Assembly (NCBI GenBank): GCA_036011085.1
Contig: DASCMS010000088.1
Location: 1,855 to 65,854, forward strand
Source of the DNA: Candidatus Latescibacterota bacterium
Lineage (GTDB): Bacteria; Latescibacterota; UBA2968; UBA8231
DNA: 64,000 nt
Direction: 5' to 3'
This document shows positions 1-64,000 of this stretch, piece after piece. The notes under the pieces are model-generated. The model worked only from the letters and a program-made list of their open reading frames with translations. It made no database searches and had not been told where the DNA came from. Position 1 is the stretch's first letter; every line of letters starts with the position of its first letter. The position numbers were made by a program, and so were the translations under genes.

Positions 1-437
1 ATCTCTTCGATCAGGTCGAGTGTCATCTCGCTGTCGAGGATCTCGCGGTTGGCCGCCAGCACCTCGAAGACCTTGGCGTACAGCGCGTCGCCCACGTTGA
101 TGCTCAACGGCACACCATGCAGCCGGTGGATGCATGGCTTGCCACGCCGCATCTCGGAATCATCCTCGATATCGTCGTGCAGCAGGGCGAAGGATTGGAA
201 CATTTCGAAGGCGGCGGCGGTACGCAGCGCCTTGGAGACGTCGCCACCGTGGGCGGCGCATGACAGCAGCACGAGAGCCGGCCGTGAGCGCTTGCCACCC
301 CGCTCGGGGTAGTCGCGCATGGGCCGATACATGAACTCTTCCGGCTCCTGCAGCGGCAGGAACGAAAACAGTTCGTCCTCTATGAGGGGGATGTGGGTTT
401 CGAGAAACCCGCGTAATTCCGGGGAGACAGCCGACAT
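1..437 (-). CDS. Polyprenyl (farnesyl/geranylgeranyl) diphosphate synthase; N-terminus in window, C-terminus runs off the left edge
   Basis: Hand translation of the minus strand from ATG at 437: MSAVSPELRGFLETH...FQSFALLHDDIEDDSEMRRGKPCIHR...INVGDALY. This carries the first Asp-rich motif (DDxxD...RRG) of trans-isoprenyl diphosphate synthases. It is absent from the ORF track because there is no stop inside the window. It starts 6 nt after the atpC stop. Confidence 0.8.
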   Translation of the reverse strand, partial: MSAVSPELRGFLETHIPLIEDELFSFLPLQEPEEFMYRPMRDYPERGGKRSRPALVLLSCAAHGGDVSKALRTAAAFEMFQSFALLHDDIEDDSEMRRGKPCIHRLHGVPLSINVGDALYAKVFEVLAANREILDSEMTLDLIEE

Positions 438-443
438 TGGCGG

Positions 444-845
444 TCAGGTGGAGACGGAAGCCACCTTCAAGCGATTGAGGGCGCGGCCCAGAGCTGCCTC
501 GGTGCGGATTCGATCAAATTCGGCACTGCCCAACCGTTCGCTCGCCCGGTCACGGGATGCCTCGGCGCGGGCTACGTCGATGTCATCATCAAACTCAGCG
601 GTCTCGGCCAGCACGGTGACGCCCTCGCCGGAGACTTCAACGAAGCCGCCACTCGTGGCCAGATGCCGCCGGCTGCCGTCCTCGACAAAATCGAGAATCC
701 CGGTCTTCAACGAGGCCACCATGGACGCGTGATTCGCCAGAACCCCGAAGGAGCCCTCCGAACCGGGCGCCTGCAGGCTGGCCACCTCGCCGGAGTGGAG
801 GATCTTCTCCGGTGTCACGATGCGCAGTTGAAAGTTCGCCGGCAT
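444..845 (-). CDS. atpC: F1 ATP synthase epsilon subunit
   Basis: 133-aa ORF (MPANFQLRIVTPEKILHSGEV...GSFGVLANHASMV...) with epsilon-like sequence. It holds the last position of the canonical atp order, directly after beta. Confidence 0.9.
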   Translation of the reverse strand: MPANFQLRIVTPEKILHSGEVASLQAPGSEGSFGVLANHASMVASLKTGILDFVEDGSRRHLATSGGFVEVSGEGVTVLAETAEFDDDIDVARAEASRDRASERLGSAEFDRIRTEAALGRALNRLKVASVST

Positions 846-848
846 GAC

Positions 849-2267
<1,419 letters not shown>

Positions 2268-3137
2268 TTAGGCGACGGCTTCGGCGCCGCCGATGATGTC
2301 CATCAGCTCCAGGGTGATGGAGCTCTGACGTTCCTTGTTCATCTCGCGGGTGAGCTCGTCGATCAGATCACCGGCGTTCTTTGTGGCGTTGTCCATCGAC
2401 GTCATCTGGGCGGCAAAGAACCCAGCGTTCGTCGCCAGCAGCGCGCTCCACACCTGGAAATTGACGTGGCGCGGCACCAGAGCCTCGAGCAACTGATCCG
2501 GGTCAGGCTCGAAGATATAGTCCTCGGCCACCGTCGGACTGCTGTCATCAGTGTCATCTGATCGAATCGGCAGCAGCTGCTGCACGACGGGGATCTGATT
2601 GGCCACCGAACGGAATTGCGAGTAAATCAACAACACGCGGTCGACCTTGCCCTCGACATAGTCACGGGTCACTTGCTGAGCGATGGTCGCGGCGTGGGCG
2701 AAGTTGAGATCGCGGAACACGTCTGCATGATGATGTTCTGCGTCAAACCCCCGGTGGCGCAGAAAATCGCGTCCCTTGCGGCCCACCGTAGTCAACTCGA
2801 TATCGACATTCCTGGTGCTGTGGGATTCGAGCTCGACACGAGCCATGCGGCCCACATTGCCGTTGAAGCCGCCACAGAGACCGCGATCGGCAGTGATGAC
2901 GATGGCGGCGATACGCTCCACCGGGCGCTCCTGAAACAACGGATGAGCGTCGGCGTCCACACCTGCCTGCAGACGCCGCAGTGTCAGGTCCAGCTGCTCG
3001 GCGTAGGGACGGGCGGACTCGATCGCCTCCTGAGCACGACGCATCTTCGCGGCGGCCACCATATACATCGCGTTGGTGACCCGCTGGATGTTGGTGATCG
3101 ACGATACGCGCGTGCGAAGTTGTTTGAGGGTTGCCAC
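2268..3137 (-). CDS. atpG: F1 ATP synthase gamma subunit
   Basis: 289 aa, GTG start at 3137. The N-terminus MATLKQLRTRVSSITNIQRVTNAMYMVAAAKMRRAQ is typical of gamma. Confidence 0.95.
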   Translation of the reverse strand: MATLKQLRTRVSSITNIQRVTNAMYMVAAAKMRRAQEAIESARPYAEQLDLTLRRLQAGVDADAHPLFQERPVERIAAIVITADRGLCGGFNGNVGRMARVELESHSTRNVDIELTTVGRKGRDFLRHRGFDAEHHHADVFRDLNFAHAATIAQQVTRDYVEGKVDRVLLIYSQFRSVANQIPVVQQLLPIRSDDTDDSSPTVAEDYIFEPDPDQLLEALVPRHVNFQVWSALLATNAGFFAAQMTSMDNATKNAGDLIDELTREMNKERQSSITLELMDIIGGAEAVA

Positions 3138-3152
3138 CGGTGCTGTTTTCCT

Positions 3153-3320
3153 TAGGAGCGTGTCCCAGTATTCGCTTTGCAGCGAGGTCGTGTCATTGGC
3201 GTTGCTCGCAAGGCGCGCGAGTGACCTGAATTGAAACGAGATTCAGAGAGTGAGCGGAACGTAGCGAGCGGCGCCAAGGGCGCGGCCACAGCGCAAATGG
3301 AATGCTTGGACACGCTCCTA
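3153..3320. repeat. About 168-nt imperfect palindrome (long hairpin, REP/MITE-like) filling the atpA-atpG intergenic gap
   Basis: TAGGAGCGTGTCC (3153-3165) is the exact reverse complement of GGACACGCTCCTA (3308-3320). Inner arms pair imperfectly: AGTATTC..TTTGC..TTGGCGTTGCTCGC against the reverse complement of GCGAGCGGCGCCAA..GCAAA..GAATGCT. The apex is CTGAAT-N9-ATTCAG. The atpA stop codon (3318-3320) lies inside the outer stem. Confidence 0.6.
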
Positions 3321-4844
3321 TCCCTCAGATGTCCGGAAAGTGCTCTTGAAGGTCTCGATGGCGGCACCCATCTGTTCCTTGGACTCGTCACTGAGATCGC
3401 GGCTGTCGCGGATTGTCGCCATCAACTCGGACTGGCGGTCACGCATGTAGGCCAGCAGCTCCTCCTCGAAGCGGCGCACGTCCGCCGTCGGCAGATCGAG
3501 GATGAAGTCGATGGCTGCCAGGGCCACGACCTCGTCCTCCATGGCCAGAGGCGAATACTGTCCCTGCTTCAGGATCTCCATCAGCTTCTCGCCGCGATTG
3601 AGCAGGTCGCGCGTCGCCTGATCGAGATCGGAGGTGCCGAACTGGGCGAAGGCCTTGACCTCGTTATAGCGCGAGATATCGCCCTTGATCGACTTGGAGA
3701 CGCCCTTGATGGCCTTGGTCTGCGCTGCCGAACCGACGCGCGACACCGAGGCCCCAACGTCCATGGCGGGCCGGTTGCCGGAGTAGAACAGTTCGGGTTT
3801 GAGCAGAATCTGACCGTCGGTGATGGAGATGACGTTCGTCGGTACGAAGGTCGACACGTCGCCTTCGAGAATCTCGATGATCGGCAGCGCTGTCAGCGAC
3901 CCGGCGCCCTTCTCGTCGCTCATCTTCGAGGCCCGTTCGAGCAGGCGGGAGTGCAGGTAGAACACGTCGCCCGGGTAGGCCTCACGGCCCGGCGGGCGCC
4001 GCAGGACCAACGACATCTCACGGTAGGCCCAGGCCTGTTTCGTCAGATCGTCGTAGATGATCAGCGCGTGTTTGCCGTTGTCGCGGAAGTACTCACCCAT
4101 GGAGCAGCCGGCGTATGGTGCGATGAACTGCAACGGCGCCGGATCGGAAGCGGTGGCCGACACGACGATGGTGTACTCCATGGCGCCGTTGGCCTCCAGC
4201 TCGGCAACCACCTTGGCGACGGTGGATGCCTTCTGGCCGATGGCGACATAGATGCAGATGAGGTCGCCGCCCTTCTGATTGATGATCGTGTCGACGGCGA
4301 TGGCGGTCTTGCCCGTCTGCCGGTCGCCGATGATCAGCTCGCGCTGACCTCGCCCGATCGGTACGGTGGAGTCGACGATCTTGATCCCCGTCTGTACCGC
4401 CTCGTGCACCGACTGACGGTCGATGACACCCGGCGCCTTGCGTTCCACCGGCAGTGACTGGGCCGTCTGGATCTCGCCCTTGCCGTCGATGGGCATGCCC
4501 AGGGGATTGACGACGCGGCCGAGCAGTTCGTCACCCACCGGGACCTCGACGATGCTTCCCGTGCGCTTTACGGAATCACCCTCGTGGATCATGGTGTCGT
4601 CACCGAAGAGGACGCACCCCACGTTGTCGGCTTCGAGATTGAGGGCCATTCCCATGATGCCGTGGGGGAATTCGACCAGCTCGGTGGCTCGTACGTTCCC
4701 CAGGCCGTGAACGCGGGCGATGCCGTCTCCTACATACAGGACGGTGCCGCTCTCATAGACGTCGACTTCCTTTTCGAACCCAAGCAGCTGCTGCTTGAGA
4801 ACCTTGGATATCTCGTCGGGTTGAACGATGGCGTCGGCGGGCAT
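3318..4844 (-). CDS. atpA: F1 ATP synthase alpha subunit
   Basis: 508 aa with Walker A GDRQTGKT. Clear F1 alpha sequence. Confidence 0.97.
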
Positions 4845-4862
4845 TTCGGTCTCGTCTTCTGT

Positions 4863-5423
4863 TCAGGATGCGGAGGCTACGCCGGCGAGACGCCGGTGCA
4901 ACCGTGCTAGTTGGGTCTCGACGCTGCCGTCGAAGACTGTGTCGCCAATGCGGGCCACGATGCCGCCCCGCAGATCCGGGTCGACCTGTACTTCGACCTG
5001 CACGCGCTGGCCGGTATGTGTGGACAGGCGTTCCTGCAGGCGATCGACCTGCTCGCCAGAAAGCTCGGTGGCGCAGCGCACTTCGGCGGTGGCCACGCCC
5101 TCGCGTTCGGCGATCAGGCGCAGCGCCGTGTCGACGATGGTGCCGAGCAGGTTCGCCCGGCGGCGCTGGGCCACCATCTTCAGGAAGTTGGTGGTGAGGT
5201 TATCGACCTTGCCGGCAAAGATTGCTGCCAGGGCATCGGCTGCCGCGGCGCCGTCGACGAGGCGGTTGCCGAGAAACTCCTGCAGATCCGGAGATCCTGT
5301 GAGGCTCGCCTGGAGCCCCTCCAGGTCACGGGTCACGGCCTCGGACACACCGGTCTCTGCCGCGGCTTCCAACAGAGTGACGGCATAGCGCCGGACGACT
5401 TCAGGTGATGGGGTCGATGCCAT
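4863..5423 (-). CDS. atpH: F1 ATP synthase delta (OSCP) subunit
   Basis: ORF 4863..5534 trimmed to the ATG at 5423 (MASTPSPEVVRRYAVTLLEAA...), because the upstream part overlaps atpF. Size and position between b and alpha fit delta. Confidence 0.8.
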   Translation of the reverse strand: MASTPSPEVVRRYAVTLLEAAAETGVSEAVTRDLEGLQASLTGSPDLQEFLGNRLVDGAAAADALAAIFAGKVDNLTTNFLKMVAQRRRANLLGTIVDTALRLIAEREGVATAEVRCATELSGEQVDRLQERLSTHTGQRVQVEVQVDPDLRGGIVARIGDTVFDGSVETQLARLHRRLAGVASAS

Positions 5424-5436
5424 GGAATGGGTCCGG

Positions 5437-5934
5437 TCAGTTGCTCGCGTCTGGCAGGCTGGCGATGAAATCATCGGCCAGCTTGCGGTTGCGGTCGGCA
5501 TCGAGTTCGGCATTGAGGATCGCCCCGGCGGCACCGACAGCTATGTCAGCTGCCTCCCGGCGTAGCTGGGCGAGGGCCGCACGCTTCTCAGCCTCGATGG
5601 CCTCGCTGGCCCGCTGGGCCGTGCGTTCGGCTTCCTCCCTGGCGTCAGCCACGACCTGCTGACCGACCTTCTCCGCCGCTTCTCGCGCTTCGCTGACAAT
5701 CTGCCGCGCCTGTGATTCCGCCTCGGCAAGCCGCTTTTCGTGTTCGGCCTGCTGTGTCTGGGCTTCCTCGCGGGCGCGGTCGGCGCTCTCGAGGGCCTCG
5801 CGGATGCTGCGCTCCCGTTCGTCGAGAGCGGCGAGCAACGGGCCCCACACCTTTGCCTTCAGTATGACGAGCACCACGACAAAGGTGATGATCGTCCACA
5901 GAATCAGACCGGGATGAGGGGAGAGAAGATCCAT
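5437..5934 (-). CDS. atpF: F0 ATP synthase b subunit
   Basis: 165 aa. One N-terminal TM helix (LILWTIITFVVVLVIL) followed by a long charged helix. Position between c and delta. Confidence 0.85.
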   Translation of the reverse strand: MDLLSPHPGLILWTIITFVVVLVILKAKVWGPLLAALDERERSIREALESADRAREEAQTQQAEHEKRLAEAESQARQIVSEAREAAEKVGQQVVADAREEAERTAQRASEAIEAEKRAALAQLRREAADIAVGAAGAILNAELDADRNRKLADDFIASLPDASN

Positions 5935-5936
5935 TG

Positions 5937-6173
<237 letters not shown>

Positions 6174-6214
6174 CTAAAGTGAACGAAAAATCGAAAAGAC
6201 CGATGGCTCCCGGA

Positions 6215-7027
6215 TCAGTGATCCGGATGCGCGGCCATACTCACGAACAGCGCCGTGAGCAGAGTGAATATGAAGGCCTGTACGAAGCCGATGAAGATCT
6301 CGAGCATGTAGAGCGCCGCCGCCAGGGCGATAGAGGCCGGTGCCACCAGGTAGCTCTTCAACATGATGATGAGGCCGAGGAACACGAGGATGGCGATGTG
6401 TCCGGCGATCATGTTGGCGAACAGTCGGATGCACAGGGCAAACGGCTTGGCCAGCATGCCGATGATCTCGATGGGGATCATGATGATCAACAACGGCGCC
6501 GGCAGGCCGCCGGGCACCAGGTTCTTCCAGTGGCTGAAGAACCCGTTGTTGACGATACCCGCGCCCTGGGTCACGGTGAAGGAGATCAGTGCCAGGGCCG
6601 CGGTGACGCTGATGTTACCCGTCGCCGTCGCCGTGTACGGGATCAACCCGAGCATGTTGCAGTAGAGGATGAAGAAGAAGATCGTCAGCAGGAAAGGGAG
6701 GAAGGTCTTGCCGCTCTCCCCCATCACCGGCATGATGACCTCGTCTTTCAGGAAGACGACAATGGTCTCGAGGAAGTTGGCCAGACCCGTGGGCACCATG
6801 CTCGGCCGGCGGAAGGAGGCCAGCATCGTCAGGATCAGCAAGGCGCTGGCAACCCACATCATCACCACGTGACGGGTGATGGACATGTCGATGCCAAAGA
6901 CCTCAAAGTGCGGAAGTTCGATGTGCCCGTCGAAGATATGATGGGCGTTGATGAACGGTACTTCCAGGGAATGGTGATCCAGGATGTGCCCGATGACGTC
7001 GACCTGACCGTCTGCGTCTGCTGCCAT
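6215..7027 (-). CDS. atpB: F0 ATP synthase a subunit
   Basis: 270 aa, multi-TM. Conserved stator Arg region LCIRLFANMIAGH. Confidence 0.9.
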   Translation of the reverse strand: MAADADGQVDVIGHILDHHSLEVPFINAHHIFDGHIELPHFEVFGIDMSITRHVVMMWVASALLILTMLASFRRPSMVPTGLANFLETIVVFLKDEVIMPVMGESGKTFLPFLLTIFFFILYCNMLGLIPYTATATGNISVTAALALISFTVTQGAGIVNNGFFSHWKNLVPGGLPAPLLIIMIPIEIIGMLAKPFALCIRLFANMIAGHIAILVFLGLIIMLKSYLVAPASIALAAALYMLEIFIGFVQAFIFTLLTALFVSMAAHPDH

Positions 7028-7109
7028 CTACTCCGTCACAGAAGGGAATTGTAGAAGTTTTGCGGCTTTCCGGGGACCACAATCTTCGTTGGCCCGCCAG
7101 AAAATGTGG

Positions 7110-7445
7110 CTAGCCTTCGCCCTTGTCAACACCTCCGTCGGGCCCAGCCAGCGGCCGCCTTCGATTCGCCGAGCGGGCCACGAGAGCCACCTCGATACCG
7201 AGAAAAACCAGGTAGGCGCCGATCAGTCCGACGGCGTAGCCGATGTGGTGTACATCGGTGAACAGCAGCAGCAGAACGGACACGCCACCGACGAGGACGA
7301 GGCGCACCAGGGTGCCTCCCAGCACGGCGACCATCATGGTGCCTGGGCGGCGTGCCGACCAGCGCAGTCCGAACCAGGCGATCAGCGCACTGACCCCGGC
7401 GACGGCGATCCCTGTAGCCACCGCGACCCAAACCTGCTGCAACAT
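7110..7445 (-). CDS. atpI: ATP synthase protein I-like small membrane protein
   Basis: 111-aa hydrophobic protein immediately upstream of atpB. Its start overlaps the stop of the preceding AtpZ-like ORF (TGATG at 7443-7447). Confidence 0.55.
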   Translation of the reverse strand: MLQQVWVAVATGIAVAGVSALIAWFGLRWSARRPGTMMVAVLGGTLVRLVLVGGVSVLLLLFTDVHHIGYAVGLIGAYLVFLGIEVALVARSANRRRPLAGPDGGVDKGEG

Positions 7446-7711
7446 CAGCTCTCCCCGTCTTTGTTGTCTGTCTGCGTGGTGTCGGTGCTCGAATCGATCA
7501 ACGCGCGATAGAGTTGAAAGAAGGCTGCGACGGCGCCGATGAGGCCCCCCGTCAGCAGCAGCCAGGGGGACAGACCCAATCGATCATCAAGCCACCAGCC
7601 TGCCGCTGTACACAGGGCCACGGTAACGGCGAACTGTACACCGGCACCGGCAAGGGCCGTGACCTGCCGCAGGGCGGAGGGTTGCTGCCGCCCGTCGGAT
7701 TCGGCGGCCAT
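7445..7711 (-). CDS. AtpZ/AtpR-like small 2-TM protein (putative F0F1 ATPase accessory subunit)
   Basis: ORF 7445..8038 trimmed to the ATG at 7711 (MAAESDGRQQPSALRQVTALAGAGVQFAVTVALCTAAGWWLDDRLGLSPWLLLTGGLIGAVAAFFQLYR). This two-helix pattern is typical of the ATPase_gene1 family. The upstream extension overlaps the NuoN-like gene. Confidence 0.55.
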   Translation of the reverse strand: MAAESDGRQQPSALRQVTALAGAGVQFAVTVALCTAAGWWLDDRLGLSPWLLLTGGLIGAVAAFFQLYRALIDSSTDTTQTDNKDGES

Positions 7712-9147
7712 CAGCCCCCGGCCGCCAGCGCCGCTGCCCGCGCGATGGGCAGTGGCCACAGACCGAAGACGAGCAGCACCGTTGCCGCCAGCACGGCGGC
7801 GGCCAGCACGGCGGACGTCGCCTCCGGCACCGGTTCGGGTGGCGGTGCGTCGAATATGACCCGACCGGCAAAACGGATCAACGCCCCGGCAAGGACCAGA
7901 CCGTTGAGCATCAGGACGATGGAGACGAGCCCGGTGACTACGCCTTGGCCCTGGCTGTAAAGAGCGGACCAGAGGGCACCCCTCCCGGCGAAAGCCAGGG
8001 TGGGAGGCAGACCCGCCAGGGCCACGAGAAACAGACACAGCAACACGCCCTGTCCCGGCCGGCTCTGCGCCAGGCCGCTGGCCGTGCTTCCGTGCGTGTC
8101 ACCGGCCAGACCGGCCACCGCCAGGCAGCCGGCGACAGCGGGCACAAGAGCAGCCAGTTGCAGGAAGACGGTACCGGAGAAGGGATCCTCGCCGACGTGC
8201 GTAGCGATGCCGGCCAGAACGAAGCCGACGTGGGCCAGCACGGCGTACCCGAGCAGGCGTCGCAGCCGACGCTGCGGCAGAGCCAGCAGCGCGCCTGCCG
8301 TCGATGACAGTACCGCCAGCAGCAACAGCAGGCCTCCGAGGTCGGGCACCAGCGTTGCCAGCGGACCGGCGGCCAGACGGCCGAGCACGATCAACGCCGG
8401 CAGCACGCCGACGCTGAGGGTGAGCATAACCGCGGACGGGGCGCATCCCACGGCAACATCGGCGAGCCACAGATGAAACGGTACGGCCCCGGCGCGGACG
8501 GCCAGCCCCGCCAGCAGCAGTCCGCCGCCCACGGCTGCGCGTGGTGCCGAGCCCTCATTCAGCCCCGTGCCGAGAGCCTCGAAAGCCGGGCTGCCGGAGG
8601 CCGACCACAGGCAGGCGATACCGAGAGCTGACAGCGCCGTTGCCGCGCTCGCCGGACCCGAGTACCGCAGCGCCGCGCGCAACCCGTGCCGTCCCCGGGG
8701 TGGATCGTCGAGGGCCTGATACGCTACCAGACTGATGGCGGCCAGCTCGAACCCCACGAACAGGGTCAGCAGATCCTGCGCGCCGGCGCCGACCATGGCC
8801 CCCAGGGTTGCCGGCAGCATCAGCAGACAGGTCCCGGCCCGTTGCGGTGATGCCGGCGCACCCGTTGCCATCAGCGCTGCCAGCACGACACCGCACAGAA
8901 TGAGAACGTCGGCGAAAGCAGCTGCGGGATCCGCTGCCAGCCAGTGTGTGTCGCCGCGCCAGGGACGGTCCCATGCCTGCAGGGCGATCGCCAGGGCCGT
9001 GAGCAGTCCCAGGAGCGTCGCGTAGGCGATGGCACGGCTCGTGCGTCGAGGCCACATCACGGCATCGAGCAACGCCAGTACCAGGGCGACCAGGGCCAGC
9101 AGGATTTCAGGCGCCAGCTCGGGGGCCTGCAGATCGGTCCAGGTCAC
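7711..9147 (-). CDS. nuoN: NuoN-like antiporter-type subunit of a divergent complex-I-like operon
   Basis: ORF 7711..9903 trimmed to the GTG at 9147 (VTWTDLQAPELAPEILL...), which gives a GTGA overlap with the upstream gene. About 14 TM, with helix-7 motif AVPFHLWLADV. Last in K-L-M-N order. Confidence 0.65.
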   Translation of the reverse strand: MTWTDLQAPELAPEILLALVALVLALLDAVMWPRRTSRAIAYATLLGLLTALAIALQAWDRPWRGDTHWLAADPAAAFADVLILCGVVLAALMATGAPASPQRAGTCLLMLPATLGAMVGAGAQDLLTLFVGFELAAISLVAYQALDDPPRGRHGLRAALRYSGPASAATALSALGIACLWSASGSPAFEALGTGLNEGSAPRAAVGGGLLLAGLAVRAGAVPFHLWLADVAVGCAPSAVMLTLSVGVLPALIVLGRLAAGPLATLVPDLGGLLLLLAVLSSTAGALLALPQRRLRRLLGYAVLAHVGFVLAGIATHVGEDPFSGTVFLQLAALVPAVAGCLAVAGLAGDTHGSTASGLAQSRPGQGVLLCLFLVALAGLPPTLAFAGRGALWSALYSQGQGVVTGLVSIVLMLNGLVLAGALIRFAGRVIFDAPPPEPVPEATSAVLAAAVLAATVLLVFGLWPLPIARAAALAAGG

Positions 9148-10565
9148 GGGGCCTCCTCCGTGACCTGTGCCGCCGTCGCCGTGGGCGGCACCCTCTCCAG
9201 AAGCCCCTCCACGTCCGGTCGTGTGCGGTCCACGAAGGAACCGGGGAACCAGCCTGTGAGCAGCACCACCGCCAGCACCGCCACGAGCAGTCGCGACAGC
9301 GCGACGGGCAGGCCGGGGCCTGTGCGCACGCGGGCCAGACGTACGGTGGGCACCAGCAGGGCAAAGGCCATGGTCACAGTTGCCAGCATCAGTATCCCGG
9401 CCACGACTGGACTGGCGGTGCCCGTCACCACGAGCAGCCAGCCGGGGAACAGACTCGCCCCCGGTGCGGCGACCAGCACCAGGGCCAGCGTCGCCCAGAT
9501 GGCAGCCAGAGTGCCGCGACGCGCCCCGGTATGTGTGATCCACTGCGCCAGCAACAGCAGTGCGACCCGCGGCAGCGCCTGGGCGCTGGCGTACAACCAG
9601 GCCCCCAGCACGACAGAGGTCTCGAGCCCGGCCACGCCGACCAGCAGCAGGCCACCGGCACCGAGGGTGACCCACGACAGTCGTCGTGGCAGATCCTGCT
9701 CCCGCTGGGCGACCGCCAGTAGTGCCGCGTAGGCCAGCGTTGCCGTACCCCAGTAGAGCGGCACCGGGGCGGCGTACGCCAGCAGATCCGGAAACAGGCC
9801 GAGACCGTAGCGCAGCAGGCCGATGACACCGGCAGCGCACCAGGCGCCGAACACGAGGGTGCGCCCTGCCAGGCTTCCGGCGGCAGCCACGGGGGCCAGC
9901 CACGTGTGCAGTGGGATCAGTGGCAACTGCATGGCCATGGCCAGCGCCAGCAGCGAAGCGGCGAAGCGTGCCGCACCCGGATCGATGTGCGTCAGGTCAT
10001 CGATGACGGTCGAACCGGCCACCGCCGACAGGATGGCCGCCGACGTGGACAACAGGATCGTGCCGGCCACCGCCCAGCTGGCAAACCGTCTGGCCGCCGA
10101 CCGACCCGCCAGATCGGTGCCGATTCCCAACAGCGCTGCCAGGGCCAGTCCTGCAGTACCGTGAGCCGCTGCGGCGCTCAGCACGTCGTGGGACAGCAGG
10201 AACAGGTCCATGGCCGCCACCACGACAAAGATCAGTGCCAGGCGCGGCACCGAGGCACCCTCGGCCTGCAGACGGATCTCGGCGATGACGGCAACGACGA
10301 ACACCGCCGTCAACACCAGGATCGCATGGATGCTGATACCGTCGACGGCCAGCAGGATCTGGCTGCCAAGGGCGGGTAGCCAGGATGCCTCGAGCGCGGA
10401 CCGGGGCGCGGCGTAGGTCAGGTAGAGGGCGACGACGAGAATGACGTGGGCGCAGAGACTGACCCCGGCGACGATTTCAGCCGCCAGCCGGCGGCCGGCC
10501 AGGCAGGCCAGAACCGCCGCCGTACCGATGGGCAGCAGGATGAGACAGGTGGTCGCCGGACTCAC
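9144..10565 (-). CDS. nuoM: NuoM-like antiporter-type subunit (divergent)
   Basis: ORF trimmed to the GTG at 10565 (GTGA overlap). Multi-TM, with motif LPLIPLHTWLAPVAAAGSLAG resembling the canonical WLPxAHVEAPTAGS. Confidence 0.65.
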   Translation of the reverse strand: MSPATTCLILLPIGTAAVLACLAGRRLAAEIVAGVSLCAHVILVVALYLTYAAPRSALEASWLPALGSQILLAVDGISIHAILVLTAVFVVAVIAEIRLQAEGASVPRLALIFVVVAAMDLFLLSHDVLSAAAAHGTAGLALAALLGIGTDLAGRSAARRFASWAVAGTILLSTSAAILSAVAGSTVIDDLTHIDPGAARFAASLLALAMAMQLPLIPLHTWLAPVAAAGSLAGRTLVFGAWCAAGVIGLLRYGLGLFPDLLAYAAPVPLYWGTATLAYAALLAVAQREQDLPRRLSWVTLGAGGLLLVGVAGLETSVVLGAWLYASAQALPRVALLLLAQWITHTGARRGTLAAIWATLALVLVAAPGASLFPGWLLVVTGTASPVVAGILMLATVTMAFALLVPTVRLARVRTGPGLPVALSRLLVAVLAVVLLTGWFPGSFVDRTRPDVEGLLERVPPTATAAQVTEEAP

Positions 10566-12235
10566 CAGGTGCCCCCCGTCCGGGTCGACCACAGCAGAAT
10601 CGCGATGGTACCGACGGCGGCGGCCATGGCCCAGCCGGACCGGCCGTCATGGAGCCGCGCCAGCAGCCAGCCGGTGGCGCGCAGCGTCAGGCCGACGGCG
10701 CCGGGCACGCCGCCGAAGAGGGTGCTGTCGATCGCCGTCCAACAGAAGCGTCCCGTAGCCTGCAGGGCGACGCCGCACGCGGTGAGGACTCGAGAGACCC
10801 CGAAGCCTTCATCTGCCCACGATCGCGCCGGCGACGGCACGGCCTCGCGACCGGAAGGACCGTTGCGCCACAGCAGGAACCCGGCCAGAACTGCGATCGC
10901 TGCCGCCCCGGCGGCAATCGCGACGGTCAGCGTCGCCGGTGGCGGCAAGGCAGACCAGCCGACAGCTGCCGACCCCAGGGCCACGAGCACGAGCACCGCA
11001 AGGGTGGTCCGGATGGAAACGGCAGCGTCGGCTGCCGTACTCGTCGTCGTATGCCGAACGGGCCCCGAGTAGGGTACCAGCGCCAGCCGCAGCAGCGGCA
11101 GGACCGGCAGCACGAGCAGTGATACCACAAGGACGGCACCGGGCGGCCCCGCCTCGATCATCCCGTGGCCGGCCAGGGCTGCGTGCGCCCGCAGGGAAGG
11201 CCCCGAGAAGCAGGCGACGATGGCACCTGCCAGCGTCAACCAGCGTGGCCAGGGGAGCACGGCGGCAAGACCGCCGAGCTCGGTGAAGCGTCGCGGGATC
11301 GCGGGCAGGGCGGATTCGATCCGAGCCAGAGCCATCGCCGGTGCCAGCTGGGCGGCGCCGTAGGCAGCCACCAGCATCAGCGCCGCCATCGGCACCAGCG
11401 TCGCCGCCGCCAGCACCAGGCTTCCCTGGGCGGCCATCGTCATCACCTGGGCGCGGAACAGATCCTGCGTCGACAGACTCGAGACCACCGAAATCATCGA
11501 AGACAGGGCAAAGATGACGGCCACGGCAGCCGGCAGCGGCTCGGCGAAACGCAGGAACAGACAGAGCCCGACCACCGCCGCCACGAGGCGGATGCCGGTG
11601 GCTGAACCACTGTCTCCCAGATCCTCGAGCCACGAATGGCAGGGCCAGGCACCGACGAGGATGGCGGCGGCCAACATGGCCAGCCAGGGCGCGGCCCCGG
11701 CGTCGGCAAAGACCAGCGTACCGACCAGTGCCATGCCGCCCAGTCGCGTGGCGGCAAGCAGACGCCGCGCCGCCGGCGTGGTCGCCGACCCGCAGGCGCC
11801 ATGGACGAAGGTGGCAGCCAGCAACAGCTCTGTTCCCGCCAGCGACAGCAGCGCGCCATCGGCGATGATGACGATGCCGCCCCCGACGGCGGCCAGGTCC
11901 AATGCCGCCCCTGTCCGGCCATCCTGCCGGCCGGTCACCAGCGGCGCTGCCACCGTCCACAGACTCAACAGAACCAGCAGGGCGGCGGCTGAACCGTCAC
12001 AGAACAGACCGGCATCGACCGCTCTCTCCCCTGGCTCGGTCAGGGTCAGCCAGTGATACAGAGGCAGGCGCAACGGACCAGAGTCCAGCACGACCCAGGC
12101 GGTGGCCAGGGCTGCGGCGGCAGCGATCCCGCGCGCCACGTGCGCTCCCGTGCGACGCCCGGTGAGATCGGCCACGGCTGCCGCCAGCAGCAGAGCCGGC
12201 GTCAGGGCCGGCAGCACCGAAAGCTCGCTTACCAC
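10562..12235 (-). CDS. nuoL: NuoL-like antiporter-type subunit (divergent, about 557 aa)
   Basis: ORF 10562..12538 trimmed to the GTG at 12235 (VVSELSVLPAL...), a 7-nt overlap with the NuoK-like stop. Multi-TM, with motif WPCHSWLEDLGDSGSATG. Follows the K-like gene as in nuo operons. Confidence 0.65.
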   Translation of the reverse strand: MVSELSVLPALTPALLLAAAVADLTGRRTGAHVARGIAAAAALATAWVVLDSGPLRLPLYHWLTLTEPGERAVDAGLFCDGSAAALLVLLSLWTVAAPLVTGRQDGRTGAALDLAAVGGGIVIIADGALLSLAGTELLLAATFVHGACGSATTPAARRLLAATRLGGMALVGTLVFADAGAAPWLAMLAAAILVGAWPCHSWLEDLGDSGSATGIRLVAAVVGLCLFLRFAEPLPAAVAVIFALSSMISVVSSLSTQDLFRAQVMTMAAQGSLVLAAATLVPMAALMLVAAYGAAQLAPAMALARIESALPAIPRRFTELGGLAAVLPWPRWLTLAGAIVACFSGPSLRAHAALAGHGMIEAGPPGAVLVVSLLVLPVLPLLRLALVPYSGPVRHTTTSTAADAAVSIRTTLAVLVLVALGSAAVGWSALPPPATLTVAIAAGAAAIAVLAGFLLWRNGPSGREAVPSPARSWADEGFGVSRVLTACGVALQATGRFCWTAIDSTLFGGVPGAVGLTLRATGWLLARLHDGRSGWAMAAAVGTIAILLWSTRTGGTW

Positions 12236-12513
12236 TTCAGCGGGTCGCCGTCGTCGTCGGCCAGGATCTCGTCGCCGCCGGCCTCCTGCAGGGTGGTGAC
12301 GAGCAGCCCATGCAGGACCGTGAGGCCCACTGCCAGAGCCGCAAACCACTCTCCCGCGGGGCCTACCAGGGCCAGGATGGCAACCAGCGCTCCGAGGCCG
12401 CCCAGCTGGCCGCCGATGACGGATGCCAGTCGATGGCGACGCGCGAAGGCGGCGCCCAGACCGAGGCCGATCAGGGACGCGGCGAGGATCAGCATCAGGC
12501 CCTGAGGCGTCAT
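12229..12513 (-). CDS. nuoK: NuoK-like 3-TM subunit (divergent)
   Basis: Trimmed to the ATG at 12513 (MTPQGLMLILAASLIGLGLGAAFARRHRLASVIGGQLGG...), an ATGA overlap with the J-like stop. The pattern resembles NuoK (iGl.G...rRn.l..lm.iE), but with Q where the Glu is expected. Confidence 0.55.
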   Translation of the reverse strand: MTPQGLMLILAASLIGLGLGAAFARRHRLASVIGGQLGGLGALVAILALVGPAGEWFAALAVGLTVLHGLLVTTLQEAGGDEILADDDGDPLKW

Positions 12514-12965
12514 ATGTCCTGCCTGCCGACGCTGGCACGCCACACGGCGCTCAGTCCCAGAATGACGGCGAGGGCGGCAAGACCGGCTGCGGCCACCAGG
12601 AAAGGTCCATTCCCTGGGGGCGCTTCACCGGCGCCACCCATGCCGCCGGCCGTCGACGCCAGGCACACCACGAGCGTGACGGCCAGGGCTACGGCCAGGG
12701 CTACCGGCCACGCCAGACCGGTGCGCCCCGTGGCTACGTCATGCCTGCCGGCCAGACGGCCGCTGACGATGCCCAGCCCGCCGTAGGCGATCAGTATGGC
12801 GGCCGCGGACAGGGGGGCGGCGAAATGCAGCAGGGCCAGCGCCGCCACACACGCCGCCGTCAGTCCCAGAGCCAGGCAGGCGCGTGTCGCGGTGCCGGCC
12901 AGGGCAGCGACGACGGCGGCGGCGATGCCGGTGGCACCCAGAATGCCCGGCACGATCAGCTCCAT
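12510..12965 (-). CDS. nuoJ: NuoJ-like membrane subunit (divergent)
   Basis: Tail of ORF 12510..13628 from the ATG at 12965 (MELIVPGILGATGIAAAVVAALAG...). 151 aa, hydrophobic. The call rests mainly on its position between the H-like and K-like genes. Confidence 0.45.
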   Translation of the reverse strand: MELIVPGILGATGIAAAVVAALAGTATRACLALGLTAACVAALALLHFAAPLSAAAILIAYGGLGIVSGRLAGRHDVATGRTGLAWPVALAVALAVTLVVCLASTAGGMGGAGEAPPGNGPFLVAAAGLAALAVILGLSAVWRASVGRQDI

Positions 12966-13906
12966 GGAACACCCCCCGACACCCGCACGAGACTCCAGAG
13001 CACATCGATCCCGGCCAGCGGCAGCAGGCGCCGCCAGACCAGGCGGGACAGGCCGTCGGCGTCCGCCTTGGTGATGGCCGCCTGCAGCAGGAAAACGAGA
13101 GTGACCCAGAGCGTCACACCGGCCCAGATCGCGACGTCGGGCAGCTGGGTCACACCCGGTGCAAGACCCAGATAGAGGTGCACTGCCAACGCCGACGCCG
13201 CACCGATGAGCAGGGGTCGCGACAGCCGCAACAGCAAGACGCCAGCACCGGGGCCATCGATGAGGCCGGGATTGAGGCGACCGACGCCGGTACCCTCCAT
13301 GGCCTGACGGTAGGCGGCGGAGAGCGCGGCCAGGGCGCCGAGGAAGGCGAACCCGCCGCACGGATGGTGCCACAGAGGCCAGCTTCCCAGCACCCGGGTC
13401 TGGAAACCAGCCTCCGTGTCGCCCGCGACAATGCACGCAGCCACACACAGCACCAGGGTCACCTGGGTGCCGACGAGGGGAAGGATCACCGCCGCCAGCG
13501 GTTGCCGCCGTGCGGGTGTCACCGTCGTGGCCAGGGCGAACAGGGCAAAGGGCACCACCGCCAGCAGACCGGCGAGCCCGAGGAGGCGCTCGGTGGCCGT
13601 GGCGGTCACCGGGAGGCCGCCAAGCCAACCTCCCGCCGGCAGTCCCCCGACGAGTAGTACCGTGGGAACCAGTACGACGCCGACGCCGACGGCATATCGT
13701 GGACCTCGCGCCGGTGTCGACTTCGACAGCAGCCTCAGGACGTCGGCGAGGATCGCCGTTCCCAACAGCACTCCGCGGCGGCGACGCAACCCGAGGGCAC
13801 GGCGCGTGAACAGCGACTCGATCGTCGCCGTCAGCAACGCCAGCAACAGAGCGCCAGCGAATCCGGTGAAGATGATCTGCAGCTGCTGTGGCGACGGCAT
13901 CGTCAT
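12956..13906 (-). CDS. nuoH: NuoH-like membrane subunit (divergent)
   Basis: 316 aa, multi-TM. The N-terminal region IESLFTRRALGLRRRRGVLLGTAILADVLRLLSK resembles the NuoH ERK..a.mQ.R.GP...G.lQ..aD..Kl..K block. ATGA overlap with the NuoG stop. Confidence 0.55.
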   Translation of the reverse strand: MTMPSPQQLQIIFTGFAGALLLALLTATIESLFTRRALGLRRRRGVLLGTAILADVLRLLSKSTPARGPRYAVGVGVVLVPTVLLVGGLPAGGWLGGLPVTATATERLLGLAGLLAVVPFALFALATTVTPARRQPLAAVILPLVGTQVTLVLCVAACIVAGDTEAGFQTRVLGSWPLWHHPCGGFAFLGALAALSAAYRQAMEGTGVGRLNPGLIDGPGAGVLLLRLSRPLLIGAASALAVHLYLGLAPGVTQLPDVAIWAGVTLWVTLVFLLQAAITKADADGLSRLVWRRLLPLAGIDVLWSLVRVSGGVPWS

Positions 13907-15552
13907 CGTCGTTTGGCGTGGTCCTCGACAGCGATCAACCCGCGTCGCTGCAGATGGCTGGTCCAGCCGCCACCGAAGGCGACCCCTTCGACCGGACGGG
14001 AGCGGCTCTCCAGTACACCGTAGTCGAGCCGTGCAAAAGGCCCTTCGGCGGAGCTGCGCGCCAGCCGTGAAAACGCCTGATCCGGCGAATCACGGTTGGG
14101 ACCACCGTGCCAGAGGGCGGCGAAGATCCAGAAATCAGGCCGCGCTTCACCAGCGGGTCGAACCGCCGCGCGCACCCTCTGAAGGCGCCCCTGACCATCG
14201 ATGAAAGTACCGTCCTTCTCGGTCCAGGCACTGCCGCCGGCCAGCACGACGTCGGCAGCCTCGAGGCCGGGCAGGCACATCACCTCTTGCCGGGCATGGA
14301 ACACGTCCTCGGGCAGGCTGAGATCGGGGCCCTCGCCATGGAGCGACCCGCCCACGGCGTAGACTGCGTCCACATCGCCCGCAGCCACGCGCCTGGACAG
14401 GTCGGATGAATCCGCCAGCATGAGGTCGAGAACATCAACCACAGCGGTGACCCCGGCGACATTCGGCCCCCGTTGAGCCTTGATGCTGAAGCCGCCGGGG
14501 AACGTGCGATCGCCCCGTGGCTCTTCCGCCTGCCACAGGAACAGATCCGCCTCCCAGCGCAAGGCCAGGTTGGCCAGGAGAAAGGTCTCTTCGTTGGTCA
14601 GGTATGGACTCAACAACACGGCCGCCGCCTTGGCCTGCTCCATCCGCTCGGCCACGACGGCGAAGGCGGCGTCCCATTCGGACTCCTGCCCGTGCAGCCG
14701 GAGCGCCAGCAGGCGGTCATCCTCGATCTGCCAGCCGTAGCGTCCCGTGTCGCACAACCAGTATCCCTGGGCATCGTCGCCGTCGCTGCGCGGCTTCACC
14801 CGGTGCACGACACCATTGGCCACATCGATACGCGTGGCGCAGCCGCTGGCACATCCGGGACAGACGCTGCTGACGCCGGTCAGCTGCCAGGGAGGAGGAC
14901 GCATGCGCTCCCCCGGCTCGCTGAGGGCGCCGGCGGGACACAGGTCGAGCAGATTGCCCGTCAGTTCGTGATCGATGGGGCCGGCACCGCAGGTGTCGAT
15001 GACGGCGGCGGCGCCCGACCCGTACACGGCGAGTCCGGCGCCGCCGCTGACCTCGGCGTCGAAGCGCACACAGCGCGTGCACAGGATGCAACGGTTACGA
15101 TCGAGCACCAGGCGGGGTCCCAGCTCCACCCGCGGCCGGTCAGCGGGCAGGGTCGTCTTCGTCGTGCCGTCGCCGTGAGTGGCAGCCGCCTCCTGCACCT
15201 CGCACTCCCCTGCGCGCTCGCAGATGGCGCACTCGGCCGGGTGACGCAGCAGTAGATCGTCCACCAGGCCGCTGCGCGCCGCCGCTACCTGCTCCTGACG
15301 CACCGACAGACGTTGCCCCTCCTCGACAGTGCGGTTGCAGGCCGTGACCATCCTGGATTCGGCAGGCTGCCCCGGCCCGGAGGGCTCCGCCAGCGCCACG
15401 AGGCACAGACGACAGGAGGCCGGCGACGACAGGGCCGGATGATGGCACGGATGGGGCAGGGCGTGTCCCGCCTCGAGCAAAGCGGCGAGCAGGTTCGTAC
15501 CGGCTTCGACGTCGACTGGTTCGTCATCGATGTAGATTCGGACCGTCGCCAT
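13903..15552 (-). CDS. nuoG: NADH dehydrogenase 75-kDa-type subunit NuoG (short form, 549 aa)
   Basis: 2Fe-2S pattern PCHH...SCRLC...AC. N5 pattern HPAECAICERAGEC. N4 pattern CILCTRC...LCP. Additional CPGCASGC cluster. Followed by a molybdopterin-like domain remnant. Confidence 0.85.
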   Translation of the reverse strand: MATVRIYIDDEPVDVEAGTNLLAALLEAGHALPHPCHHPALSSPASCRLCLVALAEPSGPGQPAESRMVTACNRTVEEGQRLSVRQEQVAAARSGLVDDLLLRHPAECAICERAGECEVQEAAATHGDGTTKTTLPADRPRVELGPRLVLDRNRCILCTRCVRFDAEVSGGAGLAVYGSGAAAVIDTCGAGPIDHELTGNLLDLCPAGALSEPGERMRPPPWQLTGVSSVCPGCASGCATRIDVANGVVHRVKPRSDGDDAQGYWLCDTGRYGWQIEDDRLLALRLHGQESEWDAAFAVVAERMEQAKAAAVLLSPYLTNEETFLLANLALRWEADLFLWQAEEPRGDRTFPGGFSIKAQRGPNVAGVTAVVDVLDLMLADSSDLSRRVAAGDVDAVYAVGGSLHGEGPDLSLPEDVFHARQEVMCLPGLEAADVVLAGGSAWTEKDGTFIDGQGRLQRVRAAVRPAGEARPDFWIFAALWHGGPNRDSPDQAFSRLARSSAEGPFARLDYGVLESRSRPVEGVAFGGGWTSHLQRRGLIAVEDHAKRR

Positions 15553-16847
15553 CAGTAGCGCACGTGGATGCTGTCAGGAACCTTCATCGACGAATCCTTG
15601 GCCACCGGGCAACCACCCTCGAGGTGGGCTTCGAACTCGTCGGTGAATGCGGTGAGCAGCGACTGTATGCCGCGCGCCGCTGCCGGGCCGTGACCACACA
15701 GTGCCAAGTCCGGCGTCAGCGTCGTGCAGCATCGCGTGATCAGCTCCAGGTCCTGGAGGATCGCGGCCCCCTCCTCCAGCCGGTCGAGGGTTGCGGCGAG
15801 CCATTGGGTCCCCTCCCGGCAGGGCAGACACTTGCCGCAGGCGCTGTCGGCGAAGGTTCGCGCCATCCGTCTCGCCGTATCCACGGCGCAGACCGAATCA
15901 TCGGCCACCAGGACCACGCCGCCGCCGAAGACTCCTGGGTTCTTCCCTCCTGCCGGGTCTGACCAGCAACCGGGATCGAGGGGACGGTCGAGATCCTCTT
16001 CGAGCAGGGCGGGAGCCGAGCCGTACCCCGCGTGCAGAACGAACTTGATCGACTGACCGTCGCGGGCCCCGCCCGCGAGGTCCTCGACGAGATCGCGAAC
16101 CGTGCCGCCGCCGAGTTCCACCTCGTAGAGCCCCGGACGACGAACCAGACCGCTGACACAGAAGGCCTGGGTCCCGGGCGCCCAGCGGCTGCCCTCATTG
16201 CCGAAGACATCGCCGCCCGTGGCCAGCAGCGCTGGCAGGTACCCCAGGGTGGAAGCGGTGTGCACCACGGCGGTCCCGTCGAACAGGCGAGGCAGGCTCG
16301 GGTTGCCGTCGTCGGCCCGCGGCTCGGCCCGGCCGCCCTGAACCAGCGCCACCGGCAGGCTGTCCCCGGAGGCGACAGGCAAGCGGCCCGAAACAGGATG
16401 GAGATGTACGGCCACCGGCTCGATACGCGTCTCTTCCAGAGCCTGCGCCAGAGCCTGGCGAGCCCTGAGTGCGGCCGCCGCAATACAGATGTAAACCGTA
16501 TGGGCGCCGACGGCATGAGCCGCGATGCGGGCCCCCTCCAGGATTCGGTGAGGGGTGCGCTCGGCGAGTTTACGGTCGCGGAAACGACCGGGCTCGGACT
16601 CCAGCAGATCGACGATGAGATACCCGGCTCCGCCCCCTGACGCAGCCAGGCGCCAGCGCTCGCCAACGGGTCGCCAGGCACCACCACGCCCGCGCAGCCC
16701 GGCGGCCCCCACTTCGTCGATGACAGTGGCCGGCGGCAACGACTGAGCCCGTCGCAGCCCCTCGCCTCCGCCGTGCTCGCCGTACACCGGCCACCTGTCG
16801 ATGTCCGGCGTATCGATCCCTTCAAACAGAATGCGGCGTTCCTCCAT
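15552..16847 (-). CDS. nuoF: NADH dehydrogenase 51-kDa-type subunit NuoF (divergent)
   Basis: ORF trimmed to the ATG at 16847 (MEERRILFEG...). Motifs GLRGRGGAWRPVGERW, YLIVDLLESEPGRFRDR, and N3 cluster SACGKCLPCREG...LCGHG. Confidence 0.8.
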   Translation of the reverse strand: MEERRILFEGIDTPDIDRWPVYGEHGGGEGLRRAQSLPPATVIDEVGAAGLRGRGGAWRPVGERWRLAASGGGAGYLIVDLLESEPGRFRDRKLAERTPHRILEGARIAAHAVGAHTVYICIAAAALRARQALAQALEETRIEPVAVHLHPVSGRLPVASGDSLPVALVQGGRAEPRADDGNPSLPRLFDGTAVVHTASTLGYLPALLATGGDVFGNEGSRWAPGTQAFCVSGLVRRPGLYEVELGGGTVRDLVEDLAGGARDGQSIKFVLHAGYGSAPALLEEDLDRPLDPGCWSDPAGGKNPGVFGGGVVLVADDSVCAVDTARRMARTFADSACGKCLPCREGTQWLAATLDRLEEGAAILQDLELITRCCTTLTPDLALCGHGPAAARGIQSLLTAFTDEFEAHLEGGCPVAKDSSMKVPDSIHVRY

Positions 16848-17284
16848 CAGTCGACATCTCCGGCACGATCCCCGGCCACCAGTGAGTCGAGCCGTTCCGG
16901 GGTGAGGCCGTCGTACAGTCGGCCGTTGCGGGCCATGACGGGGGCTGCGGCGCAGGCGCCGAGACAGTCCGACGTGACCACGCGCACGCCGGGCAGACCG
17001 GCGAGACGTTGACAGGCTGCCTCTCCACCCATCCAGCCACAGCTGAGCCCCATGCACACGGTGACCACGTCGCCGTCATCGGTGTTTCCGTGCCGCGACG
17101 ATGCGATCCCGTGTACCGCCGCCAGGGGCAGACCGGTGTGGCCGCCGACCCAGCGCGCCGCGGCCTCATCCCAGGTGCGCCCGCTGCCGAGCACCAGGTC
17201 CACCAGCGGGTATAGCGCCCCCTCCGGGTCCGGGTATGCCGAGACCAGTGCCCGGGCGCGTTCGTCCAGATCGGCGAAGTCCAT
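16847..17284 (-). CDS. nuoE: NADH dehydrogenase 24-kDa-type subunit NuoE
   Basis: Trimmed to the ATG at 17284 (MDFADLDERARALVSAYP...). Thioredoxin-like 2Fe-2S ligands VCMGLSCGW...SDCLGACAAAP. Confidence 0.8.
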   Translation of the reverse strand: MDFADLDERARALVSAYPDPEGALYPLVDLVLGSGRTWDEAAARWVGGHTGLPLAAVHGIASSRHGNTDDGDVVTVCMGLSCGWMGGEAACQRLAGLPGVRVVTSDCLGACAAAPVMARNGRLYDGLTPERLDSLVAGDRAGDVD

Positions 17285-18774
17285 CACCGATCCATTTCCG
17301 GGGCGACGATGTTCATGCTTGCCACGACACCGGGGGCCTGATCCCACTCGGTGCCGGGGAGCAGATGCTCGAGTAGCTGAAAATGATACAGAGATGGGGA
17401 GCGGAGGTGTACGGCCGCTGGTTTGCCCGTGCCGTCGGCAGCCAGCCAGAACGCCAGTTCGCCATCAGCAGATTCCGTCGGCCGGTACACCGTACCGGGA
17501 TGCGGACGGTGACCGTGGCCATCCATCCACAGCTCGAAGTGGTCGATCAGCTCCGCCGCCTCCATGGGTGTGGTCAGCGCCCCGGGCCGCGATGGCCCCG
17601 CGGGGAGATCGCTCAGACACTGACGGCAGATGCCGAGGCTCTGGGGCATCTCCGCCAGGCGCACGGCGACCCGGTCGGCCACATCACCGTCGCTCGCCAC
17701 CGGCACGTCGAAGTCCACCTCCGAGTACTCGAGGTAGGGGGCGTCGCGACGGACATCGACAGCCGTACCCGTTGCCCGCAGCGCCGGGCCGGTGATGGCC
17801 CAGAGGCGAGCGGTGGAATCGTCGATGGCGGCGAGGCCGGCGAATCTGCGGCGCCAGTCGGCATCATCGATCAGCTGCCGCCGTGCTGCCGCACACAGAT
17901 CCTCCACGGCGTTGGCCAACGCCGTCAGCAGAGCCTGACTGTTGGTGGTTGCATCCGCTTCTACGCCGCCGACGCGAAGCACGCCTGTCGCCCAGCGACT
18001 GCCGCTGGCATCGACCAGGAGCCGGGCCGCCGCTTCGCGCGCTTCCAGGGCCTGGCCCCGCAGGGCCCCGTCGCTGCCCGCCTGCGCCGTCAGCCAGGCA
18101 CAGTGAGCGCCGATGCGGCTGACCTCCGCCAGTATCATGCGCACCCGCTGGCAGCGAGATGAAGTTGTCACGCCGAGCAGCTCTTCTGCCGCCAGGATCG
18201 CCGCCAGCCCTACGGCGAAGGGAGCCTGCTCGTTCAGGCCTTCGGCCAGCTGCGGCAGCTGTGCATACCCGTGGCGTGTGGCCAGAGCCTCAAAGTCACT
18301 GTGGGTCTTGCCGGGGATGGCCTGCGCCGCCTCGATGACCCGATGCTGCAGACGAACACGCAGATCCAGTCGCCAGGGCGTTGCCACGCCCGGATCGGGC
18401 AGGACGAGATAGCCGTCCGACTCCGCGCCGTCGTCGGCGCCGTCCTCCTCGTCGTGGGCGGCGCGCACCGCCGCCGTCCACAGCGGCGTCGGCGTCGGAT
18501 CGCCGGTGAACCGTACACCGATACGCTCCACCGCCTCCCGTTGCGGCCAGATGGCCGCAGGCCAGATGTTGCGCAACGACGGCATTTCGTCGGCCGCCGA
18601 CAGGACCAGCTGCGAACGACGGCCGGACTCGGAGCGCAGCTGCAGGACCGCCTCGACGTCGGAGCCCCGGCCGTGAGGGCGGCGTGCGTACCAATCCATG
18701 AGCTGGGCGGCGTCGGGGCCGCTCGACAGACGCCCGGCCTCGGCCAACAGATCGACGACAGCGGAGACCGTCAT
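17284..18774 (-). CDS. Fused NuoC-NuoD-like subunit (divergent)
   Basis: 496 aa. The N-terminal part has IWPAAIWPQREAVERIGVRFTGDP (NuoC-like W..A.W.ERE..d.fGi.F.GHP). The C-terminal part ends RSPSLYHFQLLEHLLPGTEWDQAPGVVASMNIVAPEMDR (NuoD-like R.PSF.N...L......D....GS.D.V.GE.DR). Confidence 0.75.
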   Translation of the reverse strand: MTVSAVVDLLAEAGRLSSGPDAAQLMDWYARRPHGRGSDVEAVLQLRSESGRRSQLVLSAADEMPSLRNIWPAAIWPQREAVERIGVRFTGDPTPTPLWTAAVRAAHDEEDGADDGAESDGYLVLPDPGVATPWRLDLRVRLQHRVIEAAQAIPGKTHSDFEALATRHGYAQLPQLAEGLNEQAPFAVGLAAILAAEELLGVTTSSRCQRVRMILAEVSRIGAHCAWLTAQAGSDGALRGQALEAREAAARLLVDASGSRWATGVLRVGGVEADATTNSQALLTALANAVEDLCAAARRQLIDDADWRRRFAGLAAIDDSTARLWAITGPALRATGTAVDVRRDAPYLEYSEVDFDVPVASDGDVADRVAVRLAEMPQSLGICRQCLSDLPAGPSRPGALTTPMEAAELIDHFELWMDGHGHRPHPGTVYRPTESADGELAFWLAADGTGKPAAVHLRSPSLYHFQLLEHLLPGTEWDQAPGVVASMNIVAPEMDR

Positions 18775-19118
18775 CCTCGGCGCCCTGGCCCGCTGCCGGC
18801 GTCGCGTCGACTGACATGCAGCAGGAGGATCAGTAAAACGACGAGAGGTACACCGACACCGACGAGGGCGGTGGCATCAGGTCGAGGTACGATGGCCCAT
18901 GCGGCCACCAGCAGAGAGAGGACCATGGCGACACCGGCCCATCCGGCGAGAGGGCTCTGGCCGGGAGGCTCCAGCCCTTCGGGTGAAACGCCACCATCTT
19001 CCGTGCGGACAACCCGGCCACCGCACAGCACACGGCCCAGCAGAGCCAGGGCTGCACCGAACAGGCACCACAGACTGAAATAGATGAGGATGGACAGGTA
19101 GGTGGTCAAGGGCCTCAC
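18771..19118 (-). CDS. Small 3-TM membrane protein in the NuoA position (NuoA-like, weak)
   Basis: ORF 18771..19250 trimmed to the GTG at 19118, because the upstream part overlaps nqrM. About 115 aa with three hydrophobic helices. ATGA overlap with the NuoCD start. Canonical NuoA motifs are not recognisable. Confidence 0.35.
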   Translation of the reverse strand: MRPLTTYLSILIYFSLWCLFGAALALLGRVLCGGRVVRTEDGGVSPEGLEPPGQSPLAGWAGVAMVLSLLVAAWAIVPRPDATALVGVGVPLVVLLILLLHVSRRDAGSGPGRRG

Positions 19119-19152
19119 CCCGAATGGGATACTCGGACGGGCTGCTTGAGAA

Positions 19153-19401
19153 CTAAACGGCTGTGGCCGGGGCTTCCTCGTCGACGGTTGCCCTGTTCTG
19201 GTCGAACCGGCGTTCCGGGTCGTTGCCACAGGACTCGCCGGCACGGGCACCGCACTCGCACATGGGTTCGCCGTCTTCGGTCTTCATGTTGGCCAACCCG
19301 CCACAGGACCCGGTGATACGACGGTTGCTGACGATGACGCCGACGGCCATACCGGTCATGACTACGCAGAAACCGACAAAGGCCGCCACAAAAAGGCTCA
19401 C
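19153..19401 (-). CDS. nqrM: (Na+)-NQR maturation protein NqrM
   Basis: 82 aa. One TM helix followed by RITGSCGGLANMK...CECG...C, matching the NqrM/DUF539 GSCGG-Cys signature. Located directly downstream of nqrF. Confidence 0.8.
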   Translation of the reverse strand: MSLFVAAFVGFCVVMTGMAVGVIVSNRRITGSCGGLANMKTEDGEPMCECGARAGESCGNDPERRFDQNRATVDEEAPATAV

Positions 19402-19417
19402 CGGCAGTAGCCTCTCA

Positions 19418-20653
19418 TCACGACCCGAAGTCGTCGAAGCGGATCATGTCGTCCTCGACGCCGAGGTCATCGAGCATCTTGCGAACCGCCGACGACATCA
19501 TCGGCGGACCGCACAGATAGTACTCGATATCTTCTGGCGCCGGGTGTTTCGACAGGTATTCGTCGAGTACGACCTGGTGAATGAACCCCCGGTAGCCACT
19601 CCAGTTGTCCTCGGGCAACGGCTCGGACATGGCAACGTTGAACTTGAAGTTCGGGAACTTGCCTTCGATGTCGCGGAACTGGTCCTCGTAGAACAGTTCC
19701 TTGCTGGAACGCGCCCCATACCAGTAGGAGACCTTGCGGCTCGTGCCTTCGGTATGGAACAGGTGGAACAGATGCGAGCGCAGCGGGGCCATACCGGCGC
19801 CACCCCCGATGTAGCACATCTCCCGTTCCGTGTCCTGGATGAAGAACTCTCCGTAGGGTCCGGAGATATTGACCTTGTCGCCGGGTTTGCGGCTGAAGAC
19901 GTAGGAGGACGCCAGCCCCGGGTTGACCTTCATCCAACCGCCGGCGGCGCGATCAAAGGGCGGCGCGGCGATGCGGATGTTGAGCATGACGATGTCACCC
20001 TCGGCCGGATGGTTGCCCATGGAATAGGCGCGTACCACCGTGCCGGTATTCTTCGTCTGCAGGCCCCACATCTTGAAATGGTCCCAGTCGCTGTGGAAGC
20101 GCTCGTCGATGTCGAAGTCCTTGAAATCGCACTCGAAGGGCGGCACTTCGATCTGGATGTAGCCTCCCGACTGGAAATCGAGAGTCTCACCCGCGGGCAG
20201 CTTGACGACGAACTCTTTGATGAAGGTGGCCACGTTGTTGTTGGACACCACCTCGCACTCGAGCTTCTTCACCGAGAAAACGTCGGCGGGCACCTCGATC
20301 TTCAGGTCCTGTTTGACGTTGACCTGGCACGAGAGGCGTGTGCCTTCCAGCTCGTCACGACGGTTGATGTGTTCTTTCTCGGTGGGCAGGATGTCCCCGC
20401 CCCCTTCATAGACCTTGACCTTGCACTGGGCGCAGGTACCGCCGCCGCCGCAGGCGGATGACACGAAAATCCCCTGATCGGCCAGCACGTTGAGCAACTT
20501 GCCGCCGGCCTCGGTCTGGAGCTGACGCTCGCCGTTGACGTCGATGGTGACGTCACCGCTGGCCACGAGCTTGGACCGGGCCGCCAGAATCACGGCGACG
20601 AGGGCGAGGACCATACCCGTAAACAGGCCGACGCCGCCGACGATTTCGATCAT
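19418..20653 (-). CDS. nqrF: Na+-translocating NADH:quinone oxidoreductase subunit F
   Basis: 411 aa. N-terminal TM helix, 2Fe-2S ferredoxin [12 protein letters not shown], and an FAD/NADH-binding domain (RAYSMGNHP). Confidence 0.95.
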
Positions 20654-20669
20654 GTAAGTACCCTAGTCC

Positions 20670-21281
20670 CTACAGCTGGATGCCGGAAAAGGCCATGAAG
20701 GCCATGGCCATGAGGCCGACGGTCATGAAGGTGATGCCCAGGCCGCGCAGGCCGTGAGGGACATCGCTGTATTGCAGTTTCTCCCGCACCCCGGCCAGCG
20801 CCACGATGGCCAGGGCCCAGCCGAGGCCGGAACCGAAGCCGAAGACGACGCTCTCGCCGAAGTCGTAGTCGCGCTCGACCATGAACAGCGAGCCGCCGAG
20901 AATGGCACAGTTCACCGTGATCAGCGGCAGGAAGATGCCCAGAGCGTTGTAGAGTGCAGGCACGTACTTGTCGAGGAACATCTCGAGAATCTGCACGCTG
21001 GCGGCGATGACACCTATGTAGCTGATCAGGCCGATGAAGGTCAGGTCGACACCGCCGAGACCGAGGACGCCCAGGGCCTCCTCCTTCAGCAGGTGACGGT
21101 AGACGAGGTTGTTGAGCGGCACCGTGATCGTCTGCACGACGATGACGGCGACGCCGAGTCCGAAGGCGGTGGACACGCGCTTCGACACGGCCAGGTAGGT
21201 GCACATCCCCAGGAAGAACGCCAGGGCGAGGTTCTCGACGAAGACGGACTTGACGAAGAGACTGAGATAGGCTTCGGCCAT
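20670..21281 (-). CDS. nqrE: Na+-NQR subunit E
   Basis: Tail of ORF 20670..22139 from the ATG at 21281 ([34 protein letters not shown]...). 203 aa. TAATG overlap with nqrD. Confidence 0.95.
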
Positions 21282-21904
21282 TAGTCCTCCTCCTCGATCT
21301 GCTCGGTCTTGAAGGACCGCAGAACCCAGATGAAGCCGCCGATGATGAAGAAAGCGCTCGGCGGCAACAGCATGAGACCGTTCGGCACGTACCAGCCGCC
21401 GACGTTGGCGAGGGGCAGAATCTCGACGCCGAAGAGCTTGCCCGAGCCGAACAGTTCGCGCAGCACGCCGACGACGAGCAGGATGAGGCTGTAGCCGAGG
21501 CCGTTGCCGATGCCATCCAGCAGCGACATGCCCACGCCCTCCTTCATGGCGAAGGCTTCGGCGCGCCCCATGATGATACAGTTGGTGATGATGAGGCCGA
21601 CGAAGACCGACAGCTGCTTGCTGATGCCGAAGGCGTAGGCGCGCAGGAACTGGTCGACGATGATCACCAGCGAGGCGATGATCGTCATCTGCACGATGAT
21701 GCGGATGTTGGTGGGGATGAACTTGCGGATGAGGCTGACGGCACCGTTCGACATCGTACAGACGAAGATGACCGCCAGGCACATGGTGACGGCCGTGTCG
21801 AGCTTGGTCGTCACCGCCAGGGCCGAGCAGATTCCCAGAATCTGCAGGGCGATGGGGTTCTCGTCGAAGATCGGACCGAGCAGTGTGTCGCGTGCTTTGC
21901 CCAT
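21281..21904 (-). CDS. nqrD: Na+-NQR subunit D
   Basis: 207 aa ([27 protein letters not shown]...), typical NqrD/RnfE-like sequence. Confidence 0.95.
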
Positions 21905-21913
21905 GTTGATGTC

Positions 21914-22696
21914 CTATGCCTCTCCTTGCGTCTGCGCCCGCAGGCGATCGAGGTAGTTTTTGTAGCCGCCCTCGCTCAACCAGTATTGCAGCATGTTGTG
22001 CACCCCGCGGGCGGTGATCGTCGCGCCGGACAGGCCGTCGACGCGGTGTTCGGATCCGGGCGCCGAGGCGTCGACGGCGCCCCGCACCACCTGGATCCGC
22101 ACGCTGCCATCGCTGCCGTAGGCCTGCTTGCCGTTCCACAGACCCTTCCAGGACGGGTTGTCGACCTCGCCGCCGAGGCCGGGGGTCTCGCCGTGCTCAT
22201 AGAAAAGCAGCGACCGGATGGTGCTCAGGTCGTCCCGATCCAGGGCGACGAAGCCATAGAGTGTCGACCACAGACCCTTGCCGTAGATGGGCAGGATGAC
22301 CTTGTCCACCTGTCCCTTCTTCTGCACCAGATACACCGGAACGCTCCGGGCCCGCCGCTTGATGCCGGCGCGATCCTGATCCTCGGCAATGGCGACTCCC
22401 AGCGTCGGATCGGTCGCCGCGTCGATGAAGTCGTACGTCTCGGCGTCGAGGTCGTCCACGTACTCACCGGTTTCGAGGTCGACGATCCGCGTCTGGATAT
22501 TCTCGAACAACTCGTCTACCGTGCCCGTTTCTCCTGCCAGGCCGGCGGCCATCAGGATGTTCTGCTTCTTGTCGAGCAGCTTGTTGGCTTCCTGCGTGGG
22601 CCTGAGAGTGACGGCTGCGCCCGACACCAGCACGGAGCACACGACACACAGCAGCAGGGCCACGCCGAAGGTCTGGCCGACTGAGTTCTTTGCCAC
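21914..22696 (-). CDS. nqrC: Na+-NQR subunit C
   Basis: 260 aa. N-terminal TM helix and FMN attachment motif [13 protein letters not shown]. Confidence 0.9.
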
Positions 22697-22711
22697 CTGC
22701 TGAATCCTTCC

Positions 22712-23917
22712 TTACACCGCTGTGCGGAGCGCCCGGCGGCGGATGTTGGCCTGTACGAAGAGGTAGTCCAGGACCGGTGCAAAAACATTGCCGAAGAGGA
22801 TGGCCAGCATCACGCCTTCGGGGAAGGCGGGGTTGACGACCCGGATGAGGATCGTCATCACACCGATAAGGGTACCGTAGAGCCACCTGCCACCATTGGT
22901 GAAGGCGGCTGACACCGGGTCGGTAGCCATGAATACGCAGCCGAAAGCGAAGCCCCCGAGCACCAGATGCCATACCGGATCCATGGCGAACATGCTGTTG
23001 GTGCTGCTGTCCACCTGATGCAGCAGCCAGCCGAGGACGAAGGTGCTGGCCGTCATGCTGAGCATGATGCGCCAGGAACCGATACCGGTGGCGATGAGAA
23101 CGGCTGCGCCGAAAAGGCAGGCCAGCGTCGACGTTTCGCCCATCGACCCGGGAATCGTGCCGATGAAAGCGTCCATCTTGCTCATGGATGACTCGAGAGC
23201 GGCCATGCCGTCCGCCGGTACCTGGCCCAGCGGCGTGGCGCGCGAAAACCCGTCCGTGGCGACCCACACCTTGTCGCCGCTGATCTGCGCCGGATAGGCG
23301 AAGTAGAGAAAGGCGCGAGCCGTAAGGGCCGGGTTGAGGAAGTTTTTCCCCGTGCCGCCGAAGATCTCCTTGCCGATGACGACGCCGAAGCTGATGCCGA
23401 CGGCGACCTGCCACAGCGGGATGTTCGGGGGCAGAATGAGCGGGAACAGCATCCCCGTCACCAGGAACCCCTCGTTGACCTCGTGCCGCCGGACCATCGA
23501 GAACAGGGACTCCCAGAAACCACCGACCATGTTGCAGACAAGGAACACGGGCAGGAAGTACATGGCGCCGTGGACCATGTTGGCCAGCGCGCTCGTGGGA
23601 TCGACGCCTACACCCAGGATATCGAGAAGGGCGCCGCGAATGCCCCCAGCCGACTCGAGACCGAGCTCCGCCAGCGCCATGTTCGCCTGATACCCGGTGT
23701 TCCACAGAGCCATCAGGATGCAGGGCGAGAGCGCCAGGATGACCATGATCATCATGCGTTTCAGGTCGAGGCTGTCGCGTACGTGAGCGGCGTTCCTGGT
23801 GACATCTGCCGGCGTGAAGAGGAACGTGTCGACAAGCTCGTACACCGGGTAAAGCCGCTCGAGCTTGCCCCCGCGTTCGAAGTGGGGTGCGACCGAATCG
23901 AGAAGGTCTCGCAGCAT
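22712..23917 (-). CDS. nqrB: Na+-NQR subunit B
   Basis: 401 aa, multi-TM. The N-terminus [36 protein letters not shown] is typical of NqrB. Confidence 0.95.
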
Positions 23918-25294
23918 CTAGAATTCCTTCTCGATGGTTTCGAGGTTACGACGCAGCAGCGGCCCGTATTCGGTCTTGCCGGGACAGACGAACGTGCACA
24001 GTCCCAGATCCTCTTCATCGAGCTCGAGGGCACCCAGTTCGAGGCTGCGTTCGGCGTCACCCATGATCAGCGCCCGCAGCAGGAACGTGGGCAGCACGTC
24101 GAGGGGCATGACGGTCTCGAAGGATCCGACGGGGACCATGGCCCGGGGGCTGCCGTTGGTATTGGTATGAAAGTCAAAGCGCTTGCCTGGCAGCAGAGCC
24201 GAGGTGAAGACACGTTTTACCGAGAACTTGTCGCCGCCCGGGGCCTGCCAGCCGAGAAACTCCCGCTGCCGACCTTCGGCGACGACGGATACCTGCAGAT
24301 GCCAGTGCCCGAGGAAGCCGAGGTGTTCGCTGGTAGCCCGCCCGGACAGCAACGAACCGGAGACGACACGCGCCTCACCGGGGGACAGTTCGCCGTCGAC
24401 GAGGCTGGCCAGGTCGGCGCCTGCCCGGGTGCGCAGCAGACGGGGCCGTGAGACGAGAGGACCGCCCAGAGCGATCACCCGCTCCGGGTTCACCTTGCCG
24501 GTGAGGAACAGGTCGCCCATGGCGGCCACGTCCTGATAATTGATCCAGAAAACCTTCTTCTGCAGGCCGGCACCGTCGAGAAAATGGATGTGCGTACCAG
24601 CCAGTCCCGCGGGGTGTGGGCCGCCGAATTCGGCAACGGAGACGTTGTTCTCATTGACCGGCCCGGGGATGGCCGCACCTGGCGCCTTGCAGACGAAGAC
24701 GGTGCCGTCCGTCAGCCGTGTCAGGGCCTCGACGCCGGTCTGGAAGGCCTCCTCGCGGCCGGCCAGCACGATGGCGGGATCAGCGGCAAGAGGATTGGTG
24801 TCTATCGCTGTTACGAAGATCGAGTGCGGCTCGTGTTCGGGCAGGGGCACCTTGCTGAAGGGCCGCTGGCGCAGTCCCGTCCACAGGCCGGACTGGACGA
24901 GAGCGTCGCGAACATCAGCGCGGGACAGGTCCGCCGGGCGTTTGCCACCCACGTCGAAGGTCTCTTCGCCAGCGCCGTCGTCCAACTCGATCTCGACCGA
25001 CAGCAGTCGACGCTTCTCACCTCGGTGCACGCCGACGATCTTGCCGGCTCCGGGAGATGTGAAGCGCACACCGGGGCGACGCTTGTCCTCGAACAGCAGC
25101 TGACCGAGGCGAACGGTATCGCCTTCCTGGACTGCCATGGTGGGCCGCAGATCGTGGAAGTCGGGTCCCACGAGAGCGACACGACTCACGGGCCGCGCGT
25201 CCTCGATGACCTGTTGGCAATCGCCGGTAATCGGCAGGTCCAGGCCCTGCTTGATCGTGAAAGACCGCCTCTCACCCATCCTGGGGATTCTCAC
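23918..25294 (-). CDS. nqrA: Na+-NQR subunit A
   Basis: ORF from the GTG at 25294. The ATG at 25279 ([19 protein letters not shown]) fits typical NqrA N-termini better. The start is uncertain by 15 nt. Confidence 0.9.
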
Positions 25295-25618
25295 TCATGG
25301 TTCGGGTGGGGTAACGAACGGCGCGATGAGTCGGTGTTCCGGGTATACGTACACGGACACGGGACGCATGCACAGCGCTTATGGATCGAAGTTGTGGAAC
25401 CCGGGCGAAGGTGCCCACTGCGTCGGCTGACAAGATTACAGGCCGGAGTTGTTATGGCGCCCGGAGGCAACCGGAATGGGCGCCGGACAGACCAGCGCGG
25501 GGACGACGGAATGCCCGTCGCTGCAACGGCGGGCAGGTGTGACAACCCGCTGAAGCCACGTTAGGTTACGGCCCTCTGTTAGGACTGTCAAGAAACCTGG
25601 AAAGCACGGAATTACAAT

Positions 25619-27451
25619 ATGGTCAGACGGTACACGTCGATGTGCGGTGTTTTTCTGACGGCGGCCCTGCCGGTGCTGCTCGGCCCGGCCAGGTCAGGGG
25701 CTGCCGACACCCCCCTGCGGCTGCCCGAAGTCGTGATCAGCGCCTCACGGCTCTCGAGTGAGGTGGCCTCACCGACACGCGATATGGTCGTGATCTGGGC
25801 GCAGGAAATCGCCGAACGGGCTCCGGCATCGATCACCGAGCTGCTCGGTTCGTTGCCCGGCGTCGACATCCGCACGCGGGGTCCCTGGGGTGTGCAGTCG
25901 GACCTGGAGGTCGATGGCTCTACCTTCAGCCAGGTTCTGATCCTGATCGACGGTGTCCGCGCCAACGATCCGCAGACCGGCCATCACACGTTGAACCTGG
26001 CCCTCGATCCAGCGGACCTGGAGCGTGTTGAGGTGATCTACGGCGCCGGCTCGGCGGTCCACGGCCCGGACGCCTTCGGCGGTGTGATCAACCTCGTGCC
26101 CAAAGCGACGGTGACCCCGCGTGTGGACGTGGCCGCCCGCTGGGGCGCCACCCTTGACGACGAGGACACGGCCGACGCCAGTGGTGTCGCCAGTGACGCG
26201 GCCCTCCGCTGGGGCTGGCAGGGAGACTGGGGCTCGGCCTGGCTGTCCGGCAGCAAGCGCCGCTCGGACGGCTATCGACGGGGGACCGACTTTGACGAGA
26301 ATCGCGTGTTCGGCCATGCCCGGCTCCCCCTGGCCGGCGGCCAGCTGTCGGTAGAAACGGGTATCCAGGACAAGGTCTTCGGCGCCCGCGACTTCTATGC
26401 GCCCTTTCCTTCGCGGGAGTGGACCACGGCACAGTCCGCTGCGGCCACCTGGCGTCGCGGCAGCCTCACGGTGCGCGGCTTTGGCCGCCGACACCGCGAC
26501 CGTTTCGTCCTGATCGCCGCCGACCCTGCCGTCTACGACAACCGACACCGCTCGCTGCTGGCCGGAGCCGAGGGGGCTGTCCGCACGGCCGTCGGTGGCG
26601 GTGACCTGGCCATCGGCGGTGAACTCGTTCACGAGGGGATCGACAGCAACAACCTCGGTGAACGCAGCCGGTTGCGAGGCAGCCTGTTCGGCGAGTTCGG
26701 CCGATCCCTGGGGGATCACTGGCGTCTGCTGACGGGCTTGCGCGCCGACCACCACGAGAACTTCGGCTGGGAGGCATCGCCTTCGGTCAGTGCCTCGCGC
26801 ACGCTCGGCCCAGGCAGGATCTTTGCGTCGGCGGCACGCTCCTACCGGGCGCCGTCCTTCACCGAATCCTTCTACACCGATCCGAACAACGTGGGCGACC
26901 CCGATCTGGGCGCCGAGCGCGCCTGGCAGTTCGAGACCGGCGGCAGCCTTCCCGTCGCCGGGGGGCGGCTCGAGGGCGCCGTGTTCCTGCGCCGCGAGAG
27001 CGACCTCATCGACTACATTCGCGCCACCGACACCCCCCCGTGGCAGGCGCAGAACCTGGGCGAGATGGAAACCGTCGGCCTGCGGCTGCGGGCCAGCCGC
27101 AGATGGCGTCGAGCCAGCGCCGAAGCCGGATTCACGCTCGTGGACAAGGAGCAGACCCTCGGCGCCGGACTGGAATCCAAGTATGTCTTCACCCACCCCA
27201 CGAAGCAGCTGACCGCCCGACTGCGCCATGATCTTCTCCTGGGTGCCACCGCCGACTGGCAGATCATCGGCCGCAGCCGCCTGGCTCCCCTGGAGGACTA
27301 CCGCGTCCTCGATCTCAACCTCAGCCTGCCCGTGACGTACGGCAGCGTCCTGCTGAGGGCCCGCAATCTGACCGACGAGAGCTACGAGGCGGTCCGAGGC
27401 GTGCCCATGCCGGGCCGCTGGTTCGGGCTGGAGACGCGGATCGACCTCTGA
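25619..27451 (+). CDS. TonB-dependent outer-membrane receptor (small, about 610 aa, BtuB-sized)
   Basis: Signal peptide. Plug motifs VVISASRL, ITELLGSLPGVDI, IDGVRANDP, VEVIYGAGSAVHGPDAFGGVINLV. C-terminal barrel strand GRWFGLETRIDL. Confidence 0.85.
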   Translation: MVRRYTSMCGVFLTAALPVLLGPARSGAADTPLRLPEVVISASRLSSEVASPTRDMVVIWAQEIAERAPASITELLGSLPGVDIRTRGPWGVQSDLEVDGSTFSQVLILIDGVRANDPQTGHHTLNLALDPADLERVEVIYGAGSAVHGPDAFGGVINLVPKATVTPRVDVAARWGATLDDEDTADASGVASDAALRWGWQGDWGSAWLSGSKRRSDGYRRGTDFDENRVFGHARLPLAGGQLSVETGIQDKVFGARDFYAPFPSREWTTAQSAAATWRRGSLTVRGFGRRHRDRFVLIAADPAVYDNRHRSLLAGAEGAVRTAVGGGDLAIGGELVHEGIDSNNLGERSRLRGSLFGEFGRSLGDHWRLLTGLRADHHENFGWEASPSVSASRTLGPGRIFASAARSYRAPSFTESFYTDPNNVGDPDLGAERAWQFETGGSLPVAGGRLEGAVFLRRESDLIDYIRATDTPPWQAQNLGEMETVGLRLRASRRWRRASAEAGFTLVDKEQTLGAGLESKYVFTHPTKQLTARLRHDLLLGATADWQIIGRSRLAPLEDYRVLDLNLSLPVTYGSVLLRARNLTDESYEAVRGVPMPGRWFGLETRIDL

Positions 27452-27453
27452 AC

Positions 27454-28077
27454 CTGCTGACGCGTACGACACTGGCGACAGGCACGCAGGCCCTCCGCCG
27501 GCAGGACCCGGTTCTCGGAGAGTGGATCGGTCGCATCGGACCCGTGTCGCTGCGCCGCCACCGGCACCGCTTCGGGGCGCTGTGTCGCGCCATCTGCGCC
27601 CAGCAGGTGGCCAAGAAAGCGGCGGCCACCGTCTACGCTCGCTTCCTCGTCCATTTCGCGCCGTCCCGGGAACCGGATCCGGAGCGTCTCCTCGCCCTCG
27701 CGGCGCAGACATTGCGCCAATGCGGCCTCTCGGGCAGGAAGGCGACCTATCTGCACGCCCTCGCCGAGGAATTCCAACACGGGCAGCTCGGACGCCTGAG
27801 ATTCTCTCGCCTGAGTGATCAACAGATCATCGATGCCGTCGTCAGAGTACCCGGCCTCGGCATCTGGTCGGCGGAGATGTTCCTCATCTTCTCGGTGGGT
27901 AGAGCCGATGTCTTCAGCGTCGGCGATCTGGCGCTGCGCAACGGCGTGCAACGGCTGCTGGGCCGGGAGATGGAGCACCGGGAGATAGAGGAGATCTCCA
28001 GGCGCTGGTCTCCCTACCGGAGTGTCGCCAGTCTCTATCTGTGGCAGATCGCCCATTGGCCGGACCCACAGAGGTAG
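27454..28077 (+). CDS. HhH-GPD family DNA glycosylase (AlkA / 3-methyladenine glycosylase II-like); 5' end uncertain
   Basis: The track ORF starts at the GTG at 27544, but homology-like sequence (ALRRQDPVLGEWIGRIGP) continues upstream in frame with no ATG/GTG/TTG. HhH motif VPGLGIWSAEMFLIF, plus the GDLALRNG Asp motif. Confidence 0.7.
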   Translation: MLTRTTLATGTQALRRQDPVLGEWIGRIGPVSLRRHRHRFGALCRAICAQQVAKKAAATVYARFLVHFAPSREPDPERLLALAAQTLRQCGLSGRKATYLHALAEEFQHGQLGRLRFSRLSDQQIIDAVVRVPGLGIWSAEMFLIFSVGRADVFSVGDLALRNGVQRLLGREMEHREIEEISRRWSPYRSVASLYLWQIAHWPDPQR

Positions 28078-28165
28078 CCCTGGAGATCCGGTCGGTCGAC
28101 CGGCGACCGCGCTTCTTCATATACTTGGCCGACCCCGATCATCCCACAGCAAAAGAGGCTTGCCC

Positions 28166-29677
28166 ATGGGTATTGCTGCGCGCGCCCTGATTCTGGTGGC
28201 GGCATTCACGTCTCCGGTTTTCGCCCAGGACAACGGCTGGATTCAGGACCACCTGGCTTACCTCGATGGCCTCTTCGGGGCAACCGTCGAGGTCCTCGCC
28301 TTCGTACTGTTCGCCGATTTCGGCACGGGTTTCCCTCTGATCGTTGCGATCCTCGTCGCCGGCGGTCTCTACTACACGTTCTATTTCAGATGGATGTCGG
28401 TACGCGCCTTCAAGCACGCCATCGACGTCGTCCGCGGCCGCTTCGACAACCCGGAAGACCCGGGCGAGATCTCCCACTTCCAGGCCCTGTCCAGCGCCCT
28501 GTCGGCCACCATCGGCCTGGGCAATATCGCCGGCGTCGCCATCGCCGTCGGCCTCGGAGGACCGGGGGCCGTGTTCTGGATGGTCCTCACCGCCGTCTTC
28601 GGCATGTCCTCGAAACTCGCCTCCTGCACGCTGGCGGTCATGTACCGCAGGACCACGCCCGACGGGCACGTATATGGTGGCCCCATGTACTACATGCAGG
28701 AGGGCTTGGCGAAGAAGGGTATGGGCGCCCTCGGCCGGACGCTGGCCGTGGTCTACGCCTTCCTCACGATCGGGGGATCGCTGGGTGGCGGCAACATGTT
28801 CCAATCGAACCAGACCCTGGAAATCCTGGGCACCGTGTCGCCATGGTTTACGGACTACAACTGGTTCATGGGATTGCTCATGGCCGTCCTCGTGGGGCTC
28901 GTCATCATCGGCGGCATCCGCCGCATCGGCCAGGTCGCGTCGCGCATCGTACCGACCATGTGCGGCCTCTATGTGCTGGCCTCGCTGTTCATCATCCTCA
29001 GCCACATCGCCGAGGTGCCGACCATGGTCATGCGCATCGTCAGCATGGCATTTACGGGACCCGCCATGTACGGCGGCTTTGCCGGCGTTCTCATCATGGG
29101 AATCCGCCGGGCCGCCTTCTCCAACGAGGCCGGCCTCGGTTCGGCGGCCTTTGCCCACGCCGCGGCCAAGACGGACGAACCTGCCCGCGAGGGTATTGTC
29201 GCCATGATCGGCCCCTTCATCGACACCATCGTCATCTGCACGCTGACGGGTCTCGTGTGCATGATCACGGGCGCCTATCTGCGACCCGAATTCCAGTCGG
29301 GGGACTTCATCGTCGGCACCCGCATGACGGCGGCGGCTTTCGACTCCGTCATCCCCGGGGCCAGCTACGTGCTTGCCGTGGCAGTCTTCCTCTTCGCCTT
29401 CTCGACGATGATCTCCTGGTCCTACTATGGCGAGCGCGCCTGGGAGTATCTCTTCGGAGCACGCTCGATCCTGCTCTATCGCCTGATCTTCGTGTTCTTC
29501 GTGTTCCTGGGATCGGTGACGGCCCTGACCAACGTCCTCGATTTCTCCGACATGATGATCCTCGGCATGGCCTTCCCCAACATCGTCGCTGGGGTTCTAC
29601 TCAGTCCGCAGATTCGGGCGACACTGTTCGACTACTGGGAGCGGCTGCAGAGCGGCCAGATGAAGCGCCACAAGTAG
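28166..29677 (+). CDS. Alanine/glycine:cation (Na+) symporter, AGCS family
   Basis: ORF trimmed to the ATG at 28166 with AAGAGG upstream. Motifs ISHFQALSSALSATIGLGNIAGVAIAV and RRAAFSNEAGLGSAAFAHAAAKT are typical of AGCS transporters. Confidence 0.9.
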   Translation: MGIAARALILVAAFTSPVFAQDNGWIQDHLAYLDGLFGATVEVLAFVLFADFGTGFPLIVAILVAGGLYYTFYFRWMSVRAFKHAIDVVRGRFDNPEDPGEISHFQALSSALSATIGLGNIAGVAIAVGLGGPGAVFWMVLTAVFGMSSKLASCTLAVMYRRTTPDGHVYGGPMYYMQEGLAKKGMGALGRTLAVVYAFLTIGGSLGGGNMFQSNQTLEILGTVSPWFTDYNWFMGLLMAVLVGLVIIGGIRRIGQVASRIVPTMCGLYVLASLFIILSHIAEVPTMVMRIVSMAFTGPAMYGGFAGVLIMGIRRAAFSNEAGLGSAAFAHAAAKTDEPAREGIVAMIGPFIDTIVICTLTGLVCMITGAYLRPEFQSGDFIVGTRMTAAAFDSVIPGASYVLAVAVFLFAFSTMISWSYYGERAWEYLFGARSILLYRLIFVFFVFLGSVTALTNVLDFSDMMILGMAFPNIVAGVLLSPQIRATLFDYWERLQSGQMKRHK

Positions 29678-29683
29678 CGGCGA

Positions 29684-31123
29684 CTACATCTCGTCGTCAT
29701 TCATCACCGTAGGCACGCCCAGCAGCTGCGGCATACGATCCGGCCGCGGCACGACGACGCCGTCGATGACCTGCCTCATGGCCGACAGCCCGACATCGTA
29801 GCGGCTGGCCGGATGCCACAGCATGCAACCGTCGGCGCCGGCATCCGCGGCGCCCTGCATCTGCTCGGCTACGTAGGCCTCGTCAAACTCCGGGATCCGG
29901 TACGGGAAGGATTGCACCCAGGGACGCACGGCCACGCCGTGAGCCTGGGCCAGGGGCACCATGCGCCGAACGCCTTCGTACACCAGGTAATACGGATAGT
30001 CCACCGGGTTCGTCAGTCCCAGGAAGTTGCCATAGAAGTGGGACGGGTAGAGCATGGGGCTGGCGATATCGAGCAGGGGCAACAGGTCGGGCAGATACTG
30101 ACCGATGCGATCGCGGTCCGCCGATCGGCCCCAGGCGGCCACACCGAAAACATCGGCGGCGAGCAGCACGCCGGATCCGGCCAGGCGGTTGCGCACCTGG
30201 CGGACGAAATCGGTGATCACAGCATCCCGTGACAGGCTATCCGCATATGCAAAAACGGCGCTGTCGGCGGCTGACTCCGTTGGAAAACGCACGTAATCGA
30301 GCTGCACCTCGTCGATACCGAAGGTGACCATCTCATCGACCACGGAGAGCAGGTAGGCCTGCACCTCGGTGTTGGCCGGGTCGAGCCAGCCGGCCTCCCA
30401 GGGATGGCCGTCGGGCAGTCGTGGCGCCAGGTCGGGGCGGGCCGCTGCCAGGCGTTCGTCGTAGAAGCAGCTCAGCCGGCCGACGACGTGCAGATCCCGC
30501 CGGTGCAGTTGATCGACGAGAGCTGCCGGCCTCTGGATCGAGGCCAGACTGTCGACTTGTGTCTGTCGAGCCAGTGTGGAAGAAGAGAGGAAGCTGAGGT
30601 CGCCCTCGCGGTCCTTGATGTCGAAGACGACGGTGTTTCCCCCCACTGCGACCAGGGCGTCGGCCAGAGCCATCATCCGTGGCGATCCGGCCACGAGTGC
30701 CGTGGCGTAGATGCCACGGGCCGGACGGGGATCGACGATGCGACGTGGTTGGTCCTGCGCCGGACCCCGCCGAAGGGGCACCGTCAGCACCTGACCGGGG
30801 AGAAGTCGATCGGACTCCAGCTCGTTTAGATGGCGCATTCCGATCGCGAGCTCTGCGGCGGTGTAGTGATCGCTGCGCTCGAGCAGGTCAGCGGCGATGC
30901 TGAGCAGCGATTCGCCTCGCTTGACCACGACCGTGGTGTCACCCGCTGTCGGTTGTGTGAACGCAGTCTGCGCCTGGGCGCCTTCCTGGTCCACAAACAG
31001 GGCCGCCAGAAACAGGGCCGCCGGACCAAGGCGCAGCAACTGGGATGGTGAACGGCTGAAGAAACTGCTTCCGGTAGTACCCATAATCTGACCAACCAAC
31101 TGGAAATACAAGGGGTTAGCCAA
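29684..31123 (-). CDS. LysM-domain protein with putative glycoside-hydrolase-like TIM domain (COG1306/GHL family)
   Basis: LysM-like VVVKRGESLLSIAADLL...LLPGQVLTVP, then NTVVFDIKDREGDLSF...WLDPANTEVQAYLLSVVDEMVTFGIDEVQLDYVRFP. The true start may be the ATG at 31084. Confidence 0.65.
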   Translation of the reverse strand: MANPLYFQLVGQIMGTTGSSFFSRSPSQLLRLGPAALFLAALFVDQEGAQAQTAFTQPTAGDTTVVVKRGESLLSIAADLLERSDHYTAAELAIGMRHLNELESDRLLPGQVLTVPLRRGPAQDQPRRIVDPRPARGIYATALVAGSPRMMALADALVAVGGNTVVFDIKDREGDLSFLSSSTLARQTQVDSLASIQRPAALVDQLHRRDLHVVGRLSCFYDERLAAARPDLAPRLPDGHPWEAGWLDPANTEVQAYLLSVVDEMVTFGIDEVQLDYVRFPTESAADSAVFAYADSLSRDAVITDFVRQVRNRLAGSGVLLAADVFGVAAWGRSADRDRIGQYLPDLLPLLDIASPMLYPSHFYGNFLGLTNPVDYPYYLVYEGVRRMVPLAQAHGVAVRPWVQSFPYRIPEFDEAYVAEQMQGAADAGADGCMLWHPASRYDVGLSAMRQVIDGVVVPRPDRMPQLLGVPTVMNDDEM

Positions 31124-31135
31124 GATAGGGGTTTG

Positions 31136-32968
31136 TCACGGCGGCGGCAATGGAAAGGCCTCGTCTTCCTCCAGAAAGACCTCCTCCATGTCCAGATCAG
31201 AGAAGGTCATCTTCCAGGCACTGGCTCCCACCTGGGCCCGCTGCACATCGAGACGGACGCTCTGCAGCATGGCCAGACGGCTGACGCCGAAAGTCACCGT
31301 CGCCACCAGGCCACCACGCAGCACGACATCGATCCCTTCGACCTGGCCGCCGTATTCGAGTTCGATCCAATGGTCTCCGGGATCCAGGTTGTGCAGCAAC
31401 AGGCCATGACGGCTGCCGCGCAGGATGTCGACGCGATGACGGCCGTCCACCCGAACCGTCACACCGTCGGCACCCAGGGTCGTGCCGAGGGGGGCCCGGA
31501 CAATGGCCACGGAGGCGTCGAGGGCGTCGTAGAGCCCGGGATCGACCTGCTCGGCGCCGTCGGCGGAGAACGAGTCGAGCCGGGCGACTTGCCTGGCCGA
31601 CTTGGGACGTGACTTGCGCCACGCCGGCAGGGCGCGGGTCTTGGCGACGGTGCCTTTCCTGGTCAGCGCGTGTACGATCAGGTTGACACCCGTCACCAGA
31701 GCTGGCGACCCGAAGATGGCGACGTCAGGATCGTCGGACAGGGACCCAAACCAGCGACCGTGCAGATCGAGATCGCTGACCACGGCGACGAGAGTGTCGC
31801 CCAGGCTCACGCCCCAGAGACCGAGTGGATCCTGACCACTGTCCTCGAAAGCGCCTTCGTTCGGGTCCAGATTGAGGGGGCCATCGACGGCGGCGGCAGG
31901 CGGATCGATGCGGTCGCCTACCGGGTATTGCCAGGATGTCGGCAGCGCCTCCAGATAATCCCACTGGCTCTTGTTCTCGCCGGGGAAGCCTGCCGGGAAA
32001 CCGTAGAATGACTGGTAGATCGGATGCTCGACGGGTAACGGCCCGATGCCGGCATCGGTGCCAAACAACTCCCGGAGCATGTCGACGGCCTGGCCAAGGA
32101 ACCGATATCTCCCCTCGATGAACAGCAGCCCCCCCTGGCGCATGTAGGCCTCAAGGAAGTCGCGATCGTCAGACGACAGCTGCAGCAGCGGCCACGCCCC
32201 GATCAACTCTCGCCCGCCGCCCTCGATGAGAAAGTGGACAGGATCCTCCATCAGACTCGGATCCTCAAGGGACTCGGAAGTGCCGGCTCGAACCTGCACC
32301 AGCAGATCCGTGTGGTCGCGCATGTAGCGCGCCAGTGCCTCGAGACCTGGAACTCCTGTCGGTGGGCCACCATCCCGAAGTATCAGAGGACCACCGCCAG
32401 CGCCCCGCAGCCGCAATCGTGTCAGGTTGACGAAGCCGGTGATGCCGCGCCGGTTCGCCGGGTCGATGAGCACCATCGCCCGCTCCCGTCCCCGGGCCAG
32501 ATCGTGCACCCGCATCAGATCGAGAGACTCCTGTCGCATCGAATCCCTCGAGCTCTCGATCTGGGCAATGGCTCGCAGCACGTCTTCTGACTGTTCGACG
32601 CTGAACGTATCCGCCCGCGTCGCCACGTCGATCGTCTGCAGGGCCACCTCCGGTTCGGGCACAGCCTCGGCGGGCGGCGGTGTATCCAGCCGGGTCGTCT
32701 CGTCGAGTGGCCGGACGGCGGACTCGGCCGGGCGATACTCCATCTCGGTACGCGGCACGGGGGTCACCGGCCGCTCCGCCACCAGTCGCCTGGGTTCGAA
32801 GCGAACGACCTGCATCAGCCGCGCTTCGAAAGCCTTCGCTTCGATCTCCCGCTGCCGCCAGTCGGCAATCCACAGGACCGACAGCAGGTGCAACAGGGCA
32901 GACACCAGCAGAAACGGCAGAATGACACGGTGACGGCGCGTGAAGGGAACCCGGCGAATCGGTGTCAT
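31136..32968 (-). CDS. Membrane-anchored DUF4159-like protein with extra C-terminal beta-rich domain
   Basis: N-terminal TM helix. DUF4159-like blocks DPSLMEDPVHFLIEGGG, LSSDDRDFLEAYMRQGGLLFIE, LPVEHPIYQSFY and GVNLIVHALT. Confidence 0.55.
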   Translation of the reverse strand: MTPIRRVPFTRRHRVILPFLLVSALLHLLSVLWIADWRQREIEAKAFEARLMQVVRFEPRRLVAERPVTPVPRTEMEYRPAESAVRPLDETTRLDTPPPAEAVPEPEVALQTIDVATRADTFSVEQSEDVLRAIAQIESSRDSMRQESLDLMRVHDLARGRERAMVLIDPANRRGITGFVNLTRLRLRGAGGGPLILRDGGPPTGVPGLEALARYMRDHTDLLVQVRAGTSESLEDPSLMEDPVHFLIEGGGRELIGAWPLLQLSSDDRDFLEAYMRQGGLLFIEGRYRFLGQAVDMLRELFGTDAGIGPLPVEHPIYQSFYGFPAGFPGENKSQWDYLEALPTSWQYPVGDRIDPPAAAVDGPLNLDPNEGAFEDSGQDPLGLWGVSLGDTLVAVVSDLDLHGRWFGSLSDDPDVAIFGSPALVTGVNLIVHALTRKGTVAKTRALPAWRKSRPKSARQVARLDSFSADGAEQVDPGLYDALDASVAIVRAPLGTTLGADGVTVRVDGRHRVDILRGSRHGLLLHNLDPGDHWIELEYGGQVEGIDVVLRGGLVATVTFGVSRLAMLQSVRLDVQRAQVGASAWKMTFSDLDMEEVFLEEDEAFPLPPP

Positions 32969-33036
32969 GGTTTGTTTAGGACGCGTGAGGCCGCCGGGAG
33001 GGATAACGACAGTTCGTCGTGCCCCTGGTTCGTTTT

Positions 33037-33065
33037 TTGCCGATGCCTGTCACGCTAGCTATTTT
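33037..33065 (+). promoter_or_regulatory. Candidate sigma-70 promoter for the PDH operon
   Basis: TTGCCG (33037-33042), 17-nt spacer, TATTTT (33060-33065). About 60 nt upstream of the aceE ATG, in a locally AT-richer stretch. Confidence 0.3.
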
Positions 33066-33124
33066 CATCCGTTTCAGAGTCCGGTTCCAGCTCTCGTCGC
33101 ACCACGCCTCGATCAAGATAGCCA

Positions 33125-35818
33125 ATGAGCAATTCCACCCGTGTGGACCAGACCCCGATCTCACCAAACGGTGAGGTCGAACTCGAACTGCGCGAGTGGC
33201 TCGACTCCCTCGACTACGTACTCGCCAACCGGTCTCCCGATCAGGTGCGGGAGCTGCTGTATCAGCTGCACAGCCGCGCCGAAGCGGCCGGCGTGTCTCT
33301 GCCGATCACGGCCAAGACACCCTACATCAACACGATTCCCCGCAGCCAGCAGCCGCCCTACCCCGGCAGTCGCGAGGTCGAGCGTCGCATCAAGAGCCTG
33401 ATCCGCTGGAACGCCATGGCCATGGTCGTGCGCGCCAACAGCGATCCCGCGTCCCCCGGTGGCCACATCTCAACCTTCGCCTCGTCGGCAACCCTGTACG
33501 AGGTCGGACTCAACCATTTCTTCCGCGCGCCGAACGGCGACTCCAGTGGCGACCTGGTCTTCATCCAAGGTCACGCTGCCCCCGGGATGTACGCCCGCGC
33601 TTTTCTCGAGGGCAGACTCACCGAGCGCCACCTGGACAACTACCGTCGTGAGACGCGTGAGGGCGGCGGTCTGTCCTCTTACCCGCACCCATGGCTCATG
33701 CCGGACTTCTGGCAGTTCCCCACGGTGTCGATGGGGCTCGGGCCGATCATCTCGATCTATCAAGCCCGCTTCAACCGGTACCTCCAGGACCGCGGCCTGA
33801 GGCCGGCCGACGATGCCAAGGTCTGGGGTTTCTTCGGCGACGGCGAGATGGACGAACCAGAATCTCTGGGCGCGCTGACCCTGGCCTCGCGCGAACAGCT
33901 CGACAACCTGATCTGGGTCGTCAACTGCAACCTGCAGCGACTCGACGGGCCCGTGCGCGGCAACAGCAAGATCATCCAGGAGCTGGAGGGTGCTTTCCGC
34001 GGCGCCGGCTGGAACGTCATCAAAGTGATCTGGGGCGACGACTGGGACAGCCTGCTCGAAAGCGACGACGAAGGACTCCTCGCCCGGCGGATGGGCGAAG
34101 TCGTCGACGGCGAAATGCAGAAGTTCTCAGTCTCCGATGGCGCCCACATCCGTGAGCAGTTTTTCGGCAAGGATCCGCGCCTGCTGAAAATGGTGGAGCA
34201 CCTGACTGACGAACAACTGGCGAAAATGCGTCGCGGCGGACACGATCCCGACAAAGTCCATGCCGCCTACGCCGCTGCCGTGAAACACGAGGGCACTCCC
34301 ACGGTGATCCTCGCCCACACCATCAAGGGCTACGGTCTGGGCGAGGCCGGCGAGGGCATGAACGTCAGCCATCAGCAGAAGAAACTGAACGAGGACGAGT
34401 TGCGCGAATTCCGCACGCGCTTCGGCATTCCCATCGACGACGACGACGTGGCCCGCGCCCCGTTTTACAAACCTGCTGACGACAGTGAGGAGATCCGCTA
34501 CCTCAAGGAGCGACGCGCCGCTCTCGGCGGGTCACTGCCGCAGCGCAGCGTGCGGGCCCGGCCCTTGCCGATGCCCTCTGAGGAGTTGTTCACCGAGTTT
34601 CGTGACGGCACGGGCAACCGCGACATGGCGACCACCATGGCCTTTGCCCGGGTGCTGACCAAGCTCATGCGGGACAAGGATATCGGTGCTCTCATCGTGC
34701 CCATCATTCCCGATGAGGCGCGCACCTTCGGGTTGGATGCACTGTTCCGCCCCTTCGGCATCTACGCCCACGCCGGGCAGAAGTACGAGCCCGTAGATCG
34801 CTCGACACTGTCCTACTACAATGAGTCCATCGATGGTCAGATCCTCGAAGAGGGGATCAATGAAGCAGGCGCCATGTCCTCCTTCATTTCGGCCGGCACC
34901 GCCTATGCCAGCCACGGCGTCAACACGATTCCTTTCTTCGTCTACTACTCGATGTTCGGTCTGCAGCGAATCGGTGATCTCATATGGCTGGCCGGTGACA
35001 TCCGCTGCAAGGGGTTCCTCGTGGGCGGCACCGCCGGGCGCACAACCCTCGCCGGCGAGGGCCTGCAGCACAACGACGGCAACAGCCATCTGCTCGCCTA
35101 TCCCGTACCCAACCTCGTGGCCTACGATCCGGCCTTCGCCTATGAGATCGAGATCATCATCAGGGACGGGATCCGTCGCATGTACGTGGAGCAGGAGGAC
35201 GTGTTCTACTATCTGACGGTGGAGAACGACAGTTACCCCATGCCGGCCATGCCCGAAAGTGCCACCGAGGAGGGCATCCTGAAGGGGATGTATCCCTTCC
35301 GTCCGGCGCACCGGAGCCGCAAGCTGAAGGCCCAGCTTTTCGGCTCGGGGGCCATCATGAACATGGCCCTCGAAGCGCAGGTCCTGCTGGAGGAGAAGTA
35401 CAGCGTCGCGGCTGACGTCTGGAGCATCACCTCCTTCAAGGAACTGCACAACGACGGGCTCGCCGCCGACCGCTGGAATCGGCTGCATCCGGGTCAGCCC
35501 CGGCGATCGCCATGGGTGACCGAGTGTGTGGGCGACGCCAAGGGTGTTTTTGTCATCGCCTCGGATTATGTGAAAGCCCTGCCCGAGTCGATTGCGCGCT
35601 GGTTCCCGCGGATGCCGGTGTCACTTGGCACTGACGGCTTCGGTCGCTCCGAGGGGCGCGAAGCCCTGCGCGACCACTTCGAGGTCGATGCTCGATGGAT
35701 TGCCATCGCCACTCTGAGCGCCCTGGCCGATGACGGCCAGATCGGCCACGAGGCCGTCGCCGAGGCGATTGGTGAGCTCGGCATCGACCCGGAAAAAACC
35801 AACCCCCTCACCGCCTGA
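33125..35818 (+). CDS. aceE: Pyruvate dehydrogenase E1 component, homodimeric type
   Basis: 897 aa with typical AceE sequence (GGHISTFASSATLYEVGLNHFFR, GDGEMDEPES, NCNLQRLDGPVRGN). Confidence 0.95.
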   Translation: MSNSTRVDQTPISPNGEVELELREWLDSLDYVLANRSPDQVRELLYQLHSRAEAAGVSLPITAKTPYINTIPRSQQPPYPGSREVERRIKSLIRWNAMAMVVRANSDPASPGGHISTFASSATLYEVGLNHFFRAPNGDSSGDLVFIQGHAAPGMYARAFLEGRLTERHLDNYRRETREGGGLSSYPHPWLMPDFWQFPTVSMGLGPIISIYQARFNRYLQDRGLRPADDAKVWGFFGDGEMDEPESLGALTLASREQLDNLIWVVNCNLQRLDGPVRGNSKIIQELEGAFRGAGWNVIKVIWGDDWDSLLESDDEGLLARRMGEVVDGEMQKFSVSDGAHIREQFFGKDPRLLKMVEHLTDEQLAKMRRGGHDPDKVHAAYAAAVKHEGTPTVILAHTIKGYGLGEAGEGMNVSHQQKKLNEDELREFRTRFGIPIDDDDVARAPFYKPADDSEEIRYLKERRAALGGSLPQRSVRARPLPMPSEELFTEFRDGTGNRDMATTMAFARVLTKLMRDKDIGALIVPIIPDEARTFGLDALFRPFGIYAHAGQKYEPVDRSTLSYYNESIDGQILEEGINEAGAMSSFISAGTAYASHGVNTIPFFVYYSMFGLQRIGDLIWLAGDIRCKGFLVGGTAGRTTLAGEGLQHNDGNSHLLAYPVPNLVAYDPAFAYEIEIIIRDGIRRMYVEQEDVFYYLTVENDSYPMPAMPESATEEGILKGMYPFRPAHRSRKLKAQLFGSGAIMNMALEAQVLLEEKYSVAADVWSITSFKELHNDGLAADRWNRLHPGQPRRSPWVTECVGDAKGVFVIASDYVKALPESIARWFPRMPVSLGTDGFGRSEGREALRDHFEVDARWIAIATLSALADDGQIGHEAVAEAIGELGIDPEKTNPLTA

Positions 35819-35832
35819 ACAGGGATACGTAC

Positions 35833-37134
35833 GTGGCTGAGTTCAAACTGCCTGATCTCGGTGAAAACATCGAGTCCGGCGAGGTGGTCAACGTCCTCGT
35901 CGCGGAAGGCGACACGCTGTCAGAGGACCAGCCCGTGATCGAGCTGGAGACCGACAAGGCGGTGATCGAGGTGCCGTCTTCCGTCAGCGGTACGGTGAAG
36001 AAGGTCCTCGTCGCCAAGGGTGACCAGGCGACAGTGGGTCAGGTTCTGCTGGAGGTCGGTGGCGGTGAAGTGCCGAAGCCAACAGCCGAGGCCGCAGCTG
36101 GCCCGCCGGCGGTCGAGACACCAGCGCCGCAGGCGCCGCCGCCGCTTGAGGTCGCGCCGCCCGTGGCCGCGCCAGACAGCACCAGCCCCTCGCCGGTGCC
36201 GGCGTCGCCCAGAACGGCAACCGTGCATCCGGCTGCCCGCCCGGTGCCCGCAGCCCCCTCCGTCCGCCGCCTGGCGCGCGAGATCGGCATCGATGTCGCC
36301 GCCGTGGAGGGCACCGGCCCCGGTGGCCGCATCTGTGAAGGCGACGTCAAGGCCCACTCGAAGAGGCAGCACGAAACCGGGGCCGCCAGCCCGGGTATCG
36401 CTGCCGCCGCCCTGCCGGACTTCAGCAAATGGGGCGAGATTGAGCGTGAGCCCTTCAGCAACGTACGCCGCATCACCGCCCAGCGGATGGCGGCGTCGTG
36501 GTCGACCATCCCCCACGTGACACAATTCGATCAGTGTGATGTCACCGACCTGGAGACTTGGCGCAAGACCTTCGGCAAGCAGGTCGAGAAGGCCGGAGCC
36601 AAGCTCACGCCGACGGCCATCATCCTCAAAGTCGCCGCCGCTGCCTTGCGCAAGTTTCCGCAGTTCGCCAGCAGTATCGATATGGCCGGCGAGGAGATCG
36701 TCTACAAGAAGTACTGCCATATCGGCGTTGCGGTGGACACGAAGCGGGGTCTTCTCGTGCCGGTCATCCGCGACGTGGACGAGAAGTCGATCACGGAGAT
36801 CTCCGTGGAGCTTGGCGAAATGGCCGAAAAGACACGCACCGGCAAGGTCTCCGTCGACGACATGCAGGGCGGCTGCTTCACCGTCAGCAATCTCGGCGGC
36901 ATCGGCGGCACCGCCTTTACCCCGATCGTCAACGCACCGGAGGTCGCCATCCTCGGCGTGGCCCGCGGCAGCGCGCAGCCGGTCTACGTCGATGGACAGT
37001 TGCAGCCGCGGACGATCATGCCCCTGTCGCTGTCGTACGACCACCGGGTAATCGACGGCGCTGACGGGGCCCGCTTCCTGCGCTACATCTGTCAGGGCCT
37101 CGAGAATCCCTACTTCCTGGCCTTCGAGGGCTGA
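35833..37134 (+). CDS. aceF: Dihydrolipoamide acetyltransferase E2 (single lipoyl domain)
   Basis: GTG start. Lipoyl domain ELETDKAVIEVPS, Ala/Pro linker, subunit-binding domain PSVRRLAREIGIDV, and catalytic DHRVIDGA. Confidence 0.9.
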   Translation: MAEFKLPDLGENIESGEVVNVLVAEGDTLSEDQPVIELETDKAVIEVPSSVSGTVKKVLVAKGDQATVGQVLLEVGGGEVPKPTAEAAAGPPAVETPAPQAPPPLEVAPPVAAPDSTSPSPVPASPRTATVHPAARPVPAAPSVRRLAREIGIDVAAVEGTGPGGRICEGDVKAHSKRQHETGAASPGIAAAALPDFSKWGEIEREPFSNVRRITAQRMAASWSTIPHVTQFDQCDVTDLETWRKTFGKQVEKAGAKLTPTAIILKVAAAALRKFPQFASSIDMAGEEIVYKKYCHIGVAVDTKRGLLVPVIRDVDEKSITEISVELGEMAEKTRTGKVSVDDMQGGCFTVSNLGGIGGTAFTPIVNAPEVAILGVARGSAQPVYVDGQLQPRTIMPLSLSYDHRVIDGADGARFLRYICQGLENPYFLAFEG

Positions 37135-37139
37135 AACCC

Positions 37140-38552
37140 ATGGCCGCTGACCAGACGCAGATCGCGGTCATCGGTGGTGGTCCGGGCGGCTACGTGGCCG
37201 CCTTCCGCGCCGCCGATCTCGGCCTCGATGTCACCCTGATCGATCTGGACGAGAACCCCGGCGGCGTCTGTCTCTACCGTGGGTGTATTCCGTCAAAGGC
37301 CTTGCTGCATGTGGCCAAGCTGCTGAACGAGACGAAGGAAGCCGCCGAGTGGGGGGTCACCTTCGGCGAACCCCGGATTGACCTGGACGGACTGCGCGCC
37401 TTCAAGGATCGTGTCGTGGCCAGGATGACCGGCGGCCTCGGACAGCTGTCGAAGGCCCGCAAGGTCACCTACGTGCGCGGCCGCGCTCGCTTCACCGGCG
37501 CCCAGTCGCTCAAGATCGACCTCCACGATGGTGGCCAGCAGGATCTGAGTTTCGAGCAGGCCGTCCTGGCCACGGGATCTCGCCCCGTCGTGCTGCCCGC
37601 CTTTGACATCGGTTCCGAACGCGTCATGGACTCTACTGGAGCCCTGGAACTGCGGGACGTGCCCGGACGCCTTCTCGTCGTTGGCGGCGGCATCATCGGC
37701 CTCGAGCTCGGCCAGGTCTACGCCGCTCTCGGGTCGCAAGTATCCGTTGTCGAGATGACCGATGGCCTCATCCCGCCGGCAGACCGCGATCTGGTCAAGG
37801 TGCTGAGCCGGCGCCTCGAATCGCAGTTCGAGGGGGTTCACCTGAATACGAAGGTCACCGCCGTCGCCGAGAACGGGAACGCGCTGGACGTGTCCTGGGA
37901 GCCGGTCACAGGTGGTGATGGTGCGACGCAGACCTTCGATCGCATCCTGTTGTCTATCGGTCGCCGACCCAACACCGAGGACCTCGGCCTCGAAACCACG
38001 AGGATTCAATTGACCGAACGCGGTTTCGTCTCGGTCGACGCCCAGCGTCGCACCGCCGAGCCGTCGATTTTCGCCATCGGCGACGTCATCGGCTCGGCCC
38101 TGGCGCACACCGCGTCCCACGAGGGTATCGTCGCCGCCGAAGTCATGTCCGGAGAACGCTCCGCCTTTGAGCCGAACGCGATCCCCGGTGTCGTCTACAC
38201 CGACCCCGAGATCGCCTGGTGCGGTCTGACCGAGAGTGAAGCCGCAGGACGCGACATCAAGGTGGCGCGCTTCCCCTGGGCCGCCTCCGGTCGGGCCACG
38301 ACCCTCGGCCGCAGTGACGGCCTCACCAAGCTGATCGTCGACCCGCAGACCGAGCGCATCCTCGGCGTCGGTATCGCCGGCCCGGGTGCGGGAGAGCTCA
38401 TCGCCGAAGGTGTGCTCGCCGTGGAGATGGCCGCCCTCGTGCAGGATGTGGCCCTGACCATCCATCCCCATCCCAGCCTGTCAGAGACAGTGATGGAAGC
38501 GGCCGAGGCCTATCACGGCCTGAGTCCACATATCACGGGACCCCGGAGATAG
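37140..38552 (+). CDS. lpdA: Dihydrolipoyl dehydrogenase E3
   Basis: 470 aa. GGGPGGY FAD motif, redox-active GGVCLYRGCIPSK, and C-terminal HPHPSLSE. Confidence 0.93.
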   Translation: MAADQTQIAVIGGGPGGYVAAFRAADLGLDVTLIDLDENPGGVCLYRGCIPSKALLHVAKLLNETKEAAEWGVTFGEPRIDLDGLRAFKDRVVARMTGGLGQLSKARKVTYVRGRARFTGAQSLKIDLHDGGQQDLSFEQAVLATGSRPVVLPAFDIGSERVMDSTGALELRDVPGRLLVVGGGIIGLELGQVYAALGSQVSVVEMTDGLIPPADRDLVKVLSRRLESQFEGVHLNTKVTAVAENGNALDVSWEPVTGGDGATQTFDRILLSIGRRPNTEDLGLETTRIQLTERGFVSVDAQRRTAEPSIFAIGDVIGSALAHTASHEGIVAAEVMSGERSAFEPNAIPGVVYTDPEIAWCGLTESEAAGRDIKVARFPWAASGRATTLGRSDGLTKLIVDPQTERILGVGIAGPGAGELIAEGVLAVEMAALVQDVALTIHPHPSLSETVMEAAEAYHGLSPHITGPRR

Positions 38553-38788
38553 GCGGCGGCAACAATTGCCGCTCCCCGGTCACGGGATCGGGAAGAGCCT
38601 TCCCATGCCGCGGGGAGCAGGTTGCTCAGAGTCCACGGCTCTTATTGTCATAACATACTGTTTCAACGCATGTTACGCGTCTTCTATGCCACTCGGCAGG
38701 AAATCGGCACAGGCTTTGCGTCGTCTGGGTGCGGGGATCACTGTCCCCGGCACCCTTTTCCATTTGGACACGTCTGCCCGAGAGCAAG

Positions 38789-39016
38789 ATGGAACTCACG
38801 CCCCTCTCAAATACCCACATCGATCGGCGATTGCAGGACATCGACCGCCAGATTTCCAGCGCCCTGCGTGACATCCGCAAGAATCTGGAGGAACTGGAGC
38901 AGGCGTCGAACCAGCCGGGAGATGGGGCCTCTGCCACCGGCCCAGCGGCGCGCGACAAAGGGTTTGCCGATGCTCTGCGCAACGCCATGGATCGGGGCGG
39001 CGCCAGCAGCGGCTGA
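38789..39016 (+). CDS. Hypothetical small charged/coiled-coil protein
   Basis: ORF 38729..39016 trimmed to the ATG at 38789 (MELTPLSNTHIDRRLQDIDRQISSALRDIRKNLEELEQ...). No recognisable family. Lies in a lower-GC intergenic-like stretch. Confidence 0.3.
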   Translation: MELTPLSNTHIDRRLQDIDRQISSALRDIRKNLEELEQASNQPGDGASATGPAARDKGFADALRNAMDRGGASSG

Positions 39017-39115
39017 CTATAGAGTGACGACCGGCTTTTCAGTGGCCGGTTGCAGCGGGCGGGGCTATCTTTGCCGCTCGGCTTTCTCCCTTTCACGGTT
39101 TCCATCTCACTGATC

Positions 39116-41275
39116 ATGCCTGCCAAGATCCGTCTGGTCCTCGGCACGTCCGCCCTGTGCGCTCTCGTGGTGCTTCCCTTCGCTGCTCGCTTCCTTGCCG
39201 GCGGGGAGACACAGAGCCGTACGCACGCCGCCACACGCGTGGATTCTTCGGATATAGCCCAGCTGATTCGACGACAGCAGTTCGAGTCCGCCTATGATCT
39301 GCTGGGCGAACGAGGGCCGAAGGCCGGCCAGGACGTGGTCCACCAGTATCGGCTTGCCGTCTGTGAACGTGCTCTGGGCCTGGCGGACAGCGCCTATTCC
39401 CGCTTGCTGCGCCTGGAGGGTTCCGAGCCTCTGCTGGCGGACTACCGCCGGCTGTGGATCGCCCGCAGTCTCGAAACCCTCGCCTCCTCCAGCGCTGACA
39501 GCGCGGCCGCCATCGACGGGTACCGTGACCTTCTCGTCCTCTCGATCAGCCCTGCCGTTGCTGACTCAGCCCGTCTCTACCTTGGATCGGCCCTGCGCCA
39601 GGTCGGCCGGTATGAGGAAGCCCTGCAGACATACCGTGAGCATCGTACAGCCGCCGGCACATCGGCGGGCCTTTTGTCCCGGGTCTCGGAGGTCTCCCGG
39701 CTGCACGGCGACGATGTCGGCAGCCGGGCAACGCAGCTCGAGCTGATCCGCCGCTACCCGTCAGACCGATTGGCCCTGGACGCTTCGCGCCGTCTGCGTC
39801 CGCGCACCTGGGACGAACGCTACGCCCGCGCCCAGGTCTACTACCGCCACCGCGACGACCGCCGTGCCATCGACGATCTGCGCAAGCTCCTGATCGCCGA
39901 TCCCCGGCACGAGCTGGCACCCCGGGCCGAATACGTGCTCGGTCGCGCCTACGCCCGCTCCGGACAGCTTGCCCGAGCCCGGCACACCTTCGAACGCCTG
40001 CACGAACGACATGGCTGGCCGTCAGCGCTCTATCGACTGGCGGGCCTGCAGATCAGTGGCAATCAGGACCTGCAGGCCGTCGATACCTACGTCGATTTCT
40101 CGCGGCGCTATCCCGACCACGAACTGGCCGACGACGCCCTGTGGCAGGCCGCCAAGGCTGCCGAGCGACAGGACGATTTCGCCTCCTCTGAGCGCATCTA
40201 TGGTTTGCTCGCCAAGAGCTACGCCAGCAGCGATTACGCCGAGGAGTCCGCCTGGGGTGTGGGATTCAGTCTGTATTGCCAGCGACGGTACGAAGAGGCC
40301 CTGGTCGTGTTCCGTCGCGTCAGTCAACAGGCACGACAGCCCCATATCGTCGATCAGAGCCTGTTCTGGGCCGGCAAGGCCATGCTCCGCCTCGACCGTC
40401 AGGATGAGGCGAAGCTGCTGTTCGCCAGAGCAGCCAGCGGCTTCCCCCGCTCCTACTACGCCTCGCGCGCTGTCAGTATGGGCTATGGCGAGCCGCACCT
40501 GGCGCAGCCGCGTCAGACCTCTCTGCGTTCCCCCCTGGACGCGACCACTCTCGAGTTGCGCCATATCGTCGGTGCCGACCATGTGCGCCGGGCACTTGTC
40601 CTTGGCAATCTCGGCCTGGCCGCTACTGCCAGGAGCGAGTTGCGACTGGCAGAACGCGCCAACAAGGGGGATCCCGACGCCCTGCTGGTATTGCGCGACA
40701 GTTATGAGGTTCTCGGTCTGCACGACCGCGCCCTGTTGCTCAGTACGCGTTCGGCCCGTCAGGACGACGACATCCGCCGCCTCTACCCCAGCTACTACTG
40801 GGACGAAGTGGCCAGCGCCGCACAGAACGCCAGCGTCGATCCGTATCTCGTATTGTCTGTGATCCGGCAGGAGAGTTACTTCAACGAGGGCGCCGTGTCC
40901 CATGCGGGGGCCGTGGGACTCATGCAGATCATGCCGCAGACAGGGCGCAAGCTGGCCCGCAGCCTCGGGGTCAGGTCCTTCGAATGGCGCCAGCTGTTCG
41001 ACCCCGGCGTCTCGATCCAGCTGGGCTCCCGGTTCCTCGGAGAACAGGTGCGCTCTTTTACCGCCGACTCGAACGGTCTGCAGTTTCCGCTGGGGCTGGC
41101 CGCCTACAACGCCGGCCCTCGGGTGGCGCGACGCTGGCTCGAGCGCTTTCCCATCGAGGATGCCGACGCCTTCGTCGAGCGCATCCCCTACAAAGAGACA
41201 AGGCTGTACGTGAAGAAAGTTCTGAAGAATTACGCGATCTACAAGAGCCTAAACGGCTATGAGCCGGACGCGTGA
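39116..41275 (+). CDS. Soluble lytic murein transglycosylase (Slt70-like)
   Basis: Trimmed to the ATG at 39116, which begins a signal peptide. Long TPR-like superhelical region, then an SLT catalytic domain with ESYFNEGAVSHAGAVGLMQIMPQTG and AYNAGP. Confidence 0.85.
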   Translation: MPAKIRLVLGTSALCALVVLPFAARFLAGGETQSRTHAATRVDSSDIAQLIRRQQFESAYDLLGERGPKAGQDVVHQYRLAVCERALGLADSAYSRLLRLEGSEPLLADYRRLWIARSLETLASSSADSAAAIDGYRDLLVLSISPAVADSARLYLGSALRQVGRYEEALQTYREHRTAAGTSAGLLSRVSEVSRLHGDDVGSRATQLELIRRYPSDRLALDASRRLRPRTWDERYARAQVYYRHRDDRRAIDDLRKLLIADPRHELAPRAEYVLGRAYARSGQLARARHTFERLHERHGWPSALYRLAGLQISGNQDLQAVDTYVDFSRRYPDHELADDALWQAAKAAERQDDFASSERIYGLLAKSYASSDYAEESAWGVGFSLYCQRRYEEALVVFRRVSQQARQPHIVDQSLFWAGKAMLRLDRQDEAKLLFARAASGFPRSYYASRAVSMGYGEPHLAQPRQTSLRSPLDATTLELRHIVGADHVRRALVLGNLGLAATARSELRLAERANKGDPDALLVLRDSYEVLGLHDRALLLSTRSARQDDDIRRLYPSYYWDEVASAAQNASVDPYLVLSVIRQESYFNEGAVSHAGAVGLMQIMPQTGRKLARSLGVRSFEWRQLFDPGVSIQLGSRFLGEQVRSFTADSNGLQFPLGLAAYNAGPRVARRWLERFPIEDADAFVERIPYKETRLYVKKVLKNYAIYKSLNGYEPDA

Positions 41276-41511
41276 GCTGGCCACCGACTGCCGATACTGA
41301 GAGCACTGACGACCGCCCTGACTCGGGCAAACGGGGGCGCTTCATCGAGGATCTGTTCATCCTCCTCTGTGTGCTCAGCCTCTGGCCGGTGATCCTCGGG
41401 TGGCAGCACATGCTCTATGAGGTACTGCTCTACGCTGCTCTGGCTGGGCTCGTGTTCGTTCTCGTGCGGCGCGTCCGACGGTTCTCACAGGCACGCAACG
41501 GGAAAGACTGA
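41272..41511 (+). CDS. Hypothetical small 2-TM membrane protein
   Basis: 79 aa. GTG start overlaps the Slt stop (GTGA). Two hydrophobic helices. No recognisable family. Confidence 0.35.
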   Translation: MSWPPTADTESTDDRPDSGKRGRFIEDLFILLCVLSLWPVILGWQHMLYEVLLYAALAGLVFVLVRRVRRFSQARNGKD

Positions 41512-41524
41512 AGTCGCTGACTTC

Positions 41525-42439
41525 CTAGTCCTGGTTACTCGACACACGGCCGGCAACACGTTCGATCACCAGAACGACCACAGCTGCCAGCGCCATCAAT
41601 CCGAAGGCCAGAACGGCCTCACCGTCCCAGACATCAGGAAGCACACAGTCAAAGCCGCCCTCGGTTCCTTCGACCGACTGCCGGAAGGGCCAGACCTTAC
41701 GCATCGACCCGGCCATGAGCCCCACGAGAAAGGCCATCGTCGCCCCGTGGGCGCGGGCCAGCAACCAGCGCAACACTCGTGCGAACCCGAGGATGCCGGT
41801 GGCGAAGCCGACACCGAAAAGACCGATGATCACCAGGTCGCGGTCGTTCACCGCCCCGAGGATCTGCTGATACTTGCCCATGACGACGAGCAGAAAGGAA
41901 CCGCTGATTCCGGGTAGGATCATAGCGACGCTGGCCACCAGGCCGGCACCGATGAACTTGTACCACTCCACGCCCGTCTGCACCGGCACCAGCAAGGTGA
42001 CGGTGTAGCCGACGGCAGCGCCGACCCCTGTCGCCAGCCCGGTGGGCGGACCCCACTTGCCCACCTGCCGAGCCACGACCAGCAGGCTGGCGGCGATCAG
42101 CCCGGTGAGGGCGCCCCACACGGGAACGGGGTGGTACTCCAGGAGCCAGGTGATCCCTTTCGCCAGGGTGACGATGGCGCTGAAGATGCCCGCCAGCAGG
42201 GGCAGCAGAAACCCGATGTTGGCTCGCTCCAGCACCTCACCGAAGCGGCCGCGAAGCAGGGCGCTGACAAGATGTCGATCGATGCCGGCCACAGTGCCCA
42301 CGAGCTCATCGTAGATGCCGGTGATCAGCGCCATCGTGCCTCCCGACACGCCGGGGATGACGTCCGCCGTACCCATGGCGACTCCCCGCGTGAACAACCC
42401 GGCGGCGCGGCGGCGCATCGATCCGAACCACCCTGTCAT
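41525..42439 (-). CDS. DUF368 family membrane protein (polyprenyl-phosphate transporter family)
   Basis: ORF trimmed to the ATG at 42439. The repeated signature ADVIPGVSGGTMALITG ... ILPGISGSFLLVVMG is typical of DUF368. Confidence 0.85.
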   Translation of the reverse strand: MTGWFGSMRRRAAGLFTRGVAMGTADVIPGVSGGTMALITGIYDELVGTVAGIDRHLVSALLRGRFGEVLERANIGFLLPLLAGIFSAIVTLAKGITWLLEYHPVPVWGALTGLIAASLLVVARQVGKWGPPTGLATGVGAAVGYTVTLLVPVQTGVEWYKFIGAGLVASVAMILPGISGSFLLVVMGKYQQILGAVNDRDLVIIGLFGVGFATGILGFARVLRWLLARAHGATMAFLVGLMAGSMRKVWPFRQSVEGTEGGFDCVLPDVWDGEAVLAFGLMALAAVVVLVIERVAGRVSSNQD

Positions 42440-42479
42440 GCTGGCGCACTCAACGTTGGTCTCAGACTCCACGTCGTTC

Positions 42480-43643
42480 CTATTCCTTCCGTATGAGATC
42501 CTGCAGGCTGGTCCCGGTCGCCGTGAGGGCCTCCAGGACACGGTGATCGGCCCGGGGTATGGCAAAGTCGTGCAGACGGTCTGCATCAATCCACTCGAAG
42601 GCTGAACAACCCAGGGCGCGCACGCGGCCGGATCGATAGCGGGCAGCGAAGGCGTGCAGTGTGATCGACAGATGGGTGTATTCGTGGTCGACGCTGGCGA
42701 CCTCCTCCTCGACATCGATGGTGCAACCCAGCTCCTCGCGGATCTCCCGGGCCAGGCACTCGGCGAGGCTCTCGCCCGCTTCCTGTTTGCCGCCGGGAAA
42801 TTCCCACAGACCTGCCAGCATGCCACCCGGTGGTCGCTGCGCGATCAGCACCTTCCCCCGCCGTCGGATGATCCCCGCCGTCACCTGCAGGTGCGGCCGT
42901 TTCCGGCGCTGCGGCCTGGTGGGCAGCACGGAGGGATCCTCCAGTTCGGCTCGCGCCCGGCACCAGTCGGTCACCGGGCAGTCCCCGCAGCGCGGCTGCG
43001 CGGGCAGGCAGATTCGCGCTCCCAGCTCCATCAACGCCTGATTCAGGTCACCAGCGCCCGTGCTGGTACTGCGTGACGACGACCGGCGTGGCGGCATGAG
43101 GGCTTCCCCGTGGCGCACCATCTGGCTGCGCACGGAAGCTCGTCGTGGATCCCCTTCGAGGCGCAGCAAACGGCTGAATACACGCATCATGTTGCCGTCC
43201 AGCGCCGGGTGCGGACGATCGAAGACGATGGAGCTGACGGCGGCTGCGGTGTACGGACCGACGCCGGGCAGCCCGATCAGTCCATCATAGGTATCGGGCA
43301 GATCACCATCGTGATCCTCGACCACGGCACGCGCTGCCTGGTGCAGATGGCGCGCCCTGGAATAGTATCCCAGACCCTCCCACGCCTTGAGGACCTCCGC
43401 CTCTTTGGCGACGGCGAGAGCGGTGACCGTGGGAAAGCGCTCCAGGAAGCGTTCGTAGTAACCACGAGCGGTCTCGACACGAGTCTGCTGCAGCATCACC
43501 TCCGACAGCCACACGGCATAGGGATCATCGGTGCGCCGCCACGGCAGGTCGCGTCTGTGTTTCCCGTACCAGCGCAGCAGGTTCCTTCTGAAGACGGACC
43601 GATGGCGGCCGTCCTCGATCCATGCCGCCGGTGGCTGACTCAT
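42480..43643 (-). CDS. mutY: A/G-specific adenine DNA glycosylase MutY
   Basis: DLPWRRTDDPYAVWLSEVMLQQTRV, HhH LPGVGPYTAAAV, 4Fe-4S loop C..PRCGDCPVTDWC, and a C-terminal NUDIX-like domain. Confidence 0.9.
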   Translation of the reverse strand: MSQPPAAWIEDGRHRSVFRRNLLRWYGKHRRDLPWRRTDDPYAVWLSEVMLQQTRVETARGYYERFLERFPTVTALAVAKEAEVLKAWEGLGYYSRARHLHQAARAVVEDHDGDLPDTYDGLIGLPGVGPYTAAAVSSIVFDRPHPALDGNMMRVFSRLLRLEGDPRRASVRSQMVRHGEALMPPRRSSSRSTSTGAGDLNQALMELGARICLPAQPRCGDCPVTDWCRARAELEDPSVLPTRPQRRKRPHLQVTAGIIRRRGKVLIAQRPPGGMLAGLWEFPGGKQEAGESLAECLAREIREELGCTIDVEEEVASVDHEYTHLSITLHAFAARYRSGRVRALGCSAFEWIDADRLHDFAIPRADHRVLEALTATGTSLQDLIRKE

Positions 43644-44656
43644 CGGACCGCAGCGGCTCGGAAGGCATCGACTGGGAGACCGGGTACGCCATCTGACGAA
43701 ATCTGTTTGTGGGCGGCCACGAGGCAGTTCAGCACGGCCTCCTCGCAGGCATCGGCGCCGGCCGCGTACAGGGCCGGCAGAGCCGACTCCGGTGTCGCTC
43801 TGGCGGTGACGGTGCCTGGCGTCAGTCCCGCCAGACCGTCGTCCAGGCCCGTCGTCGACACGGCGATGACGGTCCCCGTCGTCGTCAGCTCATCCACCAG
43901 ACCGACGCGAATCAGGCCGAAGGCCGCACGTTGTGCCAGTCGCTGGAGCTGCCCCGGCAACAGGGGCGCGTCCGTGACGATGACCCCGGCGAAGGCCCGT
44001 CGCCTGGACAGGGGCAAGGCCGCTTGTCCCGCCAGCCAGCGTCCTACGGGAATGCCGTCCACTGTCAGATGTCCGGGCTCACCACCATTGGCGGCCACCA
44101 GCACGCCCACCATCCCCGGATCGCTGATCCGCGAGGAACTGCCGATGCCGGCGCGAACACCGAAGGCCGACAGCGACTGGCCGACGCCGACCTGCCCCTC
44201 GGGCACAGCGCCGTGGGAGGCAGTCGACAGGGCGGCTGCCACCTGTCCGACGCCGAGGGCTGCGTGCAGCGATACCGCCGGGGCCCACACGCCATCGACG
44301 GCGATCACCGCCGGTGGCCAACCTTCATCCTCGCCGAGACCGGGATCCTGGCTGAAGCCGTAGTCGAGCAAGCCGTCGTAGACACGTCCCACCGCTGGCG
44401 CCGGCGCCAGGGCGATGGGCGTCGACAAGGCGCCGAAGTCCTCGAGCATGGCCAGCCCCGTCGTGTCGTCGCCACCGTCGAGGGACCAGCGGCCGGCATA
44501 GTAACGCCTGGGAGCATCGGCGAAGGGCACCACGACCGTTATACCCCCCACGGCACCGCGAGCGTGGCCGACGCTGACGCCGTCGACGTCGGTAATGGTA
44601 TTGTTGGGCCCTGCCGGCAGATTCCCCACGGCGAGTCCGAGGTCACGCAGTCGCAC
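43640..44656 (-). CDS. P1/S58 family peptidase (DmpA/L-aminopeptidase-like), no signal peptide
   Basis: LRDLGLAVGNLPAGPNNTITDVDGVSVGH..., then GVGQSLSAFGVRAGIGSSS..., then IVTDAPLLPGQLQRLAQRAAFGLIRVG. These are DmpA-family blocks. Confidence 0.75.
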   Translation of the reverse strand: MRLRDLGLAVGNLPAGPNNTITDVDGVSVGHARGAVGGITVVVPFADAPRRYYAGRWSLDGGDDTTGLAMLEDFGALSTPIALAPAPAVGRVYDGLLDYGFSQDPGLGEDEGWPPAVIAVDGVWAPAVSLHAALGVGQVAAALSTASHGAVPEGQVGVGQSLSAFGVRAGIGSSSRISDPGMVGVLVAANGGEPGHLTVDGIPVGRWLAGQAALPLSRRRAFAGVIVTDAPLLPGQLQRLAQRAAFGLIRVGLVDELTTTGTVIAVSTTGLDDGLAGLTPGTVTARATPESALPALYAAGADACEEAVLNCLVAAHKQISSDGVPGLPVDAFRAAAVR

Positions 44657-44660
44657 GGGT

Positions 44661-45932
44661 CTACTCGAGCCGGCCGTAACGTCCCATGACGTCGGCCAGC
44701 CTGTCGAGGGGAAGGGCGTGTATGGTGTTGCCGTCTCGTCCCACCATGGTGGTGGCAGCTGTCAGCGAGTTCAGAATCGCCTCTTCGGTTGCCTCCACAA
44801 CGCCGGTATGCAGCCAGCTCATGCGCGAGGTGTGCAGAACCTGCAGGCTCTCGGCCGCCGCCGGGCCCGCCTCGTTGCCGGTGGAGAAGGCGATGGCCAG
44901 GTCGCCGCTGCCATGGGTCGACACGGCGCCGGTACGTCCCATGCCGATGGCGGCGCGACGGCACAGCCGTTGCAGCTGTACCGGCAGCAGCGGCGCATCG
45001 GTGGCGATGACGATGAGCAGAGAGTTCCCTGAGGGGACTTCTTCCGGGCCGCCGCGCTCGGGTAGCAGATCGACGATCTGTCTGCCTACGGGGACGCCGT
45101 TGACGACCATCTGGTGACGGCCACCGAAGTTGGCCTGCACGAGAACACCCACGCGCCAGGCGCCGTCACTGTCGGCTTTTCCGGCGGGCACCAGCCGCGA
45201 CGATGTGCCGATCCCCGCCTTGAACTGGAAGGCCCGCATGCCGGTGCCACCGCCGACACAGCCTTCCGCGACGGGGCCGTCGGCAGCGGCGGTGAGGGCC
45301 CGGGCCACCTCGACGCTGCCCACGTGGCGACCGATGGTATCGTTGAGAAAATCCGCCCACGTCTCGCCGACGACGGGATCGGGACGAACCGCGCCGTCAA
45401 AGGCGTCGGCATCCCGCGCCAGTGCCCACTGCACGCCGCCGTCGTGCACCCGGCCGACGCTGCCGGTGTCGGTGAGCAGGATCGGTCCACCGAGGATGCC
45501 CGTTCTTCGCACCGGTCCAAGACCGGTGAACTCGCCGTTGCCGTTGATCGTCAGGTCGGCGGCGTACACCGGTCGGCGCCAGGGCGAATCAGGGCGTGGC
45601 AGAATGGCGGTGACGCCGGTGCGCACCGGCCCGCGGCCGATGATGAGAGGGCCGTCGCCGCGGATCAACGTCGTATGGCCGACGCGGACACCGGTCACAT
45701 CAGTAATCGCATTGAAGGATCCCGTCGGTAAGTCACCAATGATTATCCCGAGATCACGAAGCCGGGCCCGCTCACCGACTCGACGAGAGCGGGAGGTCGT
45801 CGTGCCCGGCGCGCAGGACAGCGCCGGCAGGGCCGCCGCCGTCAGGGACAGACCAAGAAAGCGCCGGCGGGACAGCTCGGAGCCGGGGTGCACCTTATTC
45901 ACGTGCGCTGCAGATCGTCGCCCGCTTTGCAC
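44661..45932 (-). CDS. P1/S58 family peptidase (DmpA-like) with twin-arginine signal
   Basis: Tat motif SRRRFLGLSL, then LRDLGIIIGDLPTGSFNAITDVTGVRVGH and IATDAPLLPVQLQRLCRRAAIGMGRTG. The start may be a later GTG (45893), which would avoid the overlap with the upstream gene. Confidence 0.75.
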   Translation of the reverse strand: MQSGRRSAAHVNKVHPGSELSRRRFLGLSLTAAALPALSCAPGTTTSRSRRVGERARLRDLGIIIGDLPTGSFNAITDVTGVRVGHTTLIRGDGPLIIGRGPVRTGVTAILPRPDSPWRRPVYAADLTINGNGEFTGLGPVRRTGILGGPILLTDTGSVGRVHDGGVQWALARDADAFDGAVRPDPVVGETWADFLNDTIGRHVGSVEVARALTAAADGPVAEGCVGGGTGMRAFQFKAGIGTSSRLVPAGKADSDGAWRVGVLVQANFGGRHQMVVNGVPVGRQIVDLLPERGGPEEVPSGNSLLIVIATDAPLLPVQLQRLCRRAAIGMGRTGAVSTHGSGDLAIAFSTGNEAGPAAAESLQVLHTSRMSWLHTGVVEATEEAILNSLTAATTMVGRDGNTIHALPLDRLADVMGRYGRLE

Positions 45933-46777
45933 TTGCGCAGCCCCACGCCGGCGCGCTCTTCGAGCCCCATCCAGGCGTATGGATCGTCGCCGCTGACCAT
46001 GACGATGTCGCGGTAGTCGGCCCGCGACGGAGGCTCCCCTTCGCGGGCCTGCCAGGGCAGTCGCGACCAGGCGTTCATGTAGTGGTTGACCAGCGCCCGC
46101 CGGTACATCTGACTGCGATTCCGGCGTGATCGGTGCAGCAGGTAACCATTGAAGAACACCGCATCCCCCGTCTTCACTTCCACGGCGATCTCAGCCGCAT
46201 CGTCGAATCCGCAGGACTCGGGCGCAAAATCGAACTCCTCGGGATCGTCGTGCGGCCGCTGATCGTACAGAGCCCACTTGTGAGAACCGGGGATCACATA
46301 GAGGCAGCCGTTGTCGACGGTGGCGTCGTCGAGGGCGATCCAGCCCCCGGTGAGAGAGCGATCTCGCGTGGGAATGAAGATCTCGTCCTGGTGCCAGGCC
46401 TGCCCCTGAAATCCAGGCGGTTTGACGAACAGCATCGACTGCATGCACTTCACGTCGGGACCGATGATGCGCTGCAGTACCATTACCAGTCCCGGGTGCT
46501 GCACGCCGCGCTCGAGCAGGACCGGGCTGATTTTGTGCGGATGGTGGATGCACAGAAAGCTGCGCAGCACGTCATCGTCGCTCATTCCGGGGTCCATGGG
46601 CTCGAGATTGGGATGGGGGTATTCCCCGCGACAGATACGCAGGGTATCGGTGCGCAGCTCCTCCACGTCCGCGGCAGATACCAGTCCCGGCACGATGAGA
46701 TAACCCTGGTCGTGATAGAACTCGACATCCTGATCGGTGATGTTCACGTGCACGGTATCTGCATTCTCCTGATTCAT
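45899..46777 (-). CDS. Phytanoyl-CoA dioxygenase (PhyH) family Fe(II)/2-oxoglutarate oxygenase
   Basis: FYHDQGYLIVPGL..., then QAWHQDEIF (HxD), then GCLYVIPGSH..., then GDAVFFNGYLLHRSRRN. Confidence 0.8.
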   Translation of the reverse strand: MNQENADTVHVNITDQDVEFYHDQGYLIVPGLVSAADVEELRTDTLRICRGEYPHPNLEPMDPGMSDDDVLRSFLCIHHPHKISPVLLERGVQHPGLVMVLQRIIGPDVKCMQSMLFVKPPGFQGQAWHQDEIFIPTRDRSLTGGWIALDDATVDNGCLYVIPGSHKWALYDQRPHDDPEEFDFAPESCGFDDAAEIAVEVKTGDAVFFNGYLLHRSRRNRSQMYRRALVNHYMNAWSRLPWQAREGEPPSRADYRDIVMVSGDDPYAWMGLEERAGVGLRKCKAGDDLQRT

Positions 46778-47865
46778 GGTGCGGCGGCGGTGGCGATGGC
46801 CTGGCCCAGATCCTGCGTCTTCATGGTGCCGCCGAGATCCGGCGTACCCGTTCCCTCTGCCGACAGCACGTCGGTGACCGCGACGTCGATGCGACCCGCC
46901 GCGGCGATGGCCTCGACGTCGTCATGGCGGTGTCCGAGCCAGCGCAGCATCATGGCCGCTGACAGGATCGTCGCCACGGGATTGGCGATCCCCTGACCGA
47001 CGATGTCGGGTGCCGTGCCGTGAGATGGCTGGAACACGGCGGCATCCTCACCGATATCGCCAGAGGGTGCCATGCCGAGGCCACCGACGAGGCCAGCCCC
47101 GAGATCGGAGAGGATGTCGCCGTACATGTTTTCCGTCACCATCACATCGTAGGTCTCGGGGCGCTGCACCATGTACAGAGACATGGCGTCCACGTAGGCA
47201 TGATCGGCGGCGGTATCGTCTTCGGCGGCCACGCCGTCGAAGACGCTGCGGAAGAAGGCCATCGACTTGAATACGTTGGCCTTGTCGACGCAGGTCACGT
47301 GCGTGGTCCGGGGGCCGCGCCGACCATCGGCACGTTCGGCGTGACGGTCGGCGGCCAGCTGGAAGGCGTAGCGGGAGATGCGTTCGGTTCCCGAGCGCGT
47401 GATCACCATGCTGTCCACCGCCGTCTCGTCACGCAGCTGAATACCGCCGTTCATCGACGCAAACAGTCCCTCGACATTTTCCCGGAGGATGACGAAATCG
47501 ATGTCTCCGGCGCCGTATCCCTTCAGCGGACAGTGGTGCTCGGCGTACAGATAGATCGGCCGCACGCCGGCGTACAGGTCGAGAAGAAAGCGCAGGTCCA
47601 CCTGGGGCCGCATCTCGGTGCCGTCCGGCCAGCGCACATCCGGGAGCCCCATCGCACCGAGCAACACGGCGTCGACGGTACGACAGGCCTCCACCGTCGC
47701 CTCGGGCAACGGCTCACCGGTCTCCAGATAGCAGTTGGCGCCGCAGGGATGCTCGGTGTAGCGCAGCGTCGCTCCCCCGGCAGCGTCGAGCACACGCTGG
47801 GCCTCGGCAACCACCTCCGGCGCGATCCCGTCTCCCGGCAGAACGGCGATGTCATATGATCTCAT
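46774..47865 (-). CDS. Isocitrate/isopropylmalate dehydrogenase family enzyme (tartrate/D-malate dehydrogenase-like)
   Basis: ORF trimmed to the ATG at 47865 ([19 protein letters not shown]...). Motifs [24 protein letters not shown] and [15 protein letters not shown]. Confidence 0.85.
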
Positions 47866-47877
47866 CGGAACGTCCGC

Positions 47878-47924
47878 CGAGATCGCTGCCGGGGACGCGG
47901 GACCGGGGCGGAGGAGCGATCTCG
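47878..47924 (-). other. Intercistronic stem-loop (10-bp perfect stem, 27-nt loop)
   Basis: CGAGATCGCT (47878-47887) pairs with AGCGATCTCG (47915-47924). It lies between the enolase-family stop (47976) and the dehydrogenase start (47865). Confidence 0.4.
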
Positions 47925-47975
47925 AGTTGGCGGCGTTGGACCACTGCTTGTCCGGGGATTCACGTACACGCCGCC

Positions 47976-49253
47976 CTATGACCAGAGTCGGTCGTGTGCC
48001 GTCAGCCGATCCCACTCGTCGGTCGGGCCGAAAGCTTCAGGCGCGTCCGGATCGGCGAACTCGCGGACCACATCGTCGTTGAGGCCGGTGAAGCCGAGCC
48101 CCGGCGTCTCCGGAACGGCGATATGGCCGTCTTCGATGAGCGGCACGGGCAACCCCTCGACCAGGCTGCTCCAGCGTTCCATGTCGTCGACGGAGTGATT
48201 CTCCAGAACCATGAAATTCTCCGTTGCCGCCGCAGCGTGTACCGAAGCCATGGCGGCCACCGGAGACATGGCCATATGCAGGGCCATGGCGATGCCCGCC
48301 TCCTGGGCGGCGTCACCGATCTTCTTCGTCTCCAGGATGCCGCCAGATGATGCCAGGTCCGGATGGACCACGGCGATGGCGCGCTGTTCGAAGAGATCGC
48401 TGAAGCCCTCCTTCAGGTAGATGTCCTCACCGGTGCAGATTGGCGTATCCACAGCCTCGGAAAGGCGTCTGTACTGATCGGCAAACTGCCAGGGGATCAG
48501 GTCCTCGTACCAGGCGAGGCTGAACTGATCCAGCGCCTTGCCGACGCGGATGCACGACTCCAGCCCCATGTGACCGAAGTGGTCGACTGCCAGTGGGATC
48601 TCGTAGCCCACGACATCCCGTACGGCAGCCACGTACTCACACAGCACACCGATCCCTTTTTCCGTGATCTGGATTCCCGTGAAGGGATGCATGATGGTGT
48701 GGATCTGCCGCATGCCCGGAGGCGCGATCACACAGTCCGACTTGCCCCTCAGGTTGCCCAGACCGATATCCATCTTGAGGAAGCCGAATCCGGACTCCAT
48801 GCGCTCCTTCAGGCGGCGGCCCATTTCGGTCCCGTCCTCTTCGGACGGCGTGTCGCAGTAACACAGGACCCGATCGCGAAACTTGCCGCCCGCCAGCATG
48901 TACGCGGGAACCCCGTAGGCCTTGCCCGCCAGATCCATCAGCGCCATCTCAACGCCACAGACACCCCCGGCCTGACGCGCATGGTGGCCGAACTGCTTGA
49001 TGCGGCGAAACAGACGATCCACATCGCAGGGGTTCTCGCCGAGGAGTCGGCTCTTGAGAGTCAGCGCGTATTCGCGGTTGCCGCCATCACGCACCTCACC
49101 GTACCCGGAGATGCCCTGATTCGTGTCGATACGGATCAGAACCGAGCGGAAGGGCGCGCCCGTCAGACAGGCAACACGCAGATCGGTAATCTTCAAGCTT
49201 GATGGACGGGAGGCTGTGCTCACGCTGGCTTCGGCACTCACGGGATTCTCCAT
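47976..49253 (-). CDS. Enolase superfamily enzyme (mandelate racemase / acid-sugar dehydratase-like)
   Basis: 425 aa. LKITDLRV...IRIDTNQGISGYGE, GVCGVEMALMDLAGKAYGVPAYMLAGG, AVDHFGH, and EDLIP...TGEDIY metal-ligand pattern. Confidence 0.8.
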   Translation of the reverse strand: MENPVSAEASVSTASRPSSLKITDLRVACLTGAPFRSVLIRIDTNQGISGYGEVRDGGNREYALTLKSRLLGENPCDVDRLFRRIKQFGHHARQAGGVCGVEMALMDLAGKAYGVPAYMLAGGKFRDRVLCYCDTPSEEDGTEMGRRLKERMESGFGFLKMDIGLGNLRGKSDCVIAPPGMRQIHTIMHPFTGIQITEKGIGVLCEYVAAVRDVVGYEIPLAVDHFGHMGLESCIRVGKALDQFSLAWYEDLIPWQFADQYRRLSEAVDTPICTGEDIYLKEGFSDLFEQRAIAVVHPDLASSGGILETKKIGDAAQEAGIAMALHMAMSPVAAMASVHAAAATENFMVLENHSVDDMERWSSLVEGLPVPLIEDGHIAVPETPGLGFTGLNDDVVREFADPDAPEAFGPTDEWDRLTAHDRLWS

Positions 49254-49360
49254 GGCCTGGATGGAATGATCTGAACCTGAATACGGTAGGTGAGCCCTTC
49301 GGAAGCGTCAACGCCTCTCATTCCTTGTGTCATCGTAATAAGGCGGTCACATTCTTACGC

Positions 49361-50725
49361 ATGGAAAGCGCGCCGGCTCAACCCCTCCGCATTCTGCTCA
49401 TCGACGATGAAGCGGAGGTCCGCACAACTGTTGGCGCCATGCTGCAACGCATGGGTCATGAGATAACTACGGCCGACAACGGTGCCGAGGGACTCGCGCT
49501 GTTCGACCGCGCGGGCGCCGACATCATCGTCAGCGACGTGATGATGCCGGGAGTCGACGGCCTCGGAGTGCTGCGCGGCCTGCGCAAACGCGGCGCCGAC
49601 GTCGATGTGATCCTGATTACCGGTCTGGGCACGATGGACACCGCCATCGAGGCCCTCCGCCAGGGCGCCTTCGATTTCCTCACCAAACCCGTACGCATGA
49701 GCGACCTGACGGCCGCGGTGGAGCGCACCCGGCGGTACCAGACGCTGCGGCGCGACCGCGACCGCCTGCGCTCACGCCTGGACAGCCTGCAGCCCAACGG
49801 TCCGATGGTGGTCGGTGAGAGCGCCGCCATGGCCCGGGTCATGGACCTCGTCGATCGTGTGGCCGAAACCGATCATACAACGGTGCTGATCACCGGCGAG
49901 AGCGGCACGGGCAAGGAACTGGTGGCCCACGGAATCCACGACCGCAGCCCGCGCGCCGCCGAGGCATTCATCAGTCTCAACTGCACAGCCGTGCCCGATA
50001 CGCTGTTTGAGAGCGAATTGTTCGGCCACGAGAAGGGGGCCTTCACCGACGCCGAAACGCGCAAGCCGGGCATGTTCGAACTGGGCTCGGGGGGCACCCT
50101 GTTCCTCGACGAGATTGCCGACATGAGTGCCGCCTCGCAGGCCAAGATCCTGCGCGTGCTCGAGGAACGGACGCTGCGCCGCGTCGGCGGTCTACACGAG
50201 ATCCCCGTCGACGTGCGCCTCGTGGCCGCCACGAACCGCGACCTGGAGGGCATGCAGCGCGACGGCACCTTCCGCCAGGATCTCTACTTCCGCCTCAATG
50301 TCTTCACCATCCACCTGCCGCCACTGCGCGAGCGCGGCGAAGACATCCTGCTGTTGGCCGAACATTTCATCGAGCGCTTCGCCCGGGAATTCCGCAAGGA
50401 CCTGTCCGGCCTCGACGAGGACGCTCGCCGACTCCTGGTCGCCTACCCTTTTCCCGGCAACGTCCGCGAGTTGCGCAATCTCGTCGAACGGGGTGTGATC
50501 CTTGCCGATGGCACGCAGCTGACCGGACGGGATCTTTCGGATCTCGCCACATCGACAACAGGTGCAGCCCCAGTCGACGCGCCCCTCGAGCTGGCATCAC
50601 TGGAGGAGGGGGCCATCCGTGCCGCCTTTGAACAGTCCGGCGGCAACCAGACCGAGACCGCACGCCTGCTCGGCATCGGCGTCGATGCTCTGCGCTACCG
50701 GCTGCGCAAGTACGGCTTGCGGTAG
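49361..50725 (+). CDS. Sigma-54-dependent response regulator (NtrC-family bacterial enhancer-binding protein)
   Basis: Trimmed to the ATG at 49361. Receiver domain (LLIDDE...SDVMMPGVDG...TKP), AAA+ domain (GESGTGKE, GAFTDAE, LFLDEI), and C-terminal Fis-type HTH (GNQTETARLLGIGVDALRYRLRKYGL). Confidence 0.9.
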   Translation: MESAPAQPLRILLIDDEAEVRTTVGAMLQRMGHEITTADNGAEGLALFDRAGADIIVSDVMMPGVDGLGVLRGLRKRGADVDVILITGLGTMDTAIEALRQGAFDFLTKPVRMSDLTAAVERTRRYQTLRRDRDRLRSRLDSLQPNGPMVVGESAAMARVMDLVDRVAETDHTTVLITGESGTGKELVAHGIHDRSPRAAEAFISLNCTAVPDTLFESELFGHEKGAFTDAETRKPGMFELGSGGTLFLDEIADMSAASQAKILRVLEERTLRRVGGLHEIPVDVRLVAATNRDLEGMQRDGTFRQDLYFRLNVFTIHLPPLRERGEDILLLAEHFIERFAREFRKDLSGLDEDARRLLVAYPFPGNVRELRNLVERGVILADGTQLTGRDLSDLATSTTGAAPVDAPLELASLEEGAIRAAFEQSGGNQTETARLLGIGVDALRYRLRKYGLR

Positions 50726-50741
50726 CACCCGAACACCCGGC

Positions 50742-50766
50742 CATTTCACCGGCCTTCGGTGAAATG
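50742..50766. promoter_or_regulatory. Perfect 10-bp-arm palindrome (candidate enhancer/UAS, or a terminator-like hairpin)
   Basis: CATTTCACCG-GCCTT-CGGTGAAATG. It lies 17 nt after the bEBP stop, and its centre is about 96 nt upstream of the sigma-54 promoter. No T-tract follows it. Confidence 0.5.
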
Positions 50767-50849
50767 ACGGCATGACCACGCCTCTCCCCGGGGCTGTGTC
50801 TGACTTTCATCCCGTTCCCCTGCTTCGACTTAAGCGTTTGGCCGACCAC

Positions 50850-50865
50850 TGGCACAGGCCTTGCA
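50850..50865 (+). promoter_or_regulatory. Sigma-54 (-24/-12) promoter
   Basis: TGGCAC-AGGCC-TTGCA is an exact match to TGGCAC-N5-TTGCW. It lies 37 nt upstream of the GTG at 50903, which has an AGGAG RBS at 50891-50895. Confidence 0.75.
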
Positions 50866-50902
50866 ATGGGTGACCTGTCCCTCCCCGTTAAGGAGCTAGA
50901 AC

Positions 50903-51313
50903 GTGAAGATCCTGATTGTCGATGACGAGCCTGCGATCACCGAGTTCTTCCACCGGATGGCGACGGTGCGTGGCTTTCACGATGTCGACACGGTCGATTG
51001 TGCCCAGGACGCGGTGACCCGCGTGCTGCAGTCGAGCTATGACCTGATCACCCTTGATGTACGCCTTCCTGGGATCAGCGGCCTCGAGATCATCGCCGTC
51101 GTGCGCAACATGAACCCCCACGCGGTCATCGCCGTGATCTCGGGCTTTATCCCCGACGAGATCCCGGAGGAGGTGATGAGCTGCATTGACGTCCTGCTGC
51201 CGAAGCCGATCAGCGTGGAAACCTTCAATGCCCTGCTCGACGGCGCCCTGCAGCTGGCCGAAACGATGGTAGGCATTCGCCTGCTCGGAGAACCCGCCGC
51301 CGTACTTCGCTGA
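50903..51313 (+). CDS. Stand-alone CheY-like response regulator receiver
   Basis: 136 aa. MKILIVDDEP...DLITLDVRLPGISG...LPKP receiver signature, with no output domain. Confidence 0.85.
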   Translation: MKILIVDDEPAITEFFHRMATVRGFHDVDTVDCAQDAVTRVLQSSYDLITLDVRLPGISGLEIIAVVRNMNPHAVIAVISGFIPDEIPEEVMSCIDVLLPKPISVETFNALLDGALQLAETMVGIRLLGEPAAVLR

Positions 51314-51327
51314 AGGCGGGAGTCCCC

Positions 51328-52464
51328 ATGAACCCGACGATCCAGACCGCCAGCGACGCCATCCTGCGCGAAGGACGGATGACGGAGATCCCTGCCGTCA
51401 GTCCCGACGCCCCGTTGGGGCTGTTCGACGGCGAAGACCGCGACGTCTTCATGCAGGGTGACCTGGCTTTTGTGCATGGCGTCAGAAGCGGGCGTGGAGT
51501 CCTCATCCAGGGCAGTATTCTCGGATCGGCGGCGCAGTCCCTGCGCGTCGAAGCCAAGGGTGATGTCATCGTTACCGGCGCCGTGCGCTACGCCCAGCTT
51601 TCGGGTCGCCGGGTGCTCGTCGGCGGCCGGGCCAGTCACAGCCAGTTCACCGCCTCTCAACAGGTGGCCGTAGGGGACGCTCTCGACGCGGTTCGAGTCA
51701 TCGCCGGTGACTACGAAGATGACAGGCGGTGTATCGAGTCCTGCCGACTGACAAAAGAACAGAGTCAGACGCAGACCGAGTCACTGACGCGCCGCGTATG
51801 CACGGAGGAGAAGCGTCTCGACAAGGCCTGCCGGGCGCTGAGGATTCCGCTGGATTTCAACGTGGGGCGGATCGTGCAGCACGAAGACGGCCGGGTCTGT
51901 GTCGACCTGGGTTCGTTCTACGAATCGCTTGACGGACGGACAGACGAGCAGCTCGAACTGGCCCTGGCCGAGTTTTTCGCCAAGGGTGTCATTGGTGTCA
52001 TAACCCGCGCCAACCGCAAGTACCTGGTCAACTTTCCAGCGCGGGAGAAGGTCTTCATGCAGTTGGTGAAGAGCCTGCGCGAGTTGTTCGAAGCGGTCCT
52101 CGAACGGGACCGGCTACAGCGCCGCGTCGAGTGGCTGGAGGGCCGGCTCGGACAGCTCGTCGACAGCCTCCGCCGACGACGTGCCAGTGTCGAGGTGGGC
52201 GGCGCCATTGCCGGGGATACCTCCATGGAGTTCATTCTCCCCCGGGTCGTCAAGCAGCCGAAGGACGGCGGCTACGACTTCGCTCACCAGACGGCGCGGC
52301 TCGAACTCATATGCGGAGCAGGCGCCATCGAGGTAGTGCCGTGCGGCGCCGACGGAGCCCGCACCTCGACCACGGTAGCAGCCTCCGAGATGGATGGCCT
52401 GCGCTTCGCCGTGGACGACGGGCGCGTGCTCTGGGAGCCCGTCAACGTGGCCGTCAGCGCCTAG
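51328..52464 (+). CDS. Hypothetical protein; FapA/DUF342-like beta-helix plus coiled-coil by eye
   Basis: Repetitive G/V-rich beta-helix-like segment (GDLAFVHGVRSGRGVLIQGSILGS...VEAKGDVIVTGAVRYAQLSGRRVLVGG), followed by helical, charged segments. Only 14 nt downstream of the CheY-like gene. Confidence 0.4.
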   Translation: MNPTIQTASDAILREGRMTEIPAVSPDAPLGLFDGEDRDVFMQGDLAFVHGVRSGRGVLIQGSILGSAAQSLRVEAKGDVIVTGAVRYAQLSGRRVLVGGRASHSQFTASQQVAVGDALDAVRVIAGDYEDDRRCIESCRLTKEQSQTQTESLTRRVCTEEKRLDKACRALRIPLDFNVGRIVQHEDGRVCVDLGSFYESLDGRTDEQLELALAEFFAKGVIGVITRANRKYLVNFPAREKVFMQLVKSLRELFEAVLERDRLQRRVEWLEGRLGQLVDSLRRRRASVEVGGAIAGDTSMEFILPRVVKQPKDGGYDFAHQTARLELICGAGAIEVVPCGADGARTSTTVAASEMDGLRFAVDDGRVLWEPVNVAVSA

Positions 52465-52529
52465 AGCCGCTGCTTGAGCAGCGACGCCGGGCCGACGCCG
52501 CTTTCAACCTTCGGCCCGGTCGAGGACCC

Positions 52530-53102
52530 GTGCGCATCGTCACCGGCCGCCTCCGCGGCCGCATCATCTCCTTCAACCCCAAGCGACACGGTGACATCCG
52601 CGTCACATCGGGACGCCTCAAGGAGGCGATCTTCGATCGGCTGGGGTCGTCGCTGGAGGGTCTCAGCTTCCTCGATGTCTGCGCTGGCTCGGGACAGATG
52701 GCCCTGGAAGCCTATAGTCGTGGGGCGATGGTCACCGCTGTCGAGCCGGATCGACGCCGACGCGACCTGCTGCGCCAGTTGATGCGCGACTGGGGGGTCA
52801 ACCACCTCGAACTGTTGGGGCGACGCGGCCAGGGCGCCCTCACCGACCTGGCCACCGAGGGCCGCCACTACGACGTCATCTACCTCGATCCTCCGTACCA
52901 CGCGCGCCACAACGGGCATCCGCTGTGTGAGGTTCTGCTGTCGGCCGTGGGGCACTCGGGAGTACTGGCTGCCGACGGGGTGCTGCTGGTGCAGCACCCG
53001 AAGGAGATCGATCTGTCGGAGCGGGTCGACGGCCTCGAGCGCAGCCAGCTGCGCCGACATGGCACGACCTTGTTGAGCGAGTATCGCCCGACAGCGGCCT
53101 GA
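52530..53102 (+). CDS. rsmD: 16S rRNA (guanine966-N2)-methyltransferase RsmD
   Basis: Tail of ORF 52131..53102 from the GTG at 52530 (VRIVTGRLRGRII...). Motifs FLDVCAGSGQMALEAYSRGA and VIYLDPPY. Confidence 0.8.
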   Translation: MRIVTGRLRGRIISFNPKRHGDIRVTSGRLKEAIFDRLGSSLEGLSFLDVCAGSGQMALEAYSRGAMVTAVEPDRRRRDLLRQLMRDWGVNHLELLGRRGQGALTDLATEGRHYDVIYLDPPYHARHNGHPLCEVLLSAVGHSGVLAADGVLLVQHPKEIDLSERVDGLERSQLRRHGTTLLSEYRPTAA

Positions 53103-53167
53103 TCCCGCGTTGCGCCGGTGCTGTCTCGCCGCCAGTTTCTGTCCCCACACCCAAGGAGTCGCGCGCA

Positions 53168-54259
53168 GTGAAGATCACCAGCGTCCGGGCCACCGCTGTC
53201 CTGGTACCGAGACCCACGCCCTTCACCAGCAGCCTCGGCACCCACGCCGGCACGGAGAACGCCGTCGTCGAGATCGAGACGGACACGGGTTTCACCGGGA
53301 TCGGTGAAGCGTCGAGCATCTGGGACCGCATGGGACGCGGTTGTGCCGACGACATCAACGGTCCACTGGCCGAAGCCCTCGTCGGCCGCGACCCGACGCA
53401 GATCCGTCTTCTCAGCGATGCCATGGACGCCCTGCTGTCGCCTCGTTCAGCGCCGGCCAGGGCGGGGGTGGAGATGGCACTGTGGGACATTCTCGGCAAA
53501 GCTCTGGACACCCCCGTCTATCGGCTCCTTGGCGGAGCTGTACGCGAACGCCTGCCTCTGTCGCGCTCGCTGTCGATGGGAACGGTGGACGAAGTGCTCG
53601 CTCAGGCCGACGCCCTCGTGGAGGAGGGGTATGGCACGCTGAAGATGAAAGTGGGCCGCAACGCCAAGGCCGATCTCAGCAACCTGTCAGCCCTGCGCCA
53701 GCGATTCCCCCGCGTGATCCTGCGCGTCGACGCCAATATGGCGTGGCCGAATGCGAAAACAGCCGTGCGCCACATCCGCGAGCTGGAGGAATTCGACATC
53801 GAGCTCGTCGAGCAGCCCCTGCACGAACGCGATCTCGAAGGCTTGCGCTTCGTACGCGAATCCGTGGACACGCCTGTCATGGCCGATGAATCGGTGTGGA
53901 CTCCCGCCGACGCCATGGCCTGCGCCCGAGCCGACGCCGCCGACGTATTCAACGTCTACGTCTCGGAGGCCGGCGGGCTGGGGCCGGCGGCTCAGATCTT
54001 CGCCATCGCCGACGCGGCGCGCCTGAGCTGCATCATCGGCAGCATGCCCGAGCTCGGCATCGGCACCGCCGCCCAGGCCCACCTTGCCTTCGCCATGCCG
54101 AACCTCGGCTTCGCCTGCGACGTCAACGGTTGTGTCTACCACGCCGACGATGTCGTCGACCACGGACTGCGCATCGAGAGCGGGTTCATCTACCCGCCAT
54201 CGGGCCCGGGACTGGGTGTGAGTCTGGATCCCGAGCGCTTGGCGAAGTACAGAATCTGA
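53168..54259 (+). CDS. Enolase superfamily enzyme (muconate cycloisomerase / dipeptide epimerase-like)
   Basis: 363 aa. ETDTGFTGIGEAS, VEMALWDILGKALDTPVYRLLGG, LKMKVG, RVDANMAW, VEQP, and ADES. Confidence 0.8.
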   Translation: MKITSVRATAVLVPRPTPFTSSLGTHAGTENAVVEIETDTGFTGIGEASSIWDRMGRGCADDINGPLAEALVGRDPTQIRLLSDAMDALLSPRSAPARAGVEMALWDILGKALDTPVYRLLGGAVRERLPLSRSLSMGTVDEVLAQADALVEEGYGTLKMKVGRNAKADLSNLSALRQRFPRVILRVDANMAWPNAKTAVRHIRELEEFDIELVEQPLHERDLEGLRFVRESVDTPVMADESVWTPADAMACARADAADVFNVYVSEAGGLGPAAQIFAIADAARLSCIIGSMPELGIGTAAQAHLAFAMPNLGFACDVNGCVYHADDVVDHGLRIESGFIYPPSGPGLGVSLDPERLAKYRI

Positions 54260-55014
54260 TGCGCTTCCGCCCCTGCATCGACCTCCACGATGGTCGCGTC
54301 AAGCAGATCGTTGGGGGCTCCCTGCGCGACGATGCCGCGCCGCAGACCAATTTCGAGTCCGTCCTGCCGCCGGCGTACTACGCCGAACTATACCAGCGTG
54401 ACGGTCTGCATGGGGGGCACGTCATCATGCTTGGACCGGGCAATGAGACAGCCGCCACCGAGGCCGTCGGTGCCTGGCCCGGTGGCCTGCAGCTGGGAGG
54501 CGGCATCACCGCCGACAACGCCGCACAGTGGCTCGACCGGGGCGCCGGCGGTGTCATCGCCACATCCTTTGTTTTTTGTGACGGGCAGCTGCAGCGCGAC
54601 AATCTGGAGCGCCTCGTAGCGGCAGCCGGTCGCGATCGGCTCATCCTCGACCTCAGCTGCGCGCCGGCTGACGATGGTCGGTACGTGGTGGCCACGGAGC
54701 GCTGGCAGAAGCTGACCGACTTTGCCGTATCCGCCGCCAACCTCGAGATGCTCGCCACCTGCTGCTGCGAGTTTCTCATCCATGCCACGCAGATGGAGGG
54801 CAGGCAGCAGGGCATCGACGAGCGCCTCGTCTCCCTTCTCGGCGACACCACCCCGCTGCCGACGACCTACGCCGGCGGTGTGCGTTCCATGGGCGACGTG
54901 GACCACATTGAGAAAGCCGGCCAAGGACGACTCGACTATACCGTGGGCAGCGCCCTCGACCTGTTCGGCGGCAGCGGCGTGAAATACGAGGACCTCGTCG
55001 AACGCCACCGATGA
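54259..55014 (+). CDS. hisA: HisA-type ProFAR isomerase, eukaryote-like (His6) subtype
   Basis: Tail of ORF 53896..55014 from the ATG at 54259 (MRFRPCIDLHDGRVKQIVGGSL...). TGATG overlap with the preceding gene. Confidence 0.75.
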   Translation: MRFRPCIDLHDGRVKQIVGGSLRDDAAPQTNFESVLPPAYYAELYQRDGLHGGHVIMLGPGNETAATEAVGAWPGGLQLGGGITADNAAQWLDRGAGGVIATSFVFCDGQLQRDNLERLVAAAGRDRLILDLSCAPADDGRYVVATERWQKLTDFAVSAANLEMLATCCCEFLIHATQMEGRQQGIDERLVSLLGDTTPLPTTYAGGVRSMGDVDHIEKAGQGRLDYTVGSALDLFGGSGVKYEDLVERHR

Positions 55015-55035
55015 CCGAGAGCCCGGCGCGGGGAC

Positions 55036-56382
55036 CTAGCCTGTCTGCGTCAGATACAGATTGACCGCCGTGAAGTTGATGATGACCCAGATCGTCAGCA
55101 TCAGGCCGATCTCCACTGCCAGACCCATCCGCCTCCCCTGCTCCTCCCGCATGGCCAGGTGCAGCACGCCGTAGGCCAGGGGGATCAGCAGCAGGTTGTT
55201 GGCGTTCGCTCCCAGCAGCACGAGCAGGAAGGGCTTCTCCCCTCCCAGCAGGATGAAGAACAACCAGAACGCCGGGAAGGCAGTCTGCAGGATGCGCGTC
55301 CAGCGGCTGCGCCCCTCGTCGCTCTGCACGCCATCCATCCCCGTCTGACAGAGAAAGTCGGCGCCGATGCGTCCCGAACTGGCGGCGAACACCAGCAGTG
55401 TCGAGAACAGCGTACAGAAGGCGCCCACCATGAACACGCCCTTGGCCGCCGGACCCAGGGTTTCGGTAAAGATCAGCGACACCTGCTCGACGACGGCGAT
55501 CCCCTCGGGCTGCATCTGCAGTCGGGACAGTACCGAAGCACCGAGCAGGTAATAGGCGCAGGTGATGACCAGAGCGATGGCGGTGCAGACACCGGCGTCC
55601 ATGGCCAGCACCCGCATCCAGCCTCGGTACCGATCGCGCCACTCGGGGCTGCCGTCGTCGGGACCGATGTTGCGCGGGTAGCCCTTCTCGCGCACCCAGT
55701 AGGGATACATGAAGAGCTCTACGGCCGTGGCACCCACCGAGCCCATCACGGCGAGGGCGACGAAGGCCCCGTCGGGTGGCATGGCGAAGGTGAATCCGGA
55801 CGTGATCTCGGAGAAACTGATGGCGTGGGGTGTTCCCTGCAGTACGAGCAGACAACCGATGACGACGAGGCTGAAAGCCGCCACCAGGACCGTCACCATC
55901 TTCTCCAGATCTTCGTACAGTCCCCGCCAGAGCAGCAGCACCACCAGTGCGAAGACGACGGCGGACCAGATCTTGTAGTGCACGGCGGGGATGACGGAAG
56001 TCAGCAGGCCACCCACGGACCCGAGAATCCCTATAACCGCCGCGAACACGGAGAAGTAGCCGATGGCACACAGCCAGGCCACCCACGACGTGTCGCAGAG
56101 ACGGGGTCCGGGGACGCGGTCGAGGGCGGTGATCGTCGTGTCGTCGTGCAGCAGGCACTGACGGCCCAGTTCCAGCTGGATGAAGTACTTCACCACGCTG
56201 GCAACGATGACACCCCAGAGGAACACGAAGCCCACATCGGCACCCATGCGCGTCGTCACCAGCAACTCGCCGGAGCCCACCACCGATCCGGAAACGACGA
56301 CGCCGGGCCCGATGTTACGCAGCAGGCCACCGATGCCGGTGGGTGCGGGACGCGTGGTACTGCCATCCATCTGACTACTCAT
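55036..56382 (-). CDS. NRAMP-family-like metal ion transporter (divergent)
   Basis: 448 aa, about 11 TM. The N-terminal block NIGPGVVVSGSVVGSGELLVTTRMGADVGFVFLW resembles the NRAMP GPG....DPGN....GA..GY.LLW block. Confidence 0.65.
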   Translation of the reverse strand: MSSQMDGSTTRPAPTGIGGLLRNIGPGVVVSGSVVGSGELLVTTRMGADVGFVFLWGVIVASVVKYFIQLELGRQCLLHDDTTITALDRVPGPRLCDTSWVAWLCAIGYFSVFAAVIGILGSVGGLLTSVIPAVHYKIWSAVVFALVVLLLWRGLYEDLEKMVTVLVAAFSLVVIGCLLVLQGTPHAISFSEITSGFTFAMPPDGAFVALAVMGSVGATAVELFMYPYWVREKGYPRNIGPDDGSPEWRDRYRGWMRVLAMDAGVCTAIALVITCAYYLLGASVLSRLQMQPEGIAVVEQVSLIFTETLGPAAKGVFMVGAFCTLFSTLLVFAASSGRIGADFLCQTGMDGVQSDEGRSRWTRILQTAFPAFWLFFILLGGEKPFLLVLLGANANNLLLIPLAYGVLHLAMREEQGRRMGLAVEIGLMLTIWVIINFTAVNLYLTQTG

Positions 56383-56437
56383 GCAGACGCTCCATAGGCT
56401 GGGGTGATGGTCGGATAAGAAAGGGTCTGTCCCGGGG

Positions 56438-57823
56438 ATGGCTCAAGCGCACTGTCCTGAGGTCCCGGCGGTGGTTATGCTTCGCCCCATGGGCACAGTC
56501 AGCTACTCGAGGTCGATTCCCGTCATCGCCGAACCCGACGTGCTGGTCTGCGGCACTGGACTGGCCGGCCTCGGCGCCGCCGTCGCCGCGGCACGCCAGG
56601 GAGCCTCCGTATGGGCCGTGGATCGGATGGGTTTCGCCGGCGGCTTCTTCACCAATGTCATCGGCTCGGCCTTCGACGGCTTCGTCTTCGAAGAGACGGG
56701 TCGTCCCGTCGTCGGTGGTCTGGTCTTCGAGATGCTCGAACGGATGGGGGTCATCGAGCCGGGGGCCGGCCCCGACCACGCCTACAACGTCAACGGGGAT
56801 TTCACCGAGGTGGAGAAGCATCCCGACCGACTGATCCCCCGCTGCGACCCCGAACGCTTCAAGCGGGCAGCCGACGAGATTCTCCTCGGCGCCGAGGTCC
56901 ACCCTCTGTTTCACACGCAGGTCGCCGACGTGCTTGTCGAGGGCAACCGCGTCGACTCGGTGATCCTGAGCAACAAGGCGGGGCTCGTCGCCGTACGACC
57001 GAAGATGGTGATCGACACCACCGGCGACGGCGATGTGGCCGCCTGGGCAGGGTGCCCGTGGGAGAAGGCCGAGTCCCTGCAGCCCATGGCGCTGCACTTC
57101 CGTATCGATTACGTCGAACTCACCTTCGAGCTGCGCCGCAAATGCGCCGCCGTTCTCGAGCGGGCCCGGGCCGACGGCCGGATCGGACTCTACGGCGGTC
57201 CGTGGCCCGCGACGTTCTCGGGGCGCGACATCTACTTCAACGCCGTGCGCACACCCGGCGACTGCACCGACCCGGAGGACTGGACCCGCGCTGAGATCCA
57301 GGGCCGCGCCGACGCCTGGCGCATGTTTGAATTGTGGCGGGAAGAGCTTCCCGAATTTGCCGACGCCTACTTCTTCACCAGCGGCCCCACAGCCGGCGCC
57401 CGTGAATCCCGGCGTATCGTCGGCGACAGCGTCCTCACCGGCGACGACGTCCGTCAGGCACGGCGTGTTGACGACGTCATCTGCCTGGGCGCCTGGCGCC
57501 TCGACCGACACCCCCAGGACGACGCCGGTTACCACCACATGCCGGTGGTGCCTCCGTACGATATCTCCTACCGCACACTGCTGCCGCAGGGGCTCGACAA
57601 CCTGTGGGTCGCCGGGCGGTGTCACTCGGCCACGTCTGAAGCCCTCGCTTCCAGCCGGGTCACGGCCAACGCCATGGGTATGGGCCAGGCAGCGGGCACG
57701 GCAGCCGCCATGGCCGTGGTCAGCGGTGACGACTCTCGAAGTATCTCCATCCCCGACCTGCAGGACCGCTTGGTCCAGGCCGGTTGCATCCTCGATCCGA
57801 CAATTGCTCTGAAGGAGATCTGA
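56438..57823 (+). CDS. FAD-dependent oxidoreductase (FAD_oxidored-like)
   Basis: Dinucleotide-binding VLVCGTGLAGLGAAVAAARQGASV and C-terminal GRCHSATSEALASSRV. The start may be an internal ATG (56477 or 56489). Confidence 0.75.
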   Translation: MAQAHCPEVPAVVMLRPMGTVSYSRSIPVIAEPDVLVCGTGLAGLGAAVAAARQGASVWAVDRMGFAGGFFTNVIGSAFDGFVFEETGRPVVGGLVFEMLERMGVIEPGAGPDHAYNVNGDFTEVEKHPDRLIPRCDPERFKRAADEILLGAEVHPLFHTQVADVLVEGNRVDSVILSNKAGLVAVRPKMVIDTTGDGDVAAWAGCPWEKAESLQPMALHFRIDYVELTFELRRKCAAVLERARADGRIGLYGGPWPATFSGRDIYFNAVRTPGDCTDPEDWTRAEIQGRADAWRMFELWREELPEFADAYFFTSGPTAGARESRRIVGDSVLTGDDVRQARRVDDVICLGAWRLDRHPQDDAGYHHMPVVPPYDISYRTLLPQGLDNLWVAGRCHSATSEALASSRVTANAMGMGQAAGTAAAMAVVSGDDSRSISIPDLQDRLVQAGCILDPTIALKEI

Positions 57824-57824
57824 C

Positions 57825-58607
57825 ATGACATCTGCATCGACGGGCCGCGTCGCCGGCAAGGTCGCCATCGTCACCGGGGGCGCCTCCGGTATCGGCGAGT
57901 CCACCGCCCTGCGGCTCGCCCGAGAGGGCGCCTCGGTCGCCGTGGCCGACGTGGATGATGCCAATGGCAAGCGCGTGGTCGCCGACATCATCGAAGCCGG
58001 GGGCGAGGCGCTGTTCGTCAGGACCGATCTGTCAAAAACAGCACAGATCCGGCGCATGGTGGAGCGCACGGTGAAGAAGTACGGACGACTCGACATCGTG
58101 CACAACAACGCCATCTGGTTCCGTCACGCGCCGGCTACCGAACTCGACGAGAAGGACTGGGACCTGACCCTGAACGTCGGCCTGAAAGCCGTGTTCCTCG
58201 CCGCCAAGTTCGCTATCCCCGAAATGCGCCGGACCGGCGGCGGCGCCATCGTCAACACGGGTTCCGTCCACTCCCTTGCCGGCTTTGCGACCTGCACTGC
58301 CTACGACTCGACCAAGGCGGGGATCATGGGCCTGACACGGGTGCTGGCCATCGACTACGGGCCCGACATCCGTGTGAATGCGGTCCTTCCTGGTGCCATC
58401 CTTACACCCCTGTGGGACAATCTGAAGGTGCCGCCGAAGGAGCGCCGTCGCTACGCCGCACTGGTCCCGGCTCAACGTCTCGGGACGGGTGAGGATGTCG
58501 CCAATGCCGTGCTCTACCTGGCGTCGGACGAGGCCTCCTTCGTCACCGGAACGTCCCTGACGGTCGACGGCGGGCTGTTATGCGGCGGGGAGAACTACTC
58601 GGGATAG
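57825..58607 (+). CDS. Short-chain dehydrogenase/reductase (SDR)
   Basis: TGGASGIG cofactor motif, NNAI, and catalytic S...YDSTKAG (YxxxK). Confidence 0.9.
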   Translation: MTSASTGRVAGKVAIVTGGASGIGESTALRLAREGASVAVADVDDANGKRVVADIIEAGGEALFVRTDLSKTAQIRRMVERTVKKYGRLDIVHNNAIWFRHAPATELDEKDWDLTLNVGLKAVFLAAKFAIPEMRRTGGGAIVNTGSVHSLAGFATCTAYDSTKAGIMGLTRVLAIDYGPDIRVNAVLPGAILTPLWDNLKVPPKERRRYAALVPAQRLGTGEDVANAVLYLASDEASFVTGTSLTVDGGLLCGGENYSG

Positions 58608-59512
58608 CAGAAGGCGAGCACGGCGCTGCGCCCCTTGCGACGCGGCCGGTCGGTGAGGGGCAACGCCTCGATGCGAAAGTTGTGCAGATCGCCTGACAGC
58701 AGGGCGAGCGATTCTCGCCCGCCGGCAGGCTTGCCACTGCGGGCAGCCGACCGCAGGCAGGACGTCTTCGGCAGGGCCAGCTGGCGCGCCAGGAACCAGC
58801 CCTGCTCGCGGCAACGGGCCGAGTACGCCGCGTAGCTGATGGCGAAATCGGGAACACTTGCCCCCGGTGGCCATACCGGTTGCTGCTGACGGCGTCGCCA
58901 GCGGCTGGGGCGATCCTGCTCGACGAGAGCCACCGCACAGGCCGGCGCCTCCTCGCTGTCGACCATGCGCAGAGCCACCGCTTCCATGCCGGCGTGGTAC
59001 CGGCGACACAGCTCGGCAACTCGATCACCGCCAAACCCGTCTCTCGACAGATCCGCGCGGAAGTGGTCCTCGGGGATCAGCATCTCCAGCGCCGCTGCGT
59101 CGCACAACCGCTCGAGGCGTCCCTCGGGCTCCAGCAGGGGCGATCCCGGACCTGGAGGCAACGGTCCGCTGCCGAATCCGGGAAACAGCGTGTGGGCGAT
59201 CTCGTGAAACAGCGAGAATCGGGTACGCGCCTCATCCTTCTGCCGACGGTAGAGGATGACGGGTGCGCCGGCGCGCACGCAGATCATGGCGCCGCGGAAG
59301 GACTCCTGCTGTACTTCGATGCAACGTATACCCAGAGCCTGGGCGATGAGCCAGGGATCGTACGGAGGCGGCGCCCAGGTTGGATCGATGGCGCGCAGCA
59401 CACCTTCGGCTTCGGCGAGGAGTTTGCGGGCGCGCAGACGAACGTCGCGGATGCCCTCATCGGCCGGCACCGGCGCCGGAGTGACACGACGGCCCGTACT
59501 CTTGTCAGGCAC
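58595..59512 (-). CDS. ImmA/IrrE-family zinc metallopeptidase (COG2856) with extra C-terminal domain
   Basis: 305 aa with HEXXH as FSLFHEIAHTLFPG, followed by about 170 further residues. Its start overlaps the XRE gene stop by 8 nt. Confidence 0.8.
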   Translation of the reverse strand: MPDKSTGRRVTPAPVPADEGIRDVRLRARKLLAEAEGVLRAIDPTWAPPPYDPWLIAQALGIRCIEVQQESFRGAMICVRAGAPVILYRRQKDEARTRFSLFHEIAHTLFPGFGSGPLPPGPGSPLLEPEGRLERLCDAAALEMLIPEDHFRADLSRDGFGGDRVAELCRRYHAGMEAVALRMVDSEEAPACAVALVEQDRPSRWRRRQQQPVWPPGASVPDFAISYAAYSARCREQGWFLARQLALPKTSCLRSAARSGKPAGGRESLALLSGDLHNFRIEALPLTDRPRRKGRSAVLAFCYPE

Positions 59513-59921
59513 CGTCGTGGGGCCCCGTCATCTCGCGCAGTACGCCATAGACCACCGCCCACTGTTCCTTCGTCTCCGGGCGTCCGCCCTTCAGCTGCAC
59601 GAAGGACAGTGACTCGACCTCTTCGGGTTCGAGGGACTGCCCCTGACGCTTGCGCTCGTTGATGAAGGCTCGCAGTCCGTCGTTGATCTCCGGCTCGATC
59701 CAGGCGTTGCCATCAGCTTCGGGTGCCTTGCCCATCAGGTGAGCGATCGTCACCCCGAGCTCCTCTGAGATCTTGTAGAGCGTCTCCGCCCCGGGGCGCT
59801 TGCTGTTGCCCGACTCGATCTCCCAGAGGAAAGCCTTGGAGACGCCGGCCCTCGCCGCCAGATCGGGCAGCGTAAGACTGCGTAACTCTCGGTATTTTTT
59901 GATGTTATCGCCTATTTCCAT
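59505..59921 (-). CDS. XRE-family HTH repressor with DdrO-like C-terminal domain
   Basis: HTH IKKYRELRSLTLPDLAARAGVSKAFLWEIESGNSKRPGAETLYKISEELGVTIAHL. The C-terminal GLRAFI...LSFVQLKGGRPETKEQWAVVYGVL resembles the DdrO C-terminus as I recall it. Confidence 0.8.
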   Translation of the reverse strand: MEIGDNIKKYRELRSLTLPDLAARAGVSKAFLWEIESGNSKRPGAETLYKISEELGVTIAHLMGKAPEADGNAWIEPEINDGLRAFINERKRQGQSLEPEEVESLSFVQLKGGRPETKEQWAVVYGVLREMTGPHDGA

Positions 59922-59995
59922 AGATCTCTCCAGGGCTCTTCCTTTGTCGGCAAGGTAGCTGCCAGTTCATACGTTGGCAAACTGTTTCTTTCCGA

Positions 59996-60013
59996 GGTTC
60001 GCAATTGAGAACC
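59996..60013. promoter_or_regulatory. Operator-like inverted repeat 1
   Basis: GGTTCGCAATTGAGAACC (arms GGTTC/GAACC) in the divergent intergenic region. It shares GGTTCGCAA with site 2. Confidence 0.45.
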
Positions 60014-60053
60014 TTGCATATGTCCCATCGATTACTTACCGTGATCATTGTCT

Positions 60054-60071
60054 GGTTCGCAAACGCGAACC
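60054..60071. promoter_or_regulatory. Operator-like inverted repeat 2
   Basis: GGTTCGC-AAAC-GCGAACC, with perfect 7-bp arms. It lies 38 nt upstream of the GTG at 60109. Confidence 0.5.
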
Positions 60072-60108
60072 AGAACTTTCTCACACTTCTTCAGCGCGGA
60101 GGTAGGCC

Positions 60109-60297
60109 GTGATCCGGATCGAGCGACAGCGCGTCGAGCGCGCCGCCCGGATGTACCCGTCCACGAAGGACGCCAGCCAGGCCCTGGGCATCGCCCCGGG
60201 CAGTTTCAGCCGGTTGTGCCGGCAGTACGAGATCGAGACGCCTAGATCTCGCCGACGTCGCAGACGCCACGAAGCACGCGGCATCTGCACAGACTGA
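60109..60297 (+). CDS. Small basic protein with Fis-like HTH
   Basis: 62 aa, GTG start with a GGAGG RBS 7 nt upstream. STKDASQALGIAPGSFSRLCRQYEIE resembles the Fis-type HTH (AA..LGI.R.TL.RKL..Y.I). Arg-rich tail. Confidence 0.45.
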   Translation: MIRIERQRVERAARMYPSTKDASQALGIAPGSFSRLCRQYEIETPRSRRRRRRHEARGICTD

Positions 60298-60354
60298 CCT
60301 CCGTCCCGTCGCGTCACCGACCGACACTCGGCGACGCGGCGGGGCCATCGCCTG

Positions 60355-61164
60355 TCAGTGGTAGCTGTGGAAACCGGTGGCGTAACTTGCCAGCACCGCG
60401 TCGGCATCGTGGTCGCTGCCTGGCTTATGGATCACCTCTACTGAGAAGTAACCGTCGAAGCCGTCACCCTCCAGCAGTTGCAGCGGCGTCTTGTGGTCGA
60501 TGACGCCGTCGCCCAGTGTGGCACTCACCTGCATGTTCCCGTTCACGTAGTTGCCGTCGTGGGCGTGCACGTGGCGGGTCAGCCCGCCCAGGGCCTGGAA
60601 CGACTCCTGCGGAGTCTCCATCATGCGCTGTGAGTGCATGAAGTCCCACAGCACCCGCAGGTTGGGGTGATCGACCGCTTCCACCACGGCGCGCACCGGC
60701 GCTGAGCAGCACCAGTCGTCGTGGGTTTCCATGAGCACGGTCACGCCGGCGGCCGCCGCGTCAGCAACGACCTGACGGTAGCCGTCGGCTGTGTAGTCCA
60801 CCACCATCGCCCAGGGGGCCGCGGCATCCCGCTGGCCACCGAAGGTGCGGATCAGATCGCAGCCAAGGTCCGTCGCCAGCTCGAGATAACGCCGCAGATC
60901 CTCCACGTGGCCGGCTCGATCGGCGACCTCCGGCGTCGCCATCTTCACGCTCGTGGCAAGGCAGCAGATCGACAGCCCTTCATCTGCGAAGCGGCGGCGC
61001 ACCTCACCCCGGCCCGCCGCTGTCAGGTCCTTTTCGATGCCGCTGGCATGGCCCCACTCGACCCGCGGCTCCAGGCCCTGATAACCGTGGCGCTGCATCC
61101 CGGCCACGACCTCGTCCAGTGTCCAATCCGGACACACACTCGTCATCGTTGCCAGCTTCGTCAT
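60355..61164 (-). CDS. Sugar phosphate isomerase/epimerase (xylose-isomerase-like TIM barrel)
   Basis: 269 aa. YQGLEPRVEW, CDLIRTFGG, VTVLMETHDDW, HVHAHDG and YFSVEV blocks typical of AP_endonuc_2/TIM family. Confidence 0.8.
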   Translation of the reverse strand: MTKLATMTSVCPDWTLDEVVAGMQRHGYQGLEPRVEWGHASGIEKDLTAAGRGEVRRRFADEGLSICCLATSVKMATPEVADRAGHVEDLRRYLELATDLGCDLIRTFGGQRDAAAPWAMVVDYTADGYRQVVADAAAAGVTVLMETHDDWCCSAPVRAVVEAVDHPNLRVLWDFMHSQRMMETPQESFQALGGLTRHVHAHDGNYVNGNMQVSATLGDGVIDHKTPLQLLEGDGFDGYFSVEVIHKPGSDHDADAVLASYATGFHSYH

Positions 61165-61243
61165 CCTCTCCAGCTCCCTTCGTGTGTCAGCCTGTGGAAC
61201 ACGTCGTTATTGGTTCATTGTAAGAAGCCCGTCTATCTTCCGC

Positions 61244-63499
61244 ATGAGTGCCGCTGACCGCAAGGAGACCGAATTGCCCGACCCACCGGTGCGCCCCTAC
61301 CCACAGCACTACACCCCCGGTGATCTGGCCTTCCAATTCGACATCGGCTTCGAGCCGGCGGGCGGGGGCGCCTTCGTCCAACTGCCTCACGACTCTCCCG
61401 TTGCCGGCACGAGGGGCACATGGGTCCTCACCGTGCGCAACGATCACGGTGATCTGCGAGCGGGAGCGGTTCTCAGTTTCACTCGCTTCGACTGCCAGTT
61501 CGCTGTCCTGTTCCAGACCGATCGGCCAGACCGGCGGGATCACGCCACCCTTGAGACGGCCAGCAGCGCCGGTCTGAGACTGCTGATCGGCCGTGAGTCG
61601 GTCGGTCTGTGCAGTGTCACCGTCGACAGCGGCGTCTTCGCTCGCGGGGACCGTCTCACCGTCCGCCTCGGTGATACGACGGGTGGCGGCAGTGGCTCGG
61701 AGGTGTTCTGGTCCGCCACGGCGGCGCAGCTCCTGCTGGCGGTGGACGAGACCGGTGATGGCAGCTTTGTCGGGGCGGGTCCACCCCTGGACTTCCGCGT
61801 AGTCAACGACCCGCAGCCTCGACTGCTCCGTTTCCTCGGCCCCAGCGTCGCCGCCGTGGGTGAGGTCTTCGACCTGCATGTCGGCGTGTTCGATCTCAAC
61901 GGCAATCCCTGCGAGGACTTCGCCGGCACTGTCGAATTCGAAGCCGATGGTGACATCGAAGGTTTGCCCTCGCGTGTCGAACTGAGCGGTGCCGACAGCG
62001 GTCTGATCATCGTCGAGGGTGTCCGTTTGCTGAGCCCGGGCGTGTTTCGTCTGGCCGGCGCCTGCGGGGCGTTGACAGCGACGACGAACCCGATCCTGGT
62101 AGAGGCAGAACCGCGGCGGCGGGTATACTGGGGTGACGTGCACGCTCACGGCTGGGGTGACTCGACGATGCACCTGATGCACCTGCGCTCCGAGCGCCTC
62201 GACCCCTCGGAGAGACATGCCCAGGCGCGGCGGCTGGGCCGCTTCGATTTCTGCTGCCCCGCTTCGATGTCGATGGACCCGTCACTGCGGGACGAGATCT
62301 TCGGCGCCTACCGCGACGCCTGCGCCGAACACGACGAGCCGGGACGGTACGTCCCTTTCCTGGCCTACGAGGCACACCCGAAGGGAGGCGACCGGCAGGT
62401 CATCTTCCGCGAATACGATGAGGAGCCGGCGCCGCCACCGATGCGGGATCCCATCGAGTCGCTGCACGAACGGTACGGTGAGCGGGATGATGTTCTGCTC
62501 CAGGTCCACATCGGCGGCGATCCGCCTCACTGGGATCTGTACCGACCGGCGCGTGAACGTTTTCTGGAGGTCTGCTCCGGCTTCGGTTGTGCCGAATGGC
62601 TGCTCCAGGAGGCCCTGCAACTGGGGTACGAACCGGGTGTCTGTGCCGCCTCCGATCTGCACCTCGGCTGGATGGGCGGACCCCGTTCGGTGGAGACCTT
62701 CCGTGGTCGCTTCGGGCAGAAGTACCCGATGCGGCAGCGCGACAGCGCCTACGGCACGGGACCCCTCACGGCCATCGAGGCCCCCGAGCTGACCCGGGAG
62801 TCGTTGTGGGCTGCCATCGAAGCACGGCACACGGCGGGCACCAGCGGCGCCCGCATGATCCTCAAGTTGCATCTCGGCGAGGCACATGCCGGCGATCGGG
62901 TGACCATACACCCTGGCGACAGGGTTGATCTGCGTCTTGCCGTTCACGCCTGTGCCCCCCTGTCCCGGGTGGACGTCATCGCTGGCGTCCACCGGCTGCA
63001 CTGCTGCGACCCGGGCGGCGCTCTGGACTGGAGTGCTGAGCTGGCCCTGTCCGCGGCACAGATCCCCGGCCACTGGATCTACCTGCGTGTCGAACAAGCC
63101 GACGGTGAGTGGGGCTGGACGAGTCCCCTCTATCTCGATCGAGCTGACGAGCCGGCCGACGGCAGCGACATGCCTGCGTGGAACGCCTGTGCCCTCGAGG
63201 CCGGCGCCTCCGAAGTGAGCGGCGACGCCAGCTCCCACCTCGACGACCTGCTCGCCTATCTGGAACGGGAAGAGGAACCCGAGCGCTTCACCGAGTTGAC
63301 GCCGGCGGGGATCCTGCACCTGGCGGTGGGCACCTGCGCCCTGTTCCGCTGTCTCTGGGGAGCTGAACGCCTGCCGATGACGATCCGCTGGTTCTTTGAG
63401 TTCGAGATCCCCAAGGTCCGCTTCGACTTCGGTTGGCGCGACTACGGCGCCATGCCCGAGAACCAGCTGGGACCACAGTTGATGGAGCGCTATCGGTGA
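61244..63499 (+). CDS. PHP/DUF3604-like metal-dependent hydrolase with about 300-aa N-terminal beta-rich extension
   Basis: ORF trimmed to the ATG at 61244. RRVYWGDVHAHGWGDS resembles the DUF3604/PHP YFGDLHVHT motif. No other family recognised. Confidence 0.45.
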   Translation: MSAADRKETELPDPPVRPYPQHYTPGDLAFQFDIGFEPAGGGAFVQLPHDSPVAGTRGTWVLTVRNDHGDLRAGAVLSFTRFDCQFAVLFQTDRPDRRDHATLETASSAGLRLLIGRESVGLCSVTVDSGVFARGDRLTVRLGDTTGGGSGSEVFWSATAAQLLLAVDETGDGSFVGAGPPLDFRVVNDPQPRLLRFLGPSVAAVGEVFDLHVGVFDLNGNPCEDFAGTVEFEADGDIEGLPSRVELSGADSGLIIVEGVRLLSPGVFRLAGACGALTATTNPILVEAEPRRRVYWGDVHAHGWGDSTMHLMHLRSERLDPSERHAQARRLGRFDFCCPASMSMDPSLRDEIFGAYRDACAEHDEPGRYVPFLAYEAHPKGGDRQVIFREYDEEPAPPPMRDPIESLHERYGERDDVLLQVHIGGDPPHWDLYRPARERFLEVCSGFGCAEWLLQEALQLGYEPGVCAASDLHLGWMGGPRSVETFRGRFGQKYPMRQRDSAYGTGPLTAIEAPELTRESLWAAIEARHTAGTSGARMILKLHLGEAHAGDRVTIHPGDRVDLRLAVHACAPLSRVDVIAGVHRLHCCDPGGALDWSAELALSAAQIPGHWIYLRVEQADGEWGWTSPLYLDRADEPADGSDMPAWNACALEAGASEVSGDASSHLDDLLAYLEREEEPERFTELTPAGILHLAVGTCALFRCLWGAERLPMTIRWFFEFEIPKVRFDFGWRDYGAMPENQLGPQLMERYR

Positions 63500-64000
63500 G
63501 TCGAGGACGAAGCTCTCTGCTGTTGTTGCTCTTGGCTCTGCTGGTGGCGCCTCCTCTGGCGCAGGCCGACGACGGCGCCGAACCGGCCCGAACGGAAACA
63601 GTCCGTCACCGGTCGGTCTGGGAATCCGTGGCGGCCCTCCCCGGGCAATTGCTCTTTCTGCCCGTTCGGGTGGTCCTCGGAGGCGGCAAGTTCATCGCCT
63701 ACAGCGTCTGGGAAATGCACCTGCTCGACCGGGCCGCCGCCGCGTTAACCACCAGCGACGGCCGCACCGGCCTGCGTCCCCTGTCGAACACGAACCTGGG
63801 AACAGGCGTGCGGGTCTTCCACCGACCGTCACCCTATCAACTGGAGCTGCTGTCCACTTTCGGGCGCGATCCGGAAAACCGCCGGCACCACATGGCCCGC
63901 GTGGATCGCATGACCACCGACGGACGCCTGTCGTTGCGTGCTCATCTACGTTACGAGCCTGACGAGAACTTCTACGGTGTCGGTATGGACAGTCCCCGCG
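63496..64000 (+). CDS. Secreted/outer-membrane protein (Omp85/BamA-family-like?), partial; continues past the window
   Basis: Hand translation from the GTG at 63496 (GTGA overlap with the upstream stop): VSRGRSSLLLLLLALLVAPPLAQADD... is a signal peptide. Later YEPDENFYGVGMDSP resembles surface-antigen-type OMPs. Absent from the ORF track because there is no stop in the window. Confidence 0.35.
   Translation, partial: MSRGRSSLLLLLLALLVAPPLAQADDGAEPARTETVRHRSVWESVAALPGQLLFLPVRVVLGGGKFIAYSVWEMHLLDRAAAALTTSDGRTGLRPLSNTNLGTGVRVFHRPSPYQLELLSTFGRDPENRRHHMARVDRMTTDGRLSLRAHLRYEPDENFYGVGMDSPR

Follow-up and report, generated by a model that had tools for sequence, protein, structure and literature searches.

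A complex I-like gene cluster lacking nuoB and nuoI, encoded between Na+-NQR and ATP synthase genes, is conserved among uncultured bacteria

The window analysed here, a stretch of DNA of 64 kb in its full length, encodes an 11-gene relative of respiratory complex I (termed nuo') that lacks NuoB and NuoI, and the same arrangement recurs across a clade of bacteria. Because the whole clade conserves it, this disabled complex I derivative probably still does something. Our preferred reading, to which we give about an even chance, is that nuo' descends from complex I by vertical inheritance throughout the clade, is catalytically silent and has a structural or assembly role.

Results

The cluster consists of eleven translationally coupled ORFs on the minus strand (window positions 7711–19118), placed between Na+-NQR genes and ATP synthase genes on the same strand. 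They follow the nuo order A', fused C/D, E, F, G, H, J, K, L, M, N.

19153..25294, minus strand: nqrABCDEF and nqrM (Na+-NQR); nqrE putative in the window
18771..19118, minus strand: NuoA-like (A'), 115 aa; three hydrophobic stretches; acidic D79/E81 lost
17284..18774, minus strand: fused NuoC/NuoD-like (C/D), 496 aa; quinone-site His and Tyr replaced
16847..17284, minus strand: NuoE-like, 145 aa; four N1a Cys ligands retained
15552..16847, minus strand: NuoF-like, 431 aa; N3 ligands retained, FMN/NADH loops replaced
13903..15552, minus strand: NuoG-like, short, 549 aa; N1b, N5, N4 and N7 ligands retained
12956..13906, minus strand: NuoH-like, 316 aa; quinone-tunnel and E-channel acids mostly lost
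12510..12965, minus strand: NuoJ-position membrane protein, 151 aa; assigned mainly by position
12229..12513, minus strand: NuoK-like, 94 aa; E36 replaced by Gln, E72 by His
10562..12235, minus strand: NuoL-like, 557 aa; E144 retained, no Lys
9144..10565, minus strand: NuoM-like, 473 aa; none of E144, K234, K265 and E407 retained, no Lys
7711..9147, minus strand: NuoN-like, 478 aa; E133 retained, no Lys
849..7711, minus strand: atpZ/atpI-like genes and F-type ATP synthase a, c, delta, alpha, gamma and beta
7711..7445, minus strand: atpZ-like (PF09527), first gene downstream of N
7445..7110, minus strand: atpI-like, after the atpZ-like gene

The junctions from A' to N overlap by 4, 1, 1, 1, 4, 10, 4, 7, 4 and 4 nt in order, and the stop of N overlaps the start of the AtpZ-like gene by 1 nt. 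Gene models and overlaps agree with the eleven intact, coupled frames in nuo order described in an earlier, sequence-only reading of this DNA. The end of nqrM lies 34 nt from the start of A', and no convincing promoter or terminator was found inside the nuo' block. Both flanking complexes are canonical: NqrB, C, D and F pass their NCBIfam equivalog cut-offs, and NqrA and NqrM match Pfam. Judged by eye against the c-subunit sequence of Ilyobacter tartaricus, the ATP synthase c subunit does not carry the Na+-binding signature.

Neither nuoB nor nuoI was found in the 64 kb window, whether inside the cluster or outside it. Searches with E. coli NuoB and NuoI (tblastn) gave no match in the window or in the same-architecture relative loci searched, and neither E. 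coli protein was matched by any family profile built from relatives. No NuoB or NuoI was detected within 10 kb in the relative loci checked, by tblastn or, for the remaining loci, in gene tables. A six-frame scan of the window for CxxCxxCxxxC and CCxxE returned matches only outside the cluster, at ~32.9, 36.4 and 40.4 kb; these stretches are rich in Cys, and the matches look like chance occurrences. Pfam annotation of 20 of the larger ORFs elsewhere in the window identified no further nuo genes. The absence of both subunits, proposed from the sequence alone, was therefore upheld by tblastn, motif scan and profiles alike; profiles and tblastn also revealed no B or I domain within or fused to the nuo' ORFs. 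The first Cys of C/D falls at about residue 208, as expected from the remark that its first ~200 residues contain none. With NuoB and NuoI, clusters N2, N6a and N6b are lost.

Pfam and NCBIfam detected six of the eleven proteins (C/D, E, F, G, M and N), with scores that fall well short of the curated cut-offs in every case; A, J, K and L of the window had no family match, and H was marginal (NCBIfam only, E=0.008). No nuo' protein reached its NCBIfam equivalog cut-off. C/D matched PF00329 and PF00346, with a NuoD equivalog score of 243 bits against a cut-off of 360; NuoE matched PF01257; NuoF matched PF01512 and PF10589 (nuoF_fam, 247 bits against 559); NuoG was recognized by Pfam/NCBIfam domain matches; and NuoM and NuoN scored 94 against 264 bits (NDH_I_M) and 166 against 333 bits (NDH_I_N). 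Profiles built from relatives matched the E. coli orthologue expected from gene position in all cases but J, weakly for A' and with E values of 5e-12 for NuoH, 8e-11 for NuoK and 2e-22 for NuoL. The only PDB profile match of J was NdhG/NuoJ, at E=1. Some orthologues in relatives matched the expected families directly, namely PF00507 for A' (L012, L018, L019), PF00146 for NuoH (L012, L016, L019) and PF00499 for J (L016, L019). The AlphaFold model of C/D (pLDDT 85.7) had E. coli NuoCD as its top PDB match (TM 0.90), predicting an intact, NuoCD-like fold.

Alignment showed that all 24 of the Fe–S ligands of NuoE, NuoF and NuoG are retained, at six sites (N1a, N3, N1b, N5, N4 and N7), confirming what had been read by eye. 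Each is invariant in the 10–13 sequences compared, against a background invariance of 18–28%: C92, C97, C133 and C137 of NuoE (E. coli numbering) in 13 family sequences, and the N1b, N5, N4 and N7 ligands of NuoG in 10. Among non-ligand Cys-containing columns, 11 of 34 are invariant.

The catalytic residues fared differently, and proper alignments gave losses where conservation would have spoken against the earlier reading. In the NuoD part, aligned with Thermus Nqo4, the quinone-site His38 suspected of being lost is Pro, and Tyr87 is Glu. In NuoF, SGRLPVASGDSLPVAL stands where the canonical GAGRYICGEETAL is expected, as had been noted by eye. All four deep branches that were read (L012, L016, L018, L019) retain a GxEETAL-like flavin loop, and the second-Gly position of GRGGAGF is occupied by Trp (A-G-F to x-W-x) in all lineages read, basal ones included. 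NuoF and NuoG also carry conserved C-terminal motifs, the clade-specific tail GGCPVAKDxSMKVPDSIHVRY and GGGWxxxLQRRG, respectively. In the membrane arm, the TM2 Glu of NuoK, E36, is indeed gone, and the replacing Gln36 is invariant across the clade. NuoL, NuoM and NuoN retain the PxHxWL core and contain no Lys at all, which goes beyond the missing conserved Lys first reported. By alignment, NuoL has lost K229, K342, K399/D400 and H334/H338 and keeps the lateral-helix region; in NuoN, K158, K217 and K395 are replaced by Arg, and K247 is lost.

Approximately 26 protein clusters from MAGs share the nqrABCDEF–nqrM–nuo' arrangement with neither B nor I. Where a label exists, these MAGs are Latescibacterota or Gemmatimonadaceae, uncultured bacteria represented by MAGs only. 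The host of the window's 11-gene cluster is a marine bacterium. Among the relative loci, the nuo' architecture was found in L001–L009, L011–L013, L016, L018 and L019, the loci of L003 and L018 being ended by contig ends. The nqr genes lie directly upstream wherever upstream DNA was read (L001, L002, L012, L013, L016–L019), and atpZ directly follows N in L001 and L002, where downstream DNA was read; nqr–nuo' synteny holds in all relatives read but L014. Gene order is identical in several deep, less eroded branches, and the architecture spans lineages whose C/D proteins are only ~35–50% identical. Frameshifts in relatives had been named as evidence of decay. Breaks were listed in four relatives (L001, L002, L004 and L009), and those in L001, L004 and L009 were compared with near-identical sequences: each is either an N-gap or an indel of a single base, and all three are assembly artefacts.

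Estimates of dN/dS by NG86, which are approximate in a strongly GC-biased genome, were 0.3–0.55 for nuo' and 0.04–0.3 for most flanking nqr comparisons, making nuo' 2–5 times nqr; nqrD gave 0.26–0.58 in several pairs. In all nuo' genes of adequate length the ratio was clearly below 1, not near 1 as it would be in a decaying paralogue. Together with the persistence of the architecture across divergent lineages, this argues against simple pseudogene decay, as the sequence-only reading had maintained. Invariant columns make up 18–28% of C/D, E, F and G versus 6–12% of A, H, J, K, L and M, and ~100 C/D positions, many of them charged, are invariant across the divergent lineages. The nuo' proteins are rich in Ala, Gly and Arg, with 17 Lys in 3805 residues (0.45%), and GC3 is below that of the flanks. 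These comparisons show that the eleven genes are kept protein-coding under purifying but relaxed selection, relaxation being strong in the membrane arm and in amino-acid composition. Constraint is concentrated on the peripheral arm, whose fold and six Fe–S sites are preserved, and the membrane subunits drift as generic transmembrane scaffolds.

Discussion

Neither the quinone site of NuoD nor the Glu/Lys relay in the membrane arm survives in the nuo' complex, and the window's sub-clade has lost the flavin/NADH loop of NuoF as well. With N2, N6a and N6b also missing, the canonical electron path is gone, as are the pump residues, in line with the earlier claim. From established structure–function relationships of complex I, we infer that the complex could serve neither as an NADH:quinone oxidoreductase nor as a proton pump of the canonical kind. 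The intact Na+-NQR encoded directly upstream presumably does the NADH:quinone job.

We propose that the product would be an L-shaped particle that carries Fe–S clusters and performs no catalysis, its clusters serving stability, and that it would owe its retention to a structural or assembly function in a respiratory membrane based on NQR. Off-pathway clusters of the canonical enzyme, N7 for example, show that an Fe–S site may be retained purely for its contribution to stability. Only one or two clusters of canonical complex I are off-pathway, and in nuo' a whole chain would miss both entry and exit. Coupling may also help to keep the frames open: the block is translationally coupled within an nqr–nuo'–atp transcription unit, so a stop or frameshift in nuo' would have a polar effect on expression of the ATP synthase. 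The case for a purely structural role is one of elimination. The perfect retention of six Fe–S sites would also suit live electron transfer, and the C-terminal motifs of NuoF and NuoG and the deep-branch GxEETAL-like loop could be read the same way.

A redox-active, neo-functionalized enzyme is plausible, if in our view rather doubtful. NuoCD–E–F–G would move electrons along N3–N1b–N4–N5 to a new partner, docked at the former NuoI/NuoB site and perhaps either a subunit of NQR or some soluble carrier; the donor would be NADH in basal lineages and another in the window's clade. Besides the invariant ligands and the surviving flavin loop, this reading draws on the peripheral arm being the most constrained part, on the strict nqr linkage at every locus with upstream DNA read, and on the C-terminal motifs, which could form new interfaces because they are clade-specific and conserved. 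Set against it are the destruction of the flavin loop in the window's clade, the Trp in GRGGAGF of every lineage read, a canonical NqrF that is self-sufficient in NADH oxidation, the absence of a candidate acceptor gene inside the cluster, the N7 precedent, and relaxed selection with drifted composition. Because constraint is so strongly relaxed, a largely non-catalytic relic inside the nqr–atp unit is no worse a fit to the data than a new enzyme. In the extreme case the proteins would have no role, and polarity would be the sole force that keeps the frames open, with nqr on one side of the block and the essential atp genes on the other. This would account for overlaps at all junctions, that of N with atpZ included, the lack of any internal terminator or promoter that stands out, the few invariant columns of the membrane subunits, the raised dN/dS and the skewed composition. 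We consider this extreme unlikely, given a dN/dS clearly below 1, the invariant ligands and C/D positions and the confident NuoCD-like model of C/D; moreover, deletion of the whole block would end polarity at no cost, yet no relative read has lost it. Least probable, and very hard to credit, is a working complex I supplied with NuoB and NuoI in trans. Unlinked genes could lie beyond the loci read, and the sister-type locus L014, from a Planctomycetota MAG, has B and I beside a related C/D–E–F–G. However, the window and the 10 kb surroundings in the relative loci checked contain neither gene, equivalog scores fall far short, and a supply of B and I would still leave the complex without the His and Tyr of NuoD, the flavin loop of NuoF, the Glu residues of NuoK and every Lys of NuoL/M/N.

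The catalytically silent derivative that we favour shares with E. coli NuoA–N (fused NuoCD; PDB 7p7j, 7nyr) its gene order, the superposable C/D, the Fe–S ligands of E, F and G and the lateral-helix region of NuoL; 10 of its 11 subunits are homologous, with J mainly positional. It differs in the missing NuoB (N2) and NuoI (N6a/b), in its shorter NuoG, and in the lost quinone-site His/Tyr, FMN/NADH loop, NuoK Glu, NuoL/M/N Lys and NuoH loop acids. Mrp antiporters and MBH have NuoL/M/N-type subunits with a similar broken-helix PxHxWL core; they need the conserved Lys and Glu that nuo' lacks, and the nuo' cluster contains no MrpE/F/G or hydrogenase subunits.

A literature search found no description of a complex with E, F and G but without B and I, and the earlier statement that no such subclass was described stands. 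The 11-subunit complex I-like enzymes (cyanobacterial/plastid NDH-1, Fpo and 'Nuo11' of anaerobes) do without NuoE, F and G; they are active and retain NuoB and NuoI together with the quinone site and pump residues (PMC3144371, PMC11238625). They and nuo' both arrive at 11 subunits by module loss from the 14-subunit plan, but the pattern in nuo' is the opposite. The L014 locus (B–C/D–E–F–G–I) and two low-GC B–C/D–I loci (L021, L022, the latter on a contig too short to show its downstream DNA) encode a related fused C/D with altered quinone-site residues. Unlike nuo', all three keep NuoB and a NuoI-like ferredoxin and have no nqr linkage, and the DNA downstream of L014 and L021 encodes no adjacent membrane subunits.

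Organization of the nuo' block

Judged by sequence comparison, the nuo' cluster is a conserved complex I derivative under selection that lacks NuoB and NuoI, together with every residue needed for canonical quinone reduction and proton pumping. Its eleven ORFs (A', fused C/D, E, F, G, H, J, K, L, M and N) run along the minus strand from 19118 to 7711, and each stop overlaps the following start by 1, 4, 7 or 10 nt, confirming the overlap at every junction described in the sequence-only reading. The block is flanked by the following genes.

nqrA-F, upstream of the nuo' block, same (minus) strand: Na+-NQR genes; NqrB, C, D and F score above the NCBIfam equivalog cut-offs
nqrM, ending 34 nt ahead of the first nuo' ORF (A'), minus strand: PF04400
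AtpZ-like gene, its ATG overlapped by the stop of the last nuo' ORF (N), minus strand: PF09527
AtpI-like ORF, followed by a canonical F-type ATP synthase operon, downstream of the AtpZ-like gene
5937-6158, minus strand, within the ATP synthase genes: c subunit, 73 aa, PF00137

A consensus scan found no excess of promoter- or terminator-like sites within the nuo' block over shuffled sequence, and on the simplest reading nqr, nuo' and atp would form a single long transcription unit. Compared by eye with the Ilyobacter tartaricus c subunit, the c subunit of the window appears to lack the Gln/Ser-Thr Na+-binding signature, and the ATP synthase beside the Na+-pumping NQR therefore looks H+-coupled.

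Identity of the subunits

Pfam and NCBIfam recognized the fused NuoC/D, NuoE, NuoF, NuoG, NuoM and NuoN, all far under the curated equivalog cut-offs (NCBIfam score/cut-off: NuoD 243/360, NuoF 247/559, NuoG 278/470, NuoM 94/264, NuoN 166/333). NuoH of the window was marginal, and A, J, K and L matched no Pfam or NCBIfam family, such that the canonical nuo identities assigned from gene order were recovered by these libraries for the first six proteins and not for the last four. Family profiles were therefore built from orthologues in related loci and run against the E. coli Nuo proteins. The top match was the positional counterpart for H (5e-12), K (8e-11), L (2e-22), M (5e-39) and N (8e-34), while the A profile matched E. 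coli NuoA weakly. The sole PDB profile match for J was NdhG/NuoJ at a non-significant E=1; J orthologues do match PF00499 in L016 and L019, where the cluster is less eroded. For the C/D protein, the AlphaFold prediction is confident (pLDDT 85.7, pTM 0.88); its superposition on E. coli NuoCD gives a TM-score of 0.90, with 22% sequence identity.

Absence of NuoB and NuoI

A' overlaps C/D directly and H overlaps J by 10 nt, which leaves no space for nuoB or nuoI. With the E. coli NuoB and NuoI proteins as tblastn queries, no match was found in the window or in the loci of the same architecture covered by this search; the gene tables of L016-L019 likewise list neither B nor I. The same searches picked up NuoB in L010 and the two genes together in L014, these being comparison loci that served as positive controls. 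None of the family profiles of the nuo' subunits matches NuoB or NuoI, and no PF01058-like sequence was found in the 64 kb by tblastn, family profile or motif. The sole CxxCxxCxxxC match across the six frames of the window lies near 32.9 kb, outside the nuo' cluster, as do all matches in any window frame to the ferredoxin-type CxxCxxCxxxC or NuoB-type CCxxE patterns; these look like chance occurrences. The earlier claim that both subunits are absent in place is borne out across the 64 kb.

Conserved and lost residues

For the residue audit, the family was aligned to E. coli Nuo proteins from NC_000913.3 and to PDB chains, with the NuoG ligands of N5 and N4 located by motif. In the window, Pro replaces Thermus His38 and Glu replaces Tyr87, the quinone-headgroup ligands of NuoD, bearing out the by-eye reading that the quinone-site His is lost. 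His38 is missing from every lineage read, and Tyr87 is kept in L019 only. All three FMN/NADH motifs of NuoF (GRGGAGF, GAGxYxCGEETAL and NNVET) are replaced in the window's clade: in the window, GRGGAGFSTG is GRGGAWRPVG, NNVET is HTAST, and GAGRYICGEETAL is SGRLPVASGDSLPVAL, the last being a replacement already suspected by eye and now seen in the alignment. Deep branches retain just a GxEETAL-like loop among these motifs.

The Fe-S ligands of NuoE, NuoF and NuoG are complete, as had been noted from the sequence: the four N3 cysteines of NuoF are kept, as are the NuoE and NuoG ligands of N1a, N1b, N5 (His included), N4 and N7, giving 24/24 ligands present in columns that are invariant in the family. 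This compares with a background of 18-28% invariant columns, and with 11/34 among other Cys-containing columns. A new metal site in C/D was considered and rejected, as C/D is without any invariant Cys. Two clade-specific motifs, GGCPVAKDxSMKVPDSIHVR[YF] at the NuoF C-terminus (window 15552-15620) and GGGWxxxLQRRGxxxxEDH at the NuoG C-terminus (window 13903-13990), are kept from the window through to the deepest-branching of the B/I-less lineages that were read, and are missing in E. coli and L014, making them candidates for new interfaces.

The membrane arm has lost most of its coupling residues. In NuoK of the window, E36 is Gln, as expected from the suspected loss of the TM2 Glu, and E72 is His. 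All four key residues of NuoM are lost (E144, K234, K265 and E407). NuoL keeps E144 and has lost D178, K229, H334, H338, K342, K399 and D400; NuoN keeps E133, has Arg for K158, K217 and K395, and has lost K247. Most loop acids of NuoH and both D79 and E81 of the NuoA-like protein are also lost. The conserved Lys residues that could not be found by eye in L, M and N are indeed missing, as these three proteins contain no Lys at all. Across the eleven nuo' proteins, Lys makes up 17/3805 residues (0.45%), with none in A, E, J, L, M or N, compared with 2-5.6% in most flanking Nqr and Atp proteins. The block (7711-19118) has a G+C content of about 70%, compared with about 62-64% for the nqr and atp genes on either side. 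GC3 is nevertheless lower in the block than in the flanks: the surplus G+C falls in the first and second codon positions (Ala, Gly and Arg), and Ala plus Gly reach 24-41%. This composition is the pattern expected of GC-biased drift under relaxed constraint.

Relatives and likely order of loss

About 26 relatives of the C/D protein were found at the 90% cluster level, with 34-76% identity, in MAGs labelled Candidatus Latescibacterota or uncultured Gemmatimonadaceae, complete chromosomes among them. Their public names are 'hypothetical protein' or NuoC/NuoD, and such automated 'NuoC/NuoD' labels on nuo' genes overstate function. Genes in relatives were extracted by homology guidance, given the spurious ORFs of high-GC sequence. 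The B/I-less order is identical in every locus of the two crown clades, and four deep branches (L012/L013, L016/L017, L018 and L019) carry nqrA-F, nqrM, A, C/D, E, F and G, and H-N where the contig allows, with no B or I. NuoA, H, J and K are still recognized by Pfam in the deep branches. In L012, the gene at the NuoJ position (about 12306-13046) contains an N run and a duplicated stretch, a scaffolding artefact, and the near-identical L013 copy of 179 aa was used for NuoJ in its place.

Deep branches have Gln at both NuoK glutamates, and have already lost NuoM K234 and K265, NuoL K229 and K399/D400, and the NuoD His38 equivalent; NuoL H334/H338/K342 are kept in L016 and L019, and NuoM E407 in L016. 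Since these branches keep the GxEETAL loop yet lack B, I, His38 and key pump residues, the flavin site appears to have gone later. The likely order of events, as read from the sequences, is that B, I and the quinone site were lost and the pump neutralized first, with the flavin site following in the crown clades.

In an exhaustive profile search and NJ tree, most B/I-less C/D proteins group together, and their nearest neighbours are fusions with an altered quinone site that are accompanied by NuoB and a NuoI-like ferredoxin (L014 and low-GC B-C/D-I clusters). P0030, the C/D protein of L018, falls outside the B/I-less group in the NJ tree, which may be an artefact of the distance method.

Selection on the cluster

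For unsaturated pairs, NG86 dN/dS was 0.3-0.55 for the nuo' genes, with the very short A and J ranging higher; among flanking genes it was 0.04-0.28 for nqrB, C and F and 0.2-0.58 for nqrD. All ORFs are still open at dS > 1 between the window and its nearest relatives, and all eleven are intact in the window and in the related loci L005, L006 and L008. The share of invariant columns is 18-28% for C/D, E, F and G and drops to 6-12% for A, H, J, K, L and M. Apparent frameshifts occur in four relatives, L004 (G), L009 (F), L002 (G) and L001 (H, with nqrA also broken). The breaks in L004, L009 and L001 comprise one 10-N scaffold gap and two single-base long-read indels relative to near-identical intact orthologues, and a decay reading of these three was rejected. 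With intact ORFs, dN/dS of 0.3-0.55 and inspected breaks of this kind, a decaying pseudogene cluster was likewise rejected, upholding the initial argument against simple pseudogene decay.

Comparison with known systems

The nuo' cluster shares with respiratory complex I (Nuo13/14) the Fe-S sites N1a, N3, N1b, N4, N5 and N7, but is missing NuoB/N2, NuoI/N6a+N6b, the NuoD quinone ligands, the NuoF FMN/NADH site and the K/L/M/N relay. It is the opposite of the 11-subunit complex-I-like enzymes (NDH-1, Fpo and Nuo11), which are without E, F and G and keep B, I and the quinone site. The conserved Lys/Glu of Mrp-type antiporters (MrpA/D-like) are lost, and no Mrp-specific genes (MrpE/F/G) lie within the block.

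Two further kinds of altered cluster were compared. In L014 (101-6227, labelled Planctomycetota), genes for NuoB, C/D, E, F, G and a NuoI-like protein stand together without adjoining membrane subunits; the NuoB and NuoI Cys motifs are kept, NuoF has lost its flavin loops and one N3 cysteine, and NuoD is without the quinone His/Tyr. These features mark L014 as a degenerate complex-I-like cluster of a second kind. A large low-GC fused C/D group (L021 3101-5724; L022 1527-3668) has NuoB upstream and no nearby NuoE, F or G; its second quinone-site His is replaced by Gln, Arg, Lys or Asn, and the Tyr is often Phe, Ser or His. In L021, a NuoI-like ferredoxin lies immediately downstream of C/D. The low-GC fusions P0043 and P0053 were rejected as sharing the B/I-less architecture, given NuoB upstream in both and the ferredoxin-like gene in L021.

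To our knowledge, variation within the complex I family is confined to exchange of the electron-input module, the NuoB/D/I core being retained throughout. Surveys accordingly score genomes missing any core subunit as lacking complex I; the main phylogenomic survey did so for the loss of any one core subunit, and operons devoid of NuoE, F and G are the sole partial type that it considers (PMC4453560). Marine Gemmatimonadota isolates are reported to have nqr and lack nuo (PMC11651109). Full-text literature searches found no description of a variant with E, F and G but without B and I, in line with the initial impression that no such subclass had been described.

Possible roles of the nuo' particle

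From the established mechanism of complex I, we infer that NADH:quinone oxidoreductase or canonical pump activity of the nuo' complex would be impossible; the adjoining canonical Na+-NQR presumably fills this role. The cluster retains the input module and membrane arm without the catalytic core or any of the coupling residues, yet selection has kept it across deep lineages, always fused to Na+-NQR. With less firmness, we suggest that the particle probably no longer catalyses a reaction and is instead retained for a structural or assembly function, in which its Fe-S sites would be retained for stability and its position inside the nqr-atp unit would add selection against stops. More speculatively, and as a tentative proposal that could well prove wrong, the cluster may encode a 'pseudo-complex I' found throughout this clade of uncultured bacteria, L-shaped, Fe-S-bearing and catalytically dead, kept over long evolutionary time either as a scaffold without enzymatic activity or as a partner in docking and assembly for Na+-NQR and/or the co-transcribed ATP synthase; in an alternative version, the orphan Fe-S chain would feed a new partner bound in the space left by NuoB and NuoI.

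The chief competing explanation is a working Fe-S wire passing electrons to a partner where B and I once sat, to be weighed on the invariant ligands of NuoE, F and G on the one side and on the replaced FMN/NADH motifs of the window's clade on the other. Lesser weight is given to a relic maintained only by polarity, its proteins without function, for which the drift-like composition and the position within the transcription unit have to be set against constraint on amino acid sequence. Supply of B and I in trans from elsewhere in the genome, beyond the window and compared loci that the searches covered, is also a lesser rival and looks unlikely; the altered quinone site and membrane arm count against it too. 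A membrane arm acting as a Na+/H+ antiporter that links the Na+ pump to the H+-looking ATP synthase was rejected as a leading idea, because the needed Lys/Glu are absent and their replacements unconserved.

Should the pseudo-complex I reading be true, no earlier case is known of a respiratory complex persisting as a pseudoenzyme. Provided that the particle is made, it becomes testable what use a complex I scaffold has without catalysis, how a lineage dismantles complex I after gaining NQR, and whether Fe-S chains can be retained for stability alone.

Genomic setting

Elsewhere in the window, 20 of the larger ORFs encode housekeeping functions, including a TonB receptor, a Na+:alanine symporter and pyruvate dehydrogenase. 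The TonB-dependent receptor and symporter (25583-29677, plus strand) are divergent and upstream of nqrA, and the pair is also present in the deep branches at L016 1-2988 and L019 1-3285, so synteny reaches past the respiratory block. The pyruvate dehydrogenase set (33122-38552, plus strand) is complete, with E1, E2 lipoyl-acyltransferase and E3 dihydrolipoamide dehydrogenase, which argues that the window is a core chromosomal region and not a mobile element.
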